Of a DNA stretch of 64,000 nt, positions 1 through 64,000 are shown piece after piece; within the stretch, counting starts at the first letter, position 1, and each line of letters begins with the position of its first letter. Source of the DNA: an uncultured Nitrospiraceae bacterium. GTDB lineage: Bacteria > Nitrospirota > Nitrospiria > Nitrospirales > Nitrospiraceae. The stretch lies in the NCBI GenBank assembly GCA_963726635.1, contig CAVSCZ010000013.1, positions 24,677 to 88,676 on the forward strand. The letters run 5' to 3'. The notes under the pieces were generated by a model. The model searched no databases and was not told where the DNA came from. It saw nothing but the letters and a program-made list of their open reading frames with translations. A program made the position numbers and the translations under genes.

Positions 1-150
1 GAGGGGAAGCGCGACCACCGACTCGACAATGAACTTCCAGCGCCATTTTGAAAAAGTGAGCCAGTAGGCAATAGGCAGTCCGACGACCAGCAAGACACCG
101 GCCGTCAGACTGGCCAATTTGAATGTGACCCAGATCGCGGTCCAATTCAC
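1..150 (-). CDS. modB: molybdate ABC transporter permease ModB, N-terminal fragment (continues past the window start)
   Basis: The minus-strand frame opening at GTG 148-150 reads (M)NWTAIWVTFKLASLTAGVLLVVGLPIAYWLTFSKWRWKFIVESVVALPL to the window edge. This hydrophobic N-terminus is typical of ModB/CysTW-type permeases. The gene lies directly downstream of mop and modA on the same strand. Confidence 0.6.
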   Translation of the reverse strand, partial: MNWTAIWVTFKLASLTAGVLLVVGLPIAYWLTFSKWRWKFIVESVVALPL

Positions 151-234
151 AAGTCCCGCCTCTGTCCCATGATATCTCACTACCGACAACCGGCGCAATG
201 GTAGGAAGCCGCGATCCGGAAAGTCAACGCGACG

Positions 235-442
235 CTACTTGCCGATCATGACTTCCGTGGCTTTCACCGCGACCAGTACGGAGTCGTTGACCTTCAGACC
301 CATGCTCTTGACCGACCCTTCTGTAATCGCCGCCACAAATTCGAGCGTGCCGACTTTCACCGTCACCTCCGCCATAGCCTGTCCGGGCCTCAGTGATTTT
401 GGTGACCGTGCCTTGGAACTGATTCCGCGCGCTAAGTTTCAT
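235..442 (-). pseudogene. mop: Mop/TOBE-domain molybdenum-pterin-binding protein with one frame change
   Basis: ATG 440-442 gives MKLSARNQFQGTVTKITE, a classic Mop start. The homologous continuation GQAMAEVTVKVGTLEFVAAITEGSVKSMGLKVNDSVLVAVKATEVMIGK* is in the next frame (stop 235-237). Deleting one G from the GGG run at 385-387 restores a 68-aa Mop. Confidence 0.75.
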
Positions 443-508
443 GAGCCCTCCTTGGTAAGATGGCTGAATGATTTCAGCCATCGGTTTCGTACAACTTCAA
501 TCCAACCT

Positions 509-1090
509 CTACTTGTCTTGATCGAAGCCGATCATGAATCCTTCCGGACCGGCCACCTCCAGCCGTATCACCTGACGATCCCCTCGCATCACGTCCGGCT
601 TCAACCGAAAACGCACAATCTTCGCGCGATCCTCTTCGCTCAATTGATAGACGGAAGAGGCCCGATAGGCCTGTTCTAATTCGCCCTGCAACGCGACGAC
701 ATTCGATACCAAGAAATTAATCTGGACCCATCCGGTCGGACGAGGCGTCCGGAAGTCCTGTCGGACGACAATCAGCACACCTCGGTAACAATACCCGCGG
801 AGACTGTCGGCGCGAGGATGATCGACCCGTTCAACGACGGGAGCCGACAAGACGGATTCAAAGAACTGTTCGTAAAGCCTGATGTCGGACGTTTCGATCT
901 GGACGCTCTCAAAGGCATCAGACGGACCGGTGGGCGATCGGCAGTCGCGCCCCTGGAGACCAGCGCTCTTGCTCGCATCATCTCCGGTCTCGTGATGTCG
1001 GATCGATGGCTCATCATCCGCCCACACGACCGACACGGCGACCAGGATCACGATTGCGCTTATGAGTCGGACAGATACGTTCACAACCAT
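509..1090 (-). CDS. secreted hypothetical protein (possible VOC/glyoxalase-like fold)
   Basis: 193-aa ORF with an N-terminal hydrophobic leader (LISAIVILVAVSVVWA). It is tightly packed between the lipoprotein gene and mop. The fold guess is weak. Confidence 0.5.
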   Translation of the reverse strand: MVVNVSVRLISAIVILVAVSVVWADDEPSIRHHETGDDASKSAGLQGRDCRSPTGPSDAFESVQIETSDIRLYEQFFESVLSAPVVERVDHPRADSLRGYCYRGVLIVVRQDFRTPRPTGWVQINFLVSNVVALQGELEQAYRASSVYQLSEEDRAKIVRFRLKPDVMRGDRQVIRLEVAGPEGFMIGFDQDK

Positions 1091-1094
1091 CCCC

Positions 1095-1424
1095 TTACTT
1101 ACACCGGAACTGTATCCCCCAGCGACGTCCGGTCACTTCCCCTTCTTGACCTTCCGTACTGGACATACTGCCATAGCCTTGCACCTCTCCCTCTTTGAGG
1201 ACGGTGTAGCCGGACAGACACTTTTTCTCCATGACTTTGAGCGCCTCTCTCCGGTGAGGCGACCCCATCGGGCCGCCCCGGTCTTCTTTGAATAGATAGG
1301 TCACGACTCCTCCTGTCTCGGTTTCATGCGTGAGCAACACCGCCTCGGAGCAGCCGACGCTGGTCACGAGCACAGCCAACCCGATCACCTTCGTCCATTG
1401 CTTAACCGGGTAACGTAAATCCAT
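1095..1424 (-). CDS. small lipoprotein of unknown function
   Basis: 109-aa ORF with lipobox LVTSVGC. Its start overlaps the modA stop by 23 nt. Confidence 0.55.
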   Translation of the reverse strand: MDLRYPVKQWTKVIGLAVLVTSVGCSEAVLLTHETETGGVVTYLFKEDRGGPMGSPHRREALKVMEKKCLSGYTVLKEGEVQGYGSMSSTEGQEGEVTGRRWGIQFRCK

Positions 1425-2185
1425 AGCGCTTCATGATCTCCTGTCCTTGAGGGCCTTTGATGAATTCAAGAAACTGTCTCGCCGCTTCCTGGATTTTTGG
1501 ACTGCTTCAAGATCACGGCGCCCTGTTCCAGCGGTGGATGTGCAATCGCTGGGATCTCCCAGTATGTCCGGCTCGCGTTTGCATCGTCGGCGCAAGCGCC
1601 AGGGACAGCGCGATAATCCCGATGTCGCAGGCGCCGGATTCGATGAATTGCGCCGCTTGCGAGATATTCTCTCCTAAAATGAGCTTGTCTTTGACCTGGT
1701 CATAGACCTTGAAATGTTCCATCGCAGCAACTGCGGCACGTCCATAAGGAGCATGTTTGGGATTGGCGATGGCGATTTTCTTGATCGTCGGTTCACGCAG
1801 AGACCTCCAGCCCCTTGGAGAGATCGAGGTGCGAGCCATTACCGGCCCACAAGACAATCCGCCCGACGGCATAGGGATAGAGCGATCCCGGAACGGCGAG
1901 GCCGGCCTCTTCCAGCTTCCTGGGATAGCCGATGTCGGCTGAAAAGTAGAGATCGAACGGCGCGCCATTTTGAATTTGCGCATAGAAATTGCCCGAGGAT
2001 CCGAGCGTCAGCTTCACATGGTTGCCGGTCGACTTTTCATACTCAGTCACGATTTCTTTGAAGGCAAAATTCAGGTCCGATGCAGCGGCGATTGTAAGTT
2101 CCGCCCCCGCCGCTTCCGCCGAGGCGAAGCAGGCAAGCAAGAGTCCGACGGCTATCAACATCGAGATAACAGACCTCGCAATCAT
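1402..2185 (-). pseudogene. modA: molybdate ABC transporter substrate-binding protein ModA with three frame changes
   Basis: Signal peptide plus ELTIAAASDL...GSSGNFYAQIQNGAPFDLYFSAD (frame of ORF 1793-2185). It continues LREPTIKKIAIANPKHAPYGRAAVAAMEHF...IGIIALSLALAPTM (frame of ORF 1513-1983). It then reads ANASRTYWEIPAIAHPPLEQGAVILKQSKNP and EAARQFLEFIKGPQGQEIMKRYGFTLPG* in two further frames. Shifts lie near 1800, 1581 and 1495. Confidence 0.8.
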
Positions 2186-2260
2186 AACAGCTCCTCTTTA
2201 TTCGTTAGGTGAAAATCTTCCCCGAACTGTACCATGCGAGCCAAGTCCAGATACAAACTG

Positions 2261-4087
2261 TCAGAAGAAGATTTGAAATTGTAGGCGAATGGCGTTCTCG
2301 ATCAGAGTACCCGCATTCGCATCCAATGGCACACATCCTGATGGGAATGTGGCTGGGCATGGAACAGTACTTTGTGACCCTCCCGTACTCGGCAAGGGAT
2401 TGCTTCTCCCGATCGCGAAGCCACCTTGTCCCATGGCAACATTGGAATAGGTAAGCATGATCTGATAGTCATACGTACCGAACGGGTACCAGTTGAGGGA
2501 GACATCTGTTTCCTTGATCAAATCGCCTCCTGAATTTGTATCCGGATCCCACCAGGCATAGCGAGCGGCGACTTCGACCTTGCGGGGAATCAAGTAGTAG
2601 CCGGATTGGACATACCATCCGGTCGAGTTGCCGAGCTGTCCCGGGGCAAACGCGGTGCAAGGGCCGCCCACGCCCGCCGTCTGTAGACAGGGGAGGCCCT
2701 TGTTCTGCCGGGTGATGTTTCTGAACCAATATTCGGCTTGCAAGGAGAAGCCACGATACTTGAAGGCATAATCCAACGCCCACGTTGAAAAGTCGACGAT
2801 ACCCTGTCCCAGGATGCGTCCGTTTCCATAGACAGCAAGGGCGCGTCGAACGGTCAGGTTCGCCAGATCAAGCCCCACAAACGCGTTATCGGTACTGGTA
2901 TTGATCGCCGGATTATAGGCATACCCGCCCCCAACAACCATCTGGGGAGTCTCCGAATAGGCAATATCTCCCTCCCCATAGCCCGCCCGACCCATGATAT
3001 TTGCCTGTAGTCTGGCCACATACATGAGCTGATTGACATTGCCTCGGAAGTTGGCGTTCAGGTTCCGCTGATTTGCGGGACAGTTCGTCGTTGTAGGAAA
3101 CGGCTGGCCTGACGTCTGCCCGCCCGAGCACCCGACAGTCGGCTCTTCGCTCGAAAATTGAGCGAAACGGTTCACGAGGGGGCCCACTCCGTTGAACACG
3201 CCAAAGTAATAATTGATGGGATAGATCTCTTCGTCGTTCATGATGGTGATTCCGACATCGCGACGGTTGATGCCATTCGCCGTGAAGGCGTCCATCACGA
3301 GAGCGCGACCTGCAAACTGCATCGCAGCTGTGGAATTGATCTGCGACCGGTCAAAGTACACTTTAAACTGCCCCAATTGGACGTTTAACCAGTTGATATG
3401 GCTGCTCATGACATAGGCGTCAAGCAAGACTACGGCACCTGGCGCTTGCGCGTTTTCTGCGCTCTCACCCGCAATTTGAAAGTTGTATCTGAGATCCGGG
3501 TTAAAGAGGTGTCCCATGAAATAGAGCCGGGCGGTCCTCAGATTAAAGGATGAAGCTTCATCGATAGAGCGGTTCGCCCGGTAATCGCCGAAGACACCGA
3601 GCAGTTCAGGATAATTCTTGGAATCCCCAGATTCCCGATAGGCGTCATTCCGGTAGCGCTGCGTAAATCGGATTTGCATGCGTCCGCGAATTTTCAACAA
3701 GAAGGCATTGTCATTCATGGAAAAGTTAAAGCCCCGGTCGTACCAGGCCTTAAAGCTCGGCTGGAGCAGGTAGGCCCGCTCTTGCGACTCTCTGACGACC
3801 GCATCGTATTCTTCCTGTGTGATGGTGCCTTGTTTGACAGCACGCTCCAGGAGCAGTTTGGTCGCAGGATCCATGCTTTCTACAAACACATACTTGCCGT
3901 CCTTCTCAATCAACTTTCCGGCCTCAGCCGCAAGGCTGACCGACTGACCGAACCAGCTCCAGCAGAATATTAACAAAGCCACGCTGACAACTCTGCTCTC
4001 CCGCAGTATCAAGATATGAATGAAAGACGATAGCCATATACAGATGCCTTGTCTCCACATGCCTCCGCTCTTCATGTTCTCCCTCAT
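2261..4087 (-). CDS. outer-membrane porin, phosphate-selective porin O/P-like (copy 1)
   Basis: 608-aa ORF with a leader followed by AAEAGKLIEKDGKYVF...GTITQEEYD. The body is rich in Y/G/N/F with a beta-strand-like alternation and ends ...IENAIRLQFQIFF (terminal Phe of OM barrels). It is paralogous to 7524-9141. The exact start is uncertain. Confidence 0.75.
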   Translation of the reverse strand: MRENMKSGGMWRQGICIWLSSFIHILILRESRVVSVALLIFCWSWFGQSVSLAAEAGKLIEKDGKYVFVESMDPATKLLLERAVKQGTITQEEYDAVVRESQERAYLLQPSFKAWYDRGFNFSMNDNAFLLKIRGRMQIRFTQRYRNDAYRESGDSKNYPELLGVFGDYRANRSIDEASSFNLRTARLYFMGHLFNPDLRYNFQIAGESAENAQAPGAVVLLDAYVMSSHINWLNVQLGQFKVYFDRSQINSTAAMQFAGRALVMDAFTANGINRRDVGITIMNDEEIYPINYYFGVFNGVGPLVNRFAQFSSEEPTVGCSGGQTSGQPFPTTTNCPANQRNLNANFRGNVNQLMYVARLQANIMGRAGYGEGDIAYSETPQMVVGGGYAYNPAINTSTDNAFVGLDLANLTVRRALAVYGNGRILGQGIVDFSTWALDYAFKYRGFSLQAEYWFRNITRQNKGLPCLQTAGVGGPCTAFAPGQLGNSTGWYVQSGYYLIPRKVEVAARYAWWDPDTNSGGDLIKETDVSLNWYPFGTYDYQIMLTYSNVAMGQGGFAIGRSNPLPSTGGSQSTVPCPATFPSGCVPLDANAGTLIENAIRLQFQIFF

Positions 4088-4141
4088 TCAGAATTAGATA
4101 TGGCTGAACATCCTTGGACCGTCGCTGCTCGGAAAACCTGA

Positions 4142-4789
4142 CTAGGGCGACGGAATTGTTTTCAGAAACTCCCGAAAGTCCAGCCCTCGCCGGTCGGTCT
4201 TCGGGTCGGTCACATAAAATCGACCAGGCTCGAAGTACAGGAGGTACGTTTGCTCAGGAGTCCAGGGGGTCGGATAGTTGTAGTCGTACACGTCGTAAGT
4301 CCGCACAGGCTGCTGAACATGAAAGTAATCGATGGTCAGATGGAGCAGTTGATCCTGCACGGCGACCCAGCCGCCGATGACATCGCGTCGGTATTTGGGA
4401 TCGATACCGGGGGCAAATAGATCGAAGTAGACCCGCTCTTCGGGCCCAGCTTTTTGCAGCGCATCGGCAAGCTGCGGGGCCAGTACCTGTAATTCGTCTT
4501 CGCGGAAGATCTTATTCGGAGGAGCTTCTTCGGCAAACCAGCGGAGCGGCAGGCGCTGTTGCTCGCGCAGAGAAAAGCCGCGGAGGATGGCCACCACCTG
4601 CTGCGGAGTAATCTGGACCGGATGCGCATATCCTGCCGGCGTGATTTCCCGTTGCAGCATGACGGCCACGCGTCGATCCTCATGCACCACCGTCGTCGTG
4701 TAGGGCATCCGCGCACAACCAAGACCAATCAAAACGAGAACGGCGACCGACATGGCTGCCGACTGTCTCCAAACGTTCACCTGCGACAT
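4142..4789 (-). CDS. lipoprotein of unrecognised family (copy 1 of 3 in the window)
   Basis: Start set at ATG 4787-4789, preceded by GGAGG. Lipobox LIGLGC. It shares ITPQQVVAILRGF, FREDELQVLAPQLADALQKAGPEERVYFDL and LLHLTIDY blocks with 10001-10737 and 50594-51328. Confidence 0.7.
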   Translation of the reverse strand: MSQVNVWRQSAAMSVAVLVLIGLGCARMPYTTTVVHEDRRVAVMLQREITPAGYAHPVQITPQQVVAILRGFSLREQQRLPLRWFAEEAPPNKIFREDELQVLAPQLADALQKAGPEERVYFDLFAPGIDPKYRRDVIGGWVAVQDQLLHLTIDYFHVQQPVRTYDVYDYNYPTPWTPEQTYLLYFEPGRFYVTDPKTDRRGLDFREFLKTIPSP

Positions 4790-4878
4790 GACGAACCTCC
4801 TACCTGCTTGTAACTCCACAATACATATACTTATGACTGGTATACTTGACACATTGGCCAAAAAAATATTTCGCCTCG

Positions 4879-5712
4879 TTACTTGCGTTGCCCGGGCAGT
4901 CCATAACCCAATCCCTTCAGGATGCTTCGGGCTTCTGGAGACTGGGAAAACGCGAGGAATTCTTCGCACAGCGGGCGATCGGGACAGTACCGTTCCATCG
5001 CCAGAGAATGGACGATCGGACGGATAGCCTGCTCCGGTGCGACAGCTACGACACGAACTCGCTCCCGTTTGTCATAGGCGTCCGGACCGAAGATAATGCC
5101 GACATCTGCCTGTCCGTTGAGCAGGTGATCCAATACACCGCGAGCATCCGTCGCCACATCCAACCGTCCTTTCATGGCCTCTGCGATTCCCAAGGCCTTC
5201 AAGAGTTCGTTGGTCTTTTGCCCGACCACGGTCAGCATCGGATCTGCGACGGCCACTCGTATCCGAGTATCCCGGGCAAGCGCTTCAAACGACGCCGGCG
5301 CATCGACGAGGGATTCAGGCACGACCAGCACCAATGAGACGGTGGCATAGGGCCGGCGCGTCTGTGGCAGCACATAATATTTCTGTTCCAAGCGAGTGAT
5401 CAGCTCATCGCCGCCCGGTGCAATAATGTGAATGGGGCCGGAGCCAATGAAGTATTGTCCCGTGGGATTATTCTCCATCGCGGCGATCGTGCGACGCAGA
5501 TCCAGACCGGAATCGAAATAGAGTCGTACCTTCACATGCTGGTGGGACGCCTCAAACGCTCGACTCAAGGCTTCGAGTGGAGTGGCCAGACTGGGCGAGG
5601 CCGCGATCACGAGCGGCTCGCTCGCTGCGGCGGAACCGTTTCCTCCGGCGACCAGAACGGTGACGATCAGCGCGGTCATTCTCACGAAATTCTGCATGGG
5701 TGTCCTGAGCAT
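4879..5712 (-). CDS. periplasmic substrate-binding protein, divergent ModA-like (PBP type 2)
   Basis: 277-aa ORF with a signal peptide (MTALIVTVLVAGG...AAAS). The pattern VKVRLYFDSG, RIRVAVADP, ADVGIIFGPDA resembles molybdate/tungstate-type binders. Confidence 0.7.
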   Translation of the reverse strand: MLRTPMQNFVRMTALIVTVLVAGGNGSAAASEPLVIAASPSLATPLEALSRAFEASHQHVKVRLYFDSGLDLRRTIAAMENNPTGQYFIGSGPIHIIAPGGDELITRLEQKYYVLPQTRRPYATVSLVLVVPESLVDAPASFEALARDTRIRVAVADPMLTVVGQKTNELLKALGIAEAMKGRLDVATDARGVLDHLLNGQADVGIIFGPDAYDKRERVRVVAVAPEQAIRPIVHSLAMERYCPDRPLCEEFLAFSQSPEARSILKGLGYGLPGQRK

Positions 5713-5737
5713 CGGACCTCCGTCGCTCCCGGCTCAT

Positions 5738-6922
5738 CTACAATGTTTGCAGCTTGCCGGTGTCGCTCGTGTCATAGCCGCCGAGCGCCTCGACCTCAGA
5801 TCTGAACTGGCGGCTGACGATGGTATCCATGAAGGGAGCCAGGCTGGGATGGTCAGTCAGATACGCAGTCGGAACAACCAAATCGTACCGGGCTTCCTGT
5901 AGCGGGAGAAAATCGAGCCCGAGGAGCCGTGCAACTGACCGGACGCCGACCCCCACATCGGCTTGGCCGGTCGCGACGAATCTCGCGACCTCCAGATGGG
6001 AACCAACCATTCGCTCGTACCCACTGAGTTGGTGCGCCGAGATGCCGGCTTCGCTGAGCTTCTGATCGAGCAAGCTCCGCGCCCCTGCTCCCTGTTCCCG
6101 ATTCACCAGGACAATCCCCTTCCGCGCCAGATCCGCTACCGAGCGGATGTGTTTGGGGTTACCTGGTTGCACCATCAAGCCTTCTTCCCAGCTCGCGAAC
6201 GTGACGACCGTGAACCCGCTCCCCGCGAGATGTTTCCTGAGATAGGGCAGATTGGATTCCCCTGATTTCGGATCCACAACGTGCAATCCAGCGATGTGAA
6301 CCTCACCTCGCTTCAACGCCTCGATCGCCGCCGCACTGCCTAAGGTCCATCCTACGACAGCGGATGTATCACGCCGCCGCCGCAGATATTCGCCGGCCAA
6401 AAAAATGGCCGGATCACAGCCGGCGACTGCGATTTCCTGTTCAATCACCCGTCGATCTCTCAAGAGCTGCACGCGAACCCGAGCCGGCAACTTCCCCGTT
6501 CGTCCCGATCCACTCACGAGCCCCAGGATCAATCCATCAGCCGGTACGGTGTAATTCAATACATCGCCTAGGCCGGCAACCGGACGAACGATAATGCGCC
6601 CCCCTACTTTGACCACTTTCACGCGGACTCTTGACCAATCAGTTCTGCTCTCGGACTGTTCAGTGAGAAGATCCCCCTCAATCACGTCACCACGTGTCAC
6701 GAGGCTGAACAAATCTTCGACAGAACAATCGAGCGCTCCGGCAAGGCGAAGCGCGACCGCGGTTGTGGGGAGATATTGATTGGCTTCGATCGCACAGACC
6801 GCCTGCCTGGTGATGCCGGCCATATCGGCCAGCGAACTTTGAGAAAGGCTCTTCGCCAACCTCAGACTACGGAGGCGGTTTTCTATATTGCTGGCGGGCT
6901 CGGCTCGACTATTCTGACTCAT
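5738..6922 (-). CDS. XRE-type HTH regulator fused to a periplasmic-binding-protein-like domain (COG1910-type putative molybdate-responsive regulator)
   Basis: HTH segment LRSLRLAKSLSQSSLADMAGITRQAVCAIEANQYLPTTAVALRLAGAL is followed by a ~300-aa PBP-like domain (AVAGCDPAIFLA, GEVHIAGLHV, ADVGVGVRSVA). It is the first gene of the minus-strand operon. An alternative start is at 6946. Confidence 0.75.
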   Translation of the reverse strand: MSQNSRAEPASNIENRLRSLRLAKSLSQSSLADMAGITRQAVCAIEANQYLPTTAVALRLAGALDCSVEDLFSLVTRGDVIEGDLLTEQSESRTDWSRVRVKVVKVGGRIIVRPVAGLGDVLNYTVPADGLILGLVSGSGRTGKLPARVRVQLLRDRRVIEQEIAVAGCDPAIFLAGEYLRRRRDTSAVVGWTLGSAAAIEALKRGEVHIAGLHVVDPKSGESNLPYLRKHLAGSGFTVVTFASWEEGLMVQPGNPKHIRSVADLARKGIVLVNREQGAGARSLLDQKLSEAGISAHQLSGYERMVGSHLEVARFVATGQADVGVGVRSVARLLGLDFLPLQEARYDLVVPTAYLTDHPSLAPFMDTIVSRQFRSEVEALGGYDTSDTGKLQTL

Positions 6923-7094
6923 GATGGCTCGATAAATAGCAAGCATACTTTACAGGTGTCAAGCAAAAAAGTAGCTGCGCCATTGCTCAGAGGATCAGAT
7001 TGTTTTGCGATCAGATATTGAATAACGCATACTCGAATCGTATAGCATTGAAAACAAATGTAAATTATTGATAATTCTCTGTTTTAAGAATTTG

Positions 7095-7124
7095 TTGACA
7101 AACTGTGTCAATTTAGTTTATTAA
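7095..7124 (+). promoter_or_regulatory. candidate sigma-70 promoter with overlapping inverted repeat (TTGACA-N5-TGTCAA)
   Basis: TTGACA at 7095-7100, an 18-nt spacer, then TATTAA at 7119-7124. The -35 hexamer is the left arm of the perfect inverted repeat TTGACAAACTGTGTCAA (7095-7111). It lies in the AT-rich divergent intergenic region, 66 nt upstream of the yezD-like start. Confidence 0.35.
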
Positions 7125-7189
7125 ATTAATCACGATACTTGATCGGATATATGTACATTGATTGGCTTGACGAAAAGGAACCTCTGAAC

Positions 7190-7414
7190 ATGAGCACCCA
7201 ACAGCGAGCGATTCAGAGCCAACAGCACAACCAGGACATCGCGCACGAGATTCTGCTCGCCATCAAGGACCTGCGCTTCGGATCGATGGAAGTCGTCATT
7301 CACGACTCAAAAGTGGTCCAGATCGAACGCAAGGAAAAGATCCGCTTCGATACCCTCAGTCACAACCACCACAGTGAGGGATCTATGACGATCCAGCGTT
7401 GTTGTCGCAGCTAA
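7190..7414 (+). CDS. YezD-family small protein (DUF2292)
   Basis: MSTQQRAIQ...LRFGSMEVVIHDSKVVQIERKEKIRF matches the DUF2292 signature (G-S-v-E-i-v-I-H-D-g-k-V-v-q-I-E-r-k-E-K-i-R). An AAGGAA RBS precedes ATG 7190. Confidence 0.75.
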   Translation: MSTQQRAIQSQQHNQDIAHEILLAIKDLRFGSMEVVIHDSKVVQIERKEKIRFDTLSHNHHSEGSMTIQRCCRS

Positions 7415-7523
7415 CAGTCGTCGCCGTCCAGACCGCTGGATGCCTGTGCCTTCCCGTTCCAACACATCAATCTCAGGACTGACCGAATCACCGGAAGTTC
7501 CGACAATACGAAGGGGAAACGAC

Positions 7524-9141
7524 ATGAGATTGTCCGGTTTGTTTGTTCGCACCATTCTGGGTGTCGCCTTGCTGGCCAGCGCGTCACCCGCACTGGCCGT
7601 CGAGGAAGGCCAACTGGTGAAGAAAGAAGGCAAGTGGGAGTACTATTCCGGCGAAGACCCGGGCTTGAAGTATCTCTTACCTGAAAGGAATGATCACCCA
7701 AGAGGAGTACGACAAAGGCCTCAAGGTGATCGAGACGAAAGAACGAGTCTCCAAGCCGAACTTCAATATCGACGTCAACAACGGCTTGAATATCCGCGTC
7801 GGAGAAAAGTTTTTCCTGAAACTCCGGCTGCTCACCCAGGTGCGTTACACCTACAGCACCTACAATTCCGCCTGGGGCACCATCGGAGACTCAAGAAATC
7901 CTGAGATCTTGGGAGGCCAGGTAGAATTTCGAGCCGTCAAACACCAGAGCGACTCAAGTCAATTCACCGTTCCCCGCGCGCGCCTCCAATTCATGGGGTA
8001 TGCCTTCGACCCGGACTTCCGCTACAACTTCTCCTGGCAAATGGATCAAACATCCTGGAATCAGGAGGGAGGCAGCGGAACAGCCAAACTCGTCGACGCA
8101 TACATCGCCTCCTGGCATATCCCGCTGGCAACGGTCCAGGTCGGTCAACAGCGGGTCTGGTTCAATCGTGCCCTCATTAGCTCGATTGCCACCTCAACCT
8201 TCTCGGACAATATGATCGTTCAGAACGCGTTTGCCGCCAACCTGGTCAGCAGTCGTGACATCGGGATCGCCATCCTGAGTGATGAGGATCAATACAAATT
8301 CAACTATGCCATCGGCATCTGGAACGGAACCGGGACCAACCTCACCCGAGAAGGCACCTCCGTCAGCCAGTCACTCCCCAACAACACCAGCATTCCCGCC
8401 GCCCAACGGCGAACGTACAACTATGACACCCGCTTCGGAACCAGCGAAATGATGTACACGGCTCGCCTGCTCTATAAAATCTCAGGCAATCCAGGATATG
8501 GGCAGGGAGACATCCTGAACTCACGCGTCCCCCAAGTGGCAATTGGAGCCGGGTATGCGTACGATCCGGCTCAAAACTACCTCAGCTCGATCAGGTCAGA
8601 TATTGTGGATCGTGCTTATCGTCAGAGCGTGACGAAGGCAGGCAACGGAAGGCTTCTGGGCGGAGGGATCTACGATTTCCAAACTACCGAAGTGGACTTG
8701 ATCGCGAAGTACCAGGGATGGTCCCTCCAAGCAGAAGGGTATTACCGGTTTCAGAACGTGCGAAACAGTGATTCGGGAACCATTCCGTTTGACCCTACTA
8801 CCGCTGTGCCCTTAGGACCGCCGGTGGAGCTTGGCGACGCCTATGGCTGGTACGCGCAGGTCGGGAAATACATCATTCCCCGAAAACTCGAACTCGCTGT
8901 CCGCTATGGGTTTATGGATCCTTCGACCAAGCAGACACATGATCTGACCAAGGAGTTCGGCGCCGCCATCAACTACAGCTTCGACGGCACCTACAACAAC
9001 CGGCTCGTCGTCGATTATTCCAATATCCACATGGGAAGCGGCGGGCGCGCACCGGACAGATTTCCATGGGAGAGCCTGCCAGGATTTGGCAGCGATCTCA
9101 TCGAGAACCGGATCAATGTGCAGTATCAGTTCTATTTCTAG
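7524..9141 (+). pseudogene. outer-membrane porin, porin O/P-like (copy 2) with one frame change
   Basis: ATG 7524 gives the signal peptide MRLSGLFVRTILGVALLASASPALA and EEGQLVKKEGKWEYYSGEDPGLKYLLPE. The continuation GMITQEEYDKGLKVIE...ENRINVQYQFYF* is in the +1 frame (ORF 7690-9141). Removing one A from the AAA run at 7684-7686 joins them. Confidence 0.8.
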
Positions 9142-9177
9142 GACGACACGAATTATTTAACCGTCAGGAGAACAATC

Positions 9178-10004
9178 ATGAAACACCCTCGCCAATGGCT
9201 AGGAATTTTGCTCTTTTTCAGTCTGCGTGACAGCACCGCTCGGGATCGCACCGCCCGTGCAGGCGCAACCGGAAACACTCACCGTCGCAGCGGCCAACAG
9301 CCTCAAGGATGCGCTCCGGAAAGTCTTGCCGCTCTTCGAGGCGCAGCACCGTGAGATCAACGTGCGGGTCATCTACGGACCCTCTCAAACACTCCGCAAT
9401 CAGATTGAACAGGGCGCGCCGGTGGATATCTTCCTGCCGTCGCTGTTCGAGGAAATTGAACAGCTGGAAAAGAAAGGGCTCGTGATACAAGGCACCAAGC
9501 GCGTCTATGCCGGCACGTCGCTGGTCTTGATCACCAGCACCACGCTCCCCGCCCCCATTGCCTCCATCCAAGATCTGCGGACAGTCCCGGTCCGACGGAT
9601 TGCCGTCGGCGACCCCAAGTCTTCGTCGGTGGGGAAAGTGGCGGCGCAGTTTCTCAAATACAACAAGCTCGACTCCCAACTGAAGTCTCAATTACGTCTT
9701 CGGGGAGCATTCCCGTGCCGTGCTCGATCTGGTCGCCAATGGCGAAGCTGAGGTCGGCGTCGTGTATCGAACCGATGCCTTGTCGAATGCAAAGGTCCGT
9801 ATTCTTGATACAGCCCCAGCCGACTCCCATACTCCCGTCCGCTACGGGGTCGCCGCAGTATGGACTTCAAAAAACATTTCGGGTGCCGGTGACTTCATCG
9901 AGTTCTTGTTGACGCCCGAGACCCAAATCCTCTTGCAGAAATATGGATTCGATCGCGTGCCATCCGAAGTCGGTTCTGCCCAACAGCAGGAGGTCAAACC
10001 ATGA
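9178..10004 (+). pseudogene. ModA-family periplasmic substrate-binding protein (copy 2) with two frame changes
   Basis: ATG 9178 (RBS CAGGAG) gives MKHPRQWLGILLF. Removing one T from the T5 run at 9214-9218 yields SVCVTAPLGIAPPVQAQPETLTVAAANSLKDAL...YGPSQTLRNQIEQGAPVDIFLPS (ModA motif). A second shift near 9690-9720 leads to HSRAVLDLVANGEAEVGVVYRTDA...LLQKYGFDRV. Confidence 0.8.
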
Positions 10005-10737
10005 ACGGCATCAGGCATTCACGAACATCCGCATGATCTGTGGTCAGTTCTGGCGCTGTTCATCCTCATGGGTCTTACAGTGATTGCCGGTTGCGCGAGT
10101 CAACCAGTCTCACCACAGAAGACGATCTATGAATCGGGGCTCAACACGGTTCGCTTGGAGGAAGATCCCGACTCAATATCCAACACACACCCGACTGTGT
10201 TGACACCGACAGAAGTTGGGACCTTACTCCGAGGCGTCCGGGCATGGGAAAGACGGAACGTGATCCATCGCTTGTTCAGCGGTCAAGCGGACCGAACCAG
10301 AGCCTTCCGGGATGAGGAGATCGTCGTGCTCGCGCCGGCTCTCTCAAAGGCTCTGGCGCAGGCCACCCCGACCAGAACGCGTCTACTTCCACCTGAGTCA
10401 TGCTACGGATCAGGGGGAAGAAGAAACCTCCAATGGGTGGCTGTCGGTGCGAGGCCCCATTCTGCACCTCACCCTCAGCGAGGTACATGATCGACACAGC
10501 CCCGGACCCGACATCGGTAAATATGACCGTCAAATGCCGAACGTGCCGGAAGCTTCGGCGGAATTCGATGTGACCTTCGAGCCTGAGGAGTATCTGGCCA
10601 TGGTTCGATCCGGAGGGTCGCTGTTCGCACCCGATCAGCGGGAAGAACTCCAGATTCGGTATCGAGAAGCACTCGCTACCCTGCCCATCTATCCAGGTCT
10701 GGAGCAACGCCAAAAGATGACTGCGCCACAGCCTTGA
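10001..10737 (+). pseudogene. lipoprotein of unrecognised family (copy 2) with two frame changes
   Basis: ATG 10001 overlaps the upstream stop (ATGA). The lipoprotein leader LWSVLALFILMGLTVIAGC follows after a shift near 10030. A second shift near 10375 precedes ERVYFHLSH...GPILHLTLSEV. It is paralogous to 4142-4789. Confidence 0.7.
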
Positions 10738-10884
10738 GTGGCATGCACCCTGCGAGTGGCAGCAGGATTTTTCTGCTGCCACTCAACTGATCCTCTATGG
10801 AAAGCCCCATGACCATTCTCAAGGACGGTGGCTCGTGGACCATCCCATGCTGGCACGCAGTTTCTCGCTGTGGTACGGTACTCC

Positions 10885-12495
10885 ATGCGCGGCGCTCCCA
10901 CCGGTTGGTTTCGCCATCTGACGATCGGGAAAAAGTTTCTCCTGTCGTTCAGCCTCATTGTCACAGTCCTCATCTTCAGCCTGGCGGCCATCCTGGTCTA
11001 TCTCACCCGCGTCAACAGTTACGTCGATCGGCATCAGCGGATCACCGTCCCCGCCGTCGTGACGGCCGCCACGACGCAGCAGACGTTCTTCCACATGCTG
11101 GAGCAGGTCCACCATCTGGTTGAACATCAACCCCCTGCGGAACAGGTCGCCACGCTCGCCCGTCTTGAACAGATGCTGTCGCAGGCGACCACATCGATCG
11201 ACACCTATCGCACCAGTCATGCAGCCAGAACGCATCCCATCCTCTTCGGCATGTTGACGCAACACCAGCGGACGGACCTGGTAGACCTCGAAGACCGGAC
11301 GATGGACGACATCACCGCGGCCCTCACGCGCCTGTCAGAGTACCAACGGGCCATTGCGACGCAGCTCCCGCGCGCGACGCCGGACAAGAATCTGCTCTCC
11401 AACACCGCGCTCCAGTACGAACGCGCGATTCGTTCCCTCGAAACGGCCACCACGACCTTGATCGACGTTCACCGAAAGATCGACGGGGAAATGAAGCTCG
11501 AGGGCGATCGCCTCGTCAAGGAAGCGCGCCTCATCGTCCTGGTCCTGGTCTCAGTGTTGGGACTGCTGATCGTATTCACCTATCTGACTATGCGACGCTC
11601 CATCGCCCAGCCATTGCGCCGTCTCGCGGCTACGGCCGACCGTGTGGCCCATCACGACCTGACCGCGCAATTCGAGTCCTGGCCGAGCCGGGACGAAGTC
11701 GGCACGCTCGCGACCTCGCTATCCTCGATGGTGACGAACCTGCGCGAACGCACGGCGGCACTCACCCATAAAACCAGAGAACTCGAAGCCTTCACCTATT
11801 CGATTGCCCATGATTTGAAGGGGCCGTTGCGGGAAATTGAAGGTTTCTCCTCGCTGCTGGAGAAACAATTCGTAGACCAGGGCGACCCTCACGTCACGCA
11901 TTACATCGACATCATCAGGAAATCCTCGTTACGCCTCACGCATATGATCGATGCCCTGCTCAAGTATTCACGACTGGAACAGCAGGACCTCCCGCGTACC
12001 CGCTTCAACGTGTTGGAGATGATCAGCAGCCTGCTCGTCGACCGGCAGAGCCAGCTCACCGGCATCACACCTCAGATCACGGTCAATCTCCCCTTCGCCG
12101 ATCTGTACGGCGAACCGGTCAGCATCCGTCAGGCCTTGGTCAATCTGCTCGATAATGCCATCAAGTTCTCCCGCCATTCCCCGGCTCCGACTATCAACAT
12201 CGGGGGACTACAGGCGCCGACCGAACGTATCCTCTGGATACAGGACAACGGCATCGGCTTCGACGCCGACCAGAAGGAGAAGCTCTTCGGTCTCTTCGAG
12301 CGGCTGCACAATGCCCAGGAGTACGAAGGCACCGGCGTCGGCCTGGCCATCGTGAAGATGGTCGCGGACAAACACGGGGGCCGCGTCTGGGCAGAATCGT
12401 CGCCCGGCAAAGGCAGCACATTTTTTCTGGCGTTCCCGAATGGCCAAGAAGCTGTCAGCCTTCAGCTCTCAGCTTCGACCCTGAGACAAGACTGA
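10885..12495 (+). CDS. sensor histidine kinase (TM sensor, HAMP, HisKA, HATPase)
   Basis: HAMP segment (PLRRLAATADRVAHHDLTAQF...TLATSLSSMVTNLRER), H-box FTYSIAHDLKGPLREI, and N/G boxes LVNLLDNAIKFS, DNGIGFD, GTGVGLAIVK. An upstream ATG at 10828 is also possible. Confidence 0.85.
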   Translation: MRGAPTGWFRHLTIGKKFLLSFSLIVTVLIFSLAAILVYLTRVNSYVDRHQRITVPAVVTAATTQQTFFHMLEQVHHLVEHQPPAEQVATLARLEQMLSQATTSIDTYRTSHAARTHPILFGMLTQHQRTDLVDLEDRTMDDITAALTRLSEYQRAIATQLPRATPDKNLLSNTALQYERAIRSLETATTTLIDVHRKIDGEMKLEGDRLVKEARLIVLVLVSVLGLLIVFTYLTMRRSIAQPLRRLAATADRVAHHDLTAQFESWPSRDEVGTLATSLSSMVTNLRERTAALTHKTRELEAFTYSIAHDLKGPLREIEGFSSLLEKQFVDQGDPHVTHYIDIIRKSSLRLTHMIDALLKYSRLEQQDLPRTRFNVLEMISSLLVDRQSQLTGITPQITVNLPFADLYGEPVSIRQALVNLLDNAIKFSRHSPAPTINIGGLQAPTERILWIQDNGIGFDADQKEKLFGLFERLHNAQEYEGTGVGLAIVKMVADKHGGRVWAESSPGKGSTFFLAFPNGQEAVSLQLSASTLRQD

Positions 12496-12496
12496 A

Positions 12497-12527
12497 CACT
12501 GATGGCTGAAAGCTGATTGCTGAGAGC
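12497..12527. repeat. family A motif (GCTGATGGCTGAAAGCTGA type), short copy
   Basis: CACTGATGGCTGAAAGCTGATTGCTGAGAGC lies in the 39-nt spacer between the kinase and NtrC-like genes. Confidence 0.6.
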
Positions 12528-12534
12528 TAAACCC

Positions 12535-13878
12535 ATGCGCACACTCATCATCGACGACGAAGAATACGTTCGCTTGGTACTGGAGCAGGCACTCCGCGAG
12601 GAGGGCTGTGAGGTGACCGCCGTCACACATGGGGCAGCAGGCATCGAGGCGCTGCAGACCAGCACCTTCGAATGCGTCATCACCGATCTCCGTATGCCCG
12701 GCCTCGACGGTCGAGCCGTCTTGAAGTGGGTCCGCGAGCATCAACCCGATGTGGATGTCCTCATGCTGACCGGCCATGGCGACGTCAAAGACGCGGTCGA
12801 GGCGATCAAACAGGGGGCGTGGGATTTCTTAGTCAAGGATACGCCCTTCGAGGCCGCAGCGGTCAAAGCCGCATTGGCCAGGCTGAACACCGTGCGCGCC
12901 CTCCGCAAAGAGAACCTGGCGGCCCGGTATGGAGGCTTCACGCGCGATGTCATCATCGAAGGACCAAGCCAGGCCTGGCAGAAGCTCAAGATCCAGATTG
13001 CTCAGGTCGCACCATCTAACGCGGCTGTGCTCATTCAGGGAGAAACCGGCTCGGGCAAAGAAATCGCCGCGCGGCTGCTCCATGACCTCAGCCGGCGAAC
13101 CAGCGGACCGTTTCTCGCCGTGAACTGCGGAGCCGTGAGCCGGGAACTGTTGGAGAGCGAACTCTTCGGCCACGAAAAAGGCTCGTTTACCGGCGCGACC
13201 GCCGCGAAACCGGGCCTCATCGCCGCAGCCGAAGGGGGCACGCTCTTTCTGGATGAACTGGGCGAGATGCCGGGCCCGATGCAGGTGAGTCTGTTGCGCT
13301 TCCTGGATCGTGGCGAATACCGCCCCGTCGGCAGCACGCGTACGCTCCAGGCCAACGTCCGTGTTGTCGGAGCCACGAACCAGGACATCCAGGAACTCGT
13401 TCACCAAGGCCGCTTCCGGGACGACCTGCTCTACCGCATCAACACCGTCACCCTGCGCGTGCCTCCGCTCCGCGAGCGGAAGGAGGATCTTCCAAAACTT
13501 GCAGAGCACATCCTCTCGACCCTGCGCATTCCCGGAACCACGAAACGAACCCTCTCACTTGAGGCCGTGCAGGCACTTGCAGGCCACAGTTGGCCCGGTA
13601 ACGTACGTGAGCTGCGCAATGTTCTTGAGGGAATTGTGCTGATGGGCAATGGAACGGGTCCGATCAGTCGAGAAGAAGTCCTCGCGCTGTTGCCGAAAAC
13701 CCGGAGCACGTTTCAGACGGGAGATCACACGCACCTGTCCCTGGAGGAGATCGAACGCCTCCACGTCGAGCGCGTCCTCGACGCCAGCGGTGGCAACAAA
13801 ACCCAGGCGGCCAAGACCCTCCAGATCGATTACAAGACCCTGCTCACCAAGTTGAAAAAATACGACATGGGCAGCTAG
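12535..13878 (+). CDS. sigma-54-dependent response regulator (NtrC family)
   Basis: REC domain (LIIDDEEYVR...DLRMPGLDG), AAA+ sigma-54 interaction domain (GETGSGKE, ESELFGHEKGSFTGA), and C-terminal Fis-type HTH (GNKTQAAKTLQIDYKTLLTKLKKY). Confidence 0.9.
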   Translation: MRTLIIDDEEYVRLVLEQALREEGCEVTAVTHGAAGIEALQTSTFECVITDLRMPGLDGRAVLKWVREHQPDVDVLMLTGHGDVKDAVEAIKQGAWDFLVKDTPFEAAAVKAALARLNTVRALRKENLAARYGGFTRDVIIEGPSQAWQKLKIQIAQVAPSNAAVLIQGETGSGKEIAARLLHDLSRRTSGPFLAVNCGAVSRELLESELFGHEKGSFTGATAAKPGLIAAAEGGTLFLDELGEMPGPMQVSLLRFLDRGEYRPVGSTRTLQANVRVVGATNQDIQELVHQGRFRDDLLYRINTVTLRVPPLRERKEDLPKLAEHILSTLRIPGTTKRTLSLEAVQALAGHSWPGNVRELRNVLEGIVLMGNGTGPISREEVLALLPKTRSTFQTGDHTHLSLEEIERLHVERVLDASGGNKTQAAKTLQIDYKTLLTKLKKYDMGS

Positions 13879-14077
13879 CCCGATCAATCGATACGACATT
13901 CGATTGCCTCTCTCGATCACGGTTCCCCTCTCCTGGACCTACTTTACTTCTCATTGAGCTAGGGATATTCTCTCATGCCTGTTCGACCCTCTGTCCCGTA
14001 CAAGCTTGGAGCTACAGCCGGATGGGAGTCATGCCTGCCAACACCAACCTGCAACACATCTTCGGAAGGAGTCTGCC

Positions 14078-14881
14078 ATGTCACGACGTCTGTGCGCGCT
14101 GATCGTGCTTGCCATTGTCTTCGGTTCGACACCACTCTGGGCAGCCCAACTCAGCCGACCCCAGGTGGAATATTCGGCCGATTCAGTGATGCAAAATGAG
14201 GAAGGGACGATAGAACAGCATGTCTTCGTCACGCCTGCCAAGGAGCGCCGGGAAATGCTGACCGGTGCCGGCGATGGGTCGGTCCAAATCTTTCGTTACG
14301 ACAGCAAAGTGATGTGGATGCTGATGCCGTCAGAGAAAATGTACATGGAGAACTCGTTGGCGAAGGCCGCTGCCAAAGACGTCTCGCAGTGGGATGTTGA
14401 GGAGACCGTGATGGGCGAGGAGGTGTTGAACGACATGAAGGTCACCAAGTACAAGACCATTGCGACCAGCACCGACGGAAAGAAATATGGCGGCTTCTCC
14501 TGGCGGACGAAGGAGGGGATCTCCATCAAGTCCGATCTGCTGTACAAGGAAGGGAACGAGAAGAAACGGATGATGACAGAACTCAAGAACGTGAAGATCG
14601 GCAGGCAGGACTCCAAATTATTCGAAATTCCTGAAGGATACACGAAATTCGACATGGCCGGGATGATGGGCGGCATGATGGGCGGCCAGATGGGCCGTGA
14701 GGGCATGGGGCAACCGCCTATGGACAGACCCAGCTCAAGAAATAGACCCACGGTGCACCAGCCAGGCGGCACCGTGCCTCAGGAGAATGTTCCGGTAGCA
14801 CCGGAGCCGGAACCGCCTGCCGACGATCGATCCGATGTGCAGAAGGCCGGCGACATGATGAAGAAACTGTTCGGACGATAG
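14078..14881 (+). CDS. secreted protein with Met/Gly-rich C-terminal tail, family uncertain
   Basis: GGAAGGAG RBS and signal peptide MSRRLCALIVLAIVFGSTPLWAAQ. Low-complexity tail MAGMMGGMMGGQMGREGMG. A DUF4412-like assignment is only a guess. Confidence 0.6.
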   Translation: MSRRLCALIVLAIVFGSTPLWAAQLSRPQVEYSADSVMQNEEGTIEQHVFVTPAKERREMLTGAGDGSVQIFRYDSKVMWMLMPSEKMYMENSLAKAAAKDVSQWDVEETVMGEEVLNDMKVTKYKTIATSTDGKKYGGFSWRTKEGISIKSDLLYKEGNEKKRMMTELKNVKIGRQDSKLFEIPEGYTKFDMAGMMGGMMGGQMGREGMGQPPMDRPSSRNRPTVHQPGGTVPQENVPVAPEPEPPADDRSDVQKAGDMMKKLFGR

Positions 14882-14884
14882 GAC

Positions 14885-15725
14885 ATGCAGATGAGCGCAG
14901 TGCGGCGCGGAGGGTTGCTCGTCGTCGGCATGGCCGTGTCGGTCATGCTGTGCGCCGTCGCACGTCCGCGCCGAGGACCTTCCGGCCAGGCCGTCGATCA
15001 AGGCATCGGCATTTTATCTGATTGAGCTCAAGTCCGGACGGGTCCTCTTGGAAAAGGATGCCACACGTCGGCTTCCGCCGGCCAGCCTCACGAAAGTGAT
15101 GACGGCGTTGGTCGCAATGGAAGTCGCCTCTCCGGAGCAAGTCGTGCAAGTCGATCGCCGTGCGCTCGTGCATCGGTCGTCCCTCAAACTCCGCGCCGGC
15201 GAGCAATTTCTCTTGCGCGATCTGCTCACAGCCATGCTGGTGACGAGCGCGAACGACGCCTGCGAGGCGATCGCCTGGCATGTGGGGGGCGACGCCGACC
15301 GGTTCGTCACGATCATGAACGAGCGGGCCCGAACGTTGGGATTGAAGAATACCCATTTCGCCAACGCCTGCGGATTCGATGCCCCCGGCCACTACTCGAC
15401 CGCGGCGGATTTGGCGAAGTTGACGGAGCAGGCGCTGCAAGTGCCTGCCATTTCCATGATGGTTCGGACGATCACGCGGGACATCACCAGCGTGGACGGC
15501 GCACGACAGGTCCTTCTCCGTAGCACCAACGAGCTACTCCTCGATCCCGACGTCAATGGCGTGAAAACCGGATATACGAGCAAGGCCGGACTCTGTCTGA
15601 TCGCGAGCATGTTCAAGGACGGCCATCGGTTACTTTTGGTGGGGTTGAATGTCAGGGATCGCTGGGAACAGGCCACCAGCCTGCTGCGGTACGGGCAGGC
15701 GGTATTGCGAGTCGGGAACGAGTAG
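14885..15725 (+). pseudogene. D-alanyl-D-alanine carboxypeptidase (S11, PBP5-like) with one frame change
   Basis: Contains the SxxK (PASLTKVMT), SxN (TSAND) and KTG (VKTGYT) motifs. The leader MQMSAVRRGGLLVVGMAVSVMLCAVA from ATG 14885 is one frame off from HVRAEDLPARPSIKASAFYLIELKSG... The shift is near 14955. Confidence 0.8.
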
Positions 15726-15734
15726 CGCGGCCGT

Positions 15735-17182
15735 TTACTGTCGTCCGACCTGGTGGAGGTAGGCGTCGCGAAGATTTTTCTGGGCGAGCACATAGTCAGG
15801 ATCCAGCTGGGCCGCGATGCGAAATTCTTCGATGGCCCGGTCCCAGTCGTCCCGCAGCGCGTAGGCATGACCGAGGTTGTTATGCGGCCTCGCCTTCTGC
15901 GGTGACTTCTCGACCGCGTCGGACCAGAGCAGGACCGGATCGCGATAGAGCGCGTTGCGTTGAAAGGTCATGAGACAGAGCGCGAGAACCACCGCGAGCG
16001 CGAGACTCCCGGCACCGATCTGAACGAGTCGGGGTCGTTGCAGCGCCTTGGCAAGCCGGCGCGTTAGGATGTGAGCCGAGCACGACGACGGCGAGCAGCA
16101 GTCCGATAGAGGCTAGGTAGAGATTGCGCTCGCTCAACAGGTCGTTGCGCGGAATGAGACTGGTGGGGAGGAGCTGTACGAAGAACCACCCGATCCCGAA
16201 TGAGAGGAGCGGGAGACGTCGAACCGCAGACCAAGGCGGCTGCTGCCAATCCGCCGAGAAGCAGAAGATCGAGAGGCAGCGGCCACTCGAACAACGAGTG
16301 CAATACCGGAAGATCGTGGTCGAAGTTCTGTTTCCAGGGACAGATAAACAGCAAGAGCGCGTAGGTGACGGCATTGAGTTCGCTCAGCAGATTGTCCCAG
16401 AGGGGACGAATACCGAGACTGAACTGCGCGAGCGCGGAATAGCGAGGGTGCCACCAGGCCCAGGCAACCACGCGACGAGAAGAACGAGCCAGAAAGGTAG
16501 ATGGTCTGAGAGGAACGCATTGCGCAACGCGGCGCCGTCGAGCCGCCGTATCGCCACATCCCAGAGGAGCAGCGCGAGCGGAAATGTCATGGCCGTTTCT
16601 TTCGAACCGAGGGACAAGAGAAACAGAGGATGGCACCGGTCCGAATAGATACAGCGCGAAGCACGTGCCGACGTCTGGTCGTTCGATTCGCTTGATATAG
16701 AGGAAGAGCGCAAGCAGATACCAAGAACGCCATGAGGCCGGACGCACGTCCGGAAATGTAGGTGACGGTTTCCGTCTGGATCGGATGGATAAGAAACAGC
16801 AACGCGGTCCAGAATGGGACGTGCCTCGTCTCCTCCGTCACGGCACGAGTGAGAATCCGGTAGACGAGAAGTCCGGAGCCGAGGTGGAGCAGCAGATTCA
16901 GCAGATGGTAGCCGGTCGGAACTGTTTCCATAGAGTGACCGATCGAGCAAGAAATGTGGCGTACAACGACCGGCCTGACCATGTGATCGAGATGGCCGAC
17001 AAACGTGTCCCAACTCGTCGAGATGAGGGTTCATGAGAATCGTGGAGAGGTCGTCGTATTGAAAGTCGCCGTGAAGGGCACCGGCATAGGTCAGCCAGCG
17101 GTGATCCGACGACGAGAAGGGCACATGCAGAGCGCGAAGGTACGAGTCGTGGGGCGATCCACAGCGTCTGGTTATACTGCAT
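15735..17182 (-). pseudogene. TPR-containing membrane glycosyltransferase-like protein (PMT/TMTC-like), heavily frame-disrupted
   Basis: Homologous pieces are scattered over all three minus frames. They read ...YAGALHGDFQYDDLSTILMNPHL, then YHLLNLLLHLGSGLLVYRILT...FLIHPIQTETVTYISGRASGLMA, then TFPLALLLWDVA, then LSELNAVTYALLLFICPWKQNFDHD, then LLSFGIGWFFVQLLPTSLIPRNDLLSERNLYLASIGLL. The C-terminal TPR reads NNLGHAYALRDDWDRAIEEFRIAAQLDPDY. At least 6 frame changes. Confidence 0.65.
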
Positions 17183-17963
17183 GGGACCTTGATGGTATAG
17201 GGGGGATCCTATGACTAGGCCGAGGCTTCCATAAGGGACCGATCGGGATACTCCTGTCTTCAGCCTCTGAGTGATCACGCTGCTCTGACTTCCTTCCAGT
17301 CCAGCGGTGCGCAGCGGACCCTGCCACGTTCAAAGAGTCAATGAAATGAAAGACCACTAGCGGTGCGGCTGCAGCCCGCAGGACGAAAGAGATCTGAATA
17401 GCCTGGTCTCGAGAGCTGTATCGCGGCGTCGATCTCACGCAATCCAATGACGATCTGAACCAGAAATTCGTCCAGCTCGCGAACACCCGACATCTCAATG
17501 GAGGGACATCGTCAAGGAAGGATCAGCAAAGGAAAAGAAAGCAGTGAAGAAAGCGGCTGGATTGGATGTGAAGGGAGATACCGGTCATAGACGACGACTT
17601 CAAGAACATCAACTGGTAACGACGTGATTGAAGGGAGAACGAACATGAACGGAAGCACAAGGAGTCATCTGAGCTTGCCCAAAGTCTTCAAGGCCGGAAT
17701 GGATTGGCGGTTCTCAGGCTGCGTTCGGAATCGGAGGTCGAATCCTATCGCGCGCAGAAGAGTTTCCTACAAAAGAAACTTGCCGAGCTGAAGCTGAAAA
17801 TGCCTGACTTTTACTAAAAGCGACCAAAAGGCGTTTGCAGGATGAGACAAGCCAAGCGGAGCGGCTGGATCAGTCGGATATCCGCGTGCCGCCTGCTAGG
17901 GGCGGCACAACCTGGGACATGAAAGAAGGCTTCGTATCTAAGAGCGTTTCAGGAGGAACCACC

Positions 17964-19206
17964 ATGAAGACTCCTTTGACATTCGTCGCGGCGTCGGTTG
18001 CCGCCCTTTTTTTTGCCGTTCTCAGCTCCTTTCTTCAGGTCGCTCAGGCTGCGCCTCCGGCCGGCACTCCCCCCTCGTCCGAAGCCGCCTTTACCCCGTC
18101 GCCAAAAACCGAGACGGTGAAAAAGTATGTCGACGGCTGCTGGAGTAAACCTGCCAAAGAAGCGGGCTGCGACAAACTCCGGAAAGATGCGGTCGAGATC
18201 TTGAAGGAAGATTTGCAAACGTTAGGCTCATCGGCAAATCGTAGCTTATCTGCTCAGCATTCTGCCGGTATTCAATGGCGACGAGGCTGAGCTGCGGATT
18301 GCCGCGGCGGATGCGATCGGTATGATCGGTCCGCAAGACAGCGATGTCGCACTCCTTGCTCCGCTCACCAACGATCCGGTTCCAGATGTCAGGAGAGCCG
18401 TCGCGCAAATGATTTCCCATGGAAAAGGAAGCGCCATCAGTTTGCTGGGACAGCGCACCCTGTCGATGCGAACGGGGCTCACGCCGGAGACGCCGGCGGA
18501 CCCTGGAAAATACTCGATGCCGGTCGCTCCGGCAAGCGCCTATCTGTATTACGCCAGCGATGCCGCGCGCGGCCGGTTATCTTATATCGCCAGGAAGGGT
18601 CTTGATCCGGCGATAGGCTTCTTTAAGGGCAAGGCCAAACGAGGTCCGTTGAAACTGGACGAGTTCAACACCCTATATCGCTACCAACTGCAGCGATGAG
18701 CAGGAGGCACGGGAGCGGATCTGGAAAAAAGCCAGCGACGCGAAAGCCAAGCAAGCGGAAGCGATGATGAAAGATCCGTCAAACCAGCAAGCCGCACTCG
18801 AAACAATCATGCAGATCCAAGGCGAATTGGTGAATCAATCCATGATCGGAGCGAGGCCGATCGATATCGATCGGATCTCTTCGAGTCACCCACTGTGTTC
18901 GTCTTGGAAGAACGCCAGATCGGCCAGCGCAGCTACCCCACCCGCTACGTCGTGCTCTATCAAGACAAGGTGCTGAGAATGCCTGGCTATCAACTATCGT
19001 GGATGACCGTGCCAGACGACGCCATCAAGGCCGCACAAACGGTCTCGCTGGTGCACGAAAAAGAGGAACAGGCCCGCAAAAAGGAAGATGAGGCCTTGAA
19101 AAAGCGAGCAGAGGCACTGCAAAGCCTGGAGAAGAAAAAAGACGAAGAGGAGAAAAAGAAGTTTAAGAAAGGACAGGCGGACCTCGAAAAGGAGCTGGGA
19201 TTTTAG
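17964..19206 (+). pseudogene. secreted HEAT-repeat protein with Lys/Glu-rich C-terminus and at least 3 frame changes
   Basis: AGGAGG RBS and signal peptide MKTPLTFVAASVAALFFAVLSSFLQVAQA. HEAT-like segment ELRIAAADAIGMIGPQDSDVALLAPLTNDPVPDVRRAVAQMI. The reading frame must switch near 18230, 18700 and 18890 to link ORFs 17835-18290, 18322-18699, 18764-18976 and 18895-19206. Confidence 0.6.
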
Positions 19207-19378
19207 TCACCTACCCTACTCTCTTTCGTGGTGACGTCTGCTCGAAGCCCACGGCCTAAGCAGGCGTCTGCTGCCACACCGCGTCCGGCGCTCTCGTCGC
19301 AACCCCGAACCCATTCGCCTCACGAACAGCCCGGTTTCCTATTTGAGAATTCGACAAACCGGCCTTGCGTGATGGACA

Positions 19379-19636
19379 ATGGGATCCGACCTCACCACCT
19401 ATCGGAATACGACTCTGTGCGCCCTGCACGGCGTTATTACGATCACGTTCTTCACCACTTTCCTCGCGCACTTGGATTTTCTTTCTGAGATCCTCCCCGG
19501 GATCTTCCACGTCCTCGTGGGATTCATGGCCTTCTATCACGCAGTAGCCAGCCTGACCTTTGCCTTTACCGGCCACGCCCTGCTCCCGCTGGGTCCCGCG
19601 CTGTTGCACCATCGAACGGACCGGTCGTACCGCTAG
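19379..19636 (+). CDS. possible small membrane protein
   Basis: 85-aa ORF with 2-3 hydrophobic segments. It has no clear RBS and an overlapping antisense ORF of equal length. Weak call. Confidence 0.25.
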   Translation: MGSDLTTYRNTTLCALHGVITITFFTTFLAHLDFLSEILPGIFHVLVGFMAFYHAVASLTFAFTGHALLPLGPALLHHRTDRSYR

Positions 19637-19693
19637 CAAGCTGTTAAAAAAGTCCATCAGCGGAAGAAGATCGTCCCTCGTATCTCGTGGGGG

Positions 19694-19882
19694 AGGAGCT
19701 GATAGCTATAGCGTATAGCGAATGGCGAGAAGAGCGGTATGGATGATGGTATGTCATAGAAAAAACAGGATGTTCTTCGTTCGGGCTGAGCAAGCAGCAA
19801 TCAGCTCCTGTTTCCTGCTATCGGCCATCAGCCATACGCTCTTGTCTTGGACGAGAGACGAACGACGCTCACGAAGGACGGA
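19694..19882. repeat. composite family A palindrome
   Basis: The left arm GGAGCTGATAGCTATAGCGTATAGCGAATGGCG and right arm GCTATCGGCCATCAGCCATACGCTCTTG are inverted. The tail is GACGAGAGACGAACGACGCTCACGAAGGACGG. Confidence 0.7.
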
Positions 19883-19898
19883 CGAAATTGACGGCTTC

Positions 19899-22319
19899 CT
19901 ACTTAATCTGCTTGGCACGAGCCAGGGCCAGCGCCATGGCCATCGTGCCACCCGGCTGCGGCTGGCGCTCCGGAGCACGTTGAGACGCCGTCGGACGCCG
20001 GTCACTTTGGTCTCGTACCGCTCCCGCAAAGACTTCGACGGGCACGCGGCCTGAGGCCGAAGCACTGCCGGGCGCATCGTCGAGGCGCATGGTTAGAGAG
20101 ATCCGCTGGCGCTTCACATCGACATCCAGCACCTTCACCTTGACGATTTGTCCAGGCTTGACGACCTCATGAGGGTCCTTGATAAATTTATTTGCCAGCG
20201 CCGACACGTGCACGAGACCGTCCTGGTGCACACCGATGTCGACGAAGGCACCGAAGGCGGCGACGTTGGTCACCACGCCTTCGAGGATCATGCCGGGGTG
20301 CAGGTCGGTGAGAGACTCGATGCCCTCCTGGAATGTGGCCGTCTTGAATTCCGGGCGCGGATCGCGGCCCGGTTTTTCCAGCTCGGTCAGGATGTCACGC
20401 ACCGTCGGCACGCCGAACTTCTCATCGGTGAAGTCGGCGGGAGATAATCCCTTTAAAACCGCCGGCTGCCCCATCACGTCCGCGATACCTTTGCTGATGC
20501 GCGCCAGAATGCGCTCGACCACCGGATAGGCTTCCGGATGGACCGAAGAGCGATCCAGCGGATTGTCACCGTCGCTGATGCGAAGAAAACCGGCGGCCTG
20601 CTCGAACGTCTTGTCGCCCAGACGGGGCACCTTGCGTATCGTGGTGCGATTCGGGAAGGGGCCGTTCGCATCACGGTACTCGACGATGTTCTTCGCCAGC
20701 ACCTTGTTCAGACCCGACACCCGCTCAAGCAGCGGAGCCGATGCCGTGTTGACGTCCACGCCCACTGCGTTGACGCAGTCTTCGACGGTCGCATCGAGAG
20801 AACGCGCCAGCGCCCGTTGGTTCACATCGTGCTGATATTGGCCGACGCCGATCGCCTTGGGATCGATCTTCACCAGCTCCGCCAGCGGGTCTTGCAGACG
20901 CCGGGCGATGGAGACAGCACCACGCAGGCTGACGTCCAGCTCGGGAAACTCGGCCGCGGCGAAGGCCGAGGCCGAATAGACCGAAGCACCGGCTTCGCTG
21001 ACCACGATCTTGGCCACTTTGTGTTCCGGCTTATGAGCCGCGACCAATTTGATCACCTCAATGGCAAGCTTGTCGGTCTCCCGGCTGCCGGTACCGTTGC
21101 CGATCGAGATCAGTTCCACGCCATGCTGCACGACCAGCCGTGCCAGCGTCGCCAGCGATCCCTGCCAGTCATTGCGTGGCTGCAGCGGATAAATGGTCGT
21201 GGTCTCCAGCAGCTTGCCGGTCGCATCGACGACCGCCACCTTGCAGCCAGTGCGGATGCCTGGGTCGAGACCGAGTACGGCCTTCGGGCCTGCCGGCGCC
21301 GCCAGCAACAGCTCGTGCAGATTGCGGCCGAAAATCTTGATCGCCTCGGCTTCCGCTGCTTCGCGTAACTGCACCAACAGTTCCACCGTGAGATGCAGGT
21401 GCACCTTGACGCGCCAGGTCCAGTCGCAAACGCCCATGAGCCACTTGTCCGCGCGACGACCACGGTCTTCGATGCCGACATGCGCCGCGATCGTCGCGAT
21501 GCAGGGGTGCGGCACGACGGCTTCAAGTGCCTCGCCAAGGCCCAATTCAATCTTCAAGACACCCAGCGTGCGGCCACGGAACAACGCCAGCGCGCGATGA
21601 GAAGGAATAGTGCGGATGGTTTCGGAATAGGCGTAGTAATCACGGAACTTTTCTTCCTCGGCCATTTCCTGGCCTTTCATCACGGTGGACGTGACGACCC
21701 CCTGGTCCCACAGGCGGGTACGCAATTTCGCGAGCAGCTCGGCGGTCTCGGCAAAACGCTCGACCAGAATGTCCCGCGCACCCTCGAGCGCGGCTTTTGC
21801 GTCCGGCACGTTGATGGCCTCCACGCCGTCGGCGGCAGGCTTCACGTTCAGATACTTCGCGGCTTCCTGCTCGGGGTCGAGCGTCGGATCGGCGAACAGG
21901 GCATCGGCCAGCGGCTCCAGCCCTGCCTCGCGCGCGATCTGCGCACGCGTGCGCCGCTTGGGCTTGTAGGGCAAGTAGAGGTCTTCCAACGTTTGCTTGG
22001 TTGCGGCCGCCTCGATGGTGGCGCGCAGTACGTCGGTGAGTTTGCCCTGCTCTTCGATCGAAGTCAGAATCGCCGCGCGGCGCAGCTCCAATTCGCGCAG
22101 ATACTGCAGGCGCTCTTCCAACGTGCGCAAGTGCGTATCGTCCAGGTTGCCGGTGACCTCCTTGCGATAGCGTGCGATAAACGGCACGGTCGAACCTTCG
22201 TCGAGCAGGGCGACTGCAGCCGCGACCTGATGGGGTCCCACGCCGAGTTCCTTGGCGATGAGGGGAACAATCTTCAGCTGTGCCGCGGCTGAACCTGTCT
22301 GGGTCGTTGGAGAAACCAT
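19899..22319 (-). CDS. tex: transcription accessory protein Tex (S1 RNA-binding domain protein)
   Basis: 806-aa ORF with Tex N-terminal HTH ([17 protein letters not shown]), a YqgF-like core and a C-terminal S1 domain ([31 protein letters not shown]). Confidence 0.9.
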
Positions 22320-22519
22320 CTGTGTCTGTTACCGATCTTTCCGAAAACGGCGCACCGTCGAGTGCCTGCCACTCGGAGTTACGCGCGCTTTCTATATTGG
22401 TGCATTGAGGTCTTGGTTCGTGGGACTAGTTACAACTCTGCCTGTATCGAGAAGCAGACAGAGGCAGCGACAACAAGTGAGGTTATTTTGCGATCCGGTT
22501 GATGAACATATCAGCCCTG

Positions 22520-22897
22520 TTACTCGTTACAATTCTTAAACACATTGATGGCAAAGAGAACCACCGAGACACCAATGACGATAGAAGCGACCCCGATAAG
22601 GGGATCCAGCGCAGCATGGCCGCGCAACAACCCAGCCAGCAACAACATGGCCGCGAGCAGCCCGGCATTATGCAACCAGAACTGAACGGTCGCCAATCTG
22701 TTCGATCCCGCAACTGGAAATTGGCGATAGATCAGACCAATCAACGCCAAGGACACCCAGCCGAGGAGATTAAAATGAGCATGAACGGGAATGAGTATAT
22801 GGTCGCCAGATGCACCCATATAGATTCCTAAGCCCACTCCCATCATGAAGTACACCACCGCAGCCTTTATCCATATGATGCCTGAACCTCCAGCCAT
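22520..22897 (-). CDS. 4-TM membrane protein with an HAH motif (resembles a heme-copper oxidase subunit I helix pair)
   Basis: Start set at ATG 22895-22897 behind GGGAGG. Sequence MAGGSGIIWIKAAVVYFMMGVGLGIY...PVHAHFNLLGWVSLALIGLIY. Confidence 0.55.
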   Translation of the reverse strand: MAGGSGIIWIKAAVVYFMMGVGLGIYMGASGDHILIPVHAHFNLLGWVSLALIGLIYRQFPVAGSNRLATVQFWLHNAGLLAAMLLLAGLLRGHAALDPLIGVASIVIGVSVVLFAINVFKNCNE

Positions 22898-23163
22898 ATC
22901 AACCTCCCTGCATGCGAAAATCACTGCGACAGAGCCCACCTCGGCAGTCCGCCGGGACGCAAGTCTACTGTAAAAGCCCCCGCGTATCCACCCGCTCCGC
23001 ACCAAGACACACCACGCCACAGGACCGGGGCCGGTCAGTCGTCCGGCACCACGGAATAGGAGCGCCCGCGACGCGCTCGCGTTGACCCGGTATCCTGCTG
23101 AGCGTACAGTTGGGAACAGGGAGAGGGTGACAATCCTCTCCTGGGGACGGTTGCGGAGATAAC

Positions 23164-26100
23164 ATGAGCAACGAGAGCCGCGCAGGCCTGCTTGCCAACC
23201 CGTTGCCCATCGTGATGGTGGTGCTGCTGGCGGCCGGCGTGCTGGTCAAGACCTTGCCGCTGCAGAGCGCGCGCCCGACCGATCCCGAGCGCGTGAAGTT
23301 CGTGCCCACCAGCCAGCAAGACGTCGAGGCTCGGCTGTGGCAGGACCCATTCGCCGCTGTCGAGAAACACGAGAAGCAGTCCGACCAGTCCGACTTACCT
23401 GGCACGCACACCCCCGAGAGGCTACACGCACGCATTCAGGCGCTGCGCGACCCCGACCCTAATCGCCTGACCGTCGTGGCCGTAAGCGTCTTCGGCGGCT
23501 CCTTCGACGAGGCGGCCGAAAGCCGGCGCCGCACTCGCTTCGCGCTGGTCTCGGCGCTCGGCTTCCATGGCTATAGTCCCGAGAATGCCGACGCGATCGG
23601 CTACTTCCATATCACCGGGGCCAAACCCGACGCCGTCAAGCTGACTGTGCCATACGAGTGGTTCGAGCGCCGCAACGAGTCGTCGGATGTGCTGGTGCTC
23701 TGGCTGAACGAAGACAAGCTCGCCACTGAGCCGCTCACAAAGCTGCAAACCCTGTTCAGAAAGCTGACGCCGAGCCAACCAGCCAGCAGCGGCAAGGGCC
23801 TCACCGTCAAGCTACTCGGGCCGGCTGGCTCAGCAACGCTAATGAAGCTTGTCTCCGATATCAATAAGAAGAAGACACCGCAGAAACCCGCCATCGGATC
23901 GAGGGGCACCCCCATGATGCTGGAAGGCGGTAGTACGCTCCAGGTGTTCTCGTCTGGCGCAACCATCTCCAATTGCGATCTGCTCGCAGCAGGACCTACC
24001 CAGGCCAGCCCACAGCCGTGGGATTGCTTCATAGAGTCCCCCGACCTGGCGGACGGCCTGAACGCACTTCCGATCATCCGCACGACCGGCACCGACGACG
24101 TGCTCTCGGCCGCTCTATTGTGGGAACTGTGGCAGCGAGGCGTGAATCGCAAGGAGCCCCACAAGGATCAATGCGGGGACGGCCTGGTGCTGATCAGTGA
24201 GTGGGACACCGAGTACGGACGCACATTATCGCGATATCTCAAGGATGGATTCTCGGGGCGCTGCGGGGTCAACGCTGACGGGAAGGATGATGTGTCATAC
24301 GCCCATAAGCCGCCGGTACGCACCTTCACCTACCTGCGCGGGTTGGATGGCGTGCTTCCGGACATCGACAAGTCGGCCAGCAACGCGCCGCGCAAGGACG
24401 ATGGCGGCCAATCACAAGACCTGCGCGCGCAGCTCAAGGACACGCCGCCGGAGCACGCCGAGGGGCGCAGCCAGTTTGATTACCTGCGACGGCTCGCCGA
24501 CGAGATCGAGCAGCTCGATCACGAGAAGCAGTTTGCAAAGAACGGCGTCAAAGCGATCGGCATCGTCGGCTCCGACCTATACGACAAACTCCTCATCCTC
24601 CAGGCGCTGCGCAGCCGCTTCAAAGACAAGATCTTCTTCACGACAGACCTCGACGCACGCTACCTGCACGCTGACCAGAAGGACTGGGCGCGCAACCTCG
24701 TGGTCGCGTCCAACTTCGGCCTGTCGCTGCGCCCGGCGCTGCAGCATTCGACTCTACCGTTCCGGGACAGTTACCAAACCGCGACGTACCTTGCCGCGCT
24801 GATGGCACTCGACGCCAAGCCGTTCGACCACTGGGCCGGCAAGATGAAGGAGTGGCTGCGGCCGCAGATCTTCGAAATCGGCAGAACCGAGGCGGTGCAT
24901 CTCGCCTCGCCGTCTGTCCCCGACCTCACCGGATGGATCAACGGCACTAAGCCCCTAGGCATCGCCCCCCCAGCGACAGACACGAAATGCGATGGCGACT
25001 GGGCGCGGTGCGAAGACATCGAGCCGGCCAGGCCATCGCGGGGCCTCGCACTTGACCACCTTCCGGCAATGCTCTTCATGCTCTGCCTCGGCATCCTGTC
25101 GGTCGCCCTGGCGAGCCGCCGCGTCCAGGAGACAGCGCGCGCCGCGTGCAATGCACTGACTTCGCCCGGGCATGCGAAGAGGCAGGCCGCACAATTCGGG
25201 ATGATCGGCCTGGCTATGCTGGTGCTTACAGTGCTTGCGACGATCGTGATCGTCAACCAAGCCATGAATGCCTCACTCGCGCAGGGCGCCGGCGAGCCGT
25301 TCGTGTGGCTGGAAGGTGTCAGCGTGTGGCCGAGCCTCGTGGTGCGCTTCATCGGCGTCGTGATCACGCTTGCGCTCGCACTCGCATTCATGATTTGGAT
25401 TCGACTGCAAGCGCATTGTATCTCCGGGCGCTTCGAGTTCCCCCTGCCGCAAACCTGGACGCTCGCGCGCAGTTGGTGGTCCGCGGTGTGGACCGGCCCA
25501 CATCTTGACCTGGCGTCGTTCGACAGGGAGGGCAAGGCCGACTCGAAAGCCGCTGGTGCGGCAGTTGAAATCGTCACCTTGTGGCAGAACTACCTGCGTG
25601 CCACAAGCTGTCGTGAGATGGCGGGCTGGATCTTGTCCTCCATGCTGTTCGTAGGCCTGCTCAGCTTCGCAGCGTTCTCTGTCTTCGGCAGGCCGTCGTT
25701 TCCGCATCGCGGCCAGCTCGTCGAGAGGCTGCATGAAATTCTCGTGGTCCTCAACACGCCGATCCTCTGGCTGGTCATTTTCTGGGTCGGCTACGAGACG
25801 CGCGCCTGCGCCCGGTTCATCGAGACCCTGAGCGACGTGCCAAGCCTGTGGCCGACAGTGTTACTCGATCGCGAGGAAGCCGCGACCGGCGTGCCGCGCG
25901 CGCATCTCGACGACTACCTCGACTTCAAGCTGATCGTCCTCGCCACGCAACGCATCCACTGGCTCATCTACCTGCCGTTCGTCTCGATCCTCTTCATGGT
26001 GCTCTCGCGGAGCGACCTCTTCGACACGATGGACTTTCCTCTGGCGCTGGTCTTCGTCACAGGGCTCGCGCTCGCGTATGCGCTGTACAGCGCGGTGCTG

Positions 26101-26403
26101 CTGCGCAGGAGCGCCGAGTCGGCGCGCGCCACGGCGCTCGAGCACTACGAGACGCGGCTGCTCACACAGGCCCGGGCGAAGGACAACCCGCCGCCGGCTA
26201 CAGCCGAGGCTGCAGCGGCAAGTCCGGCCCGACAGCCGATCAGCGCGGAACAGATCAAAATCCTGATGGAGCGCATCCGCAGCACCCATGAGGGCGCGTT
26301 CGCGCCCATCGCCCAGCAGCCTGCGCTGCAGGCGCTGCTCTTGCCATTCGGTGGCTACGGCAGCGTCCAGCTCATCGATTACCTGATCAACCTCAAGGTG
26401 TGA
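23164..26403 (+). CDS. orphan 1079-aa multi-pass membrane protein of unknown function
   Basis: Uninterrupted 3.2-kb ORF with an N-terminal TM (PIVMVVLLAAGVLV). A ~600-aa soluble region has alternating beta-alpha-like blocks (LTVVAVSVFGG, VKLLGPAGSATL, LVLISEWDTEYGR, AIGIVGSDLYDKLLILQALR). The C-terminal ~440 aa has about 7 hydrophobic segments. I recognise no catalytic or output motif. Confidence 0.8.
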   Translation: MSNESRAGLLANPLPIVMVVLLAAGVLVKTLPLQSARPTDPERVKFVPTSQQDVEARLWQDPFAAVEKHEKQSDQSDLPGTHTPERLHARIQALRDPDPNRLTVVAVSVFGGSFDEAAESRRRTRFALVSALGFHGYSPENADAIGYFHITGAKPDAVKLTVPYEWFERRNESSDVLVLWLNEDKLATEPLTKLQTLFRKLTPSQPASSGKGLTVKLLGPAGSATLMKLVSDINKKKTPQKPAIGSRGTPMMLEGGSTLQVFSSGATISNCDLLAAGPTQASPQPWDCFIESPDLADGLNALPIIRTTGTDDVLSAALLWELWQRGVNRKEPHKDQCGDGLVLISEWDTEYGRTLSRYLKDGFSGRCGVNADGKDDVSYAHKPPVRTFTYLRGLDGVLPDIDKSASNAPRKDDGGQSQDLRAQLKDTPPEHAEGRSQFDYLRRLADEIEQLDHEKQFAKNGVKAIGIVGSDLYDKLLILQALRSRFKDKIFFTTDLDARYLHADQKDWARNLVVASNFGLSLRPALQHSTLPFRDSYQTATYLAALMALDAKPFDHWAGKMKEWLRPQIFEIGRTEAVHLASPSVPDLTGWINGTKPLGIAPPATDTKCDGDWARCEDIEPARPSRGLALDHLPAMLFMLCLGILSVALASRRVQETARAACNALTSPGHAKRQAAQFGMIGLAMLVLTVLATIVIVNQAMNASLAQGAGEPFVWLEGVSVWPSLVVRFIGVVITLALALAFMIWIRLQAHCISGRFEFPLPQTWTLARSWWSAVWTGPHLDLASFDREGKADSKAAGAAVEIVTLWQNYLRATSCREMAGWILSSMLFVGLLSFAAFSVFGRPSFPHRGQLVERLHEILVVLNTPILWLVIFWVGYETRACARFIETLSDVPSLWPTVLLDREEAATGVPRAHLDDYLDFKLIVLATQRIHWLIYLPFVSILFMVLSRSDLFDTMDFPLALVFVTGLALAYALYSAVLLRRSAESARATALEHYETRLLTQARAKDNPPPATAEAAAASPARQPISAEQIKILMERIRSTHEGAFAPIAQQPALQALLLPFGGYGSVQLIDYLINLKV

Positions 26404-26564
26404 AACCGGTCCAGGAGCGACGGCGGACATCGTCGGAGCATGCGCGCCGAAATCTACGCAGCAGGAGCGCAGGTTTCAGTGGATGACTGCCTTTGGGCGG
26501 GCTTTCGGAGTTGCTAGAACGCGCACAAGCAGCGATGAGACGAATACAAGACCTGACACTCGGA

Positions 26565-26984
26565 CTATTGCCGGTCAAAAGCCTCGTTCAGAAGTCGATC
26601 CGCCTTCGTGATGAACTGATTCGTGCGATGCACATGTTGATACCGCACCTCTTGAAACACACGCTCCAAGTCTTTCACCCTCTGCCAGAGAGCCCGCAAC
26701 TCCTCGTTCTTCAAACGGTAAGCCCCGGTCATCTGATTGACCAAGAGTTCACTGTCCGAATAGCAGACAACTCGTCGCCGTGTGTATGCCGCGCAAAGTT
26801 CAAGTCCTTTGATCAGAGCACGGTATTCAGCCCTGTTGTTTGTGGCATGGCCAATACACTCCGCACAGGCAAGCAATTCGCGATGTTCTGCATCCATGAT
26901 GATCACGCCAATGGCTCCAGGTCCTGGATTGCCACGACAGCCCCCATCCGTGTAGAGCTGAACTTCATCAATCAAGTGCGCCAT
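26565..26984 (-). CDS. rnhA: ribonuclease HI
   Basis: YTDGGCRGNPGPGAIGVII, NNRAEYRALIKGLE and SDSELLVNQM give the RNase H DEDD pattern. 139 aa. Confidence 0.85.
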   Translation of the reverse strand: MAHLIDEVQLYTDGGCRGNPGPGAIGVIIMDAEHRELLACAECIGHATNNRAEYRALIKGLELCAAYTRRRVVCYSDSELLVNQMTGAYRLKNEELRALWQRVKDLERVFQEVRYQHVHRTNQFITKADRLLNEAFDRQ

Positions 26985-27106
26985 GGGGCGGGACTATAGC
27001 ACAGCTCTGCCTCGCTTCAAGGTGAGGAGCTCTACAGACGTCCTCTCACTGAAGCAGAGGATAGGGTTTCTGAACTCTGCTCCTGTATCAAGCGCCACCG
27101 GCCGCG

Positions 27107-28216
27107 TTAGCGCGTCCTGGTTGAAGCGCCTATTAAGCCGTAAGTGAGTATTCTTCTGGTGTAAGCGACGTAAAGCCCTTTGAGGCCAAGAGCCCGCCGT
27201 TCAAGAAGATGCCAGGACATTACAGCAAACAAAAAGGTTGGAAAGGCCGAGAGGACTAGCAGCGACAAAACCGAGACTCCGGGAACCAGTGCCGCAACTG
27301 ATTGCTGGACAGGAAAGGCATAGATATAGACGCCGTAGGAGTAATCGCCTACCTGGTTGTATTTCCTGACGAGCCCGGAAGGCATGTAGGCCACATACAA
27401 TACCGTATAGGCAAAGGTCAGCACATAGACGACGAAGAATGCTTGTGTGTTGACCATGGCCGAGGACAGAAGCGTGACCACACACAACCAGAAACACGGA
27501 CGAGAGAGCGTGATGCGTTCTTTCAGAACATAAAAGGCGGCACCGGAAAAAAACATGAAAAAGAGCATGGTAAATTGATCGTCGGGAGGACGGTGGAAGT
27601 GACGAGCAACAACGAACACTCCGGCCACAACGGCAACGGTGACAATGGCTGGTCCAAATGTTCTTACGCTGCCTCTCTTTGTTATTCGAAAGGCAGCCCA
27701 GACAACAGCCAGGATTGCGTACATGCGTACTTCAAATGGCAGCGACCACAGCGAACCATTGACCGCATTCTTAAATGGGTTGTTATCAAAGACTCCCGGC
27801 AGGTTGTACGCAACGCCGGTGACGACGGTTGCGCATTTCAGCAAGTACCCATATGTCTGAGAGTCAGCGAGATAGGATGACAAAGGCCATGACGTAAAGA
27901 GCAGACCAAAGCCGAACACGGTCACGAGCAGCATGACCAGCAGAGCCGGGAATATTCTGAGGATTCTGGCCCACAGAAATTGAAGCACGCTCTCTCTGGT
28001 CAACAGACTGGCCGTGACGAGAAACCCGCTCGTCACGAAAAACACATCCACAGCGATTGAACCCATGGTCATGCCAAGACTGCTCCGAAACGGCTCGGCA
28101 GCGCCCGTCCCTATCGCCAAGGCAAAGCTGTGGGTTATCAATACGGCAAGCGCCGCGATGATACGGATCAGGTTGAAATTATTGTCTCTACCTTGAGTGA
28201 AATTCGACAATTTCAC
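27107..28216 (-). CDS. acyltransferase family 3 membrane protein (OafA/YrhL-like)
   Basis: Motifs NFNLIRIIAALAVLITHSF and VDVFFVTSGFLVT with about 10 TM segments. Start placed at GTG 28214-28216; a longer ATG start at 28408 is possible. Sampled lines are about 48-52% G+C, clearly below the neighbours. Confidence 0.8.
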   Translation of the reverse strand: MKLSNFTQGRDNNFNLIRIIAALAVLITHSFALAIGTGAAEPFRSSLGMTMGSIAVDVFFVTSGFLVTASLLTRESVLQFLWARILRIFPALLVMLLVTVFGFGLLFTSWPLSSYLADSQTYGYLLKCATVVTGVAYNLPGVFDNNPFKNAVNGSLWSLPFEVRMYAILAVVWAAFRITKRGSVRTFGPAIVTVAVVAGVFVVARHFHRPPDDQFTMLFFMFFSGAAFYVLKERITLSRPCFWLCVVTLLSSAMVNTQAFFVVYVLTFAYTVLYVAYMPSGLVRKYNQVGDYSYGVYIYAFPVQQSVAALVPGVSVLSLLVLSAFPTFLFAVMSWHLLERRALGLKGLYVAYTRRILTYGLIGASTRTR

Positions 28217-28503
28217 AGACAAGTCCCCCGCGTCTAACAATGCATGACCTGGTTCCGGATAAGAGGTCGGGTACAAAACAAGATCTGTACGATATCCTGC
28301 CAGGAGTAAGGCATTCGTCCAAGTGATTTCGCAGAGATTCCTCCCCGTTTTGAAACCGCACAAGCCCCTGACTGAAAACCATCCAGCATCCACGCAGAGC
28401 GAACGCACGCGACATGGCAGCCTTGCGGGAGGCCGCGTGAACAGCCTCCTAGATCTCAGACGGAGACTCCGCTACACTTCTTTGCCTTGAGAAGGAGAAA
28501 CCG

Positions 28504-29403
28504 ATGCGGGAGGAACGAATCATCAACTATTACACGCTGCTTGAACTCTTACCCACCGCAACAGAGGCTGAAATCAAAAAGGCCTGGCATGAGCAAATCC
28601 AGGTCTGGCACCCGGATCGCTTTGGCCACGCGCCAAACCTGCACCGGAAAGCAGAAGCCCGGACACAACTGATCAACCAGGCCTATCAAACCCTCAGTGA
28701 CCCCATCACACGCGCAAGTTACGATGCCAAGACCCAACCCTCGGCCACCCCCGGGCCAACCTCACGCCCCTCCCCTGCATCGGGTCCATCGTCTGGATCG
28801 TACTCCTCTACCCCGCCACGCCCTCAACAGACCCAACGATCCAGCCAGGGTCCTCGTGGACCGCAATCGCTCATCATGATGCTCTCTCAGCAAGGCCAAC
28901 CCAAACTCATGGTGCCGGCCATTCATCTCTACGTCGACCCTCGCGAGTACCTCCCCTACGATTTCCACGGCTTCGTACGCATCGCCGGAACGATGCGAGA
29001 GACATTGCCTGTCAGCGGCTATGCCATTGCCGAAGTACCTGAGCTGTTGTGCATCAAGCGCATGGGCGTCGAAGAACTCTATACGGTCTTTTCGAATCCC
29101 TCCTACAATCGCCCGCCGTTTCTTCATGAACTCGAACAGGTCCTCGCCTTCCCCTCTCGTTTCCTGGTCATAGAAGGAACTCTCCAGCATCGCAAAGCCG
29201 GAGGGAGGCTCAACCAATATCACAAGATTGGGCTGATGGATTTTCTGGACGCCCTCACAGCCAGATATGGCATCCAGATTATCTATGCAGATACGCGTGA
29301 CGAGGCAGAAGAACGCGTCGCCAACCTCGCCGCCCTGCATTATGCGTACTACTTTGCCGAGCAACAGGGATTCGGGCGCTGTCTCAAAGAGGGTGATCTA
29401 TAG
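28504..29403 (+). CDS. J-domain protein fused to a C-terminal ERCC4/restriction-endonuclease-like domain
   Basis: AAGGAG RBS. J domain YYTLLELLPTATEAEIKKAWHEQIQVWHPDRF...LINQAYQTLSDPITRASYDA carries the HPD motif. A Pro/Ser-rich linker follows. The C-terminal ~150 aa (LYVDPREY...SGYAIAEVPELLCIKRMGVEEL...RFLVIEGT) resembles the ERCC4 nuclease fold by my recall. Confidence 0.7.
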   Translation: MREERIINYYTLLELLPTATEAEIKKAWHEQIQVWHPDRFGHAPNLHRKAEARTQLINQAYQTLSDPITRASYDAKTQPSATPGPTSRPSPASGPSSGSYSSTPPRPQQTQRSSQGPRGPQSLIMMLSQQGQPKLMVPAIHLYVDPREYLPYDFHGFVRIAGTMRETLPVSGYAIAEVPELLCIKRMGVEELYTVFSNPSYNRPPFLHELEQVLAFPSRFLVIEGTLQHRKAGGRLNQYHKIGLMDFLDALTARYGIQIIYADTRDEAEERVANLAALHYAYYFAEQQGFGRCLKEGDL

Positions 29404-29434
29404 CGAAGCGGTCAGAGTGTATGGCAGGGGAGAA

Positions 29435-29554
29435 GAGCTTATGGCTGATAGCTGATGGCTCGGAACGAGCACCATCTGTCGGAAGGAAACGGTAGTCTTT
29501 AGTTTCAGCCGTTCCAGGTCTAACTCTTAGCCATTCGCATTCAGCTCTTTATCC
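29435..29554. repeat. composite family A palindrome
   Basis: GAGCTTATGGCTGATAGCTGATGGCTCGG ... CTTAGCCATTCGCATTCAGCTCTTTATCC. It lies between convergent genes and may act as a bidirectional terminator. Confidence 0.7.
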
Positions 29555-29555
29555 T

Positions 29556-30020
29556 TTACAGACCCGTACCAAATCCGACCTGCCGCCAGGCTTCGTAGAT
29601 GACCACCGCTACTGTGTTTGAGAGATTGAGGCTCCGGTTTCCCGGGACCATGGGTAGGCGGATACACTGTTGCTCGGAAACCGTCCCCAGAATCTCAGCC
29701 GGCAACCCGCGGCTTTCCGGACCAAACACAAAGGCGTCGCCGGCGGCATAGTCAACCAGGTCGTAGCGTTGCGTGCCTTTGGTCGAAACGGCAAACAAGC
29801 GGCGATCCTTCAAGCCAGCAGCGCAATCGGCCCAACTATCGTGGACCGTGATCGTGGCAAATTCGTGATAGTCCAGTCCTGCTCGCAGCAATTGCTTATC
29901 CTCCAGCGTGAAACCCAGGGGTTTTACGAGATGCAGTTTTGCGCCCGTATTGGCGCAAAGTCGTATGATGTTGCCGGTGTTCGGCGGAATTTCCGGCTGA
30001 TATAGAATGACGTCGAACAT
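29556..30020 (-). CDS. trmL: tRNA (cytidine/uridine-2'-O)-methyltransferase TrmL (SpoU family)
   Basis: MFDVILYQPEIPPNTGNIIRLCANTG, FGPESRGLP and SLNLSNTVAVVIYEAWRQ. Confidence 0.85.
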   Translation of the reverse strand: MFDVILYQPEIPPNTGNIIRLCANTGAKLHLVKPLGFTLEDKQLLRAGLDYHEFATITVHDSWADCAAGLKDRRLFAVSTKGTQRYDLVDYAAGDAFVFGPESRGLPAEILGTVSEQQCIRLPMVPGNRSLNLSNTVAVVIYEAWRQVGFGTGL

Positions 30021-30166
30021 GGGGCGGGCAGTGTAGCACGGCCACGTCAACTTTCACGATGCAGGATCTACGAACGGCAAGAGACGAACAAGGACGCAGT
30101 GGTCTCTTCCACCATTACATTTTTTCTTGGTATAGTGGATTTTGAACAAAGAATGCCTCCGCATTC

Positions 30167-31930
30167 ATGAATAGCTCTATATCATTTTACATGCAAAACA
30201 CTGTCGTCCGACTACGGTATCATCACATCGCCATCCTCCTTGCTGTGCCATTCGTTGTGACGTTTACGATGGCTCTCTGCTCGTTTGCGGAAGAATCACA
30301 GTTGCGTTCAGAGGAGCAAGTAGCCGCACATGCGAAAAGCGTGTGGGAGAGTGGCGCGATAAACCCTGCGCTCGAGATCCTCGAACAAGGGATTCAAGAC
30401 CATCCTCAAGCGCTCACGCTACACAAACTACGCGGCGATATTCTCACCGCATCCCGAGGCCCCCAAGAGGCAGTCGAGGCCTATGAGACGGTCCTCGCCA
30501 GGACACCAACCGCGCTGGATGTCCGGTGGGCCAAGTGGAGTGTGTTGATCCGGTCGGGACAGGGAGAGGAATCCATCGCCGAGTTAGGACGCATCGCACG
30601 GGTCGATGTTCAGAATCCCCTCGTTCATCTGCGGCTGGCGCAAGAACTCCGAAAACTCGATCGCCTTGAGGAATCGCTCGAATCGTATAAGAAGGCCGTG
30701 GAACTCGCTCCGGAATTGCTCGGTTGGCGATTAGCGTTGGCCCGGGCGCGGTTTGACGTCCTGGATTATCAAGGCGCGGATGATGACGTGCAATACGTGT
30801 TGCACAAGGTGCCGCCTGGTTCTCCGCTGGAGCTCCCTGCGAAGAATCTGCTCTCACAAATCAATGGAACCTCCATCGACCGAGGCCGACGCTTTGACCC
30901 AGTTCTGACCAAAGAAATGACAGGGGCACAGCGTAAGGAATGGGCTTCCATTCGCGCAGAGGCATGGAGGCTCTTCTCTACCGGTCAATATCAGGAGGCC
31001 GAACCGATCTATCAACGACTGCTGGCCCTCAATCCCAATGATCCCCTCGCTAATCATCAATTAGGGCTGACCCTCATGCAGCTAGGCCGGTGTAAGGATG
31101 CGCTGACGGTTTTCGGGAAGGTGTCCAACCTTGATCCAAGCGAAGAAGACTATGTGGATACGGTGTTTCGGATGGGCCAATGTCTCGTGGAATTGGAACA
31201 GTGGGAAGACGCATTCGTCCATTTTCAAACCCTCTATGATGCGGCAGTCGAGTTTGAAAAGAGCAACAAGAACGTTCAGCTCCCACCGGACACCCGTGTG
31301 TTAGATAAAAAGAAAATCGCACGGTGGCTCGAGAAGGTGCGGCCCCATGTTCCCGAGTTGGCAAAGCTGACGGATCATGAGGCAACGGACCGCCTCCCCT
31401 CCGGCGATCCTTCTCCTGGCACAGTCTCTCCGGAGGACGAGCTGTACGCCAGAGCCGCCGAGCGGTTTAAACCGCAGAAACCACTGGACACACGAGCGTC
31501 GCTCATGGGCAGAGATGCCGATTTCAGCTGGTTTCGGTTTGTCATCCCGGCGAGCAAGGTCGTGCGGGATGATTTTCCCACCGGCGCCCATGAATTCATT
31601 CCCCTCAACCCGGGTGATAGCTTTCCTACCACACAACAAGAGATCTACCTGGTCTTTGGACTGGTGTCTGCCTCGTTTGACGCAGTGCCCCTCACAGGAC
31701 GCTGTTTTCTGGAAACATCCGAGATAACCGGAGAGCAACGCGCCATCGCACAGGACCGAGTCATGACGACCATGAATGACCAGTCCGGCTATTTCATGTT
31801 GACCCCACCTAAAACTGGATGGACAGCGGGCCTCTACCACTGCGGGTTGTTCGCAGGAGAGCAGACGTCCGCAGATACTCTTGTGGATGAAGTCCGGTTC
31901 CGTATCATTGAGGCAACCAGCTCGTCGTAA
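30167..31930 (+). CDS. secreted TPR-repeat protein
   Basis: 587-aa ORF with a hydrophobic leader (IAILLAVPFVVTFTMALCSFA) and multiple TPR-like units (e.g. EAEPIYQRLLALNPNDPLANHQLGLTLMQLGRCKDAL). Confidence 0.75.
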   Translation: MNSSISFYMQNTVVRLRYHHIAILLAVPFVVTFTMALCSFAEESQLRSEEQVAAHAKSVWESGAINPALEILEQGIQDHPQALTLHKLRGDILTASRGPQEAVEAYETVLARTPTALDVRWAKWSVLIRSGQGEESIAELGRIARVDVQNPLVHLRLAQELRKLDRLEESLESYKKAVELAPELLGWRLALARARFDVLDYQGADDDVQYVLHKVPPGSPLELPAKNLLSQINGTSIDRGRRFDPVLTKEMTGAQRKEWASIRAEAWRLFSTGQYQEAEPIYQRLLALNPNDPLANHQLGLTLMQLGRCKDALTVFGKVSNLDPSEEDYVDTVFRMGQCLVELEQWEDAFVHFQTLYDAAVEFEKSNKNVQLPPDTRVLDKKKIARWLEKVRPHVPELAKLTDHEATDRLPSGDPSPGTVSPEDELYARAAERFKPQKPLDTRASLMGRDADFSWFRFVIPASKVVRDDFPTGAHEFIPLNPGDSFPTTQQEIYLVFGLVSASFDAVPLTGRCFLETSEITGEQRAIAQDRVMTTMNDQSGYFMLTPPKTGWTAGLYHCGLFAGEQTSADTLVDEVRFRIIEATSSS

Positions 31931-31984
31931 CACACGCTGCACAAATGAGTACGTACCTCGTGAAGCGTATCTCGGTTGGACAGA

Positions 31985-32087
31985 GGAGCTGATGGCTGAA
32001 AGCTGACTGCTGACAGCTTCGATCGCGAGAGACGAGCGACGCTTCGCGAACGACGAGGACCGGACGCGCAGGGCGGTTGAGGGGGGG
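31985..32087. repeat. family A arm plus family D tail
   Basis: GGAGCTGATGGCTGAAAGCTGACTGCTGACAGC ... ACCGGACGCGCAGGGCGGTTGAGGGGGGG. Confidence 0.7.
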
Positions 32088-32128
32088 CAAACGACATGGG
32101 CGATCAGAGGAGCGGCTCCTCACGATGG

Positions 32129-32686
32129 CTATGAGGGAGATGCCACTGACTTGGTTGACCAAACCCGCTGGAGTGCGCGAAGCAACACGGACGCCGCACA
32201 GGATGGCAGCCAGATCCATATGGCTTCGCTGGCCAGGATCCGAACACCGTATGCGCTGAAGAATTCGCTGATCTCGATGGGAGACACAAGGATCGGTCGC
32301 ACGGGGAAGAAATATCTCGTCGTATCAAATGGAGAGAAAAACGCCACGCCCAACCCTCCATTCGTCATCGCATCAAGCACGCCATGAGAAGCGGTGCTGA
32401 GAAAGAAATAAAAAAATAACCCCGTCATCGCTACCGCTGGCTTGCCTCGATACCACAAAGCCACAAAACTCCCAGCTAACAGCGCCGCAAACACTACCGA
32501 GTGCGTCAGGCCTCGATGGCCCCACACATCACCGTACTGAATGCCAAAGTGAAACCCAATCACATCCAGATCCGGCACGACCGAACATAGCGCACCCAAG
32601 AACAACTCGCGCCAACTTAATTCCTTGTTCTGAAAGGCCTTCCCCATCGCCAGAGCGACAATGGCATGGGATAATGCGGACGCCAT
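32129..32686 (-). CDS. membrane-bound metal-dependent hydrolase (YdjM/DUF457 family)
   Basis: MASALSHAIVALAMGKAF and WGHRGLTHS with 4-5 TM segments. Confidence 0.75.
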   Translation of the reverse strand: MASALSHAIVALAMGKAFQNKELSWRELFLGALCSVVPDLDVIGFHFGIQYGDVWGHRGLTHSVVFAALLAGSFVALWYRGKPAVAMTGLFFYFFLSTASHGVLDAMTNGGLGVAFFSPFDTTRYFFPVRPILVSPIEISEFFSAYGVRILASEAIWIWLPSCAASVLLRALQRVWSTKSVASPS

Positions 32687-32769
32687 TCAATACCTCTTAC
32701 TGCGATCCAGACACCGCGAGACCCTGCGCTCCGAAAGCAGGCGCGTCAAGAATGCGGGCGATGGAGAAA

Positions 32770-32966
32770 GGAGCTGATGGCGGATGGCAGGAAACAGGAG
32801 CTGATCGCTAATGGCGTATAGCACGAACAAAGAATGTCCTGCTTCTTCCACACATGTATCGGCCATAAGCCATCTGCTATTTGCCCTGGTCTGACGCCAT
32901 ACGCTATCAGCTATGGGCTATCGGCTCTTTGATCCTCGAACACGCTGGGCGCCTGGCGAGGATCGG
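32770..32966. repeat. composite family A palindrome plus D-like tail (~197 bp)
   Basis: GGAGCTGATGGCGGATGGC..GAGCTGATCGCTAATGGCGTATAGC ... GCCATAAGCCATCTGCTAT..GCCATACGCTATCAGCTATGGGCTATCGGCTCTTTGATCC. Confidence 0.75.
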
Positions 32967-33080
32967 TTTTTCCGGGGAAGGACTCCCTACCTCCGTCGTA
33001 AGGGTATAGACTTCTCCTTCCGTTCGCGCTAATTTTAACATCCTAAACACAAACCACTCACCTTCACCAAGGAGAAGGCC

Positions 33081-33684
33081 ATGACTCGACACATCATGCT
33101 AACCATCCTGGCCGCAGGTACCCTCATAATGCCGGCGATCACCACTGCGGGCGACAAGCCGTCTAAGAAAGGTGCGACCGTCAAAGAAGTAAAAGCGATG
33201 TCCGAGAAGGACCAGACAGCGCTTGCGTTAAGCGCAGCACCGGCGCACATTGCGAAAGAGGCCGGTGTCATGATTTACGGCGCCGATGGCAAGCTGACCG
33301 AAACCAAGAAAAGCGCCAACGGGCTTTACCTGCATCCCGACCGTGATGAATCTGCCGGATCCTGACCCTATGTGTATGGACGCTGCCGTTCACCAATGGA
33401 TGACCGACCTCATGAACAACGCGCCAAAACCAACGAACACGGTGCCCGGCATCGCCTACATGGCTCGCGGCGGTTCACATTTTGAGAAAGCCGGGAAAGT
33501 AGTCATGTCGGGGGATGGGGCCAAGGTTGTGAAAGAGCCCCCGCACTGGATGGTCATATGGCCCTTCGACGCAGAAGCCACGAAGCTCCCGACTGTCCCG
33601 AACCCCTCCGGTGTCTACATCATGTTCGAAGGCAGCCCCTACGCGCACCTCATGGTGTACCAAGACCCCAAGAAAATGAAGTAA
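33081..33684 (+). pseudogene. secreted hypothetical protein with one frame change
   Basis: Signal peptide MTRHIMLTILAAGTLIMPAITTAG. ORF 33081-33365 and ORF 33343-33684 join as ...KKSANG / ...NLPDPDPMCMDAAVHQW after a +1 shift near 33325. Confidence 0.55.
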
Positions 33685-33734
33685 CACCCTCAAGCCGTGC
33701 AGAGAGCAATGAAACTCTCCGCACGGCTTGGGAA

Positions 33735-33884
33735 CCGATGGCTGCAAGCTGACTGCTGATGGCTTGAGTCGCGAGATACGTACGACGCTTTAGTCCTCTC
33801 GTGAAACATAAAACCTAAAAGGTGAAACGTTTCAGACTGTTTGGCGAGAGACAGACCGGACGCGATGGGGCGGCTCTTGGGACC
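33735..33884. repeat. family A arm plus family D tail
   Basis: CCGATGGCTGCAAGCTGACTGCTGATGGCTTGAG ... ACCGGACGCGATGGGGCGGCTCTTGGGACC. Confidence 0.7.
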
Positions 33885-33919
33885 GAAACGGTTCATGACA
33901 CCTTCCCCGCTAGGCAAGG

Positions 33920-35312
33920 TTACTGCGATTTGAGACTCTCAATAAATTCCAGAAAATCCGGCGACTCATTCAGAAGTTGAGGGCCAACGTTGATGAGAGC
34001 CTGGACCTGATCTTTTTCGAGAGCAAAACTCGTCGGCAGGGATAAGAAGTACTTCCTTCTATCGGGATCGGAGATGGCTTCGAAGTCGACCTCTATTACG
34101 TAAGGGTCAATTTCAGAGGCAAGCTTGGGAAGTTGCGGAGACCCCGGACATTGATCCAGTTTCTTCTGACATGCGGTAATATTTTTCTGCGCCTTCCTCC
34201 TTGCATCACGGAGATCCTTCACCGCCTCAACGGTCTCCACGGTGTAATGCTCCATAGCAACCGTCGCAGTTTTTGATCCCACAGTACGTAACCCGGGCGG
34301 GCTCTCGTCCTGACTCATCGTGTCCTTGTCTAATGTGTGTGCATTCACCACAATCAACACGAACTTTTCTATTTCACCTTGATTGAATAACTTCCGGATA
34401 AACCCACCGGAACGTTGATGGGCCGCCTCGATCGGACGCAAGCCAATATTGTCCGCCAATCCGCCATCCATGAGATGCACATAGGGCAGCGCCGTATCGT
34501 TCATATACATCGCTCGATTGCGCGCCCAATAGTAGCGTCGCCGATTGTCAGCGTAATCCTTCAGCCCCAGCTCGTAATCCTTCGGCAGCTGAAATTGCGC
34601 GTGCGGATAATTCCTGAGCGTGATCGGACTCAACAAGAAGGGAAAGGCCGAGGAAGCAGCCACGGCCCGTGCAACCGGATAACTATTGAGGTCGGACACT
34701 AAAAAGTCGAATTGTTCTTGTGTGAACTCGAACCGCTCTCCGTTTGCAAGATTCGTTGCGTTCAAGATGACAAACGGCCGCCGGCCTGTTTCAGCCAAGG
34801 TCGCAAACGACTTCCCTTCAAAGATGTTCTCGTCGTAGTACTCTGCGGCAAGGTCGATACGGCTGAAGTACGGAGACGCCAGCCGGACCCAATTCCAGGG
34901 ATTGAAGAGACTCCAGAAAAGAGAACCCTGAACATCAGCCTCCAAAAATCGCCCACGGTAATCTTGAAAGATCCGTTCCCCGAACAGCCCATAGTAGGCA
35001 GCGGTGAATGACCCGCCGGAAATCGACGAGATGCAGTCCACCTCATCGAGTAGGCGTCTTCTCCTCCCCCTTCCAGGTGATCCGCGTGTCCTTCAGCTTC
35101 TCCAACACGCCATAGGAAAGCGCGGCGGCGCGTGTTCCACCCCCGGAAAACGCCAGACAGATGAACAGAGAATTGGAATTGCCGCCGCTCGCCTCAGGAT
35201 TGAAACGGTACTCCTTGACCGGCTGGATGGCCGGTTTCTCAATATTCACGAAGTAGTGGGCACACCCCGGGAGGGCAAGAAACAGAAGACAGACCAGAGC
35301 CCGTCTAGGCAT
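33920..35312 (-). pseudogene. patatin-like phospholipase lipoprotein with one frame change
   Basis: Lipobox LFLALPGC, oxyanion-hole FSGGGTRAAALSYGVL, nucleophile elbow ISGGS and catalytic Asp block HLMDGGLADNIGL. Removing one C from the C5 run at 35066-35070 gives ITWKGRRRRLLDEVDCISSISGGSF and a continuous ORF. Confidence 0.8.
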
Positions 35313-35527
35313 CAGATCGACAGATCAAAGCTCACCTCGCGCGGCTCGAGTTCGACCGTGTCCTTCAAGATGATTGTTCGTTCTTCCGGCGTGTAATTGT
35401 AGGGAGGCCCCAACGACACAACATGTCGACCTGCCTCGAGTTCAATCAGGTCCTCTGTACGACCATTGAACTCATCGTCTACCACGACGCGACGAGATCG
35501 AGGAAAGTGCACAATTAAGTATTCCAT
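35312..35527 (-). CDS. 71-aa small protein translationally coupled to the patatin gene
   Basis: MEYLIVHFPRSRRVVVDDEFNGRTEDLIELEAGRHVVSLG... looks beta-rich. Its TGA stop overlaps the patatin ATG (TGATG). Confidence 0.5.
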   Translation of the reverse strand: MEYLIVHFPRSRRVVVDDEFNGRTEDLIELEAGRHVVSLGPPYNYTPEERTIILKDTVELEPREVSFDLSI

Positions 35528-35850
35528 ACAGCACACTCCACAAGGGCGGATGTCCTGGCAGTACCAGGACCCCGGGCTGAGCAGAGGCTACAGAGAAATG
35601 AAAAAGCTGTCAATCGAAGTAGATTTAAAACACCTGTATTGCAGAACCAATGCAGCCCCCAACGGGGGATCGAGAATCGGGACTTGCAATTGCGTTTTCA
35701 GTCGGTGGGCTTGGGCCCTGTCGGCAGGTGGAGGCACAAGCTGCCTAGATACCACTACAGTTGTTCACCCCCCTTCCACTGGTTTATTCCCCCGGCACTA
35801 CCAGGTTTGCAAAGAGCGGGCTCAGGAGGCGAGAGAGCTACTGTAATGGT

Positions 35851-36156
35851 ATGAGCCCCCTGTTCGCCGGGGAAGGGGGTACCGGTAAGACGATGGCCGC
35901 CGTGGTAACCGCCCGGGAACTCTGACTCGCTCTATTATGTCTCGACCTGTCGCAGGTGGTGAGTACGTACATCGGCGAGACCGAAAACAATCTGAAGCCT
36001 GTCTTCGATGCGGCCGGGTCAGACAGCGCGATCCCACCGTTCGAGGAACTCGGATGCAGTGGGCTGCCGGCGGGGCTAAATCACAATGTATGGTTGCAGG
36101 GCCTGAACCTGATTGTTGTGCGCAATCCCTTGCGCGGTAATTCTGCAGCCATGTAA
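35851..36156 (+). pseudogene. AAA+ ATPase remnant (truncated, with an in-frame stop)
   Basis: Reads SPLFAGEGGTGKTMAAVVTAREL*LALLCLDLSQVVSTYIGETENNLKPVFDAAGSDSAIPPFEE... The Walker A and the VVSKYIGETEKNL-type block are preserved. TGA at 35923-35925 is in frame, Walker B is degenerate, and the N- and C-terminal domains are missing. Confidence 0.6.
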
Positions 36157-36195
36157 CCGGTGTGCCGTCGCCGTATCACCGTCGTGGACGGGACC

Positions 36196-36585
36196 TCAGG
36201 CCTCGCCTCCCCGCAGCGGAAATACTTGCTCACAGATCTCCTTCAACACAGTCGCTTCGAAAGGCTTCAAAACATAATCTCTGGCCCCCATGCGAACGGC
36301 CTCTTGAAGAACCTCGCGCTCCAAACCGGCCGACATCATCAGGACAGGGACGCCCGGGTGCCGAGCGCGGAGCTCCCGGAGGACCTCGATGCCATCCATG
36401 ACGGGCATATGAACGTCCAGAAGCACCCCATTGAGCGGCGGGCCTTTCGCTTCAAGGGCCATCAAGGCCAATCCCGTCCTTCCATCGTGAGCGACGATGA
36501 CTTCATGGCCCATTGCCTCGAGACGATCTTTCAAGCCTTCGCAGATGTGTGGCTCATCATCGATGATGAGCAGCCGGTTCTTCAT
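36196..36585 (-). CDS. stand-alone CheY-like response regulator receiver
   Basis: MKNRLLIIDDEPH, DVHMPVMDG and VLKPF. 129 aa. Confidence 0.85.
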   Translation of the reverse strand: MKNRLLIIDDEPHICEGLKDRLEAMGHEVIVAHDGRTGLALMALEAKGPPLNGVLLDVHMPVMDGIEVLRELRARHPGVPVLMMSAGLEREVLQEAVRMGARDYVLKPFEATVLKEICEQVFPLRGGEA

Positions 36586-36823
36586 GTTGTTGCCCCTGGC
36601 TGAGGGTCCACGCTTGGTTAATCGGGCGAATTTGATAGCTCAGGCCCACTCGATGGAGTGCAATCAAGTTCTTTCGGCTAAGCCTGGCGATTGCGAGAAA
36701 CAATTGTGTCCTGCTGAAATCAGGTCGTCCACCGATACAGATGAGGTCTTCCATCATGAGCACCTCATATCGTTGAAGCATATTCAGAATTGCCTGCTCT
36801 GCTCCCGCACTTGCTGTGCTCAT
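36557..36823 (-). CDS. small hypothetical protein (possible winged helix)
   Basis: Start at ATG 36821-36823 behind GGGAGGAA. Sequence MSTASAGAEQAILNMLQRYEVLMMEDLI...LFLAIARLSRKNLIALHRVG. It overlaps the receiver gene by 29 nt. Confidence 0.5.
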   Translation of the reverse strand: MSTASAGAEQAILNMLQRYEVLMMEDLICIGGRPDFSRTQLFLAIARLSRKNLIALHRVGLSYQIRPINQAWTLSQGQQHEEPAAHHR

Positions 36824-36843
36824 GACGTGTTCCTCCCTTCCCG

Positions 36844-37104
36844 TCACATTGCTGATTGCAAGCGGGCCCGACCTCCCGTCGGCTTGAGCCCTCTGGCTCG
36901 ATTGGCCAAGATCACCGGATCAATGACGGCTCCGCATTGCACGCAATCCCAAGCCAGGAACGCTTGATTTGTCGTCGTGCTTCCCCAATCCTCATATCTC
37001 ACAAGCACCATGAATCCTTGGCAACGCGGGCATCGCCCAGGCCGGAAGGTCGTAAGTTCGCGCTCCTTCGAAGGCAACGGCAACATGTATTCGCTCAGCG
37101 CCAC
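36844..37104 (-). CDS. zinc-ribbon small protein
   Basis: 86 aa with CPRC...CVQC Cys pairs. It is tightly spaced after the cupredoxin gene. Confidence 0.55.
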   Translation of the reverse strand: MALSEYMLPLPSKERELTTFRPGRCPRCQGFMVLVRYEDWGSTTTNQAFLAWDCVQCGAVIDPVILANRARGLKPTGGRARLQSAM

Positions 37105-37107
37105 GGC

Positions 37108-37542
37108 TCACCTCGCAGATTCGACAACAGAGATCTCCCCTTCAGGCCGCGCCTGTGATTCGACTACAAGGAGTGTCCCGCGCATGATCGGATGCAATTC
37201 GCAGTGGTAGGAATACCGGCCGGGGGGCAATGGCGCAACGACGAAACTATCATCCGGGAGGACAGCTATCGAACGAAAAGCACAAGGCTCGTCCGTCAGG
37301 CAACCATCGTGGCGGATGCTGTGGGGGGAGGCAGTAGGATTCGACCATCGCACCGGAACGCCAACCGATACAATAGCCACCTGTGGTTGGTAGTACGGCT
37401 CCGTCGATTCAAACACAATATCAACCGTCGGCATCCCAACGCCCGGATCAGCATTGTTATTATTGGCCAAGGAGACCGATGGGACGAGCAGGAGGATCGC
37501 AAGGACCACGAGCAACCAGATCACAACACCAGACCGTCTCAT
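37108..37542 (-). CDS. cupredoxin-like (type-1 copper) protein, membrane-anchored or secreted
   Basis: Leader VVIWLLVVLAILLLVPSVSLA. Ligand pattern ...PHSIRHD... and YHCELHPIMRG (C-x2-H-x2-M). Confidence 0.75.
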   Translation of the reverse strand: MRRSGVVIWLLVVLAILLLVPSVSLANNNNADPGVGMPTVDIVFESTEPYYQPQVAIVSVGVPVRWSNPTASPHSIRHDGCLTDEPCAFRSIAVLPDDSFVVAPLPPGRYSYHCELHPIMRGTLLVVESQARPEGEISVVESAR

Positions 37543-37738
37543 ATTGCCCTCCTTCGAATACTCGACAGAGAACAGAGAACCGGTTGATGATCGACAGCGT
37601 ACTGCCGAATCGTCTAAGGACTCGATATCGGGATGACTCAGATCTTATAAAGAATGTGTAAAGATTGAGTGAGATGGACTGGTCGATACCCTTAGAGCAG
37701 GGCGAGCGAGGATGGGAGGGGGAAGGGAAGTCCTGAGG

Positions 37739-38443
37739 CTAGGGAACCACATCGCCGTCGGCACAGAACCGATAGCCTACGCCGGGATCGGTGAGGATAT
37801 AGCGGGGACGTGTCGGGTTGCGCTCGATCTTTTTCCTCAGTTGTCCGACGAATACGCGCAGGTACTGAGCTTGATCGACGTACGCTTGCCCCCACACTGC
37901 TTGAAGAAGCATGCGATGTGTGAGCACTTTCCCCGAATGTTCGATCATGTACTTCAACAAATCGTATTCGGTCGGCGTCACCTTGACCGGTTTCTCGTCC
38001 AGCGTGACTTCGCGGCGATCAAAGTTCACACAGAGGCTTCCCGCGACAAATACCGGTTGGGCGCTGTGCGCTCCGGCCGCCCTGCGCAACAACGAACGAA
38101 TTCGTGCCAAGAGCTCTTCCATGCCGAACGGTTTCGTCATGTAATCGTCCGCCCCCATCTCGAGGGCTTCCACCTTGCGCGGCTCATCCCCCATCGCTGA
38201 GAGCACGATGATCGGTACCGTTGAAGATTCGCGAATACGGCGTACGACTTCCACGCCGCCGATGCCCGGCATGATCAGATCAAGGACGATGACGTCGGGG
38301 TGTCGGTTGTGGAACGCGCCGATCGCCTCCTCGCCCGTCTCCGCGGTTTCGACAGCATAGCCCTTACTTTCCAGATTGACCTGGAGCGACCGCCTAATCT
38401 GCGGCTCGTCGTCGACGACCAGAATGCGCGCTCCCTGCGTCAT
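37739..38443 (-). CDS. OmpR-family response regulator (KdpE-like)
   Basis: REC domain (ILVVDDEPQIRR...DLIMPGIGG...TKPF) plus a winged-helix output (LTPTEYDLLKYMIEHSGKVLTHRMLLQAVWG). Confidence 0.85.
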   Translation of the reverse strand: MTQGARILVVDDEPQIRRSLQVNLESKGYAVETAETGEEAIGAFHNRHPDVIVLDLIMPGIGGVEVVRRIRESSTVPIIVLSAMGDEPRKVEALEMGADDYMTKPFGMEELLARIRSLLRRAAGAHSAQPVFVAGSLCVNFDRREVTLDEKPVKVTPTEYDLLKYMIEHSGKVLTHRMLLQAVWGQAYVDQAQYLRVFVGQLRKKIERNPTRPRYILTDPGVGYRFCADGDVVP

Positions 38444-39877
38444 GACGCCTTCTGAACCGAGTGTGGCTCTGACGCCACCCCGTCACGAGCGGCGCTCGCT
38501 GTCGTCAGAGGTAACCGAAACAGGATTGTGGTTTCTCCACCGGGAACCGACTGAGCCATAATGTGTCCTCCGTGGGCTTCTACGATGCCCTTGCAGATGG
38601 CTAACCCAAGACCGGCTCCTGGAGTTCCATGCGCTCGTCCCGACTGCACCCGGTAGAATCGGTCAAAGATCCGATTCAGTTCGTCAGAGGGTATCCCGTC
38701 GCCGACTATTCGATACGCGCACTTCCAGAGTCTCTGTCGCGAGCGAAGCTGTGATCCGGATTGGAGACTCCGGCGGAGAAAACTTTATCGCGTTGTCCAG
38801 GAAATTCACGAGTACCTGTTGGATTTGCACCCCATCGACGTAAATCGGTGGGAGACCTTCAGCCAGGCGAACGTGGAGGGGTCGGCGTGCCAGCAACACC
38901 TCGACTCGTCGGATGGCGCCTTCCACCAGTTCATCCAGAACATGCCACTCACGATGGGGCATCAGCATCCCCGCCTCAAGGCGCGACATGTCCAAGAGAT
39001 TTCCCACGAGTCTATTCAAATAATCCAGTTCCTGGTCGATGCCCGTGAGAAACTCTTTGCGCATAGGAATCGGTTGCGAATCCCCGTCTTCCTGAAGACT
39101 GAACAGCATCGTCTTCATAGCAGTCAAAGGTGTCCGTAATTCGTGGGAGACGGACGACAACAACGACGACTTGACGGCATCACTCTGCTGAAGAGCTTGT
39201 ATCGCCATAGACTGACTGCGCTTGAGCGCATTCTCCGCTTGAACGAATCGCCAGGTCCCCACCGACGCCACAGCTACCACAAGCAACACCACAATCAGCT
39301 CCCAATGAATCAGGGTGCGAACTCGAGATTCCGAATACTGAGCCAACATGGCCACGGCATCGTTGGCCACCTCCAGCAGTAGAGCATTGTCCTTGAGGAC
39401 GTCATTGCGAACCGTACGATACTCGGCCGAAGAGCGTGGAGTTCGCAGAAAGCGGTCCGCCTTCACGACAAACGCCTCCAAGAGGCTTTGCTGTTGCAGA
39501 AGTTTCTCCCGAATCTCGTCGGTTGGGGCCGAGGGAAGAACAGTGCTCTCCCCCTGATTGATCCTGGCTACCGTGCTTCCCCCATGTATGAGCGCGCCGA
39601 TTCGTTCTTTGAGTATCTCCCGAGTCCGCTGATAGGGACTGTCGACTCCTTCCGCGGCAAGGAGTAGTTCTTTCATATGGCGTTCCAGCAACATGCGCTG
39701 CCGGCCTGCCATATCAACCACGAAGGCATCGGATTGGCGAAGCTGAAGAACGGTCAGTGTGAGGGGAACGATAGAAAGGGCGGTGATGACGAGGAGGCCA
39801 AAGATGCCCGCCAGCGTCCAATTGACACCGCGGAACCTCCCCGAGCGAAGGAGCCCGTCGCCCATGGCCACCTCCAA
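38440..39877 (-). pseudogene. sensor histidine kinase with a PilJ/NarX-type periplasmic sensor, one frame change
   Basis: Sensor motif AGRQRMLLERH and H-box VSHELRTPLTAM. ...EVRVSNS continues as GDGIPSDELNRIFDRFYRVQSGRAHGTPGAGLGLAICKGIVEAHGG in the next frame. The shift is near 38693. The gene overlaps the regulator gene by 4 nt. Confidence 0.8.
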
Positions 39878-39995
39878 CCTCCCGGATCATAACAAGAGTT
39901 CGGCGGAATACACCAGGCGTGCAGGAAGGAGCGTGAGCCAACGACAGGCCCCGGTGGCCGGACCACAGGCTAGGAGAAAACACAATGAGGGAGAG

Positions 39996-40027
39996 ACGAG
40001 AGGCGCGGTGGGCGGCGAGGCTAAACC
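39996..40027. repeat. family D motif
   Basis: GACGAGAGGCGCGGTGGGCGGCGAGGCTAAACC. Confidence 0.5.
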
Positions 40028-40103
40028 GTCAGAAACAGTAGAACGTCATTGGTTCGCGCCCTTGTGCTTTCCCTTGCCGGGGAGAAAGGCATAGAATTCA
40101 AAT

Positions 40104-40616
40104 ATGGCTGTGGTTCGCACGAAGGAGCAGCAAGCTGAAAAGATCGCTCACGTACTGGACGATATCCTCCGCGTGCCGGGAACCAGCATGAGAATCGGGG
40201 CGGACCCCCTCCTCGGACTCATACCAATCGTCGGAGACGCGATTGCTACCATATTGGGCGTAGCCATTTTGGTGAGCGCACGGCAACTCGACGTGTCCTG
40301 GAGGGTGCTCGCCTCCATGGCCTTCAACCAGTTGAAGAACGGGCTGATCGGAGCGGTCCCGTTCATCGGAGACGCGTACTCCTTTTATTTTAAGAGTAAC
40401 GCAGTGAACACGGCACTCCTTCTTCGCACTCTCAAACATGGGGAAAAAGGCACGTGCTCTCTGATGGCTCACGCATTGACGATACGGGACATGGCGGGCC
40501 TCGCCGTACTGACTCTTCCAACCATTGCGCTGGTCGGCTTCGTGAGCTTCTGGTTCTGGGACCACCACATTTCATATATCTCGGTCTTTTTCCCTACTCC
40601 ATACCAGAGCCGCTGA
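40104..40616 (+). CDS. DUF4112 membrane protein
   Basis: DDILRVPGTSMRIGADPLLGLIPIVGDAIATILG...VPFIGDAYSFYFKSN. Confidence 0.7.
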   Translation: MAVVRTKEQQAEKIAHVLDDILRVPGTSMRIGADPLLGLIPIVGDAIATILGVAILVSARQLDVSWRVLASMAFNQLKNGLIGAVPFIGDAYSFYFKSNAVNTALLLRTLKHGEKGTCSLMAHALTIRDMAGLAVLTLPTIALVGFVSFWFWDHHISYISVFFPTPYQSR

Positions 40617-40752
40617 CGTGCCATCTTCTCTGGCTTCCTGGCTCCGCCCGATACACTGCCCACCTGAATTACCTGCGCTCACCCTTGTAAACATGAAACC
40701 TCACTCGTTGGGAAGGGGGCTCATGGTACGGACGCTGTTCGCTCACCATTCC

Positions 40753-40828
40753 CTGCCATACGCTATCAACTATACGCCATATGCTCTTCGTTATCCGGAC
40801 GCGGCGGGCAACGGACGGGGCTCAGGGG
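40753..40828. repeat. family A arm plus family D tail
   Basis: CTGCCATACGCTATCAACTATACGCCATATGCTCTTCGTTATCCGGACGCGGCGGGCAACGGACGGGGCTCAGGGG. It lies immediately downstream of the tail-tube-like gene. Confidence 0.7.
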
Positions 40829-40852
40829 CTCGAGTCGTACAAGTTAGGACTT

Positions 40853-41293
40853 TCAGCCCTCATCAAGCTCTACTCCTTCGTGCGTAATTTCCAACGTCTC
40901 TATCGCGACTTCGTTGCCTTTCGCGTTGAGAGCAGGCCCGACCCACTTGCTCGGCAGGCCGGCCCGAAACTTCCAGCGCATTGCCGGTTGGCGAGCTTCA
41001 TCCAGCAGAACAATTGACCCGCTGAGTCGCTGTGTTTTTCCCTCGATGACTTTCTTGTACCAATCCCACAGTGCCTGATCTTTCGTCCAGCCACGCTTGA
41101 GAGTAATGGTGCCAGGCTTCCTTAAGCCTGTCAGCTTTCGTCCGGCTGGAGACACCTGATTACCAGCCCGATACTCTCCAGCATTGCCTTCGGAGGTCAG
41201 CCCGCTCACTTCGCTGAACCCAGCCTTCATTCCGTCGACTTCAAGAACAAACTTGAACTGACTATTCGGATCTTTGCGTTGAAGATCAGCCAT
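40853..41293 (-). CDS. phage tail tube-like protein (T4 gp19 / TIGR02241 family), orphan
   Basis: FKFVLEVDGMKAGFSEVSGLTSE...EYRAG...KLTGLRKPGTITLKRGWTKDQALWDWY...IVLLDEA...WKFRAGLPSKWVGPALNAKGNEVAIETLEITHEGVEL matches the conserved tail-tube pattern of contractile-tail and eCIS loci. No sheath, baseplate or spike gene is nearby. Confidence 0.75.
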   Translation of the reverse strand: MADLQRKDPNSQFKFVLEVDGMKAGFSEVSGLTSEGNAGEYRAGNQVSPAGRKLTGLRKPGTITLKRGWTKDQALWDWYKKVIEGKTQRLSGSIVLLDEARQPAMRWKFRAGLPSKWVGPALNAKGNEVAIETLEITHEGVELDEG

Positions 41294-41415
41294 AGCAGAC
41301 TCCTTTCAACTCGACGGTCACCACCGTCGCACGGTGAGATACGAAGGAGAGCCGTAGGCTACGGCCTATGAATCGGAGTGTCAACGAGTAGCTTCAGATA
41401 ATACTGATTTTTTGT

Positions 41416-41447
41416 GAAGACGCGGTGGGCGGCTGACGGGGCTGAGC
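41416..41447. repeat. family D motif
   Basis: GAAGACGCGGTGGGCGGCTGACGGGGCTGAGC. Confidence 0.65.
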
Positions 41448-41475
41448 TTTTAGGTCTGGCAAATCCCTGTTTCGA

Positions 41476-41976
41476 TCAGGCGACCGAGTCATGTCTTGGG
41501 AGATGCGACCGTGAGCGCAAGGTATGCCGCTTCAATTGGCTGACGAGGTAGAGCACAATGATCAGATTCAACAGCAGCACGATAACCCGAAGAATCGTCA
41601 CCTGCTCAATGACCTCGTAGAGTTCGAACGGAAGCAGCAGGCTCGTTGACACCACGGTCAGGTACGCGGCCCAGGTGAACTCCAGCCACAGCCCAATACC
41701 TTCCGCCAACAACATTCCGGCATAGCCCAGACTGACGAGCCCCGCCACCAGCACGCTATGCGGTTGCAGCGCATCCACCTTCAGAACCAGCGAGTGAATG
41801 AGGCGAGAGTCGGCATTCAGACGAAGCGATTCGATCAGAAGAGAGAACAGGGTGGCAATCTCAGCATGCACCAATTTGAGGAGGCCCAAGCCGAGGAGGA
41901 GTAACAGCAGGCCCTTCACCACCTTGAATACGGCAATCACGGCCAGGCCGGTATGGTGCGAACGTGCCGTCATCAA
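41476..41976 (-). CDS. DUF2127 membrane protein
   Basis: LAVIAVFKVVKGLLLLLLGLGLLKLVH and 4 TM segments. Confidence 0.7.
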   Translation of the reverse strand: MMTARSHHTGLAVIAVFKVVKGLLLLLLGLGLLKLVHAEIATLFSLLIESLRLNADSRLIHSLVLKVDALQPHSVLVAGLVSLGYAGMLLAEGIGLWLEFTWAAYLTVVSTSLLLPFELYEVIEQVTILRVIVLLLNLIIVLYLVSQLKRHTLRSRSHLPRHDSVA

Positions 41977-42003
41977 TTGAAGAGACTATCACAAACGACG
42001 AGA

Positions 42004-42036
42004 ACCGGACGCATTAGACGGCCGACGGGGCTGAGG
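42004..42036. repeat. family D motif
   Basis: ACCGGACGCATTAGACGGCCGACGGGGCTGAGG. Confidence 0.6.
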
Positions 42037-42064
42037 CGTCATGTATTTACGCGCGCCCTAACGC

Positions 42065-42484
42065 CTAGCTTACCCGATTGAGCAATGCTGGCGATTCGCT
42101 TCTGTCTGAACGGGTCCTTAACAATTGAATGAGTTCAGTTCGTAGCGTGCGATTGAGACGTTGCCGTGCCTCAAGTGGCAAGCGAAGAAACTCCACCCCG
42201 AACTCATGGCCCTGGACCCATTTGATCTTGCCGAGGTCAATTGACAGCGCCTGCGTCTGATCTGGGAGCAGGACACTCACGCGCACGTCACTGCCGCAGA
42301 GGACCACTCGATCGCATATGACGGAGCACCCCATTAGCGACAGGTTCGTCAGGATGCCTTCGGCGACAAATGGAGCCCCACCGAAGATGACAGGATAGTG
42401 GAGCGGGAACCGATGATAGGTCCGGGAATAATAAGGTGGCGCCATCACAGCCTCCGTGACGTCGGATTGTACCGAAGCAGGCAC
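42065..42484 (-). CDS. PilZ-domain protein
   Basis: RxxxR (RTYHR) and N-x-S-x-x-G (NLSLMG) c-di-GMP binding motifs. 139 aa. Confidence 0.7.
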   Translation of the reverse strand: MPASVQSDVTEAVMAPPYYSRTYHRFPLHYPVIFGGAPFVAEGILTNLSLMGCSVICDRVVLCGSDVRVSVLLPDQTQALSIDLGKIKWVQGHEFGVEFLRLPLEARQRLNRTLRTELIQLLRTRSDRSESPALLNRVS

Positions 42485-42550
42485 TGTGAGCGATATCCTA
42501 CCTTGGGAGGGGGAGCCCTAACTCGTGAGACGTATCTCGTTGGAGAGAAG

Positions 42551-42690
42551 AGCATATAGCCGATAGCTGATGGCCTGTGGTTTGTCGCAGAAAAAAACCT
42601 GACTTTCTTTGTGCGTGCTATCAGCCATTAGCCATACGCCATCGGCTCTTTGATTCTCGGACGCGGTGGGCGGCTGGTGGGGCTGGGCGG
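42551..42690. repeat. composite family A palindrome plus family D tail
   Basis: AGCATATAGCCGATAGCTGATGGCC ... GCTATCAGCCATTAGCCATACGCCATCGGCTCTTTGATTCTCGGACGCGGTGGGCGGCTGGTGGGGCTGGGCGG. Confidence 0.75.
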
Positions 42691-42737
42691 CTTTTAAGTC
42701 AGAAATGGTTCTCGACACCTTTGTCTTCCCCCGTCGC

Positions 42738-43421
42738 TTAGTGAGTCCAGATCTTTGTGGGAGTCGATTCGAAAGGATACACATGAATCATCCATCCACC
42801 GGCTTGCGGAACGAATCGCCCGCCTGCCTGCTGACACTCTGATTCCGTGGTAATCGTGCCCCTGAGCCCGAGTTGTTTCCGGGTCATGCGGCGTCCACTG
42901 CCGTCCGGCTGGAAACAGATATTGACGTGGGCATGCCACTGCGCGACGCTCAACGGAATGCGCTCGTTCAACTGGTCCTCGCTCATACCTCTCGGCGCGG
43001 TATACATTGCCCCCTCGAGTTCATAACCATCCCCGCTCTTCCTATACAAGAGCGCAGTCGGTTCGGCCGGATCAAAGCGAATCTTCGCCAGGAATCGGTG
43101 CTGCTTGTTGGCGAAATGATAATGCTTGGGCTGTCGCTCTGGATGAAGCGGAGCATACCCGTCGTTCAGAGCCACTCGATAATCCTGATACTTACCAAGG
43201 GCCTGTCGCAGGGTCTGAACGATCTGATCGGCACGCCTGGCATCGTCTGCATTCGCCGTTCGCAACACCGTCCATTTCATGTGGGGGCCGAGATGTTGCT
43301 GATGAGGAACCATCATGTCGACAGTCCCCTCTGCGTGATCGTGATGATCCATGTCTGCGCTCTGACCGGCAGACTCTCCTTGAGCCAGCTCACCTCCCTG
43401 GGCCGAACGAGCGGCGTCCAT
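42738..43421 (-). CDS. His-rich hypothetical protein, start uncertain
   Basis: Conserved-looking body MDHHDHAEGTVDMMVPHQQHLGPHMKW...SVAQWHAHVNICF. A leader-like FLNCVLIFSVSLLTP lies upstream of Met 43421 with no in-frame ATG/GTG/TTG. The 391-aa ORF extension to 43913 runs through repeat and low-complexity DNA and is not credible. Confidence 0.55.
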   Translation of the reverse strand: MDAARSAQGGELAQGESAGQSADMDHHDHAEGTVDMMVPHQQHLGPHMKWTVLRTANADDARRADQIVQTLRQALGKYQDYRVALNDGYAPLHPERQPKHYHFANKQHRFLAKIRFDPAEPTALLYRKSGDGYELEGAMYTAPRGMSEDQLNERIPLSVAQWHAHVNICFQPDGSGRRMTRKQLGLRGTITTESECQQAGGRFVPQAGGWMIHVYPFESTPTKIWTH

Positions 43422-43700
43422 TGGAGTGAGCAGACTGACTGAAAAAATCAGAACACAATTTAGAAAGTACTCGAAGCAACGCGTTGACTCTCGAACACTT
43501 TTTTCTTTATTTGACAATGAGCCTTCCTTCCTAAAGAGACACCCTGTGCCCAAATTCGAGGGATATTCTACTTTCTTAGAGGTGGAAGGTCGATCCCCTA
43601 TACCACTTATAGATGCTCCTTCCAGGCCGCCCGTCCCCCCCTCTCTCTCAGTGCGAGATTCCAGTTCTCTCTCAGAAATGTGGCCTGGTTGATCATCGAA

Positions 43701-43747
43701 TGCGCGCGTCCAACAAAGAGAGTTCGCGATCGCGCGTTGCACGAGCA
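43701..43747. repeat. family C hairpin (GCGCGTCCAAC...CGCGCGTTGC type)
   Basis: TGCGCGCGTCCAACAAAGAGAGTTCGCGATCGCGCGTTGCACGAGCA. Confidence 0.65.
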
Positions 43748-43959
43748 TAGGAGACCGATTAGGCTGCCCTCCCCGTCCCTCTGGAATTTCTCCACTTCCC
43801 CTCTGGAATTTCTCCCCAACTTTCATCTCGTCGCTCGCATCTAGTCGTTCATCGTTCACATGACCTTTATGCATCTTAACTAACTGTTCTTCCTCACCAT
43901 TCAATCTTCTCACTCTTCATCTTCGAGCCCGGCACATTCCCTGCTGATGCATTCTTACG

Positions 43960-44555
43960 ATGCCGACTCATTCTTCCATTCTGTTGATCGAAGACAGCCC
44001 AGGCGAATGCGAACTGTTTCGCCTCGCACTGGCCCAAACCGGACCTCGATGTCGCGCTGTATACCGAGCACGACGCGGAGGCGGCGCTTCATTTTCTTGA
44101 AAGTCCGACCGGTATCACCAATGGTCCAACCAAGCTCTCCTGGCGAGGCGGCTGGCGTGGTCTCCACTCGCACGTCGAACGAGGGCCTTCTGAGGCCGCG
44201 GTTCCGTGAGCACTGCGCGCATGCGACCGAGCACATTCTGATTCGCGCGCGGTCGGCGAGCACCGGAGATCGATCAGGCCTCCCCTCTCTTATCCTTCTG
44301 GACCTGCAGCTCTCCGGCCAGAACGGCTGCAACTTTTTGAAATGGCTCCGGGCCGACGCCCGCTTCGCCGCGATCCCCGTCGTCGTCTTCACCACGTCGG
44401 ACGACCAGAACGATCTGGCTCGCTGCTATGCAAACGGCGCGAACGGCTATGTGGTGAAACCAGGCACCTTCGACCAGCTCGTCGAATGTGTCCGCGATCT
44501 CTGCTCCTTCTGGTTGAAGTGGAATCGGACCAGTGAGGTACTCGTCCGATGCTGA
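43960..44555 (+). pseudogene. response-regulator receiver domain disrupted by frame changes and a ~140-bp repeat-containing insertion
   Basis: MPTHSSILLIEDSPGECELFRLALAQTG (frame 1), LDVALYTEHDAEAALHFLES (frame 2), then PSLILLDLQLSGQNGCNFLKWLRADARFAAIPVVVFTTSDDQNDLARCYANGANGYVVKP (frame 3). About 190 nt separate LHFLES from PSLILLDL where ~45 nt is usual. The extra DNA carries a family-C hairpin (44167-44213). The stop overlaps the RND start. Confidence 0.7.
44167..44213. repeat. family C hairpin inside the receiver-domain gene
   Basis: CTCGCACGTCGAACGAGGGCCTTCTGAGGCCGCGGTTCCGTGAGCA. Its core CGAACGAGGGCCTTCTGAGG closely matches the core of copy 58291-58336 (CCAACGAGGGCCTTCTGAGG). Confidence 0.65.
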
Positions 44556-47500
44556 CCCGCGCCGCCCTCAAAAATCCCTACGCCGTCTTTGCCATCTGCA
44601 TGATCGCGCTCGTCCTCGGAGCCGTGTCCTATCAAAAGATGCGGGTGGACATTTTCCCTGAGATCAAGATCCCGACCATTCTCGTGACGACGTTCTACCG
44701 CGGACTGAGCCCCAGCGAGATGGAAGGGGCAATCACACTCAAGATGGAGCAGCGCTTTGTCGAAGCGAGCTATGTCGAACATATCGAATCCCAGTCGCTC
44801 GCCGGCATGAGCTACATCAAAGTCTTCTTCCAGCCTGATTACAGCATCGATTCGGCCCAGTCCGAACTGACCAGCCTGGCCTACAGCATCATTCGCCTGC
44901 TCCCGCCCGGCGTATTTCCCCCCTCCGTCTATAAATTCGGCGTCGCGAGCTTGCCGGTGGGACTCCTCTCCGTGAGTAGCGAGACGCTTGGGAGCGAAAG
45001 AGATTCGGGACCTGGCCTACTTCACCGTGCGCCAGCAGATCGCCACCATCCCCGGCATTTCGTTCGGCCCCCCGCTTGGCGGGAAAGTCCGGCAGATCAC
45101 CGTCTTCCTCGATCAGCAAAGGATGATGGCGCGTGACGTGTCCCCCTCGGACGTCGTCAAAGCCCTTAATTCCCAGAGCGCCATCATCCCGGCCGGCAAC
45201 ATGAAGATCGGCGATCTGGATTACTACGTCTATTCGAACAGCCTCATCGATGTGGTCGAGAAGATCAACGACATCCCCATCAAAATCGTGAACGGCACGC
45301 CGATCTTCGTGCGCGACATCGGCACGGCCTCCGACTCGGCTGCCATTCAAACCTCCATCGTGCGGGTGAACGGCCGCGAGGCCACCTATATCCCCATCAC
45401 GCGGCAGGAAGGGGCGAATACGCTGGAAGTGACGGACGGGATTCGTGCCAAGCTGCCGAAGCTGACGGAGATTCCCGCCGGCACCACGGTCAAATTCATC
45501 TACGACCAATCGCTCTATATCCGGCAGGCCATTGCCAATCTGCAGAAGGAAGGGCTGCTGGGGGCTGCGCTGGCCGGCTTGATGATCTTCCTGTTTCTCA
45601 GCAGCATCAAAGCGGCGCTCGTCGTCGGGTTGGCGATTCCCCTCTCGCTCACCACCGCGCTCGTCGCGCTCTATTTGACCGGCCAGAGCGTGAACATCAT
45701 GACGCTCGGCGGGTTGGCGCTCGTGATCGGCACCTTGCTGGACAACAACATCGTCGTGCAGGAAAACCTGCATCGCCATTTGGAGATGGGCAAAGACGGC
45801 CGCTCTGCTGCAGAAGACAGCGCGACCGAGCTGACGCTGCCGATTCTCGTCGCTACGATCTGCATCCTGATCGTGTACCTCCCCATCATGTTCTTCACCG
45901 GCATCATCAAATATCTCTTCGTGCCGCTCGCCATGACCGTAGCCTTTGCCATGCTCGCAGACTATGCCGTCTCGATGTCCGTGACCCCGGTGCTCCTCGC
46001 CCGCTTTTACCAGAAGGGCCATGGCGGGAACGGCACGGACGAGAGCTCTGCCTCCACCGGCTGGTTCCGCTTTGTTCTGGCGCTCTATACCCCGCTGTTG
46101 CGGGGAGGCCTGCGCCTCAAGCCGGTCGTGATCGGCCTGGCCCTCCTTGCGCTCATCGGCACCGCAGTCCTCCTGGTCCCCCGCCTGCACACGGAGTTCT
46201 TCCCGCGGATCGACGCGGGCAATTTCACCATCAATATCTCGGCGCCTGAAGGATCGCGGATTGAAAAGACGACGGCGATTGTGGCGCAGATTGAAAAGCT
46301 GGTGCAGGAGACCATTCCCAAAGATGACCTCGAAGAGGTCATCTCCAACACCGGACTCTATTTCGGCGATGCGGCCCGCTTCGCGCCGAACACCGGCAAC
46401 CACACGGCCTTTGTGCTCGTGAACCTCGTGACGGGGCACCAGGGCCATAGCGACGAGTACATCACCCGGTTACGAACCAGGTTGCGCGAATCATTACCAG
46501 GCGTCGAGGTCTCATTCCAGACCGGCGGCATCATCAGCGATGTGCTGAACTTCGGCCTGCGGGCGCCGATCGACATTCAGGTGAAAGGGCCGACGCTCGA
46601 CATCATTCGATCGGTGGCGGAAGAGATTCAACAGAAAGTCGCGCGCGTGCCCAACACGGTGGATGTGCGGATCAAGCAAGGCAAGAGCTACCCGGAGATG
46701 CACCTCGACGTGGATCGCACCAAGGCTGCCTACTACGGCATCGCGCAGGATCGCGTGATCGTGGACGTGATCACCGGCATCAGTTCAAACATCGCGTTGA
46801 GCCCCAACTATTGGCTCGATCCAAAGACCGGTAACGGCTACTACTTGCTGGCGCAGTATCCGGAACAGTCGCTGACCTCAACCGAGGATCTGCTCAACAT
46901 CCCGATCATCGGCGCCCGCACGCCCCTGCGTTCCACATCCTCGCTGACCACAACCGGCGCGAGCGGCTCGACCATGGCACTCCAGAACACGCCCTTTGCC
47001 GGACGCCAAATGGAGATGTCCAGCGGCTTCTACGGTCCCGGAGACGAGCGGCGGGGACCTCCGGTGCTCCTCCGGGATGTGGCTGCCTTGTCGTTCAAGA
47101 CCGGCCCGGATTCCGTGGACCACTACGACCTGTCGCGCTTGATCGACGTGTTGATCACACCTGTCGGCAACGACCTGGGCCACGTCGCGAAGGACATTGA
47201 ACAGGTCCTGGCAACCATCCAACTCCCGAAAGACGTGACGCTGCAGCTCCGTGGCGAAGTCGCCAACATGCGCTCGGCCATCGGCAGTTTCGCGCTCGCG
47301 CTGCCGCTCGCCGTACTGTTGATCTATCTCGTGATGGTGGGACTGTTCCGGTCCTTGATCGATCCCTTAATCATCCTGGTGGCTGTTCCGCTGGGCTGGA
47401 TCGGCACGGTGCTGTTGCTGCATCTGACCAACACATCGGTCAACGTGGAATCCATGATCGGCACGCTCATGATGATGGGCATCGTGGTCTCCAACAGCAT

Positions 47501-47819
47501 TCTGCTGGTGGACTATGCGAATCGCCTGGTGCGGGCGGGGGCCACGGCGGAACAGGCGGTATTCCAGGCCGGCACCCACCGCATTCGCCCGATTCTGATG
47601 ACGGCCCTCGCGACGATTCTTGGATTGCTGCCGCTGGCGCTGGGCTTCGGCGAAGGCAATGAAACGATGGTCCCCTTAGCCCGCGCCGTCGTCGGAGGCC
47701 TCGCGGTCTCCACCATCATGACGCTGCTCGTGGTGCCGGTGATGCATGCAATGGTGTTGGGGCGACGCGTGCATCTCATCAACTCGCCGACACCGGCCGC
47801 TTCTTCAGAGGAGATCTAG
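44549..47819 (+). pseudogene. RND efflux transporter permease (AcrB/CzcA family) with one frame change
   Basis: MLTRAALKNPYAVFAICMIALVLGAVSY...LLSVSSETLG, then KEIRDLAYFTVRQQIATIPGIS... for 943 more residues. Removing one G from the GGG run at 44990-44992 gives SETLGAKEIRDLAYF and one ~1089-aa ORF. Confidence 0.9.
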
Positions 47820-47823
47820 CAGC

Positions 47824-49053
47824 ATGCTCACTCAGTCCACCGCCGTAATGCTCACCCTGATCCTGCTCCTCTCGGGATGCCAACGAGAGAAACCGGCTCA
47901 ACCAACCACATCCGGCGCGGCAGCCCCAGCCGGTTCCGACCAGAACGAGGCGCCACCCGGCGCAGCAGACAGCCAACCGGTGGATGTGCAGGTCACGAAA
48001 CCGACGAGACGCGAGCTGATCTACACAGTTACGCTTCCGGCAAACATCTCGCCGCTCTATCAAACCACGCTCTACGCCAAAGTGTCCGGCTATTTGAAAT
48101 GGATCGGTCCCGACAAAGGCGATGCGGTCAAGAAGGATCAGGTCCTGGCGATCATCGATGCACCGGAAGTGGAAGAGCAATACCACCAGGCTCTGTCCGA
48201 CTACCACATCAAGAAACTGACGTTCGAACGGTTGGCCAAAGTCTGGAAGGAATCGCCGGACGTGATCGCCAAACAGGATGTCGATGTTGCAGAGGCCGCC
48301 TCTCAGGGAGCCAAACATCTGGTGGAGCAGCGGGCCGCGCTTCGAGACTACACCAAGGTCCGCGCGCCCTATGCCGGAATCATCACGGCTCGTTTTGCCG
48401 ATCCCGGCGCGTTGATCCAGATCGCCACGGCATCTTCGGCCGGAGCCATTCCGCTCTTCACGATCATGGACCTCGATACGGTGCGCATCTACACGAACGT
48501 CCCGCAGGACGATTCGCCCTGGGTGGTGCCGGGAAAGACCAAAGCCACCCTCAGCGTCAAGGGACTCGATGGACGATCGTTCACCGGCACGGTCACGCGT
48601 TCGACCCTGGTGCTTGATCCGTCGACGCGCAGCCTGCTCGTTGAGATCGACCTCCCGAATCCTGATCACGCGCTACGCCCCGGCACCTTTGTGGAGATAT
48701 CCCTTGGGCTGCGCGAAATTCCCGATGCGCTCGTGCTGCCGCCTCAAGCCGTCAGCAGCGGGCCCAAAGGCAAGTCCGTGTTCATCATCGAGGCCGGACG
48801 CGCGCATTCAGTGCCGGTGCAAACCGGCATCAGCGACGGCCGCTGGATAGAGATCACGTCCGGGTTGGCGGGCGACGAAGATGTCGTCGTGGTCGGCAAG
48901 CGCAAACTGATGGAAGGCTCTCCCGTCGTTCCGGCGCCTTTCAACCTGCCGGAGGCGAAACCGGCCGTCCAAAAATTCGAACGGCAGTCGCCGGGCTCTC
49001 CCGCCCCGGCAGCATCGACTTCAGAAACAGCAACGCCCAGGAATCCCAAGTAG
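47824..49053 (+). CDS. efflux RND periplasmic adaptor (membrane fusion protein), lipoprotein
   Basis: Lipobox LLLSGC, biotinyl-lipoyl-like hairpin (LYAKVSGYLKWIGPDKGDAVKKDQVLAIIDAPE) and beta-barrel (VRAPYAGIITARFADPGALI). Confidence 0.9.
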   Translation: MLTQSTAVMLTLILLLSGCQREKPAQPTTSGAAAPAGSDQNEAPPGAADSQPVDVQVTKPTRRELIYTVTLPANISPLYQTTLYAKVSGYLKWIGPDKGDAVKKDQVLAIIDAPEVEEQYHQALSDYHIKKLTFERLAKVWKESPDVIAKQDVDVAEAASQGAKHLVEQRAALRDYTKVRAPYAGIITARFADPGALIQIATASSAGAIPLFTIMDLDTVRIYTNVPQDDSPWVVPGKTKATLSVKGLDGRSFTGTVTRSTLVLDPSTRSLLVEIDLPNPDHALRPGTFVEISLGLREIPDALVLPPQAVSSGPKGKSVFIIEAGRAHSVPVQTGISDGRWIEITSGLAGDEDVVVVGKRKLMEGSPVVPAPFNLPEAKPAVQKFERQSPGSPAPAASTSETATPRNPK

Positions 49054-49091
49054 CTCATGAACACCTGACGATGCGACCATAAGGAGGTACC

Positions 49092-50462
49092 ATGCATAAC
49101 TCAATCACTCGGGGTCTGATCACCTTCACGATCCTCGCCTCACTCGGCGGGCCGGCCCCCGCGTCGGCACAGCCGCTGACGCGCTCATCCGAACCGCCTC
49201 CCCGCGGGAGCTTTCTCGGCTTGCAGAGCGCCGTCGAGCTGGCGTTGCAGAATCATCCGGCTGTCCAAGAAGCCAGTGCTAACTTGAAAGGAGCCGAAGC
49301 GCGAACTCAACAGACGCGCTCGCTCTATTATCCCCAAGTCTATGCGAATGCCGACACCACCGCCGGGGCGGGACGTCCCAACCCTCGCTTCCTCGTCGGC
49401 GGCGCGTTGCTTCAGCAGAACCAAAGCATCTTCGTCGCCGGAGTGATCGCCAACCAGCGCATCTACGATTTCGGGGTGACCAGCAACCTGGTCGAATCCT
49501 CGCAATTGGCCGAACGCGCGCAGGGGCAGGATGTGAATGCGCGGCGCGCCCTCGTGATCCTGAATGTTCAGCGCACCTACTTGAACAGCCTCAAGCGCCG
49601 CAAGCTCGTGCAGATCGCGGAAGAAACCGTTCGTGAACGAGGGCTGATCGCGGGGCAGATCGAAGCGCTCTACCGCCAGCAACTCAAATCCAAGCTGGAT
49701 TGGAACCTCGTGCGCGTCGAACTCGTCAATGCGGAGTCCTTCCTGGTTCGAAGCCGCAACGATCTGAAGTCCAGCTACGCGGACATCAACCGGGCCATGG
49801 GCGTGGCGGGACAGGACGATTACGTGTTGGAAGACATTGCCATCGACGTCAAGCCGACCCGTCCGTTGGACTCGCTGATCAGCGACAGCTTGTCCCATCC
49901 GGAGCTCCAACGTCTCAAAGAACAAACGGCCTCGGCGGAAGCAAAATTACGCGCCACGAAGCAACAGTATCTCCCGACGATTTCGGCTATCGCGAGCGGA
50001 GGAACATTCGAGCCGTTCGATGCCAGGGAGAATCAGCAGACTGGAGGCTGGTGGACGGCGGGGGCCTTAGTGTCGATGCCGCTCTTCACCGGTTTTCTGA
50101 TCGAGAACCAAATCCATGAGGCGAGGGCGCAGAAAAACGCATCGGATGCGGCTACCATGAACGTCGAGCAGGCTCTCACGCAACAGGTAACCAACTCCTA
50201 TCTGGATACTGTCACCTTCGTGCAACAGATCAAGCTGGCAGAGGAACAGGTCAAGACGGCGCAGGAAGCCTTGGGGCTGGCCAAGCAGCGTTACAAACTC
50301 GGACTGGGGACGATCGTCGAAGTGACACAGTCTGAAGTCGCCGTCACGGCGGCCCAAACCAGGCTGGCGGAAGCCCAATACGATTATAAGATTGCCGAGG
50401 TGACGCTCGCCTATGCAGCGGGGGGACGAAGCCAGCTGGAGATCGATTCGACGGTTCGCTAG
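49092..50462 (+). CDS. TolC-family outer-membrane efflux protein
   Basis: Signal peptide and two repeats of the OEP helical pattern (SLYYPQVYANAD..., QQYLPTISAIASGG...). 456 aa. Confidence 0.85.
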   Translation: MHNSITRGLITFTILASLGGPAPASAQPLTRSSEPPPRGSFLGLQSAVELALQNHPAVQEASANLKGAEARTQQTRSLYYPQVYANADTTAGAGRPNPRFLVGGALLQQNQSIFVAGVIANQRIYDFGVTSNLVESSQLAERAQGQDVNARRALVILNVQRTYLNSLKRRKLVQIAEETVRERGLIAGQIEALYRQQLKSKLDWNLVRVELVNAESFLVRSRNDLKSSYADINRAMGVAGQDDYVLEDIAIDVKPTRPLDSLISDSLSHPELQRLKEQTASAEAKLRATKQQYLPTISAIASGGTFEPFDARENQQTGGWWTAGALVSMPLFTGFLIENQIHEARAQKNASDAATMNVEQALTQQVTNSYLDTVTFVQQIKLAEEQVKTAQEALGLAKQRYKLGLGTIVEVTQSEVAVTAAQTRLAEAQYDYKIAEVTLAYAAGGRSQLEIDSTVR

Positions 50463-50475
50463 ACAGAACCAGATC

Positions 50476-50604
50476 CTGCGGGACGCTCAAAAAGTCCGTC
50501 CAGCAAGGCCGCAACCGATGAAAGCGCCGGAGGCGTGGCCTCTGGGCTACGTTGAGAATGCTTTCGAGAAAAGAACGAAGCTGGAGGACTTCTTCAGCGT
50601 CCCG
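50476..50604. repeat. family B palindromic intergenic element, copy 1 (129 bp)
   Basis: CTGCGGGACGCTCAAAAAGTCCGTCCAGCAAGGCCGCA...GGGCTACGTTGAGAATGCTTTCGAG...CTGGAGGACTTCTTCAGCGTCCCG. The ~25-nt ends are inverted repeats of each other. It lies between the tolC-like stop and the lipoprotein stop. Confidence 0.8.
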
Positions 50605-51328
50605 AGAGAGAGGCGACAGGCCCGGAGAAAACTTTCGCTAGATCGATCACCAATTCATCCCTGGTGTTGGCCAATAACGTATCCACGATGCTATGCCGTT
50701 GTATGACCGTCGCCTCACTAGGATCAAAAAAGAGGTTGAATCCCTTCGCGGCCGTTGGTCGCATAGGGTAGCGCCGATCGTAAATCATCCCATAGGTCGG
50801 AATACCGTAAATGATCTGCCAATTCCCCAATGTAAAATGCAGCTCCGTGCCGTGGAGATAGGCGCCGCCTGAGGTGATGATTCGCTTGACGGACGTTTGC
50901 GGTTGGCTGAGATAAAACGTCACGCGTTCGTCCGGTTGGGCTACGGCGAAGGCCTCTGCGATCTGCCGAGACAAGAGGGCGAGTTCCTCCGGACGAAACG
51001 CCGGTATCAGCGGCGCCTCGCCCTGGAGCCACTTCTGTATCCAAATCCGATGTTCTTTGACCAAGATGCCGCCGAGAATACGAGCAACCTCCTCGTCGCT
51101 CATCGCCTTCGGATGCGCGTGCGCGCTGGGTGGCCACTCCGGCAGGACCGTCTCATCAGGTTCAAGCCGAACGTAATTGACCGGATCTTCGTAGACCGAG
51201 CGATAGGGCACCGTAGGAATGGCGCAGCCGGAGAGAAACAACAGTGCCGAGACGTGAGTGCTGAGGACTAAGTAGGAGAACAGTCTTCGACTCCACGATC
51301 TGGTCTTTTCTTTGCACTCAGCACTCAT
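50594..51328 (-). CDS. lipoprotein of unrecognised family (copy 3)
   Basis: Lipobox LFLSGC. MSDEEVARILGGIL, FRPEELALLSRQIAEAFAVAQPDERVTFYL and LHFTLGNW align with the copies at 4142 and 10001. The last codons run into repeat B1. Confidence 0.7.
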   Translation of the reverse strand: MSAECKEKTRSWSRRLFSYLVLSTHVSALLFLSGCAIPTVPYRSVYEDPVNYVRLEPDETVLPEWPPSAHAHPKAMSDEEVARILGGILVKEHRIWIQKWLQGEAPLIPAFRPEELALLSRQIAEAFAVAQPDERVTFYLSQPQTSVKRIITSGGAYLHGTELHFTLGNWQIIYGIPTYGMIYDRRYPMRPTAAKGFNLFFDPSEATVIQRHSIVDTLLANTRDELVIDLAKVFSGPVASLSGR

Positions 51329-51346
51329 TGCTCAGCACTCCGTACT

Positions 51347-51856
51347 TCAGCCCGTGATCGTGACCGTCATCTCGACTCGTTCGAGCGGATTGTCCCGCCC
51401 GTCCCGCTTCATGCCGACCACCTTGTCCGCCACGTCCATCCCGCTGACCACTTCGCCGAATGCGGTGTACTGCCAATCGAGAAAATTCGCGTCTGCGACG
51501 CAGATGAAAAACTGCGAGCCGGCGCTGTCCGGGTCGTTCGAACGCGCCATGGAAACGACCCCGCGTTTGTGCGGCTTGCTGTTGAACTCAGCCTTGATCT
51601 GATACCCCGGTCCCCCCATGCCGTGCGACGCACGGTCCGGATTCTTACTGTTGGGATCGCCGCCCTGGATCATGAAGCCGGGAATGACTCGATGAAAGGT
51701 TGTGCCGTTATAGAAGCCCTCTTGGGCCAACTTCGTGAAGTTCTTCACGTGACCCGGCGCCACATCATGGAACAATCGCAACACAATCTCGCCCAGTTGG
51801 GTCCCCTTGCTGCTGACGGTAATGGTTGCTCGCGTGCTCTCTGTCGGCTCTGCCAT
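51347..51856 (-). CDS. ppiB: peptidyl-prolyl cis-trans isomerase, cyclophilin type
   Basis: FHRVIPGFMIQGGDP, MARSNDPDSAGSQFFI and LDWQYTAFGEVVSGMDV. Confidence 0.9.
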   Translation of the reverse strand: MAEPTESTRATITVSSKGTQLGEIVLRLFHDVAPGHVKNFTKLAQEGFYNGTTFHRVIPGFMIQGGDPNSKNPDRASHGMGGPGYQIKAEFNSKPHKRGVVSMARSNDPDSAGSQFFICVADANFLDWQYTAFGEVVSGMDVADKVVGMKRDGRDNPLERVEMTVTITG

Positions 51857-51876
51857 CGTCCTCTACCCTTTCTTGG

Positions 51877-52959
51877 TTAGCGAAAACGGAAGGGCGCCGG
51901 AGCCTCCCCCCCCTCAAGACCCTGATTGATGGGATGCCACGTCCGTCCGTCGTCGTCGCTTCGGAATGCCCCCTCGCTCGTACCGGCATAGAGCACTCCG
52001 GCGCCGGACTCGATCAACACTTGGATCGACATGCTCGTCAATCCCTTGTTGAGCGGCACCCACTGACTCCCCTTATCGGTCGTTTTGAAAATGCCGTGTC
52101 CCGTCGCCACGAAGAGACCCCGGCTATTGAACAGAATCCCGCGGATCGAGTCGTTCGGCAACGATCGGCTGATGGGCCGCCAGGTCACGCCTCCATCGGC
52201 ACTGCGAAAGACGCCTCCATCGAACGTGCCGGCATAGATGCCCCCCTCGGGATCGATCGTCAGCACGCGAATAAAGTTCTCCGTCATGCCTTCATGATCT
52301 TTGAGCCCATGTTCCTGGCGCACCCAGCCGGTCGATTGAGCCTTAAATCGCAAGATGCCTTTTCCGGAGGTGCCGGCATACAGCGTCCCGTCGGACGAGA
52401 GGGCCAACGCATGCACCAGGATGTCATCCAAGCCGGTGGTGACCACCGACCAGCGGTCATTGACCGCGCTTAATCGATAGACCCCGTCGGCCGTTCCTGC
52501 GTACACTGCATTCCCCACCGCGAGCAGCGCTTTGATTTCTTGGCGCTTGAGTCCGCTATTGATCGCCTGCCAACTCTTCCCACGATCGCGCGAGCGAAAG
52601 ACCCCGCCACGGAAGGTGCCGGCATAGATCGCGCCGTCTTTCCCCGTGGTCAGGGTCAGAATGAACGGATCCGTCACACCCTGGCCCGATCTCGTCCAGG
52701 TGGTGCCGCGATCCTCGCTGCGAAATAACCCATGACCGAACGAGCCGGCATAGACCATATCGTTTCCGACAGACGTGAGAGCCTGAATACTGGTCAGCTC
52801 CTGCCCGAGCGATTCCCCCTGCGATGCGCGACCTCCATCAGCCGGTGCCATGTGCGACGGTGGCAGCCCGGTCGTCGGCGCGTCTGGAGCCGCCGATCCC
52901 GCCACGTCGGTACTCACAAGCAGCAGGAAAAGGGCCAGAGCGATTCCGATAGGATTCAT
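51877..52959 (-). CDS. secreted beta-propeller protein with BNR/Ycf48-like repeats
   Basis: Signal peptide. About 7 repeats of the type GxxYAGTxxGGVFRSxDxGxxW. Confidence 0.7.
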   Translation of the reverse strand: MNPIGIALALFLLLVSTDVAGSAAPDAPTTGLPPSHMAPADGGRASQGESLGQELTSIQALTSVGNDMVYAGSFGHGLFRSEDRGTTWTRSGQGVTDPFILTLTTGKDGAIYAGTFRGGVFRSRDRGKSWQAINSGLKRQEIKALLAVGNAVYAGTADGVYRLSAVNDRWSVVTTGLDDILVHALALSSDGTLYAGTSGKGILRFKAQSTGWVRQEHGLKDHEGMTENFIRVLTIDPEGGIYAGTFDGGVFRSADGGVTWRPISRSLPNDSIRGILFNSRGLFVATGHGIFKTTDKGSQWVPLNKGLTSMSIQVLIESGAGVLYAGTSEGAFRSDDDGRTWHPINQGLEGGEAPAPFRFR

Positions 52960-52986
52960 CTCAATTCCTTTCCCACGCTCATCTCT

Positions 52987-53760
52987 TTACCGAACCCGTT
53001 GTCCGGCCGGTCCTATCGGCAAATCCGGATCGAGCGGCAAGCTGACTCCGGTCGGGCCTCCCCGCCCAAAGATGCGTGCGCCAAGAATCCCGATCTCATA
53101 CAACACCATCAAGGGCACGGCCATCAAGAGCATGGTAAAGAGGGTCGCATCGGGCGTCACGATGGCCGATACGATCAACGCGGCCATGATCGCGTGCTTC
53201 CGATACTTTGCCAACACCTGGACCGAGACCACGCCGAGTCGCGCCAGGATGGTGAGCACCAGCGGCAACTCAAACGCGCAGCCGAATATCAGCAGAAATT
53301 TGACGTTGAAATCGATGTAGGTCCCGACACTCAAGAGCGGGGTCACGTCGTGATCCATGCCGAAACTGACGAAGAAATCGATGACCAGCGGGAGGATGAC
53401 GAGATTGCAAAAGATCAAACCGAGCACAAAGAGCGCCCCGGCCAGCGCAAACAGCGGAATGCCCCAGCGCTGCTCCTTCGGAAGCAGCGCTGGTTCAATA
53501 AACTTCCAACACTGATAGAAGATGACCGGAAGGCTCGCCAGAATGGCCGCCAGAAAGGACACTTTGATCGAGGCGAACAAGGCTTCCGTCGGTCCGTAGA
53601 AGACCAGCTGATTGGGAAACGGGCGATTCAGCCACGCGACCATCTCGCTGGCAAAGGCAAAAGACACCATCAGGGCCACCAAGATCGTGGCCCCGATGAT
53701 GATCACACGCTTCTTGAGGGTCTGGATGTGTGCGGCAAGAGGATTGAGGATCTGTGCCAT
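52987..53760 (-). CDS. tatC: twin-arginine translocase subunit TatC
   Basis: LAAHIQTLKKRVIIIGATILVALMV...FYGPTEALFASIKVSF...YQCWKFIEPAL with 6 TM segments. Confidence 0.9.
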   Translation of the reverse strand: MAQILNPLAAHIQTLKKRVIIIGATILVALMVSFAFASEMVAWLNRPFPNQLVFYGPTEALFASIKVSFLAAILASLPVIFYQCWKFIEPALLPKEQRWGIPLFALAGALFVLGLIFCNLVILPLVIDFFVSFGMDHDVTPLLSVGTYIDFNVKFLLIFGCAFELPLVLTILARLGVVSVQVLAKYRKHAIMAALIVSAIVTPDATLFTMLLMAVPLMVLYEIGILGARIFGRGGPTGVSLPLDPDLPIGPAGQRVR

Positions 53761-53808
53761 GACTCCAGTCCCGGTTGCTGGCTGCCCTCAGCCCCACGAC
53801 GATGCTCC

Positions 53809-54051
53809 TCAATGTGGAGCGGCCTGAAGCTCGTGGTCTCGATAGATACGAATCAGCTCGGCCATCTTATCTTTCTTCGCCAACTTTTCTTTTTGCAAAT
53901 GCTTCAGCGACTGCTCTTCGGCCGGAGCCAATACGTGGCGCTTTTGCAATTGGATCAATTCCAGGTCTAGCCGGTGGTGAGCCTCTTCCAGTACACGGAA
54001 TTCGTGACTCGATTGGCGCAGCCGTTCCGCAATCATACTGTCTGTCAGCAT
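53809..54051 (-). CDS. DUF465 (YdcH-like) coiled-coil protein
   Basis: HEFRVLEEAHHRLDLELIQL...EEQSLKHLQKEKLAKKDKMAELI. Confidence 0.7.
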   Translation of the reverse strand: MLTDSMIAERLRQSSHEFRVLEEAHHRLDLELIQLQKRHVLAPAEEQSLKHLQKEKLAKKDKMAELIRIYRDHELQAAPH

Positions 54052-54073
54052 GTCGCACCTCCTGGTTATGAGA

Positions 54074-54616
54074 TTACTGCAGCGGCCTGATACGTTCTCC
54101 CTCGCGACCGACTTCGTGTGTCAATCGACCAGACTCCGACACAATCGGGTCCAGCTCCATCAGCAACGCATCTTCAATGGGATTGGTGTAATAGGTTGGT
54201 CGGGTCGACACGTCGCGAAATCCAAGACTCCGGTAGAGCGCGTGCGCGGCATGGTTCGAGGCTCGCACTTCGAGCACGGCGCGCATCGCCGCCTGTGCCA
54301 CCCCTGCCTCCAGGGCCTGTATGACCAAGGCTCGCGCGATGCCTTTGTGCCGCATCGACTCGATGACCGCCAGGTTCATCAGCCGTACTTCCTCAAAGAC
54401 AACCCAGAAACAGAGATACCCGACAATTGAAACGGAACCCCCTTCGCCCGGCGTCACCCGCCTTGCCAACAGAAAATGCGCGAAGGGATTACCGCTCAGT
54501 TCCGCTTGCAACATTTTGCGCGTCCAGGGGGCCGAGAAGCAAGCTTCTTCGATCTGCAGAATGTCAGCCAGCGCCTCGACGGTCGCCGGCTCAATGACCC
54601 ACTCGCCCATCACCAC
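54074..54616 (-). CDS. rimI: ribosomal-protein-alanine N-acetyltransferase RimI (GNAT)
   Basis: ILQIEEACFSAPWTRKMLQAEL...MRHKGIARALVIQALE...LEVRASNHAAHALYRSLGF. It sits downstream of tsaB as in many bacteria. Confidence 0.8.
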   Translation of the reverse strand: MVMGEWVIEPATVEALADILQIEEACFSAPWTRKMLQAELSGNPFAHFLLARRVTPGEGGSVSIVGYLCFWVVFEEVRLMNLAVIESMRHKGIARALVIQALEAGVAQAAMRAVLEVRASNHAAHALYRSLGFRDVSTRPTYYTNPIEDALLMELDPIVSESGRLTHEVGREGERIRPLQ

Positions 54617-54626
54617 TCCCCCTCAG

Positions 54627-54753
54627 GCAGGGATGCTGAAAAAGTCCGCCAGCGTCGTTCTCGCATCGCTCAGACCCTCAACGTACCCCAGAGGGTACGC
54701 CTCGGCCCTTCGCTCGCTGCGGCCTTGCTGAACGGCCTTTTTGAGCATCCTGC
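54627..54753. repeat. family B palindromic intergenic element, copy 2 (127 bp, opposite orientation)
   Basis: GCAGGGATGCTGAAAAAGTCCGCCAG...CTGAACGGCCTTTTTGAGCATCCTGC. The reverse complement aligns with copies 1 and 3 across the whole length. It fills the tsaB-rimI spacer. Confidence 0.8.
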
Positions 54754-54771
54754 TAAGACCTGGCCACGTCG

Positions 54772-55602
54772 TCACGCGCCGTCCCGCGTCCCGCCCGTGC
54801 CTCTCCCTCGTAGGACCCGAGCCCTCGCCGACGGAATCCGGGCCACCGCCACGCGCGCCTTCACTTTTCTTGCAACCCGCTCCTGCCGCAGCGCCACCGG
54901 GGATAGGCCGCCGGACTCTTCGTACTTCAGTTCCGCTGTGGTGCGTTGTACGTACAGCGGGCTGATGCCAGTTCCTGCACACTCACCTCGCCGGAGCCGC
55001 TCAATCCCCGCCAAACCGATCGAGACGGCCGACGGTTTCATGGCATGGTCCGACGCCTCGGTAACCGTGGCGGGGGAAGGAATCGACGCACGGATAGCTG
55101 ACGCTTCGACCGTCCAGCCTTCCCCGAATACGAGAACCGATCCTGTGAGACTGCTCCCCAGTATCGCGGCGGTACCTACCTGTTCCGACATCACTCGCTC
55201 TAACCGATCATCGATGGTCCAGCGAAACAGCGCCCAGTAGAGTTCCCCTCGACGACTGTTGAGAATGGGGCAGAGCGGGGTTGAAGTTCCCCTCAGATTC
55301 CACGCCATACCCTCCAGTGTCGGCACCACCGCCAGGGGGAGCTGACTGATCGTCCGAAATCCGAGGAGCGTCGCCAGGCCGACGCGAAGTCCCGTGAAAG
55401 ACCCGGGGCCGATCGACACGACGAGACCATCCAACTGCTTGAGCGTCAGACCCGTCTCACGAAACAACCGATCGATCGTGGGCAGCAACAGCTTGGCATG
55501 CGATCCGACCGCGTCCTGGTCGTGACGGGCAAGGACGCGCGATTCATCAAGAATCGCAACACTCTGCCATGAAGTTGCCGTTTCGACTGCCAATACTTTC
55601 AT
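54772..55602 (-). CDS. tsaB: tRNA threonylcarbamoyladenosine biosynthesis protein TsaB
   Basis: MKVLAVETATSWQSVAIL...LDGLVVSIGPGSFTGLRVGLATLLGF. The C-terminal ~45 aa extension looks non-canonical. Confidence 0.85.
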   Translation of the reverse strand: MKVLAVETATSWQSVAILDESRVLARHDQDAVGSHAKLLLPTIDRLFRETGLTLKQLDGLVVSIGPGSFTGLRVGLATLLGFRTISQLPLAVVPTLEGMAWNLRGTSTPLCPILNSRRGELYWALFRWTIDDRLERVMSEQVGTAAILGSSLTGSVLVFGEGWTVEASAIRASIPSPATVTEASDHAMKPSAVSIGLAGIERLRRGECAGTGISPLYVQRTTAELKYEESGGLSPVALRQERVARKVKARVAVARIPSARARVLRGRGTGGTRDGA

Positions 55603-55605
55603 CGG

Positions 55606-56407
55606 TTAGACCTGACCGAGGTCGGTTGCTTTCAACGGCTGATTCGGAATCATCTCGTGAAACGTCACCTGCACGCTCCCCTGCCCCTTCCCATCTTCCA
55701 ACGAAATCTTAAACGGCCTCAGCAGCCGCCCATCGCCGGCGCTTGAGATCGCCTCTGCTTCGCCGATCGCACGGAAGTCCTCGTACTCAATGGTCGCTTC
55801 CACCGCACCGGACTCCGTGAGCCGATCTTCCCGAACGACTAGTAACGTCTGCCGCTCAAACCACAGACGCCGGCGCATCGTCTGTGCCCCGTCGGGGGAG
55901 GGACCGGAAACCTCCAACCGGTAGCGGTCTCCCTCTTCGACGAGGGCGACGGTCTCGTCTTTCGCAATCGTGCCGGTGCCCAGCACACCACCCATCGCCC
56001 ACACACTCAATTGAAACGGCCGAGCGAGCTTTCCCATCTCGCTCATGTCGGACGGACTGCCGGACAGGACACGGCCCATCGTCGGCAATCGCAACCGGAA
56101 CTGATCCTCAGCCTGCACAAATTCGAAGAGCTCACTGCCGACCGCGGTGAACCCGCGCAGGCGCATGGCGTTCGGACGACGATAGTACACCGCCCCCTCC
56201 ATCCGCGACGCGATGGGGATGATGCCTCCACGCACCTTCGCGCTGAAGAGACCTTTCATCGTCTGGATCGCCGCTTCGCGCTGACTCAGCAAAGCCGTCA
56301 GTTCCTCTACCGTCGCCTGCTTGAGCCGGACTTCCTCGCGCGGGGTGACAGGGGCGCAGGTGGAGAAAACGGGAACTAAGAAAAAACAAACCAGCAAAAG
56401 AGCCCAT
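55606..56407 (-). pseudogene. LolB-like/DUF4292-like outer-membrane lipoprotein with one frame change in the signal peptide
   Basis: ATG 56405-56407 gives MGSFAGLFF. Removing one A from the A6 run at 56381-56386 gives MGSFAGLFFLVPVFSTCAPVTPREEV..., a lipoprotein leader joined to the 55606-56631 frame. The annotated 341-aa ORF would otherwise overlap radA. Confidence 0.65.
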
Positions 56408-56593
56408 CGGCGCCCACGCTTCTCTCCCCTTGCACCGGTTCCGCTAGAGGAAGCGACCGTCAGGCGAGCCTTTCCTGCACACGGCCAACGAGCACATTCG
56501 ACGAGGTAATCGATGCGTCTTGGCGCACCGGGGGTGGGCGGGTGAGACCATACTCGTTGCGCTTGCACAGAGGCTCGTCTACCTGTCTCCTTT

Positions 56594-57955
56594 CTACGCC
56601 AGAACCACATCCAATGCCTCCCCCACTTCACGAATCCCGATCAATTCGATCCCATCGATGAGTTCCAGCTTGGCCAAGTTCCGTTCCGGCAACAGACAGC
56701 GCTTGAACCCCATCTTCGCCGCTTCACGAATCCGCATTTCAGCCTGACTGATCGCGCGCACTTCACCGCCGAGCCCCACCTCGCCCAGCACCAACAGCCC
56801 CGGCTCAATCGGCACTTCGCGCAAGCTCGATGTGACCGCCGCCACGATGCCCAAATCGATGGCCGGCTCGTCGATGTGCATCCCGCCGACGACGTTCACA
56901 TAGACGTCTTGTCCGGACAGATGCATACCCAGCCGCTTCTCCATGACCGCAAGCAAGAGCGAAACCCGATTCTGCTCCACGCCGTTCGCCATTCGTTTCG
57001 GCATCGCATAACTTGTGGAAGACACCAATGCTTGTAGTTCCACCAGAATCGGCCGCGATCCTTCAAGACTCGATACCACCACCGATCCCGTCGTACGCTG
57101 GGACCGTTCCGCCAAAAACAACTCCGAGGGATTGCTCACTTCCTCCAGCCCGGAGTCCTTCATTTCGAATACGCCGATCTCATTGGTCGAACCAAAGCGA
57201 TTCTTCACCGCGCGGAGGATACGAAAGCTGTGGCCCTTGTCCCCCTCGAAATACAGCACCGTGTCCACGATATGTTCCAGCAACCGCGGCCCGGCGATCG
57301 CCCCTTCTTTGGTGACATGCCCAATGATGAAGACCGGCACGCTGCTGCGCTTCGCGTACCACATCAATTGGCCTGCCACTTCCTGCACCTGGCTGATACT
57401 GCCAGGCGCGGACGTGATCTGTTCCGTATACACAGTTTGAATCGAATCGACGACCACCGCAGCCGGCTGGATCTCCTGCGCCGCCTTGAGAATTTGTTCG
57501 AGGGAGGTTTCTGCCAGGATTAATAGATTCGGATGTTCGATACCAAGCCGCTGCCCCCGCATTTTGATCTGCCTCGGAGACTCCTCTCCTGAGACGTACA
57601 GCACCGGTTCATGTTTGGAAGACAGACGCGGGAGCGCCTGGAGCAACAAGGTCGTCTTCCCGATCCCGGGATCGCCGCCGATCAGGATAACCGAGCCGGG
57701 AATGACTCCGCCTCCGAGCACCCGGTCGAATTCGCCGATATGCGTCAGCCGCCGGTCTTCACCGACCACTTCGATCTCGGCAATCGGCGTGGCTTTTGCC
57801 TGCGCCATCTTCATCGAAGCAGGCCGCCCCTTGCCGGTCGGCGCCTGCCGTTCCTCTTTCATGGTATTCCAGCCGCTGCAATCGGGGCAGCGACCAAGCC
57901 ATCGTGGCGACTGGTGGCCGCAAGCTTGGCAGGAAAAACTCGTTTTCGCCCGCAT
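56594..57955 (-). CDS. radA: DNA repair protein RadA/Sms
   Basis: C4 zinc finger (CQACGHQSPRWLGRCPDCSGW), Walker A GDPGIGKTT, KNRFG motif and Lon-like C-terminal domain. Confidence 0.92.
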   Translation of the reverse strand: MRAKTSFSCQACGHQSPRWLGRCPDCSGWNTMKEERQAPTGKGRPASMKMAQAKATPIAEIEVVGEDRRLTHIGEFDRVLGGGVIPGSVILIGGDPGIGKTTLLLQALPRLSSKHEPVLYVSGEESPRQIKMRGQRLGIEHPNLLILAETSLEQILKAAQEIQPAAVVVDSIQTVYTEQITSAPGSISQVQEVAGQLMWYAKRSSVPVFIIGHVTKEGAIAGPRLLEHIVDTVLYFEGDKGHSFRILRAVKNRFGSTNEIGVFEMKDSGLEEVSNPSELFLAERSQRTTGSVVVSSLEGSRPILVELQALVSSTSYAMPKRMANGVEQNRVSLLLAVMEKRLGMHLSGQDVYVNVVGGMHIDEPAIDLGIVAAVTSSLREVPIEPGLLVLGEVGLGGEVRAISQAEMRIREAAKMGFKRCLLPERNLAKLELIDGIELIGIREVGEALDVVLA

Positions 57956-58165
57956 CTAGAGAAGCCTCAATAAGAAGGAAATCTGAAACCTATAGTAAAG
58001 GATAGGAGGAGTGAATGGAAGATACGGGTGTCGCGCCAGAATCTTGAACCAAGAGCGTTTCCGCTAACGTTTCTTGCAACCAAAGTCTCTTTCGTCTTCT
58101 ACGTTCCCTCCTCCACCCAGAGCGGGAGGCTTCCCCCACAAGAGGGCAGCCAGGTAGCTCCTCCA

Positions 58166-58214
58166 CTGCGCGTGTCGAACGAGCACTGTTTCATCCTGTC
58201 GCGTTCCACGAACA
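58166..58214. repeat. family C hairpin, diverged copy
   Basis: CTGCGCGTGTCGAACGAGCACTGTTTCATCCTGTCGCGTTCCACGAACA. Confidence 0.5.
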
Positions 58215-58290
58215 AGGGGAGCCTCCTAGCCGCCACACTTCCTGTTCCTTCGTCCCCTCAAAGCGGGTGACCGGATTACCCTTTACTTAC

Positions 58291-58336
58291 TGCGCGCGTC
58301 CAACGAGGGCCTTCTGAGGTCGCGCGTTGCGCGAGC
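58291..58336. repeat. family C hairpin nested in an outer stem
   Basis: TGCGCGCGTCCAACGAGGGCCTTCTGAGGTCGCGCGTTGCGCGAGCA is flanked by TTACCCTT / AAGGGTAA. Confidence 0.65.
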
Positions 58337-58358
58337 AAGAAGGGTAACCAGTTGCCCG

Positions 58359-59222
58359 CTACAGCTTCTTGCGCACGTCCTTCCACTCCTTTGCCACCTT
58401 CGCTTTGCGCGGTGCCTCACCTTTGGCTGGTTCCGGCACCATCACGGCTTCGAGGCGACGCTGCAGAAACGCTTCGGCGAATACTTTCGATCTCCCCACA
58501 CCTATTTTGAGCGTCTTCCACCCGGCGGCATGCAGTTCATCGAGCTTCGCTCCAAACGCCTCTGGACCGGATGGCAACACGAGAATGTGTCCGACCGGAA
58601 ACTTCTGATCCTTGAGCCATTGTCTAGCCTGTGCGTTCACCTGATCCTTGGTACCCACCGCCTTATCCTGGGTCACCACATAGAGCAAGTTGTAGTAGAA
58701 CTGCGTGAGCTTGCCGAGTTCCTCCGCGGCATCAGGCATCGGGCGTCTGCCTGCCGCCTCCTTCCCGGGCCAGGTCACGGTCGGCCCCTGTCCGATTGGG
58801 TCTTCCATGAGCGCCGCCATTTCCACCGCCATGATCGGGCTGCGACGTTCCCACACGGCCAGATTCGCACCAGCTTCGGTCACGGCGACTCTCGTTGTGG
58901 CTCCGACGCGCACGGTGAATGGGACGGCCCCTTTGGCCTTCGGGGTGTATGACAAGAAGGCCCGCCCGTCGCCACCGGTCATCGCGGTTGCGACGACGTT
59001 GCCGGCAACGAGAAGCTCAACGGGTTCTCCTCCCAGACCGGTCTCCGTTAGGAGGCCCTTCCATGTAAGCGTCGCTTCAATGATGGCTGGCTGGTTGGGC
59101 GAGGTGAGGCTATCGTGAACCGTCAAGGTTCCGGGAATCTTCTCAGTTGCGGAGAGGATGGTGGTCGCAGTCCAGAAAAGGAGGATGGTGAAAAGACCAG
59201 CTCTGCGGAAGGGAACAGTCAT
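58359..59222 (-). CDS. secreted hypothetical protein
   Basis: Start at Met 59222 gives the leader MTVPFRRAGLFTILLFWTATTILSA. No family recognised. Confidence 0.55.
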   Translation of the reverse strand: MTVPFRRAGLFTILLFWTATTILSATEKIPGTLTVHDSLTSPNQPAIIEATLTWKGLLTETGLGGEPVELLVAGNVVATAMTGGDGRAFLSYTPKAKGAVPFTVRVGATTRVAVTEAGANLAVWERRSPIMAVEMAALMEDPIGQGPTVTWPGKEAAGRRPMPDAAEELGKLTQFYYNLLYVVTQDKAVGTKDQVNAQARQWLKDQKFPVGHILVLPSGPEAFGAKLDELHAAGWKTLKIGVGRSKVFAEAFLQRRLEAVMVPEPAKGEAPRKAKVAKEWKDVRKKL

Positions 59223-59321
59223 AGGCCGCACAGCCGCATAAGCAGTCTTCGGAAACACCATTGTGGCAAGAAGATGAAAATTCAATCGCCCATACGTCTA
59301 GAACACAAGGGAAACATCGAA

Positions 59322-59493
59322 CAGGATGCTCCAAAAGGCCGTCCAGCAAGGCCGCAGCCGATGAAAGCACCGGAGGCGTAGCGTTCCTCACCCGCCCATC
59401 CCGAGCTGCCAAGACAGCTCGTTTCCCAAGTGGGCTACGTTGAGGATGCTTTCGAGGCGAGAACGAAGCTGGCGGGCTTATTCAGCATCCTGC
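59322..59493. repeat. family B palindromic intergenic element, copy 3 (172 bp, with ~45-bp internal insertion)
   Basis: CAGGATGCTCCAAAAGGCCGTCCAGCAAGGCCGCAGCCGATGAAAGCACCGGAGGCGT...GGGCTACGTTGAGGATGCTTTCGAGGCGAGAACGAAGCTGGCGGGCTTATTCAGCATCCTGC. Confidence 0.8.
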
Positions 59494-59500
59494 TAGAAGA

Positions 59501-59968
59501 TTACGCCTTAAGGGCCGCCAGCACGGCATCCACATGACCGTCGACCTTGACCTTGCGGAAGACCGCCTTCACCTTGCCTGCCTGGTCGATCACAAACGTA
59601 CTGCGTTCGATGCCCCAATACTTCTTGCCGTACATGCTTTTCTCTTTGTAGACCCCGTAGGCCTTCGCGGCGACCTTGTCTTCGTCGCTGAGCAACGTGA
59701 ACGGCAAGGAAAATTTCCTGATAAATTTCTGGTGCGATTCCTGGCCGTCAAAACTCACGCCAAGCACGACGGCACCCGCCTTCTTTATCGGCGTGATGGA
59801 GTCGCGGAAGTCGCACGATTCCTTGGTACATCCAGGAGTATCATCTTTTGGGTAAAAATAGAGGACCACCTGCTTACCCGTGAAGTCTCTCAGGCTGACA
59901 CGTTCTCCCGATTGATCGGGAAGCGACAGGGCAGGAGCCTTATCGCCGACTTCGAGTTCTTTTGCCAT
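59501..59968 (-). CDS. bcp: thiol peroxidase Bcp (peroxiredoxin)
   Basis: GKQVVLYFYPKDDTPGCTKESCDFRD. Confidence 0.9.
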   Translation of the reverse strand: MAKELEVGDKAPALSLPDQSGERVSLRDFTGKQVVLYFYPKDDTPGCTKESCDFRDSITPIKKAGAVVLGVSFDGQESHQKFIRKFSLPFTLLSDEDKVAAKAYGVYKEKSMYGKKYWGIERSTFVIDQAGKVKAVFRKVKVDGHVDAVLAALKA

Positions 59969-59994
59969 CTTAGTCCTCATCCGGTTGCCTATGG

Positions 59995-60432
59995 CTATCG
60001 TGGACCACTACCAATGCCGGGCCTGCCGGTCGCGGTTGGATGTTCTTTGTACACTTTCGGAGAATCCGGGCTGCCAAAGGGACGGAGCGCAGGCGAATCC
60101 CAAATCACTTTGTCGCCCGGAGCCAGGTTGGCCGCTTCCACGAACTGTTGGCGCGCTTGCTCCGTATCGCCCAGTGCATTCAAGGCCAACGCATAGTTAT
60201 AGTGCGCCGGCCCCGATTGAGGAGCCGCGGCCACTGCTTGGGAAAAATAATTCTTCGCGTCGTCGAACTGCCTCGCTTGATAGGCCTGCGTACCCTGTTC
60301 AGTCAGGGCCACGGCCTGCGGCTTCACTCCGGATTCGAGCGCCAGCGGGACCAACGGCTTTGCCTTGCTCTTGGAACAGGCGACTGCCCCGATGAGCAAG
60401 AAGACCACTCCGAGCATAGACAGGTATTTCAT
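59995..60432 (-). CDS. TPR lipoprotein
   Basis: GGAGG RBS, lipobox LIGAVAC and TPR units (AHYNYALALNALGDTEQARQQFVEAANLAPGD). Confidence 0.7.
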   Translation of the reverse strand: MKYLSMLGVVFLLIGAVACSKSKAKPLVPLALESGVKPQAVALTEQGTQAYQARQFDDAKNYFSQAVAAAPQSGPAHYNYALALNALGDTEQARQQFVEAANLAPGDKVIWDSPALRPFGSPDSPKVYKEHPTATGRPGIGSGPR

Positions 60433-60457
60433 CGCGCCTCCACGTTCCATCAGCATC

Positions 60458-60733
60458 TCACGCCTTCGTATGTTTCCGCATCTCTTCCTCGAACGTTTTC
60501 CGATAGAGCACGTCCCACTCCGCACTGCCCTCGACGATCCCACGCGAGTAGGAGGCCAACTTGGCCCTGACCTTTCGATCGATTTCTGCTTCTTGCACCA
60601 ACTCGGATGCGAGCACCCGCTTGATCTCTTTCAGGACTCGCCCCTCGTCATCCTGCACTGTCACCAAGGGGCTTTTCTTGACCACCTGAAGAATGATGTG
60701 GGAGAGATGGCTGATTTTGTCTTCGCTCAACAT
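60458..60733 (-). CDS. DUF507 family protein
   Basis: MLSEDKISHLSHIILQVV...EIDRKVRAKLASYS... It is a paralogue of the next gene. Confidence 0.65.
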   Translation of the reverse strand: MLSEDKISHLSHIILQVVKKSPLVTVQDDEGRVLKEIKRVLASELVQEAEIDRKVRAKLASYSRGIVEGSAEWDVLYRKTFEEEMRKHTKA

Positions 60734-60809
60734 ACCAATCCGTGAAACGTCAAACGTGAACGGTGAAACGTACTGCGGTTGGACGTTCAATCATACTGCA
60801 TTTCAGGCT

Positions 60810-61091
60810 CTAGAGAATGATACCCCGCTCCCGCGCCAGCTTACTCTTCACCATCGTGAACATCCGCTGAAAGTCTACTTGCCCCCGCTCGATATCTTGC
60901 TCGTAGGCCTTCAACAGCTGCCGCACTTCGGCGTTCAGGCGGTCTTCGATCGACAGTTCCTCGATAATGGCATGATCGATCTGCTCGACGAACGCCTTGC
61001 GATCGCCGACGATCGCCACCTGCCCCTCCTGCTGCAGCCTGGTGGCGATCGACTCCGAGATGTGGCGCACGCGTTCTTTCGACAGTCGCAT
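60810..61091 (-). CDS. DUF507 family protein
   Basis: MRLSKERVRHISESIATRLQ...EDRLNAEVRQLLKAYEQDIERGQVDFQRMF. Confidence 0.7.
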   Translation of the reverse strand: MRLSKERVRHISESIATRLQQEGQVAIVGDRKAFVEQIDHAIIEELSIEDRLNAEVRQLLKAYEQDIERGQVDFQRMFTMVKSKLARERGIIL

Positions 61092-61093
61092 CG

Positions 61094-61477
61094 CTATATC
61101 CGCTCGATCCGAATGGTCGGCACGTCCATAACACGCCGCAGCACCGAGGCATCCCCGAGAATGCGGCCGATCACGTTCACACGGTCGGCCGGGACCGGAT
61201 CCTGCCCCATACTCATCGGTGTGCGTCCAAAGAAAATGGCCAGGACCTGCCCGGCTCCCCAGAAAGCAACATCGCCGACTTTGACTTGATTCGTCGCCGT
61301 CTCTCGATGGTCCTTCACTCCGGCCAGTTTAAAATAGAGCTCTTCTCCCCATGTGTTGACCGGACTTTCAACCGGCAACACGGCATAGACTTCCTGCGCC
61401 GTCTTCGTCGACTTGAGTTCCGCGTCAAGCTGCACAGAGCCGACGGTGATACGAATCTTGTTGGGGAGATCAGCCAT
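61094..61477 (-). CDS. cyclophilin-like superfamily protein
   Basis: IRITVGSVQLDAELKSTKTAQEVYAVLP...WGEELYF...GDVAFWGAGQVLAIFFG. Confidence 0.65.
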   Translation of the reverse strand: MADLPNKIRITVGSVQLDAELKSTKTAQEVYAVLPVESPVNTWGEELYFKLAGVKDHRETATNQVKVGDVAFWGAGQVLAIFFGRTPMSMGQDPVPADRVNVIGRILGDASVLRRVMDVPTIRIERI

Positions 61478-61583
61478 TACGTTCCAATCAGCGCTTCTCA
61501 GCGACCATAAGATGAAAACCCGCTCAGGCCGCGGACCTTAGCTTGTTTATTCGGTGAAATCAAGGCTACAATCCTGCGACCAT

Positions 61584-62390
61584 ATGCTCACGTCATCCTT
61601 CGTTCTTCTCAAAGGTATCGGCCAAAGTTCCGAACGCCGTCTTTGGCAGGACGGCATTCTCGATTGGGCCGAATTCCTTCGATCTCCGACCCTGCCCGGC
61701 ATCTCCTCGACAAGAAAAGAATGGTATGACCGCGAACTCGCCATCGCCCAATCGCGCCTGGAAGAAGGAGACGCGCACTTCTTCGGCAGCTGCCTGAAGA
61801 GTCGGGAACACTGGCGCCTCTTCGAAACGTTTCGCCATCGTACGCTCTATCTTGACATCGAGACGACAGGGATGTCTGCGCGCGAGGGTCATGTGACGGT
61901 GGTCGGATTGTATCGCAACGGGCACATGACCAGCCTGGTCCGCGGGGAAACATTAACGGAGGACCGATTGCACGCGGAACTGGAGCAGACAGATCTCTTC
62001 ATTACTTTTTTCGGCAGCGGGTTTGATATTCCCTACTTGCGGGCGAAGTTCCCCCGGTTGAATTTCAAGAAACCCCACTTCGATCTGTGTTTCGCGGCGC
62101 GCAGGCTCGGCATGCAGGGCGGACTGAAACACATCGAGCACGAAGTCCAGATTGAGCGCGAGGCCGATGTGGTGGGACTCGACGGATGGGAAGCCGTTCG
62201 CCTGTGGCACCAGTGGTGCGCGGGAGACGAGGCTGCGCGCGACCTGTTGCTGAGGTACAACGCGGCCGATACCCAAAACCTCGAACCGCTCGCGGCATTG
62301 CTCTACGACCAGATGGTCGCGCGATTCGGCCCGTCTTCTTTGGGATTTCCACCGACCCGTCACCAAGAGCCAGCCGAGGTCGCTCCGTGA
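61584..62390 (+). CDS. RNase H-like (YprB/RNase_H_2-type) exonuclease-fold protein
   Basis: LKGIGQSSERRLWQDGILDW (HhH-like N-terminus), LYLDIETTG (Exo I motif), FFGSGFDIPYL and YNAADTQNL. Confidence 0.7.
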   Translation: MLTSSFVLLKGIGQSSERRLWQDGILDWAEFLRSPTLPGISSTRKEWYDRELAIAQSRLEEGDAHFFGSCLKSREHWRLFETFRHRTLYLDIETTGMSAREGHVTVVGLYRNGHMTSLVRGETLTEDRLHAELEQTDLFITFFGSGFDIPYLRAKFPRLNFKKPHFDLCFAARRLGMQGGLKHIEHEVQIEREADVVGLDGWEAVRLWHQWCAGDEAARDLLLRYNAADTQNLEPLAALLYDQMVARFGPSSLGFPPTRHQEPAEVAP

Positions 62391-63148
62391 CAGAGCCCCA
62401 GCAGTGGATCGGGGTCGGTCGAACCGAGACGGGATATGTTCGAGCATCGAACCAGGATGCGCTGGCCCTCCTGAATGACTGCGGCGTCTGGATCGTGGCA
62501 GACGGGATGGGGGGTCATCCGGCAGGGGATCTCGCGGCTCAAACCGCCGTGGCCGTGGCCACACGGCGGGCGCAAGAACGAGCAGCCTGGCTCCGCGAGC
62601 ATCCGAGCGATGCCGCTGAATTCATGGCAGACCTCGTGACAAGCGCCAACCGGCGAATCCATGACCTCATACTGGAACAACCATCCTTGAAAGGGATGGG
62701 CACGACCTTCGTCGCCTTGGCGATGACGCCGGCATCGATGCCGGTCGCCCATATCGCCCACTTGGGAGACAGCCGCGCCTACCTCTATCGGATGGGACAG
62801 CTCAAGCAATTGACGCGCGACCACACCCTCGTTGAGGAATTTGTGCAACGCGGCCTGATCGATGCAGCCACGGCGCTCACACATCCTGAGCGTCACATCT
62901 TGACTAGAGGCCTGGGGATGGGCGTCGATATGAAACCGGAGCTGACTTCAACGCCGGTGTCGCCGCACGACCTGATTGTGCTCTGCAGCGACGGACTCAC
63001 GAAAATGTTGGAAGACGCGACCATCGCATCGATCCTCTCCCGCGCAAACGGCGATCCCCATCGGGCCTGCCACGACCTGATCGAGCAGGCGCTGAGCAGA
63101 GGGGGAGAAGATAATGTGACCGTGATCATCGTGGCAGATCACCATTAG
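62387..63148 (+). CDS. PP2C-family serine/threonine phosphatase
   Basis: The GTG start overlaps the upstream stop (GTGA). GRTETGYVRASNQDA, ADGMGGHPAGD, CSDGLTK and GGEDNVTVII. Confidence 0.85.
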   Translation: MTEPQQWIGVGRTETGYVRASNQDALALLNDCGVWIVADGMGGHPAGDLAAQTAVAVATRRAQERAAWLREHPSDAAEFMADLVTSANRRIHDLILEQPSLKGMGTTFVALAMTPASMPVAHIAHLGDSRAYLYRMGQLKQLTRDHTLVEEFVQRGLIDAATALTHPERHILTRGLGMGVDMKPELTSTPVSPHDLIVLCSDGLTKMLEDATIASILSRANGDPHRACHDLIEQALSRGGEDNVTVIIVADHH

Positions 63149-63167
63149 GGTGCCTCCTGCTTCGCCG

Positions 63168-63196
63168 TTGACAAGAGGAAACGGGCTGTGTAGCCT
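63168..63196 (+). promoter_or_regulatory. candidate sigma-70 promoter upstream of the last gene
   Basis: TTGACA at 63168-63173, a 17-nt spacer, then TAGCCT at 63191-63196. A 7-bp hairpin CTCCTCC/GGAGGAG at 63211-63233 follows. Confidence 0.25.
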
Positions 63197-63255
63197 CGTT
63201 TTCTAACCAACTCCTCCTCCCTTGCTGGAGGAGGCCGCCACACAAAGAGGCTCTC

Positions 63256-64000
63256 ATGTCCCGCATTGTTCGCGGTGCTTTGTTCGCCGTAGCGTTCCTC
63301 TTGATGACCGAGCACCAGACGGTTGGTTTGGCACATGAATCGACCGGTCCGGAGGCAGTCATCCGCGTCCTGGTTCGTGCCAACGCCGAGAAGGATATGC
63401 CGACCCTCTCTCGCCTCATGGCGCATGACGCCGATATCATCAGCTATACTATCGGTGGACGGAAATATGTCGGGTGGCCGGAGTTCGAGCATGACATGCA
63501 AGAGGAGTTTTCCTCCGTGGTCAAACTCGAACTTCCCATTCATGAACTGAAAGTGTGGACAAAAGGGACTCTCGCCTGGTTCACTATGGAACTGGACTAT
63601 ATCCGCTTCGTGGGAGAGGGACCAAATCAACGGATAACGGTGCTTCCTCTCAGGGAAAGCGGTGTTCTGGAACAGCGCGAGGGACAATGGACGCTATTGT
63701 CCTGGCATGAGTCGCTCCGGAACATGCAACTCACAGCCCCTTTGGCCCAGCGTCCCACGACACCTTCCCCGCAACACTTGGCCAGCAATGCTCAACTTTC
63801 GTCAACGCCGGACCTGAGCGGGGAATGGGAAATTCTCGAGGTGGAGGACGACAAACGCTACAAGGCCACTCTCGACAAAGCCGGCAACGGCCCCTATACA
63901 CAGCACGGTGGACGATTCGTCACCACGAAGTATACCGACCGTCTCTGGCAAGGCACCTGGCAGCAGCCGGGCAACGATCGCGAAGGAGGATTTGAGCTCC
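63256..64000 (+). CDS. secreted protein with N-terminal SnoaL/NTF2-like (DUF4440-like) domain, 3' end outside the window
   Basis: The frame from ATG 63256 stays open to the window end and is not in the ORF track. Signal peptide MSRIVRGALFAVAFLLMTEHQTVGLA. VIRVLVRANAEKDMPTLSRLMAHDADIISY...LAWFTMELDY resembles an NTF2-like fold. Confidence 0.65.
   Translation, partial: MSRIVRGALFAVAFLLMTEHQTVGLAHESTGPEAVIRVLVRANAEKDMPTLSRLMAHDADIISYTIGGRKYVGWPEFEHDMQEEFSSVVKLELPIHELKVWTKGTLAWFTMELDYIRFVGEGPNQRITVLPLRESGVLEQREGQWTLLSWHESLRNMQLTAPLAQRPTTPSPQHLASNAQLSSTPDLSGEWEILEVEDDKRYKATLDKAGNGPYTQHGGRFVTTKYTDRLWQGTWQQPGNDREGGFEL

Follow-up and report, generated by a model that had tools for sequence, protein, structure and literature searches.

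Two paralogous porin, ModA-family binder and lipoprotein cassettes of Nitrospira as candidate front ends for oxyanion uptake

The window, that is, the whole 64-kb stretch of DNA analysed here, contains two sets of genes for a porin, a ModA-family binding protein (binder) and a lipoprotein, one set per strand (Table 1). Reading of open reading frames and Pfam profiles reproduced the gene order and coordinates that the original prediction had given for both strands. The copies correspond gene by gene: porin1 and porin2 share 37–42% identity (E=3e-110 at 37%), lipoprotein1 and lipoprotein2 31% (E=7e-26), and binder1 and binder2 26% (E=2e-24). Judged by these sequence comparisons, the two copies are paralogous, with similarity well above chance. 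The motifs claimed earlier are likewise present, namely the ITQEEYD block and the C-terminal LIEN..Q.Q.(F/Y)F in both porins, and FR.(D/E)E...LAP.L..AL..A.P.ERVYF and LHLT in both lipoproteins.

Table 1. Features of the two cassettes and their flanks, with positions in the window.
Feature	Position	Strand	Basis and remarks
modB N-terminus (ABC permease)	1-150	-	cut by window edge; tblastn with L004 ModB residues 1-44, 100% identity
mop (TOBE-type molybdate-binding protein)	238-442	-	two tblastn pieces in different frames and six-frame reading; 1 frameshift near 385-393
s188, 193-aa secreted protein	509-1090	-	ORF; no assigned function
s97, ~100-aa (109-aa ORF) Cys-rich lipoprotein	1095-1424	-	ORF, lipobox VGC; no assigned function
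modA, canonical	~1405-2185	-	SBP_bac_11 split over two ORFs; frame reading; tblastn; about 3 frameshifts
porin1, outer-membrane beta-barrel	2261-4087	-	Porin_O_P, PF07396; N-terminal ITQEEYD (SHOCT-like) extension
lipoprotein1, first member of new family	4142-4789	-	lipobox LGC, Ala at +2, ~6-residue tether
binder1, predicted soluble periplasmic ModA-family protein	4879-5712	-	SBP_bac_11, E=7e-34; partly degraded oxyanion pocket
Regulator, one-component	5738-6946	-	HTH_3 (Xre), PF01381, and cytoplasmic PBP_like, PF12727, 214.9 bits (E=7e-64)
Conserved TTGTCAACA / TGTTGACAA element	7093-7101	.	divergent promoter region; TTGACA on plus strand, TTGTCA on minus
DUF2292 / OscA-like small protein, heads copy 2	7190-7414	+	PF10055, E=4.7e-15
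porin2, porin1 paralog	7524-9141	+	tblastn in two frames; no Cys; 1 frameshift near 7679
binder2, ModA-family	9178-10004	+	E. coli-type pocket; mature part without Met or Cys; 2 frameshifts (~9220, ~9691)
lipoprotein2, lipoprotein1 paralog	10001-10737	+	tblastn in two frames; 2 frameshifts (~10035, ~10372)
Terminator-like hairpin 3' of lipoprotein2	10749-10766	+	consensus scan only
HAMP histidine kinase, downstream of copy 2	10828-12495	+	Pfam
Sigma-54-dependent response regulator, downstream of copy 2	12517-13878	+	Pfam

The plus-strand module had been read as intact genes, but frame reading and tblastn revealed at least eight (about nine) single-base frameshifts in porin2, binder2, lipoprotein2, modA and mop, and none in porin1, lipoprotein1, binder1, the regulator, the two small ORFs, the kinase or the response regulator. 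This distribution could reflect true pseudogenization of recent date, restricted to this genome, that affects cassette 2, modA and mop and leaves binder1 as the sole ModA-type protein for ModBC: under uniform placement, the probability that all nine shifts fall by chance within 4.2 of the 12.9 kb of coding sequence is about 4e-5, the 8.7 kb of adjoining coding DNA having none. We nevertheless consider recent pseudogenization quite unlikely. The affected genes display no further decay, their only in-frame stops are those due to the shifts, and three inspected junctions resemble single-base insertions at short repeats, typical of consensus errors; split genes also occur in other long-read MAG loci (e.g., L009, L022 and L061). 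In the relative L004 (~83% nucleotide identity) every frameshifted gene is intact, and the frameshifted genes match their L004 orthologs at 73–92% amino-acid identity, the same as the intact genes do, thereby pointing to assembly errors or very recent inactivation.

Cassette 1 belongs to the mod locus. In all Nitrospira species loci with room to show it, the order regulator-binder-lipoprotein-porin is found upstream of modA...modBC. Among the best 80 of 105 GTDB species-level matches, counting loci with room for the gene concerned, binder1 lies upstream of lipoprotein1 in 78/78 and porin1 follows lipoprotein1 in 75/75, the regulator is found in 67/67 and modA in 60/60. The same set shows modB and modC next in 51 of 52 relatives. 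The absence of an ATPase from the window, remarked on in the original prediction, is an edge effect, modC lying beyond the point where the window cuts the locus. The two small proteins between modA and mop have no Pfam family in profile searches; s97 is present in 48/52 relatives and s188 in 15/52. In a porin-side survey of 48 metagenome loci, each porin with enough flanking contig was accompanied by a lipoprotein and a binder, except at L116, where the lipoprotein is present and an upstream binder was not detected. Even the divergent lineage L089, with a lipoprotein 34% identical, keeps binder-lipoprotein-porin-mop-modABC and the regulator together.

The suggestion that the cassette is grafted onto the mod locus finds support in close relatives. 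The flanks of L119 and L120 are 85–91% identical in nucleotides to those of L098 and L093, and their cassette proteins are only 23–31% (binder), 35–38% (lipoprotein) and 50–55% (porin) identical in amino acids to those of the window. Between conserved flanks, the regulator-binder-lipoprotein-porin block has been exchanged as a whole, regulator included. The regulator, whose start codon may be at 6922 instead of 6946, is indeed an HTH protein fused to a PBP_like domain, as foreseen; this domain also occurs fused to MoeA (PMC10102598). The TTGTCAACA / TGTTGACAA element of the divergent region matches 43 times in 1.22 Mb of sequence from relatives, and 36 of these matches closely precede the regulator gene; the 64-kb window has a sole match. 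A promoter-like scan also covered this element.

Porin1, with its C-terminal ...QIFF, exceeds the threshold of PF07396 (score 53.6 bits, threshold 20.9, E=2.8e-14), and public annotation already labels the porin orthologs “OprO/OprP family” or “putative anion-selective porin”. The proposed family assignment holds to that extent, but no similarity of the Nitrospira porins to the OprP/OprO sequences in PDB was detectable, and the predicted porin structure model has a pLDDT of 35. Other substrates have been proposed for PF07396 members (PMC545781), and anion selectivity of the Nitrospira porins is a putative property.

Cassette 2 is, by its gene neighbourhood, a separate divergent operon among sulfur-scavenging genes and not part of the mod system to which it had been assigned. 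It lies adjacent in 28/50 loci; porin2, binder2 and lipoprotein2 are contiguous in 28/29. In other species, the series OscA-like, porin2, binder2, lipoprotein2 continues with SsuABC-like genes for sulfonate uptake (10 loci, and one more with ssuC only) or with Sbp for sulfate uptake (9 loci), and a two-component system is part of this company. The OscA-like protein itself scores 57.1 bits against the NCBIfam OscA model, under the cut-off of 85. Composition points the same way: the median Met+Cys content of binder2 is 0.00%, with 20 of 29 orthologs devoid of both residues, and porin2 has 1.17% versus 3.07% in porin1; for comparison, Sbp has 0.64%, SsuA 1.03%, binder1 2.83% and ModA 2.22%. Proteins made under sulfur starvation are typically sulfur-poor, and the near absence of sulfur amino acids suggests that cassette 2 would be produced under such conditions.

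All three ModA-type binders exceed the NCBIfam modA cut-off (TIGR01256, 62.5 bits), as claimed: binder1 reaches 76.5 bits and intact orthologs of binder2 and modA reach 157 and 211 bits. Their pockets differ between the cassettes. In binder2, which matches PDB 4kd5 with E=8.5e-38, the ligand set of E. coli ModA (S12, S39 and Y170) is intact in 29/29 orthologs, whereas in the pocket residue census of binder1 Tyr170 is replaced by Phe in 52/69, and the type-B binder has lost S12. Because of this degradation, binder1 may not bind molybdate in the ModA fashion. Binder2 for its part combines a molybdate-type pocket with a place among sulfur genes, and this counts against an oxyanion front-end reading; in P. 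aeruginosa, ModA-type pockets exclude sulfate (PMC9171197).

The incomplete ModA ligand set of binder1, which is also seen in the L091 binder, would fit a role in signalling, in which the binder, with the lipoprotein as membrane-proximal adaptor, acts as a periplasmic co-sensor reporting a porin-admitted solute to a sensor kinase. Such co-sensors are known, namely TorT with TorS and the chitin-binding protein with ChiS. A histidine kinase follows cassette 2, directly or past the sulfur-uptake genes, in 20/29 species loci, 12 of these 20 also having a detected response regulator; in a distant lineage, a PAS kinase and a GerE-type regulator come after porin, binder and lipoprotein, and the vicinity lacks an ABC importer; and in Nitrospira Kam-Ns4a a third lipoprotein paralog immediately precedes genes for a PilJ/HAMP/GAF kinase and a sigma-54 regulator, together with nxrAB. 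However, within the flank covered, no kinase was detected at the other 9 of the 29 species loci, a terminator-like hairpin lies between lipoprotein2 and the kinase gene, and a sigma-54 promoter upstream of cassette 2 was found in 0/51 loci. Cassette 1, which shares its strand with modABC and immediately precedes it, has no kinase but a cytoplasmic one-component regulator, and sensing alone needs no dedicated porin. Signalling in place of transport appears distinctly improbable.

The lipoprotein was expected to be uncharacterised, and lipoprotein1 belongs to no Pfam or NCBIfam family in profile searches. Its AF2 model is confident (pLDDT 89.8), with the first strand starting 6–7 residues past the lipidated Cys, and has no structural match in PDB or BFVD. 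The predicted fold matches no solved structure, and the family is undescribed. It comprises 767 clusters at 50% identity, and all its named members come from Nitrospirales. The idea of a conserved neighbourhood with porins and binders proved right for the triad, which is extremely conserved, but not for the family, as additional paralogs, one of them in the window (50594-51328), are found away from these genes. Paralogs also occur beside a cyclophilin or with PG-binding, SHOCT or coiled-coil tails. The domain is therefore not specific to transport. The size of the family, the unrelated contexts of its paralogs and the mostly hydrophobic nature of its conserved residues raise the question of whether the lipoprotein serves the envelope in general, e.g., as an assembly or maintenance factor for this class of barrel, with no direct part in capture and only porin and binder functionally coupled. 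This is unlikely in view of the fact that each duplicated cassette has retained its own lipoprotein paralog, that type-B cassettes swap the lipoprotein along with binder and porin, and that in 29/29 species the binder2 gene ends 4 nt into the lipoprotein2 gene.

The placement of the cassettes, in the mod operon and among sulfur-scavenging genes, suggests that scarce oxyanions may have a route of their own across the outer membrane. It is tempting to regard the two as portable outer-membrane and periplasmic front ends for oxyanion uptake, cassette 1 serving molybdate and cassette 2 a sulfur-starvation substrate, a reading to which we give a probability of roughly 0.5. From the observed gene content, paralogy, conservation, block exchange, family membership, pocket residues and composition bias we infer what is carried, in which direction and with which physical contacts, as follows. 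The pore would let the anion in, the binder would catch it just inside, forming a sink, and would then pass it on to the importer in the inner membrane. Anchored near the membrane, the lipoprotein may keep the binder at the pore or gate the pore, and the N-terminal extension of the porin would lie in the periplasm. Cassette 1, under its own regulator, would supply ModABC with molybdate or a closely related oxyanion of group 6. The energy metabolism of Nitrospira depends on the molybdoenzyme nitrite oxidoreductase, and such a supply, if true, would suit an organism relying on it. The three-gene cassettes have to date been seen in Nitrospirales only. No account of a porin-binder-lipoprotein triad was found in the literature searched, in agreement with the original prediction, and nitrite-oxidising Nitrospira carry two copies of this previously undescribed conserved set.

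Several known systems share parts of this arrangement. The locus has the canonical modA, mop and modB of ModABC/ModE/Mop systems (with modC in relatives), and its three binders are of the ModA family. Its regulator, however, is not ModE but an Xre-type HTH joined to PF12727 with no Mop/TOBE domain, no Moco riboswitch was found, and the window contains no separate permease for binder1 or binder2. The tungstate-responsive TunR family of Desulfovibrio also uses PF12727. A precedent for a ModA-type protein with an outer-membrane partner comes from P. aeruginosa, where ModA secreted by the type VI system works with the outer-membrane protein IcmP to acquire molybdate (PMC8602904). There, ModA is exported, IcmP is metalloproteinase-like rather than a porin, the partners are not homologous to those of Nitrospira, and no lipoprotein is involved. 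Cassette 2 resembles Sbp/CysP, SsuABC and OscA systems in its OscA-like leading gene, in the Sbp or SsuABC-like genes that come next in other species and in its sulfur-poor binder2 and porin2, but binder2 is ModA-type and not Sbp-type, the OscA match stays below the NCBI equivalog cut-off (57 vs 85 bits), and the window has no sulfate permease. A substrate-specific porin gene inside an ABC-importer gene cluster is also found in the mal regulon of E. coli (lamB-malM, malE/malFGK) and in cymA/cymE of Klebsiella, although these involve other protein families and sugar substrates, with neither a lipoprotein nor a second binding protein. The mal regulon also includes MalM, an additional periplasmic protein with no assigned role, whose gene is co-transcribed with that of the porin. 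Finally, in the OprP/OprO-PstS system of P. aeruginosa, which responds to phosphate starvation, a PF07396 channel, a periplasmic oxyanion binder and an ABC importer are produced when the anion is scarce. Nitrospira shares the Pfam family and likewise pairs its porin with a putative oxyanion binder of the periplasm and an ABC importer. Its porins, in contrast, are 540–610 aa long with the N-terminal ITQEEYD extension and lack detectable similarity to the solved OprP/OprO chains, its binder is ModA-type rather than PstS-type and stands as an extra “orphan” beside the importer’s own ModA, and its cassettes always come with a dedicated lipoprotein.

The two cassettes, one on the minus strand (regulator, binder1, lipoprotein1, porin1) and one on the plus strand (porin2, binder2, lipoprotein2), are conserved, duplicated and exchangeable, and most plausibly serve oxyanion uptake as its outer-membrane front ends. 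The first adjoins the molybdate importer, whereas the second belongs with genes of sulfur starvation and not with mod. The gene order, established from an ORF list, from scans against Pfam and NCBIfam and from tblastn using an intact relative's proteins, agrees with that of the original prediction, and the motifs it quoted as shared by the porins and by the lipoproteins were found. Between the copies, identity is 37% for the porins (E=3e-110), 31% for the lipoproteins (E=7e-26) and 26% for the binders (E=2e-24), and judging by these alignments the two cassettes are paralogous to each other. The genes for binder2 and lipoprotein2 overlap by 4 nt in all 29 of 29 species, which suggests coupled translation.

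Features of the two cassettes, the adjoining mod genes and other loci discussed, in window coordinates
Feature	Coordinates	Strand	Assignment or position
modB start		minus	cut by window edge
mop	238-442	minus	precedes modB start
193-aa secreted protein	509-1090	minus	between modA and mop
~100-aa Cys-rich lipoprotein	1095-1424	minus	between modA and mop
modA	1405-2185	minus	downstream of porin1
porin1	2261-4087	minus	Porin_O_P (PF07396), 53.6 bits against gathering score 20.9, E=2.8e-14
lipoprotein1	4142-4789	minus	no family
binder1	4879-5712	minus	SBP_bac_11, E=7e-34
regulator	5738-6946	minus	HTH_3 + PBP_like PF12727 (214.9 bits)
TTGTCAACA	7093-7101		divergent intergenic region
DUF2292/OscA-like gene	7190-7414	plus	leads cassette 2
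porin2	7524-9141	plus	
binder2	9178-10004	plus	
lipoprotein2	10001-10737	plus	
TGGCAT-N5-CCTGC with terminator-like hairpin	10739-10766		-24/-12-like sequence overlapping the hairpin, between lipoprotein2 and kinase gene
HAMP histidine kinase, then sigma-54-dependent response regulator		plus	3' of lipoprotein2
DUF4412 protein, then D-Ala-D-Ala carboxypeptidase ORF	14006-15725	plus	carboxypeptidase ORF begins at profile position 28; may be truncated
943-aa ORF (not identified), then HlyD-type membrane-fusion protein and TolC-like outer-membrane factor	44976-50462	plus	probably an efflux system
third lipoprotein paralog	50594-51328	minus	shares 31% identity with each of lipoprotein1 and lipoprotein2; faces a convergent TolC-like gene
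cyclophilin PPIase	51347-51856	minus	upstream of third paralog
BNR/Ycf48-like propeller	51877-52959	minus	upstream of third paralog

Scanning one genome per GTDB species with lipoprotein1 returned 105 relatives, and the best 80 of these 105, which were examined, all come from records of Nitrospira, Nitrospiraceae or Nitrospirota, among them the chromosome of Ca. Nitrospira defluvii. In a tblastn census of those best 80, in which only loci on a long enough contig were counted, binder1 lies immediately upstream of lipoprotein1 in 78 of 78 loci and porin1 immediately downstream in 75 of 75, accompanied by the regulator (67/67), modA (60/60), modB and modC (51/52) and mop (37/52). Cassette 2 stands divergently upstream of cassette 1 in 28 of 50 loci of the same census, with its three genes side by side in 28 of 29. 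A search from the porin side, covering 48 loci in JGI metagenomes, found lipoprotein and binder beside every porin with enough flank; the sole exception, L116, has the lipoprotein, with the upstream binder undetected. A divergent lineage (L089), whose lipoprotein is 34% identical, keeps the order binder-lipoprotein-porin-mop-modABC with the regulator adjoining. The proposed association of lipoprotein, porin and binder therefore has a conserved neighbourhood in other genomes, essentially invariant across the loci censused. Two small proteins without a family also lie in the mod part of the locus: the ~100-aa Cys-rich lipoprotein, secreted and with about 6% Met+Cys, recurs in 48 of 52 relatives, and the 193-aa secreted protein in 15 of 52. 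In the complete genome of Ca. Nitrospira bockiana (L001, OZ224215.1; 1-2339), an nxrA/nxrB-like pair, comprising a 1145-aa molybdopterin subunit and a 4Fe-4S subunit, is found about 6 kb away from the cassette-1/mod locus.

The cassette also behaves as a block. Three related loci (L119, L120 and L122) carry a divergent version of cassette 1, type B, whose products share with those of the window only 23-31% (binder), 35-38% (lipoprotein) and 50-55% (porin) amino-acid identity, while their modA to modC genes are 84-95% identical to the lineage of the intact relative L004. At the nucleotide level, L119 and the related locus L098 are 91% identical in the upstream flank and 85% in the downstream flank, and across regulator, binder, lipoprotein and porin only short patches at 69-77% can be aligned. 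With similar flanks around so divergent a core, the four genes are exchanged or diversified as a single unit, which supports the earlier description of the cassette as grafted and is indirect evidence that the three products and the regulator function as a set. Two very different block types between near-identical flanks are seen when L119, L120, L122, L089 and L007 are set against L098 and L093; these could have arisen by recombination exchange or by diversifying selection on a surface-exposed pore, perhaps a phage receptor.

Neither copy of the lipoprotein matches Pfam or NCBIfam, and no Pfam domain covers the core in 51 diverse members, a few of which bear SHOCT, peptidoglycan-binding or coiled-coil tails. 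A profile searched against 1.84 billion representative proteins gathered 767 clusters at E<=1e-3, of which 229 also reach E<=1e-10; in cluster look-ups, all members with names belong to Nitrospira or Nitrospirales, and a second homology search, run with distant members, yielded another Nitrospira clade. The AlphaFold2 model (pLDDT 89.8, pTM 0.82) has an alpha/beta fold whose first strand begins 6-7 residues past the lipidated Cys, so the domain would sit close to the membrane. In E. coli, Ala at +2 directs lipoproteins to the outer membrane, and by that rule the Ala at +2 here would sort the lipoprotein likewise. Foldseek found nothing significant for the model in the PDB (best E=0.1, TM<=0.35) or in BFVD (best E=0.08); hotdog-fold thioesterases, the top PDB matches, were dismissed at TM 0.24-0.35. 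Linkage to porins is confined to two clades of the family. A third clade, represented in the window by the paralog at 50594-51328, sits behind a cyclophilin gene; in Nitrospira Kam-Ns4a (L008) its member has a PilJ/HAMP/GAF kinase next, then a sigma-54 regulator and nxrAB. More distant members occur in unrelated contexts. This large family, so far found only in Nitrospirales and with a confident predicted fold unlike anything solved, offers a defined structural target.

The porins were originally taken to be of the OprO/OprP type, and this holds in part. OprP and OprO are trimeric 16-strand barrels in which an arginine ladder and a lysine cluster confer anion (phosphate) selectivity. Porin1 passes the Porin_O_P threshold, the precomputed annotation of its orthologs includes PF07396, and public records name these OprO/OprP-family or putative anion-selective porins. 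Porin2 alone gives no PF07396 match, yet it is 37-42% identical to porin1, and the porin of L091, a related locus with the same gene order, does carry PF07396. Both sequences have N-terminal hydrophobic leaders and end in an aromatic residue (...LQFQIFF in porin1, ...VQYQFYF in porin2), as would be expected of outer-membrane beta-barrels with a signal peptide. However, when all PDB sequences, including solved OprP and OprO, were searched with a profile built from 26 porins, none matched at E<=1. The AlphaFold2 model of porin1 has a mean pLDDT of 35, from a shallow alignment of 26 sequences at 73-89% identity plus one paralog. Anion selectivity is a reasonable expectation. Relatives carrying PF07396 have been proposed for ferrous iron (PMC545781), Geobacter papers mention such porins under Fur control only, and PF07396 relatives are also present in a selenite/tellurite operon (weak ExtI match). 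The shared ITQEEYD block is a SHOCT-like motif; as a true SHOCT domain it was rejected, the matches being sub-threshold only (E=0.007-0.047).

The surroundings of cassette 2 point to sulfur and not to mod. Across 29 species its order is DUF2292, porin2, binder2, lipoprotein2, followed 3' by an SsuABC-like transporter in 10 loci (and by ssuC only in one more), by the sulfate-binding protein Sbp, usually after DUF2325, in 9, and by neither in the others; against TIGR01728, with its cut-off of 163.5 bits, the SsuA reaches 165.5. The leading protein exceeds the PF10055 threshold (55.3 bits against 22) and matches NF033785 OscA, the NCBI model for a sulfur starvation response, at E=1.3e-15 and 57.1 bits, below the equivalog cut-off of 85. 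Amino-acid composition offers an independent check: computed after the signal peptide, Met+Cys has a median of 0.00% in binder2, being zero in 20 of 29 orthologs, and reaches 1.17% in porin2, which lacks Cys. These values are close to those of the sulfur-uptake comparators Sbp (0.64%) and SsuA (1.03%), unlike those of binder1 (2.83%), ModA (2.22%), porin1 (3.07%) and the kinase (2.29%). Proteins that cells make when starved of sulfur are known to be sparing in sulfur amino acids. The assignment of copy 2 to the mod locus is accordingly abandoned, given the SsuABC-like, Sbp and OscA-like genes and the sulfur-poor products. A histidine kinase follows cassette 2 in 20 of 29 loci, a sigma-54 regulator being also detected in 12 of those 20. 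No sigma-54 promoter was found upstream of cassette 2 in 51 loci and a terminator-like hairpin lies 3' of lipoprotein2, so there is no clear sign that the adjoining two-component system drives it. The -24/-12-like sequence overlapping this hairpin is a GG-N10-GC match (at 10739) of a kind that occurs at chance frequency in the window.

All three ModA-family binders of the original prediction exceed the NCBIfam modA cut-off (TIGR01256, 62.5 bits): binder1 at 76.5, a binder2 ortholog at 157.3 and a modA ortholog at 210.8. For a pocket census, 163 orthologs were aligned to an E. coli ModA sequence, with S12, S39, A125, V152 and Y170 as the ligand residues. That sequence has the same length as PDB 1AMF and these residues at these positions. 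The orthologs fall into three types. Binder2 retains S12, S39 and Y170 in 29 of 29 orthologs. In canonical ModA, position 125 is Tyr in 65 of 65, which is the A. vinelandii and P. aeruginosa type. Binder1 keeps S12 in 61 of 69 orthologs, has its Ser moved to position 38 in 53 and replaces Y170 by Phe in 52; the type-B binder has also lost S12. The P. aeruginosa ModA, with just four ligand residues, attains nanomolar affinity and keeps out both sulfate and phosphate (PMC9171197), so by analogy the loss of Tyr170 would not disqualify binder1 as a molybdate-type binder. The modBC genes adjoin canonical modA only, binder1 lies on the same strand but three genes further upstream, and binder2 is without a ModBC-type partner. 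Puzzlingly, binder2 combines an E. coli ModA-type predicted pocket with sulfur-scavenging surroundings.

The regulator combines an Xre-type HTH with PF12727. The latter, a binding-protein fold located in the cytoplasm, is known as well from fusions with MoeA, the enzyme that inserts Mo or W (NCBIfam PRK14498 match; PMC10102598). This architecture fits an oxyanion sensor, and the protein may act like a molybdate/tungstate sensor. It was rejected as a ModE, having HTH_3 (Xre) and no Mop/TOBE domain. The divergent promoter region holds a conserved 9-mer, TTGTCAACA/TGTTGACAA, with 43 occurrences in 1.22 Mb of relatives, 36 of them just upstream of the regulator gene, and a single one in the 64-kb window. 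Since its two strands contain TTGACA and TTGTCA, respectively, the element may serve as an operator or as a -35 region shared by both directions. ModE itself consists of an N-terminal winged HTH and C-terminal tandem Mop/TOBE domains. No Moco riboswitch or other Rfam family was found in positions 1-14000.

In the window itself, at least 8 and probably 9 single-base frameshifts break porin2, binder2, lipoprotein2, modA and mop, a feature missed by the first reading of the sequence, whose gene order and motifs otherwise stand. They fall at 385-393, at 1490-1815 and near 7679, 9220, 9691, 10035 and 10372. The other 8.7 kb of coding sequence in the region has none, and the confinement to mop, modA and cassette 2 has a chance of about 4e-5 under uniform placement, by our own arithmetic. 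All these genes are intact in L004, at about 83% nucleotide identity, from which the broken genes have diverged no more than the intact ones; each of three junctions inspected resembles a one-base insertion. The frameshifts are either consensus or assembly errors or a very recent inactivation. Whole-window detectors based on GC3 or on codon usage were too noisy or insensitive to show whether such clustering recurs elsewhere.

The original idea of a dedicated oxyanion capture route is thus partly supported, by the conserved triad, the ModA-family binders and a regulator that fits an oxyanion sensor, but has to be amended for copy 2, which is linked to sulfur and not to mod; what we infer here are the substrates, which way they move and any physical complex. 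We regard as rather unlikely the bolder model of a physical machine in which a dedicated anion pore has the ModA-like binder docked to its periplasmic face by the new-fold lipoprotein; it would be the first described molybdate-specific outer-membrane uptake device, with a sulfur-oxyanion twin, portable through block exchange with its own sensor-regulator. In this bolder model, binder1 could even substitute for ModA at ModBC if the frameshifts are real. Passage of molybdate across the outer membrane is usually ascribed to general porins, so that a dedicated route would be a novelty. In soils, waters and wastewater plants nitrite is oxidised mainly by Nitrospira, whose growth depends on an abundantly made molybdenum enzyme, so surface scavenging of molybdate could decide how well they compete at nanomolar Mo. 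The reuse of the cassette design beside sulfur-scavenging genes suggests a general, modular capture of oxyanions across two membranes.

Our literature search returned no paper describing a porin-binder-lipoprotein arrangement, and nothing on Nitrospira together with molybdate and a porin, nor on TunR. Specific porins within ABC-importer clusters are already known from OprP/PstS and LamB/MalE/MalM, and the present loci resemble them in this respect. Unlike those systems, they combine an invariable new-fold lipoprotein, an orphan ModA-like binder and a built-in regulator with exchange as a block.

Follow-up and report, generated by a model that had tools for sequence, protein, structure and literature searches.

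What does a large membrane protein without a named family do in a bacterial cell? The question is raised by the longest open reading frame (ORF) in the window, that is, the whole 64-kb stretch of DNA that was analyzed. A first-pass annotation had proposed a channel or transporter gated by ligand, or else a novel type of receptor, and all our findings are compatible with these options; structural comparison lends weak support to the channel, while sequence-profile tests were negative. We put at about 0.3 the probability that the family represents a single-polypeptide membrane channel gated by ligand binding to a Venus-flytrap domain. If so, the 1079-aa protein may represent a type of ligand-gated channel that has not been described before in bacteria.

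The gene, its locus and its family

The ORF is a real gene (Table 1). Its start Met was aligned with the starts of its homologs, and M1 was nearly invariant. The promoter candidate was found once, against 0.0 sites expected in shuffles, 54 nt 5' of the ATG. In agreement with the earlier description, the ORF heads the list of ORFs by length and is divergent from a gene previously given four TM segments (a multi-TM ORF of 166 aa) and convergent with rnhA. The ORF map of the window also contains many intact ORFs of 150–940 aa.

Table 1. Features at and around the 1079-aa gene; positions refer to the window
Feature	Position	Strand	Basis
166-aa multi-TM ORF, divergent from the 1079-aa gene	22520..23020	-	ORF map
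Sigma-70-like promoter candidate, TTGACC-17 nt-TACAGT	23082..23110	+	consensus scan only
Shine-Dalgarno-like GGAG, 5 nt ahead of the start codon	23155..23158	+	upstream sequence read directly
Coding sequence, ATG start, 1079 aa + stop	23164..26403	+	ORF list
TM1 (aa 10-28), N-terminal signal anchor	23191..23247	+	Kyte-Doolittle peak 2.35; AF2 helix 13-29
Conserved periplasmic juxtamembrane segment (aa 29-70), motifs PLxSxRP, ARLWQDP	23248..23373	+	
Venus-flytrap domain (aa ~100-600), predicted type-1 PBP / LIVBP-like fold	23461..24963	+	AF2, Foldseek
Periplasmic linker (aa 601-632), Cys pair C609, C616	24964..25059	+	alignments
Helix Ha (aa 633-651), TM pass from periplasm to cytoplasm, sensor to seven-helix module	25060..25116	+	
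Helices S1-S6 of the membrane module (aa 674-1007)	25183..26184	+	AF2 model aa 600-1079
C-terminal element (aa 1028-1079): helix 'S7a' 1028-1040, linker GAFAPxxQQP, tail PALQALLLPFGGYGSVQLIDYLINLKV	26245..26400	+	
RNase H gene, convergent with the 1079-aa gene	26565..26984	-	Pfam RNase_H/RVT_3

The G+C content of the gene was 63.8% (GC3, 81%). Only 20% of its 60-nt lines reached 70% G+C or above, so the 70-75% once read from sampled lines was an overestimate; the accompanying figure of about 50% for the downstream acyltransferase was close to the 52% of the Acyl_transf_3 gene. This G+C content is high without being anomalous, as comparable values occur in other genes of the window (Tex, 62.9% G+C; ORF 44988..47819, GC3 82%), and the foreign origin hinted at by an extreme G+C content is unsupported.

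Homologs were abundant: 3959 clusters (50% identity) were obtained at E ≤ 1e-3 and 1975 at E ≤ 1e-30, mostly or nearly all of them full length, and 1860 word-indexed matches were found. The named members come mostly from nitrifiers, and also from Variovorax, Ralstonia, Acidobacteriota and others. The 1079-aa protein is strongly conserved and belongs to a large family of bacterial proteins that has no name. The label 'orphan' holds for its annotation, since there is no named family, but not for its relatives. The protein had no significant match in Pfam, NCBIfam, PADLOC or PDB sequences, nor did its homologs carry one; in the same collections neither kinase, cyclase, ATPase, protease or nuclease domains nor a cytoplasmic output domain were found, as the first reading of its motifs had suggested. 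Clear homology of the whole protein to a characterized family was likewise not found.

No gene neighbor was shared across genera among the about 90 loci, a result more in line with a channel that works on its own than with a receptor in need of a partner. Such a receptor is a tentative alternative. It would lack enzymatic output and be a bacterial analog of the class C GPCR architecture: ligand on the flytrap would make the helical bundle change its conformation or its oligomeric state, and a cytoplasmic C-terminal motif (GAFxPxxQQP...LLPxGGxGG..EYL) would recruit or release an unlinked partner protein. In two close Nitrospiraceae relatives (L006 and L021), the gene is located directly 3' of a histidine kinase and a sigma-54 response regulator, which speaks for a receptor. 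However, this neighborhood is confined to close relatives and absent from the window, and the lack of a conserved partner gene in the loci surveyed counts against it.

The periplasmic domain

Hydropathy analysis gave one N-terminal hydrophobic segment (aa 10-28), a soluble stretch of ~600 aa (29-632) and seven more segments (633-651, 679-697, 726-744, 823-841, 859-877, 930-948 and 962-980), bearing out the general architecture proposed at the outset. We regard the topology of these first eight hydrophobic segments as shown. By the positive-inside rule, the N-terminus of TM1 is probably cytoplasmic. In the juxtamembrane segment that follows, R37, P38, R57, L58, W59, D61 and P62 were each at least 95% conserved in 327 sequences.

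In the AF2 model, beta-alpha elements alternate across aa 100-600, and a disordered variable insert occupies aa ~396-428. The best match in a Foldseek search of the PDB was the Leu-bound 4q6b (E 2.5e-5, TM-score on target 0.57). This structure, 4mlc, 3n0x and 3lop were matched at E values of 2.5e-5 to 5e-4, all with a probability of 1.0 and TM-scores on target of 0.49-0.58; 5ere was a further match. Lower in the list were mGlu2, the amino-terminal domains of NMDA/kainate receptors, and sugar-binding PBPs. As modeled, aa ~100-600 adopt a type-1 PBP fold. The resemblance suspected from beta-alpha blocks in the sequence was thus borne out by the structure search, proposed with it, of an AlphaFold model of the soluble part.

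None of the Pfam PBP models (Peripla_BP_6, ANF_receptor, Peripla_BP_5 and related) matched the window protein at E ≤ 10, 136 diverse members yielded a single Peripla_BP_3 match at E 0.15, and a profile search of PDB sequences returned no PBP. A comparison with LivJ/LivK by hhalign was not significant (E 0.1), the only segment being 'RTIGTDD...SEWDSxYARTL' against 'RTTGLDS...HDKQQYGEGLAR' of LivJ. Amino-acid binders hold their ligand in the inter-lobe cleft by strand-end Ser, Thr, Tyr and acidic residues. In the flytrap, the motifs GPAGS, SSGAT, SEWDTEYGR, GSDLYDK and FFTTDLDAR are located at strand ends, and S222, T267, Y351, D471 and D474 are conserved and placed after strands; Y351 alone was aligned to LivJ (Tyr202), in the non-significant local alignment.

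Across the 327 sequences, 63 positions of the periplasmic domain were conserved to at least 95%, many of them D, E or R. This is unusual for a binding protein and would suit an envelope enzyme or assembly factor whose conserved Asp, Glu and Arg residues make up a site for catalysis or metal binding, comparable to membrane-anchored transferases. In Nitrospira moscoviensis the family gene precedes a GH8/BcsA-like cellulose synthase gene, and weak GT-B glycogen-synthase matches (probability 0.25) appeared low in the Foldseek list. Nevertheless, we regard such an enzyme as highly improbable. The PBP matches were far stronger than any enzyme match, enzyme families were undetected in Pfam, NCBIfam, PADLOC and PDB sequences, and the cellulose-synthase neighborhood is not conserved in the loci surveyed.

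The membrane module and the C-terminal element

The linker between flytrap and membrane is poorly conserved (0.72 bits) outside its two Cys residues, which were nearly invariant in one alignment (A1) and are present in the consensus of a diverse set (A3). Helix Ha (hydropathy 2.23; AF2 helix 630-650) is followed by a loop with 5 K+R, which fits a cytoplasmic location. The AF2 model of the membrane half (aa 600-1079) had a pLDDT of 85.8 and a pTM of 0.84. The predicted helix lengths were 34 (S1), 36 (S2), 26 (S3), 41 (S4), 32 (S5) and 48 aa (S6), connected by short periplasmic loops (14, 9 and 12 aa) and longer cytoplasmic loops (58, 24 and ~45 aa). Conservation was concentrated in the periplasmic face (EL1 2.66, EL2 2.34 and EL3 2.39 bits), in helix S5 (2.18 bits, vs 0.78 bits for the variable S1) and in the tail, and the cytoplasmic loops were the least conserved parts (0.23-0.76 bits).

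These data bear on the possibility of a solute transporter with a covalently fused binding domain, in which the flytrap hands its solute to a secondary carrier or uniporter module. Type-1 PBPs serve chiefly as parts of transporters, and the structures that matched the flytrap best were ABC-transporter binding proteins. The conserved periplasmic loops and juxtamembrane segment would suit a docking or hand-over surface, and a gene that stands alone would be in keeping with a secondary transporter. The names TRAP small permease and MnhF, automatically assigned to some database members, point the same way but have no supporting domain match. We consider a transporter unlikely, however. Transporter structures were matched by the membrane half at a probability of at most 0.04 and a TM-score of at most 0.13 (ABC exporters 7pqx and 9g2t, LAT/APC 7ccs and 9h76, KimA 6s3k), no transporter family of Pfam or NCBIfam was matched, and neither an ATPase nor another transporter subunit was conserved nearby in the loci surveyed. 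Judged from the modeled helix pattern, the seven helices appear to lack the two-fold internal repeat typical of secondary transporters, and carriers do not usually have long helical extensions on the cytoplasmic side.

The C-terminal tail, already noticed as conserved-looking, ranks with the most conserved portions of the protein: the C-terminal element reached 2.1-2.4 bits (2.38 for the 7a-7b linker, 2.14 for the tail), and the family-wide motif ends 2-8 residues ahead of the stop. AF2 placed helices at 1028-1040, 1053-1058 and 1065-1078, so that a conserved break of 12 aa separates the first helix from the terminal one (1053-1078), and the tail is modeled as two short helices around PFGGYG and not as one long helix. 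The element is a candidate split TM7 (7a/7b). The last 27 aa had a mean Kyte-Doolittle hydropathy of 0.85, vs 1.7-2.7 for clear TM segments, and about 1.7 charged residues, and the DCA co-evolution signal was too noisy to place the tail. We also considered the 'GGYG' of the tail as a K+-filter motif and rejected it, as it is GGFS, GGxGG or absent in subfamilies.

The best Foldseek matches of the membrane-half model in the PDB were the insect gustatory (GR) and odorant (OR) receptor channels Gr43a, Gr64a, BmGr9, AaegOR10 and AgamOR28. E values were 0.07-4, probabilities up to 0.91 (Gr43a) and TM-scores 0.21-0.36; the best matches, at TM-scores of 0.30-0.36 and an rmsd of ~10 Å, were still below the usual thresholds for the same fold. 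All matches with a TM-score above 0.2 were 7TMICs, from five different receptors, and no GPCR, rhodopsin or transporter fold was found at a comparable score. The predicted secondary structure agrees with the 7TMIC criteria of Himmel et al. (bioRxiv 10.1101/2023.08.30.555482), and the conservation profile resembles the one described there, with a C-terminal half more conserved than the N-terminal helices. The prokaryotic 7TMICs retained in that study have exactly seven TM segments. From the model, we infer a 7TMIC-like fold for the membrane module.

Sequence-profile tests lent no support to homology with 7TMICs. An hhalign comparison between a membrane profile of 339 sequences and a Drosophila GR profile of 16 sequences yielded E 0.37, and a GR HMM produced only scattered weak matches, out of register. 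Matches to Pfam 7tm_7 occurred once per ~45 members (E 0.0061, 0.11 and 0.0047), could not be located in membrane modules and were discarded as noise. The clearly hydrophobic helices alone form a seven-helix block with N-out/C-in topology, opposite to that of 7TMICs. The N-in/C-out topology of 7TMICs requires S1 to start at aa 674, after Ha, and the tail (1053-1079) to cross the membrane.

The N-out/C-in arrangement of flytrap, Cys linker, seven hydrophobic helices and tail is that of class C GPCRs, and this argues for the receptor lacking enzymatic output. Full-length mGlu2 (7e9g_S) was aligned by Foldseek over 1046 columns (E 1.1e-3), and the tail, not a clear TM segment by plain hydropathy, could be a conserved cytoplasmic docking motif. 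On the other hand, the mGlu2 match had an rmsd of 32 Å and was driven by the flytrap, and the GPCR-type 7TM fold was absent from the top 50 Foldseek matches of the membrane-only model. With the exception of the tail, the conserved loops are on the periplasmic and not on the cytoplasmic side. Orexin receptor and opsin appeared in profile searches at E 0.9-2.8, that is, as noise.

A proposed flytrap-gated channel and known systems

The channel option gains weak independent support from the modeled resemblance of the membrane half to insect GR/OR channels. We envisage that the signal anchor holds the ~570-aa flytrap in the periplasm, where it would bind a small solute; the strand-end Ser, Thr, Tyr and Asp recall amino-acid-type sites. 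Lobe closure would be passed to the seven-helix module via the Cys-containing linker, Ha and the membrane-proximal elements, namely the ARLWQDP segment and the three periplasmic loops. The module would follow the helix-length pattern of 7TMICs of the insect GR/OR type, in which S4-S6 are long and extend into the cytoplasm and the C-terminal helix is split. By analogy, the protein may form an oligomer, probably a tetramer, whose pore would be lined by the conserved tail (S7b), and periplasmic ligand binding would alter ion flux across the inner membrane.

The flytrap shares with LIVBP-type PBPs (E. coli LivJ, PDB 4q6b, ANF-receptor modules) the two-lobed alpha/beta fold and the periplasmic location, and its strand-end motifs resemble the LIVBP signatures GPxxS, SxxAT, D..YG and GSD. 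It differs from them in size (about 570 aa, not about 350, with extra inserts including the disordered 30-aa loop), in its far higher conservation, in being undetected by Pfam PBP models or PDB sequence profile search, and in being covalently set between TM helices, whereas PBPs are free or lipid-anchored. The order of domains is also that of mGlu2, CaSR and GABA-B, but the linker has two conserved Cys residues instead of a 9-Cys domain, and a TM anchor replaces the cleaved signal peptide. To our knowledge, bacteria have no heterotrimeric G proteins.

With iGluRs, including the bacterial GluR0, the family would share the principle that a domain of binding-protein fold gates a channel made of four subunits, and LIVBP-like iGluR amino-terminal domains were among the Foldseek matches of the flytrap (5ipt_C, 9mzi_D and 5uow_C). 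Unlike iGluRs, the family lacks both a P-loop/M1-M3 pore module and a ligand-binding domain of the type-2 PBP kind into which the channel is inserted; the flytrap is followed by a contiguous helical module. 7TMIC channels are tetramers with ligand-gated cation conductance and a central pore lined by TM7b, and known 7TMICs bind their ligand inside the helical bundle. Common to them and the predicted membrane module are outer loops shorter than the inner ones, long TM4-TM6 reaching into the cytoplasm (the anchor domain), a split TM7 (here a candidate, with a short helix, a break and a conserved hydrophobic helix at the extreme C-terminus) and the better conserved C-terminal half. The family departs from 7TMICs by twilight-zone structural scores (E ≥ 0.07, TM-score ≤ 0.36), by a terminal tail broken by PxGGxG, and by the extra TM helix and 600-aa periplasmic sensor ahead of the module. 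A bacterial 'ionotropic receptor' in which a periplasmic Venus flytrap covalently gates a 7TMIC-type tetrameric channel, a pairing of two ancient modules not known to have been seen before, is a rather doubtful conjecture. If true, it would be a third independent coupling of the binding-protein fold to a membrane signaling module, besides iGluRs and class C GPCRs. Prokaryotic 7TMICs, which are poorly understood, would then have their first physiological role that can be put to the test: an ion flux gated by solutes, in nitrifiers and in further Gram-negative bacteria of the environment.

An uncharacterised protein family prominent in nitrifiers

The longest ORF of the window (23164..26403, + strand, ATG start) is intact and encodes a membrane protein of 1079 aa, here called the target. 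Its neighbours and the signals that precede it are listed in the table; no intrinsic terminator was detected for the gene. The small divergent ORF on its upstream side has about four TM segments and a HAHFNLLGW motif, and is not kept beside target homologues. The target gene has 63.8% G+C (GC3 81%) as compared with 57.7% across the window. The 70-75% G+C reported in the first-pass annotation was a sampling effect; only one fifth of the 60-nt lines in the gene reach 70%. Since other window genes have similar values (Tex-like gene, 62.9% G+C; ORF 44988..47819, GC3 82%), the composition gives no sign of foreign DNA, and we rejected a foreign origin on this ground.

The protein had also been called an orphan. 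We found 1860 word-indexed homologues, and an exhaustive HMMER search through 1.84 billion cluster representatives yielded 3959 clusters at E ≤ 1e-3 (1975 of them at E ≤ 1e-30), almost all 1000-1200 aa long and aligned end to end with the target. These thousands of full-length homologues rule out both an orphan and a spurious gene. The family comprises ~4000 sequence clusters of roughly 1050-1150 aa and is very strongly conserved; no extra domains were found in its longer members (1245-1505 aa). In four Microflora Danica (MFD) MAGs (L021, L038, L040 and L083) the homologue is split into two to four ORFs in different frames, and neighbouring assemblies carry it intact. Assembly indel errors are here more likely than pseudogenes.

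Searches of Pfam, NCBIfam, PADLOC and the PDB sequences gave no significant match to the target. A model of the family is absent from Pfam (2025), NCBIfam (June 2026) and PADLOC, no relative has been solved, and profile searches of the PDB sequences with three different alignments returned noise only. All homologues are named "hypothetical protein" or bear an unsupported automatic label in their source records. No database record identical to the target protein was found, and neither the family nor its combination of domains is described in the searchable literature or in current family libraries. The target thus belongs to an uncharacterised family.

In GTDB species genomes, 363 loci were retrieved with just two motif patterns. 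The closest relatives of the target are from Nitrospiraceae (up to 74% identity), with an 84% match in a metagenome. Identity is 61% in Candidatus Nitrotoga, 59% in Nitrosospira, 46-54% in Nitrosomonas and ~35% in a second Nitrosomonas subfamily. A broad tier at 28-32% takes in Nitrospira moscoviensis, Nitrosospira briensis, Nitrosovibrio, Nitrococcus, Variovorax, Ideonella, Rivibacter, Accumulibacter, Methylomirabilota, Acidobacteriota and Verrucomicrobiia. Outside Nitrospirota the closest relatives are from betaproteobacterial nitrifiers, the Nitrospira moscoviensis version being only 30% identical to the target, and Nitrosomonas and Nitrosospira have members of two or three subfamilies. The distribution among nitrifiers (loci L007-L086) suggests either that the paralogy is ancient or that nitrifier phyla have exchanged the gene.

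The target merits follow-up on account of the size of its family, the family's high conservation and its prominence in nitrifiers. Thousands of genomes would be better annotated once the family is defined, among them those of the cultured nitrifiers Nitrospira moscoviensis, Nitrosomonas communis, N. nitrosa, N. halophila, N. oligotropha, Nitrosospira briensis and Candidatus Nitrotoga. Since ammonia and nitrite oxidisers are enriched in several paralogous subfamilies, one may ask which solute these proteins sense.

Genomic neighbourhoods

The context sample consisted of the called genes beside homologues in Nitrotoga, Nitrosomonas, Nitrospiraceae and Nitrosospira, and the ORFs of 86 loci were clustered all-against-all. 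No conserved operon partner emerged: no neighbour recurs beyond single lineages, and the two largest recurring clusters (12 and 11 loci) both come from one Nitrosomonas clade. On this evidence the target protein seems to be a self-contained unit. A histidine kinase and a sigma-54 response regulator precede the gene on the same strand in two close relatives, an arrangement absent from the window. Rescanning 90 loci with the family HMM revealed a single pair of tandem paralogues, found in Nitrosospira briensis (hhalign E 3e-161). Both members match the family profile over their full length and could form a hetero-oligomer in that organism.

Synteny of Tex, DnaJ-like and SpoU genes is common to the window and Nitrospiraceae contigs, which points to a Nitrospiraceae genome as the source of the window. 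In the window, the RNase H and Acyl_transf_3 genes (26565-28408, both on the - strand, 52-53% G+C vs 64% for the target) separate the target from DnaJ-like and SpoU; in one Nitrospiraceae contig (L006) these two directly follow the target homologue, with only a 55-aa ORF between. The RNase H/Acyl_transf_3 segment looks like a local insertion in the window's genome.

Association with defence systems or mobile elements was rejected, with no PADLOC match, no phage match and a single megaplasmid match. The latter, the 1.8-Mb NZ_CP039340.1 of Ralstonia pseudosolanacearum UW386, was the sole match among 72,556 plasmid records, and the gene is thus rare in Ralstonia. UW386 is a genetically tractable plant pathogen. 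Two other neighbourhoods were noted. In Nitrospira moscoviensis (NZ_CP011801.1, L079, ~11200-14548), a long ORF directly downstream of the homologue reads in translation as a glycoside-hydrolase-8-like region fused to a BcsA-type cellulose synthase with a QxxRW motif and a PilZ-like C-terminal end, an arrangement not kept at other loci. On the contig of the 84%-identical homologue P0001 (L089, 1-5376), genes of a contractile injection system (phage sheath, T4 baseplate, Pvc16_N, AAA ATPase) occupy the opposite strand 2.6 kb upstream; the target has no such set nearby.

Features of the target locus, the target protein and two homologous loci (window or locus coordinates in nt; protein coordinates in aa)
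Feature	Position	Strand	Remarks
Tex-like gene	19899..22319	-	beyond the 166-aa ORF, upstream side of target
166-aa multi-TM ORF	22520..23020	-	upstream, divergent; without Pfam match
sigma-70-like site TTGACC-17-TACAGT	23082..23110	+	precedes target gene
GGAG	five bases 5' of target ATG	+	
RNase H gene	26565..26984	-	downstream, convergent
Acyl_transf_3 gene	27107..28408	-	downstream, convergent side
TM1	aa 10-28		hydropathy; followed by 604-aa hydrophilic stretch
Seven hydrophobic segments	aa 633-651, 679-697, 726-744, 823-841, 859-877, 930-948, 962-980		hydropathy
C-terminal tail	after last hydrophobic segment		hydropathy; 99 aa
Conserved Cys pair	C609, C616		just before helix 633-651
Helix Ha	aa 630-650		AF2; 21 aa
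Helix S1	aa 674-707		AF2; 34 aa
Helix S2	aa 722-757		AF2; 36 aa
Helix S3	aa 816-841		AF2; 26 aa
Helix S4	aa 851-891		AF2; 41 aa
Helix S5	aa 916-947		AF2; 32 aa
Helix S6	aa 960-1007		AF2; 48 aa
Short helix S7a	aa 1028-1040		AF2; 13 aa
Terminal segment	aa 1053-1058 and 1065-1078		AF2; helices around PFGGYG, 26 aa
Tandem family members, Nitrosospira briensis (L090)	2415-5696 and 6001-9174	same strand	1093 and 1057 aa
Family member, UW386 megaplasmid NZ_CP039340.1 (L088)	5908-9027		intact, 1039 aa, all motifs present

A predicted periplasmic flytrap and the pattern of conservation

With five K+R residues in loop 652-678 as against none in 698-715, the charge distribution assigns the large domain to the periplasm, and the conserved cysteine pair fits this location. 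In an AF2 model of the full-length target (pLDDT 70.9), beta and alpha elements alternate regularly between ~aa 100 and 600; an insert at aa ~396-428 is disordered and variable. Foldseek against the PDB placed LIVBP-type type-1 binding proteins on top: leucine-bound 4q6b was the best match (E 2.5e-5, TM-score 0.57 on the Foldseek target), followed by 4mlc, 5ere, 3n0x and 3lop. Lower matches were full-length mGlu2, the amino-terminal domains of NMDA and kainate receptors, and many sugar-binding proteins. The type-1 periplasmic-binding fold proposed earlier was thus borne out by structure (AF2 and Foldseek) and not by sequence.

None of the Pfam periplasmic-binding models matched among 136 diverse members, except for one at E 0.15. 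Comparison with LivJ/LivK by hhalign gave a local alignment at E 0.1 only, and global alignment was useless. The local segment places RTxGxDD...SEWDxxYGR on RTTGLDS...HDKQQYGEG of LivJ and pairs Y351 with the ligand-stacking Tyr202. Conserved strand-end motifs of the flytrap (GPAGS, SSGAT, SEWDTEYGR, GSDLYDK and FFTTDLDAR) resemble the Ser/Thr/Tyr/acidic signature of amino-acid-binding flytraps, and serve as a lead only. As modelled, the sensor is a divergent example of a known fold. An enzymatic or assembly role of the periplasmic domain is very improbable.

Conservation was analysed in 327 full-length family sequences. It was highest in the three periplasmic loops (2.3-2.7 bits), the 7a-7b linker (2.4 bits), the second flytrap lobe (2.3 bits), S5 (2.2 bits), the tail (2.1 bits) and the juxtamembrane ARLWQDP segment (2.0 bits). 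It was lowest in S1 (0.8 bits), in Ha, the helix linking the flytrap to the membrane module (1.05 bits), and in all cytoplasmic loops (0.2-1.1 bits, the lowest ones 0.2-0.8). Because conserved positions cluster in the membrane and on its periplasmic side, the alignment argues that the protein does its work there and not through a cytoplasmic signalling surface.

The membrane module and its weak likeness to insect-type channels

A second AF2 run (aa 600-1079, 90-sequence alignment reaching 20-30% identity) gave a confident model of the membrane module (pLDDT 85.8, pTM 0.84). Foldseek against the PDB returned nothing at E ≤ 1e-3 for this module. All matches with a TM-score above 0.2 belonged to the 7TMIC superfamily of insect ligand-gated channels: Gr43a (E 0.074, probability 0.91, TM-score 0.30/0.35, 420 aligned columns), together with Gr64a, BmGr9, AaegOR10 and AgamOR28. 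The remaining matches were designed helical repeats or unrelated helical proteins (probability ≤ 0.15); GPCRs, rhodopsins and transporters were absent or at noise level. A fold search of BFVD gave nothing significant. The sole viral structure resembling the module there, A0A1V0SCD1 of Catovirus CTV1 (an uncharacterised giant-virus protein of 440 aa; probability 0.84, TM-score 0.34/0.37, E 0.5), might be another 7TMIC-like protein.

A flytrap-gated channel is the most economical mechanism, and we put its probability at about 0.3. A periplasmic solute would close the flytrap, and the movement would pass through the linker, Ha and conserved membrane-proximal elements to the 7TMIC-like bundle, which would oligomerise and conduct ions along its C-terminal helices. 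The fold assigned to the module is a twilight-zone match. A receptor resembling class C GPCRs, with the conserved tail docking an unlinked partner, is doubtful: it is opposed by the lack of GPCR-fold matches, the poorly conserved cytoplasmic loops and the lack of a conserved partner gene. We regard a transporter with a fused binding protein as unlikely, given neither a transporter fold or family signal nor partner subunits. If the channel reading is true, bacteria would have a single protein that carries a chemical cue in the periplasm through to membrane potential or ion flux; even if it fails, a conserved flytrap joined to a helical bundle with no output domain would still be a new receptor or transporter architecture.

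The last 27 residues are of intermediate hydropathy (0.85) with few charges, compatible at the level of composition with a pore-lining or re-entrant element. A K+-channel-like GYG filter was rejected, the motif not being conserved across subfamilies. Mean-field DCA for tail placement (338 sequences, Meff 231) failed its control (depth consistency 0.17-0.20 vs 0.15 at random) and was discarded. Concatenated tails of 12 members matched Pfam Peptidase_S66 at E 1e-5 to 5e-7, a sum of sub-threshold matches with no single stretch significant. The tail motif (target aa 1044-1079, nt 26293-26400, also in homologues) aligns, below threshold, with the N-terminal domain of LD-carboxypeptidase at profile positions ~50-91, a GGYG strand-loop-helix segment. 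This is probably a short convergent motif, but it suggests how the tail could instead be read as a non-TM structure.

Sequence comparison with 7TMICs was negative. Pfam 7tm_7 gave one match in each of three independent ~45-member sets (E 0.0061, 0.11 and 0.0047). We failed to locate the match in nine likely members of one set, and also in its remaining 41 members, whose membrane modules were searched in concatenated form, a procedure that may cost ~2 bits of sensitivity; since they could not be located, we treated these matches as noise. A profile of 16 Drosophila GRs (PMC9998090 supplement) gave weak matches, scattered or out of register, in 374 family sequences by hmmsearch, and E 0.37 by hhalign against a 339-sequence membrane-module profile, that is, no detectable similarity. 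Undetectable sequence-profile similarity is common among 7TMIC families, and most true positives have poor Foldseek E-values (Himmel et al., bioRxiv 10.1101/2023.08.30.555482). For the target family, the profile comparison lends the 7TMIC link no support.

Himmel et al. reported 7TMICs in bacteria and archaea and listed the hallmarks of the fold. Prokaryotic candidates were retained in that study only when predicted to have exactly seven TM segments, and a fusion such as the target would therefore be filtered out. The target shares the hallmark loop lengths (outer 14, 9 and 12 aa; inner 58, 24 and ~45 aa) and, in predicted secondary structure, the long S4-S6 helices reaching into the cytoplasm. 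The split terminal helix is matched approximately, by a short helix, a break and a hydrophobic C-terminal helix, which in virtually all family members finishes 2-8 residues short of the stop. For the N-in/C-out topology to apply, Ha must be an additional linker helix and the tail must span the membrane. At best, the modelled membrane module would belong to this known but poorly understood superfamily, whose pattern of a variable N-terminal part and conserved S5-S7 (bioRxiv 10.1101/2023.08.30.555482) is the same in the target family.
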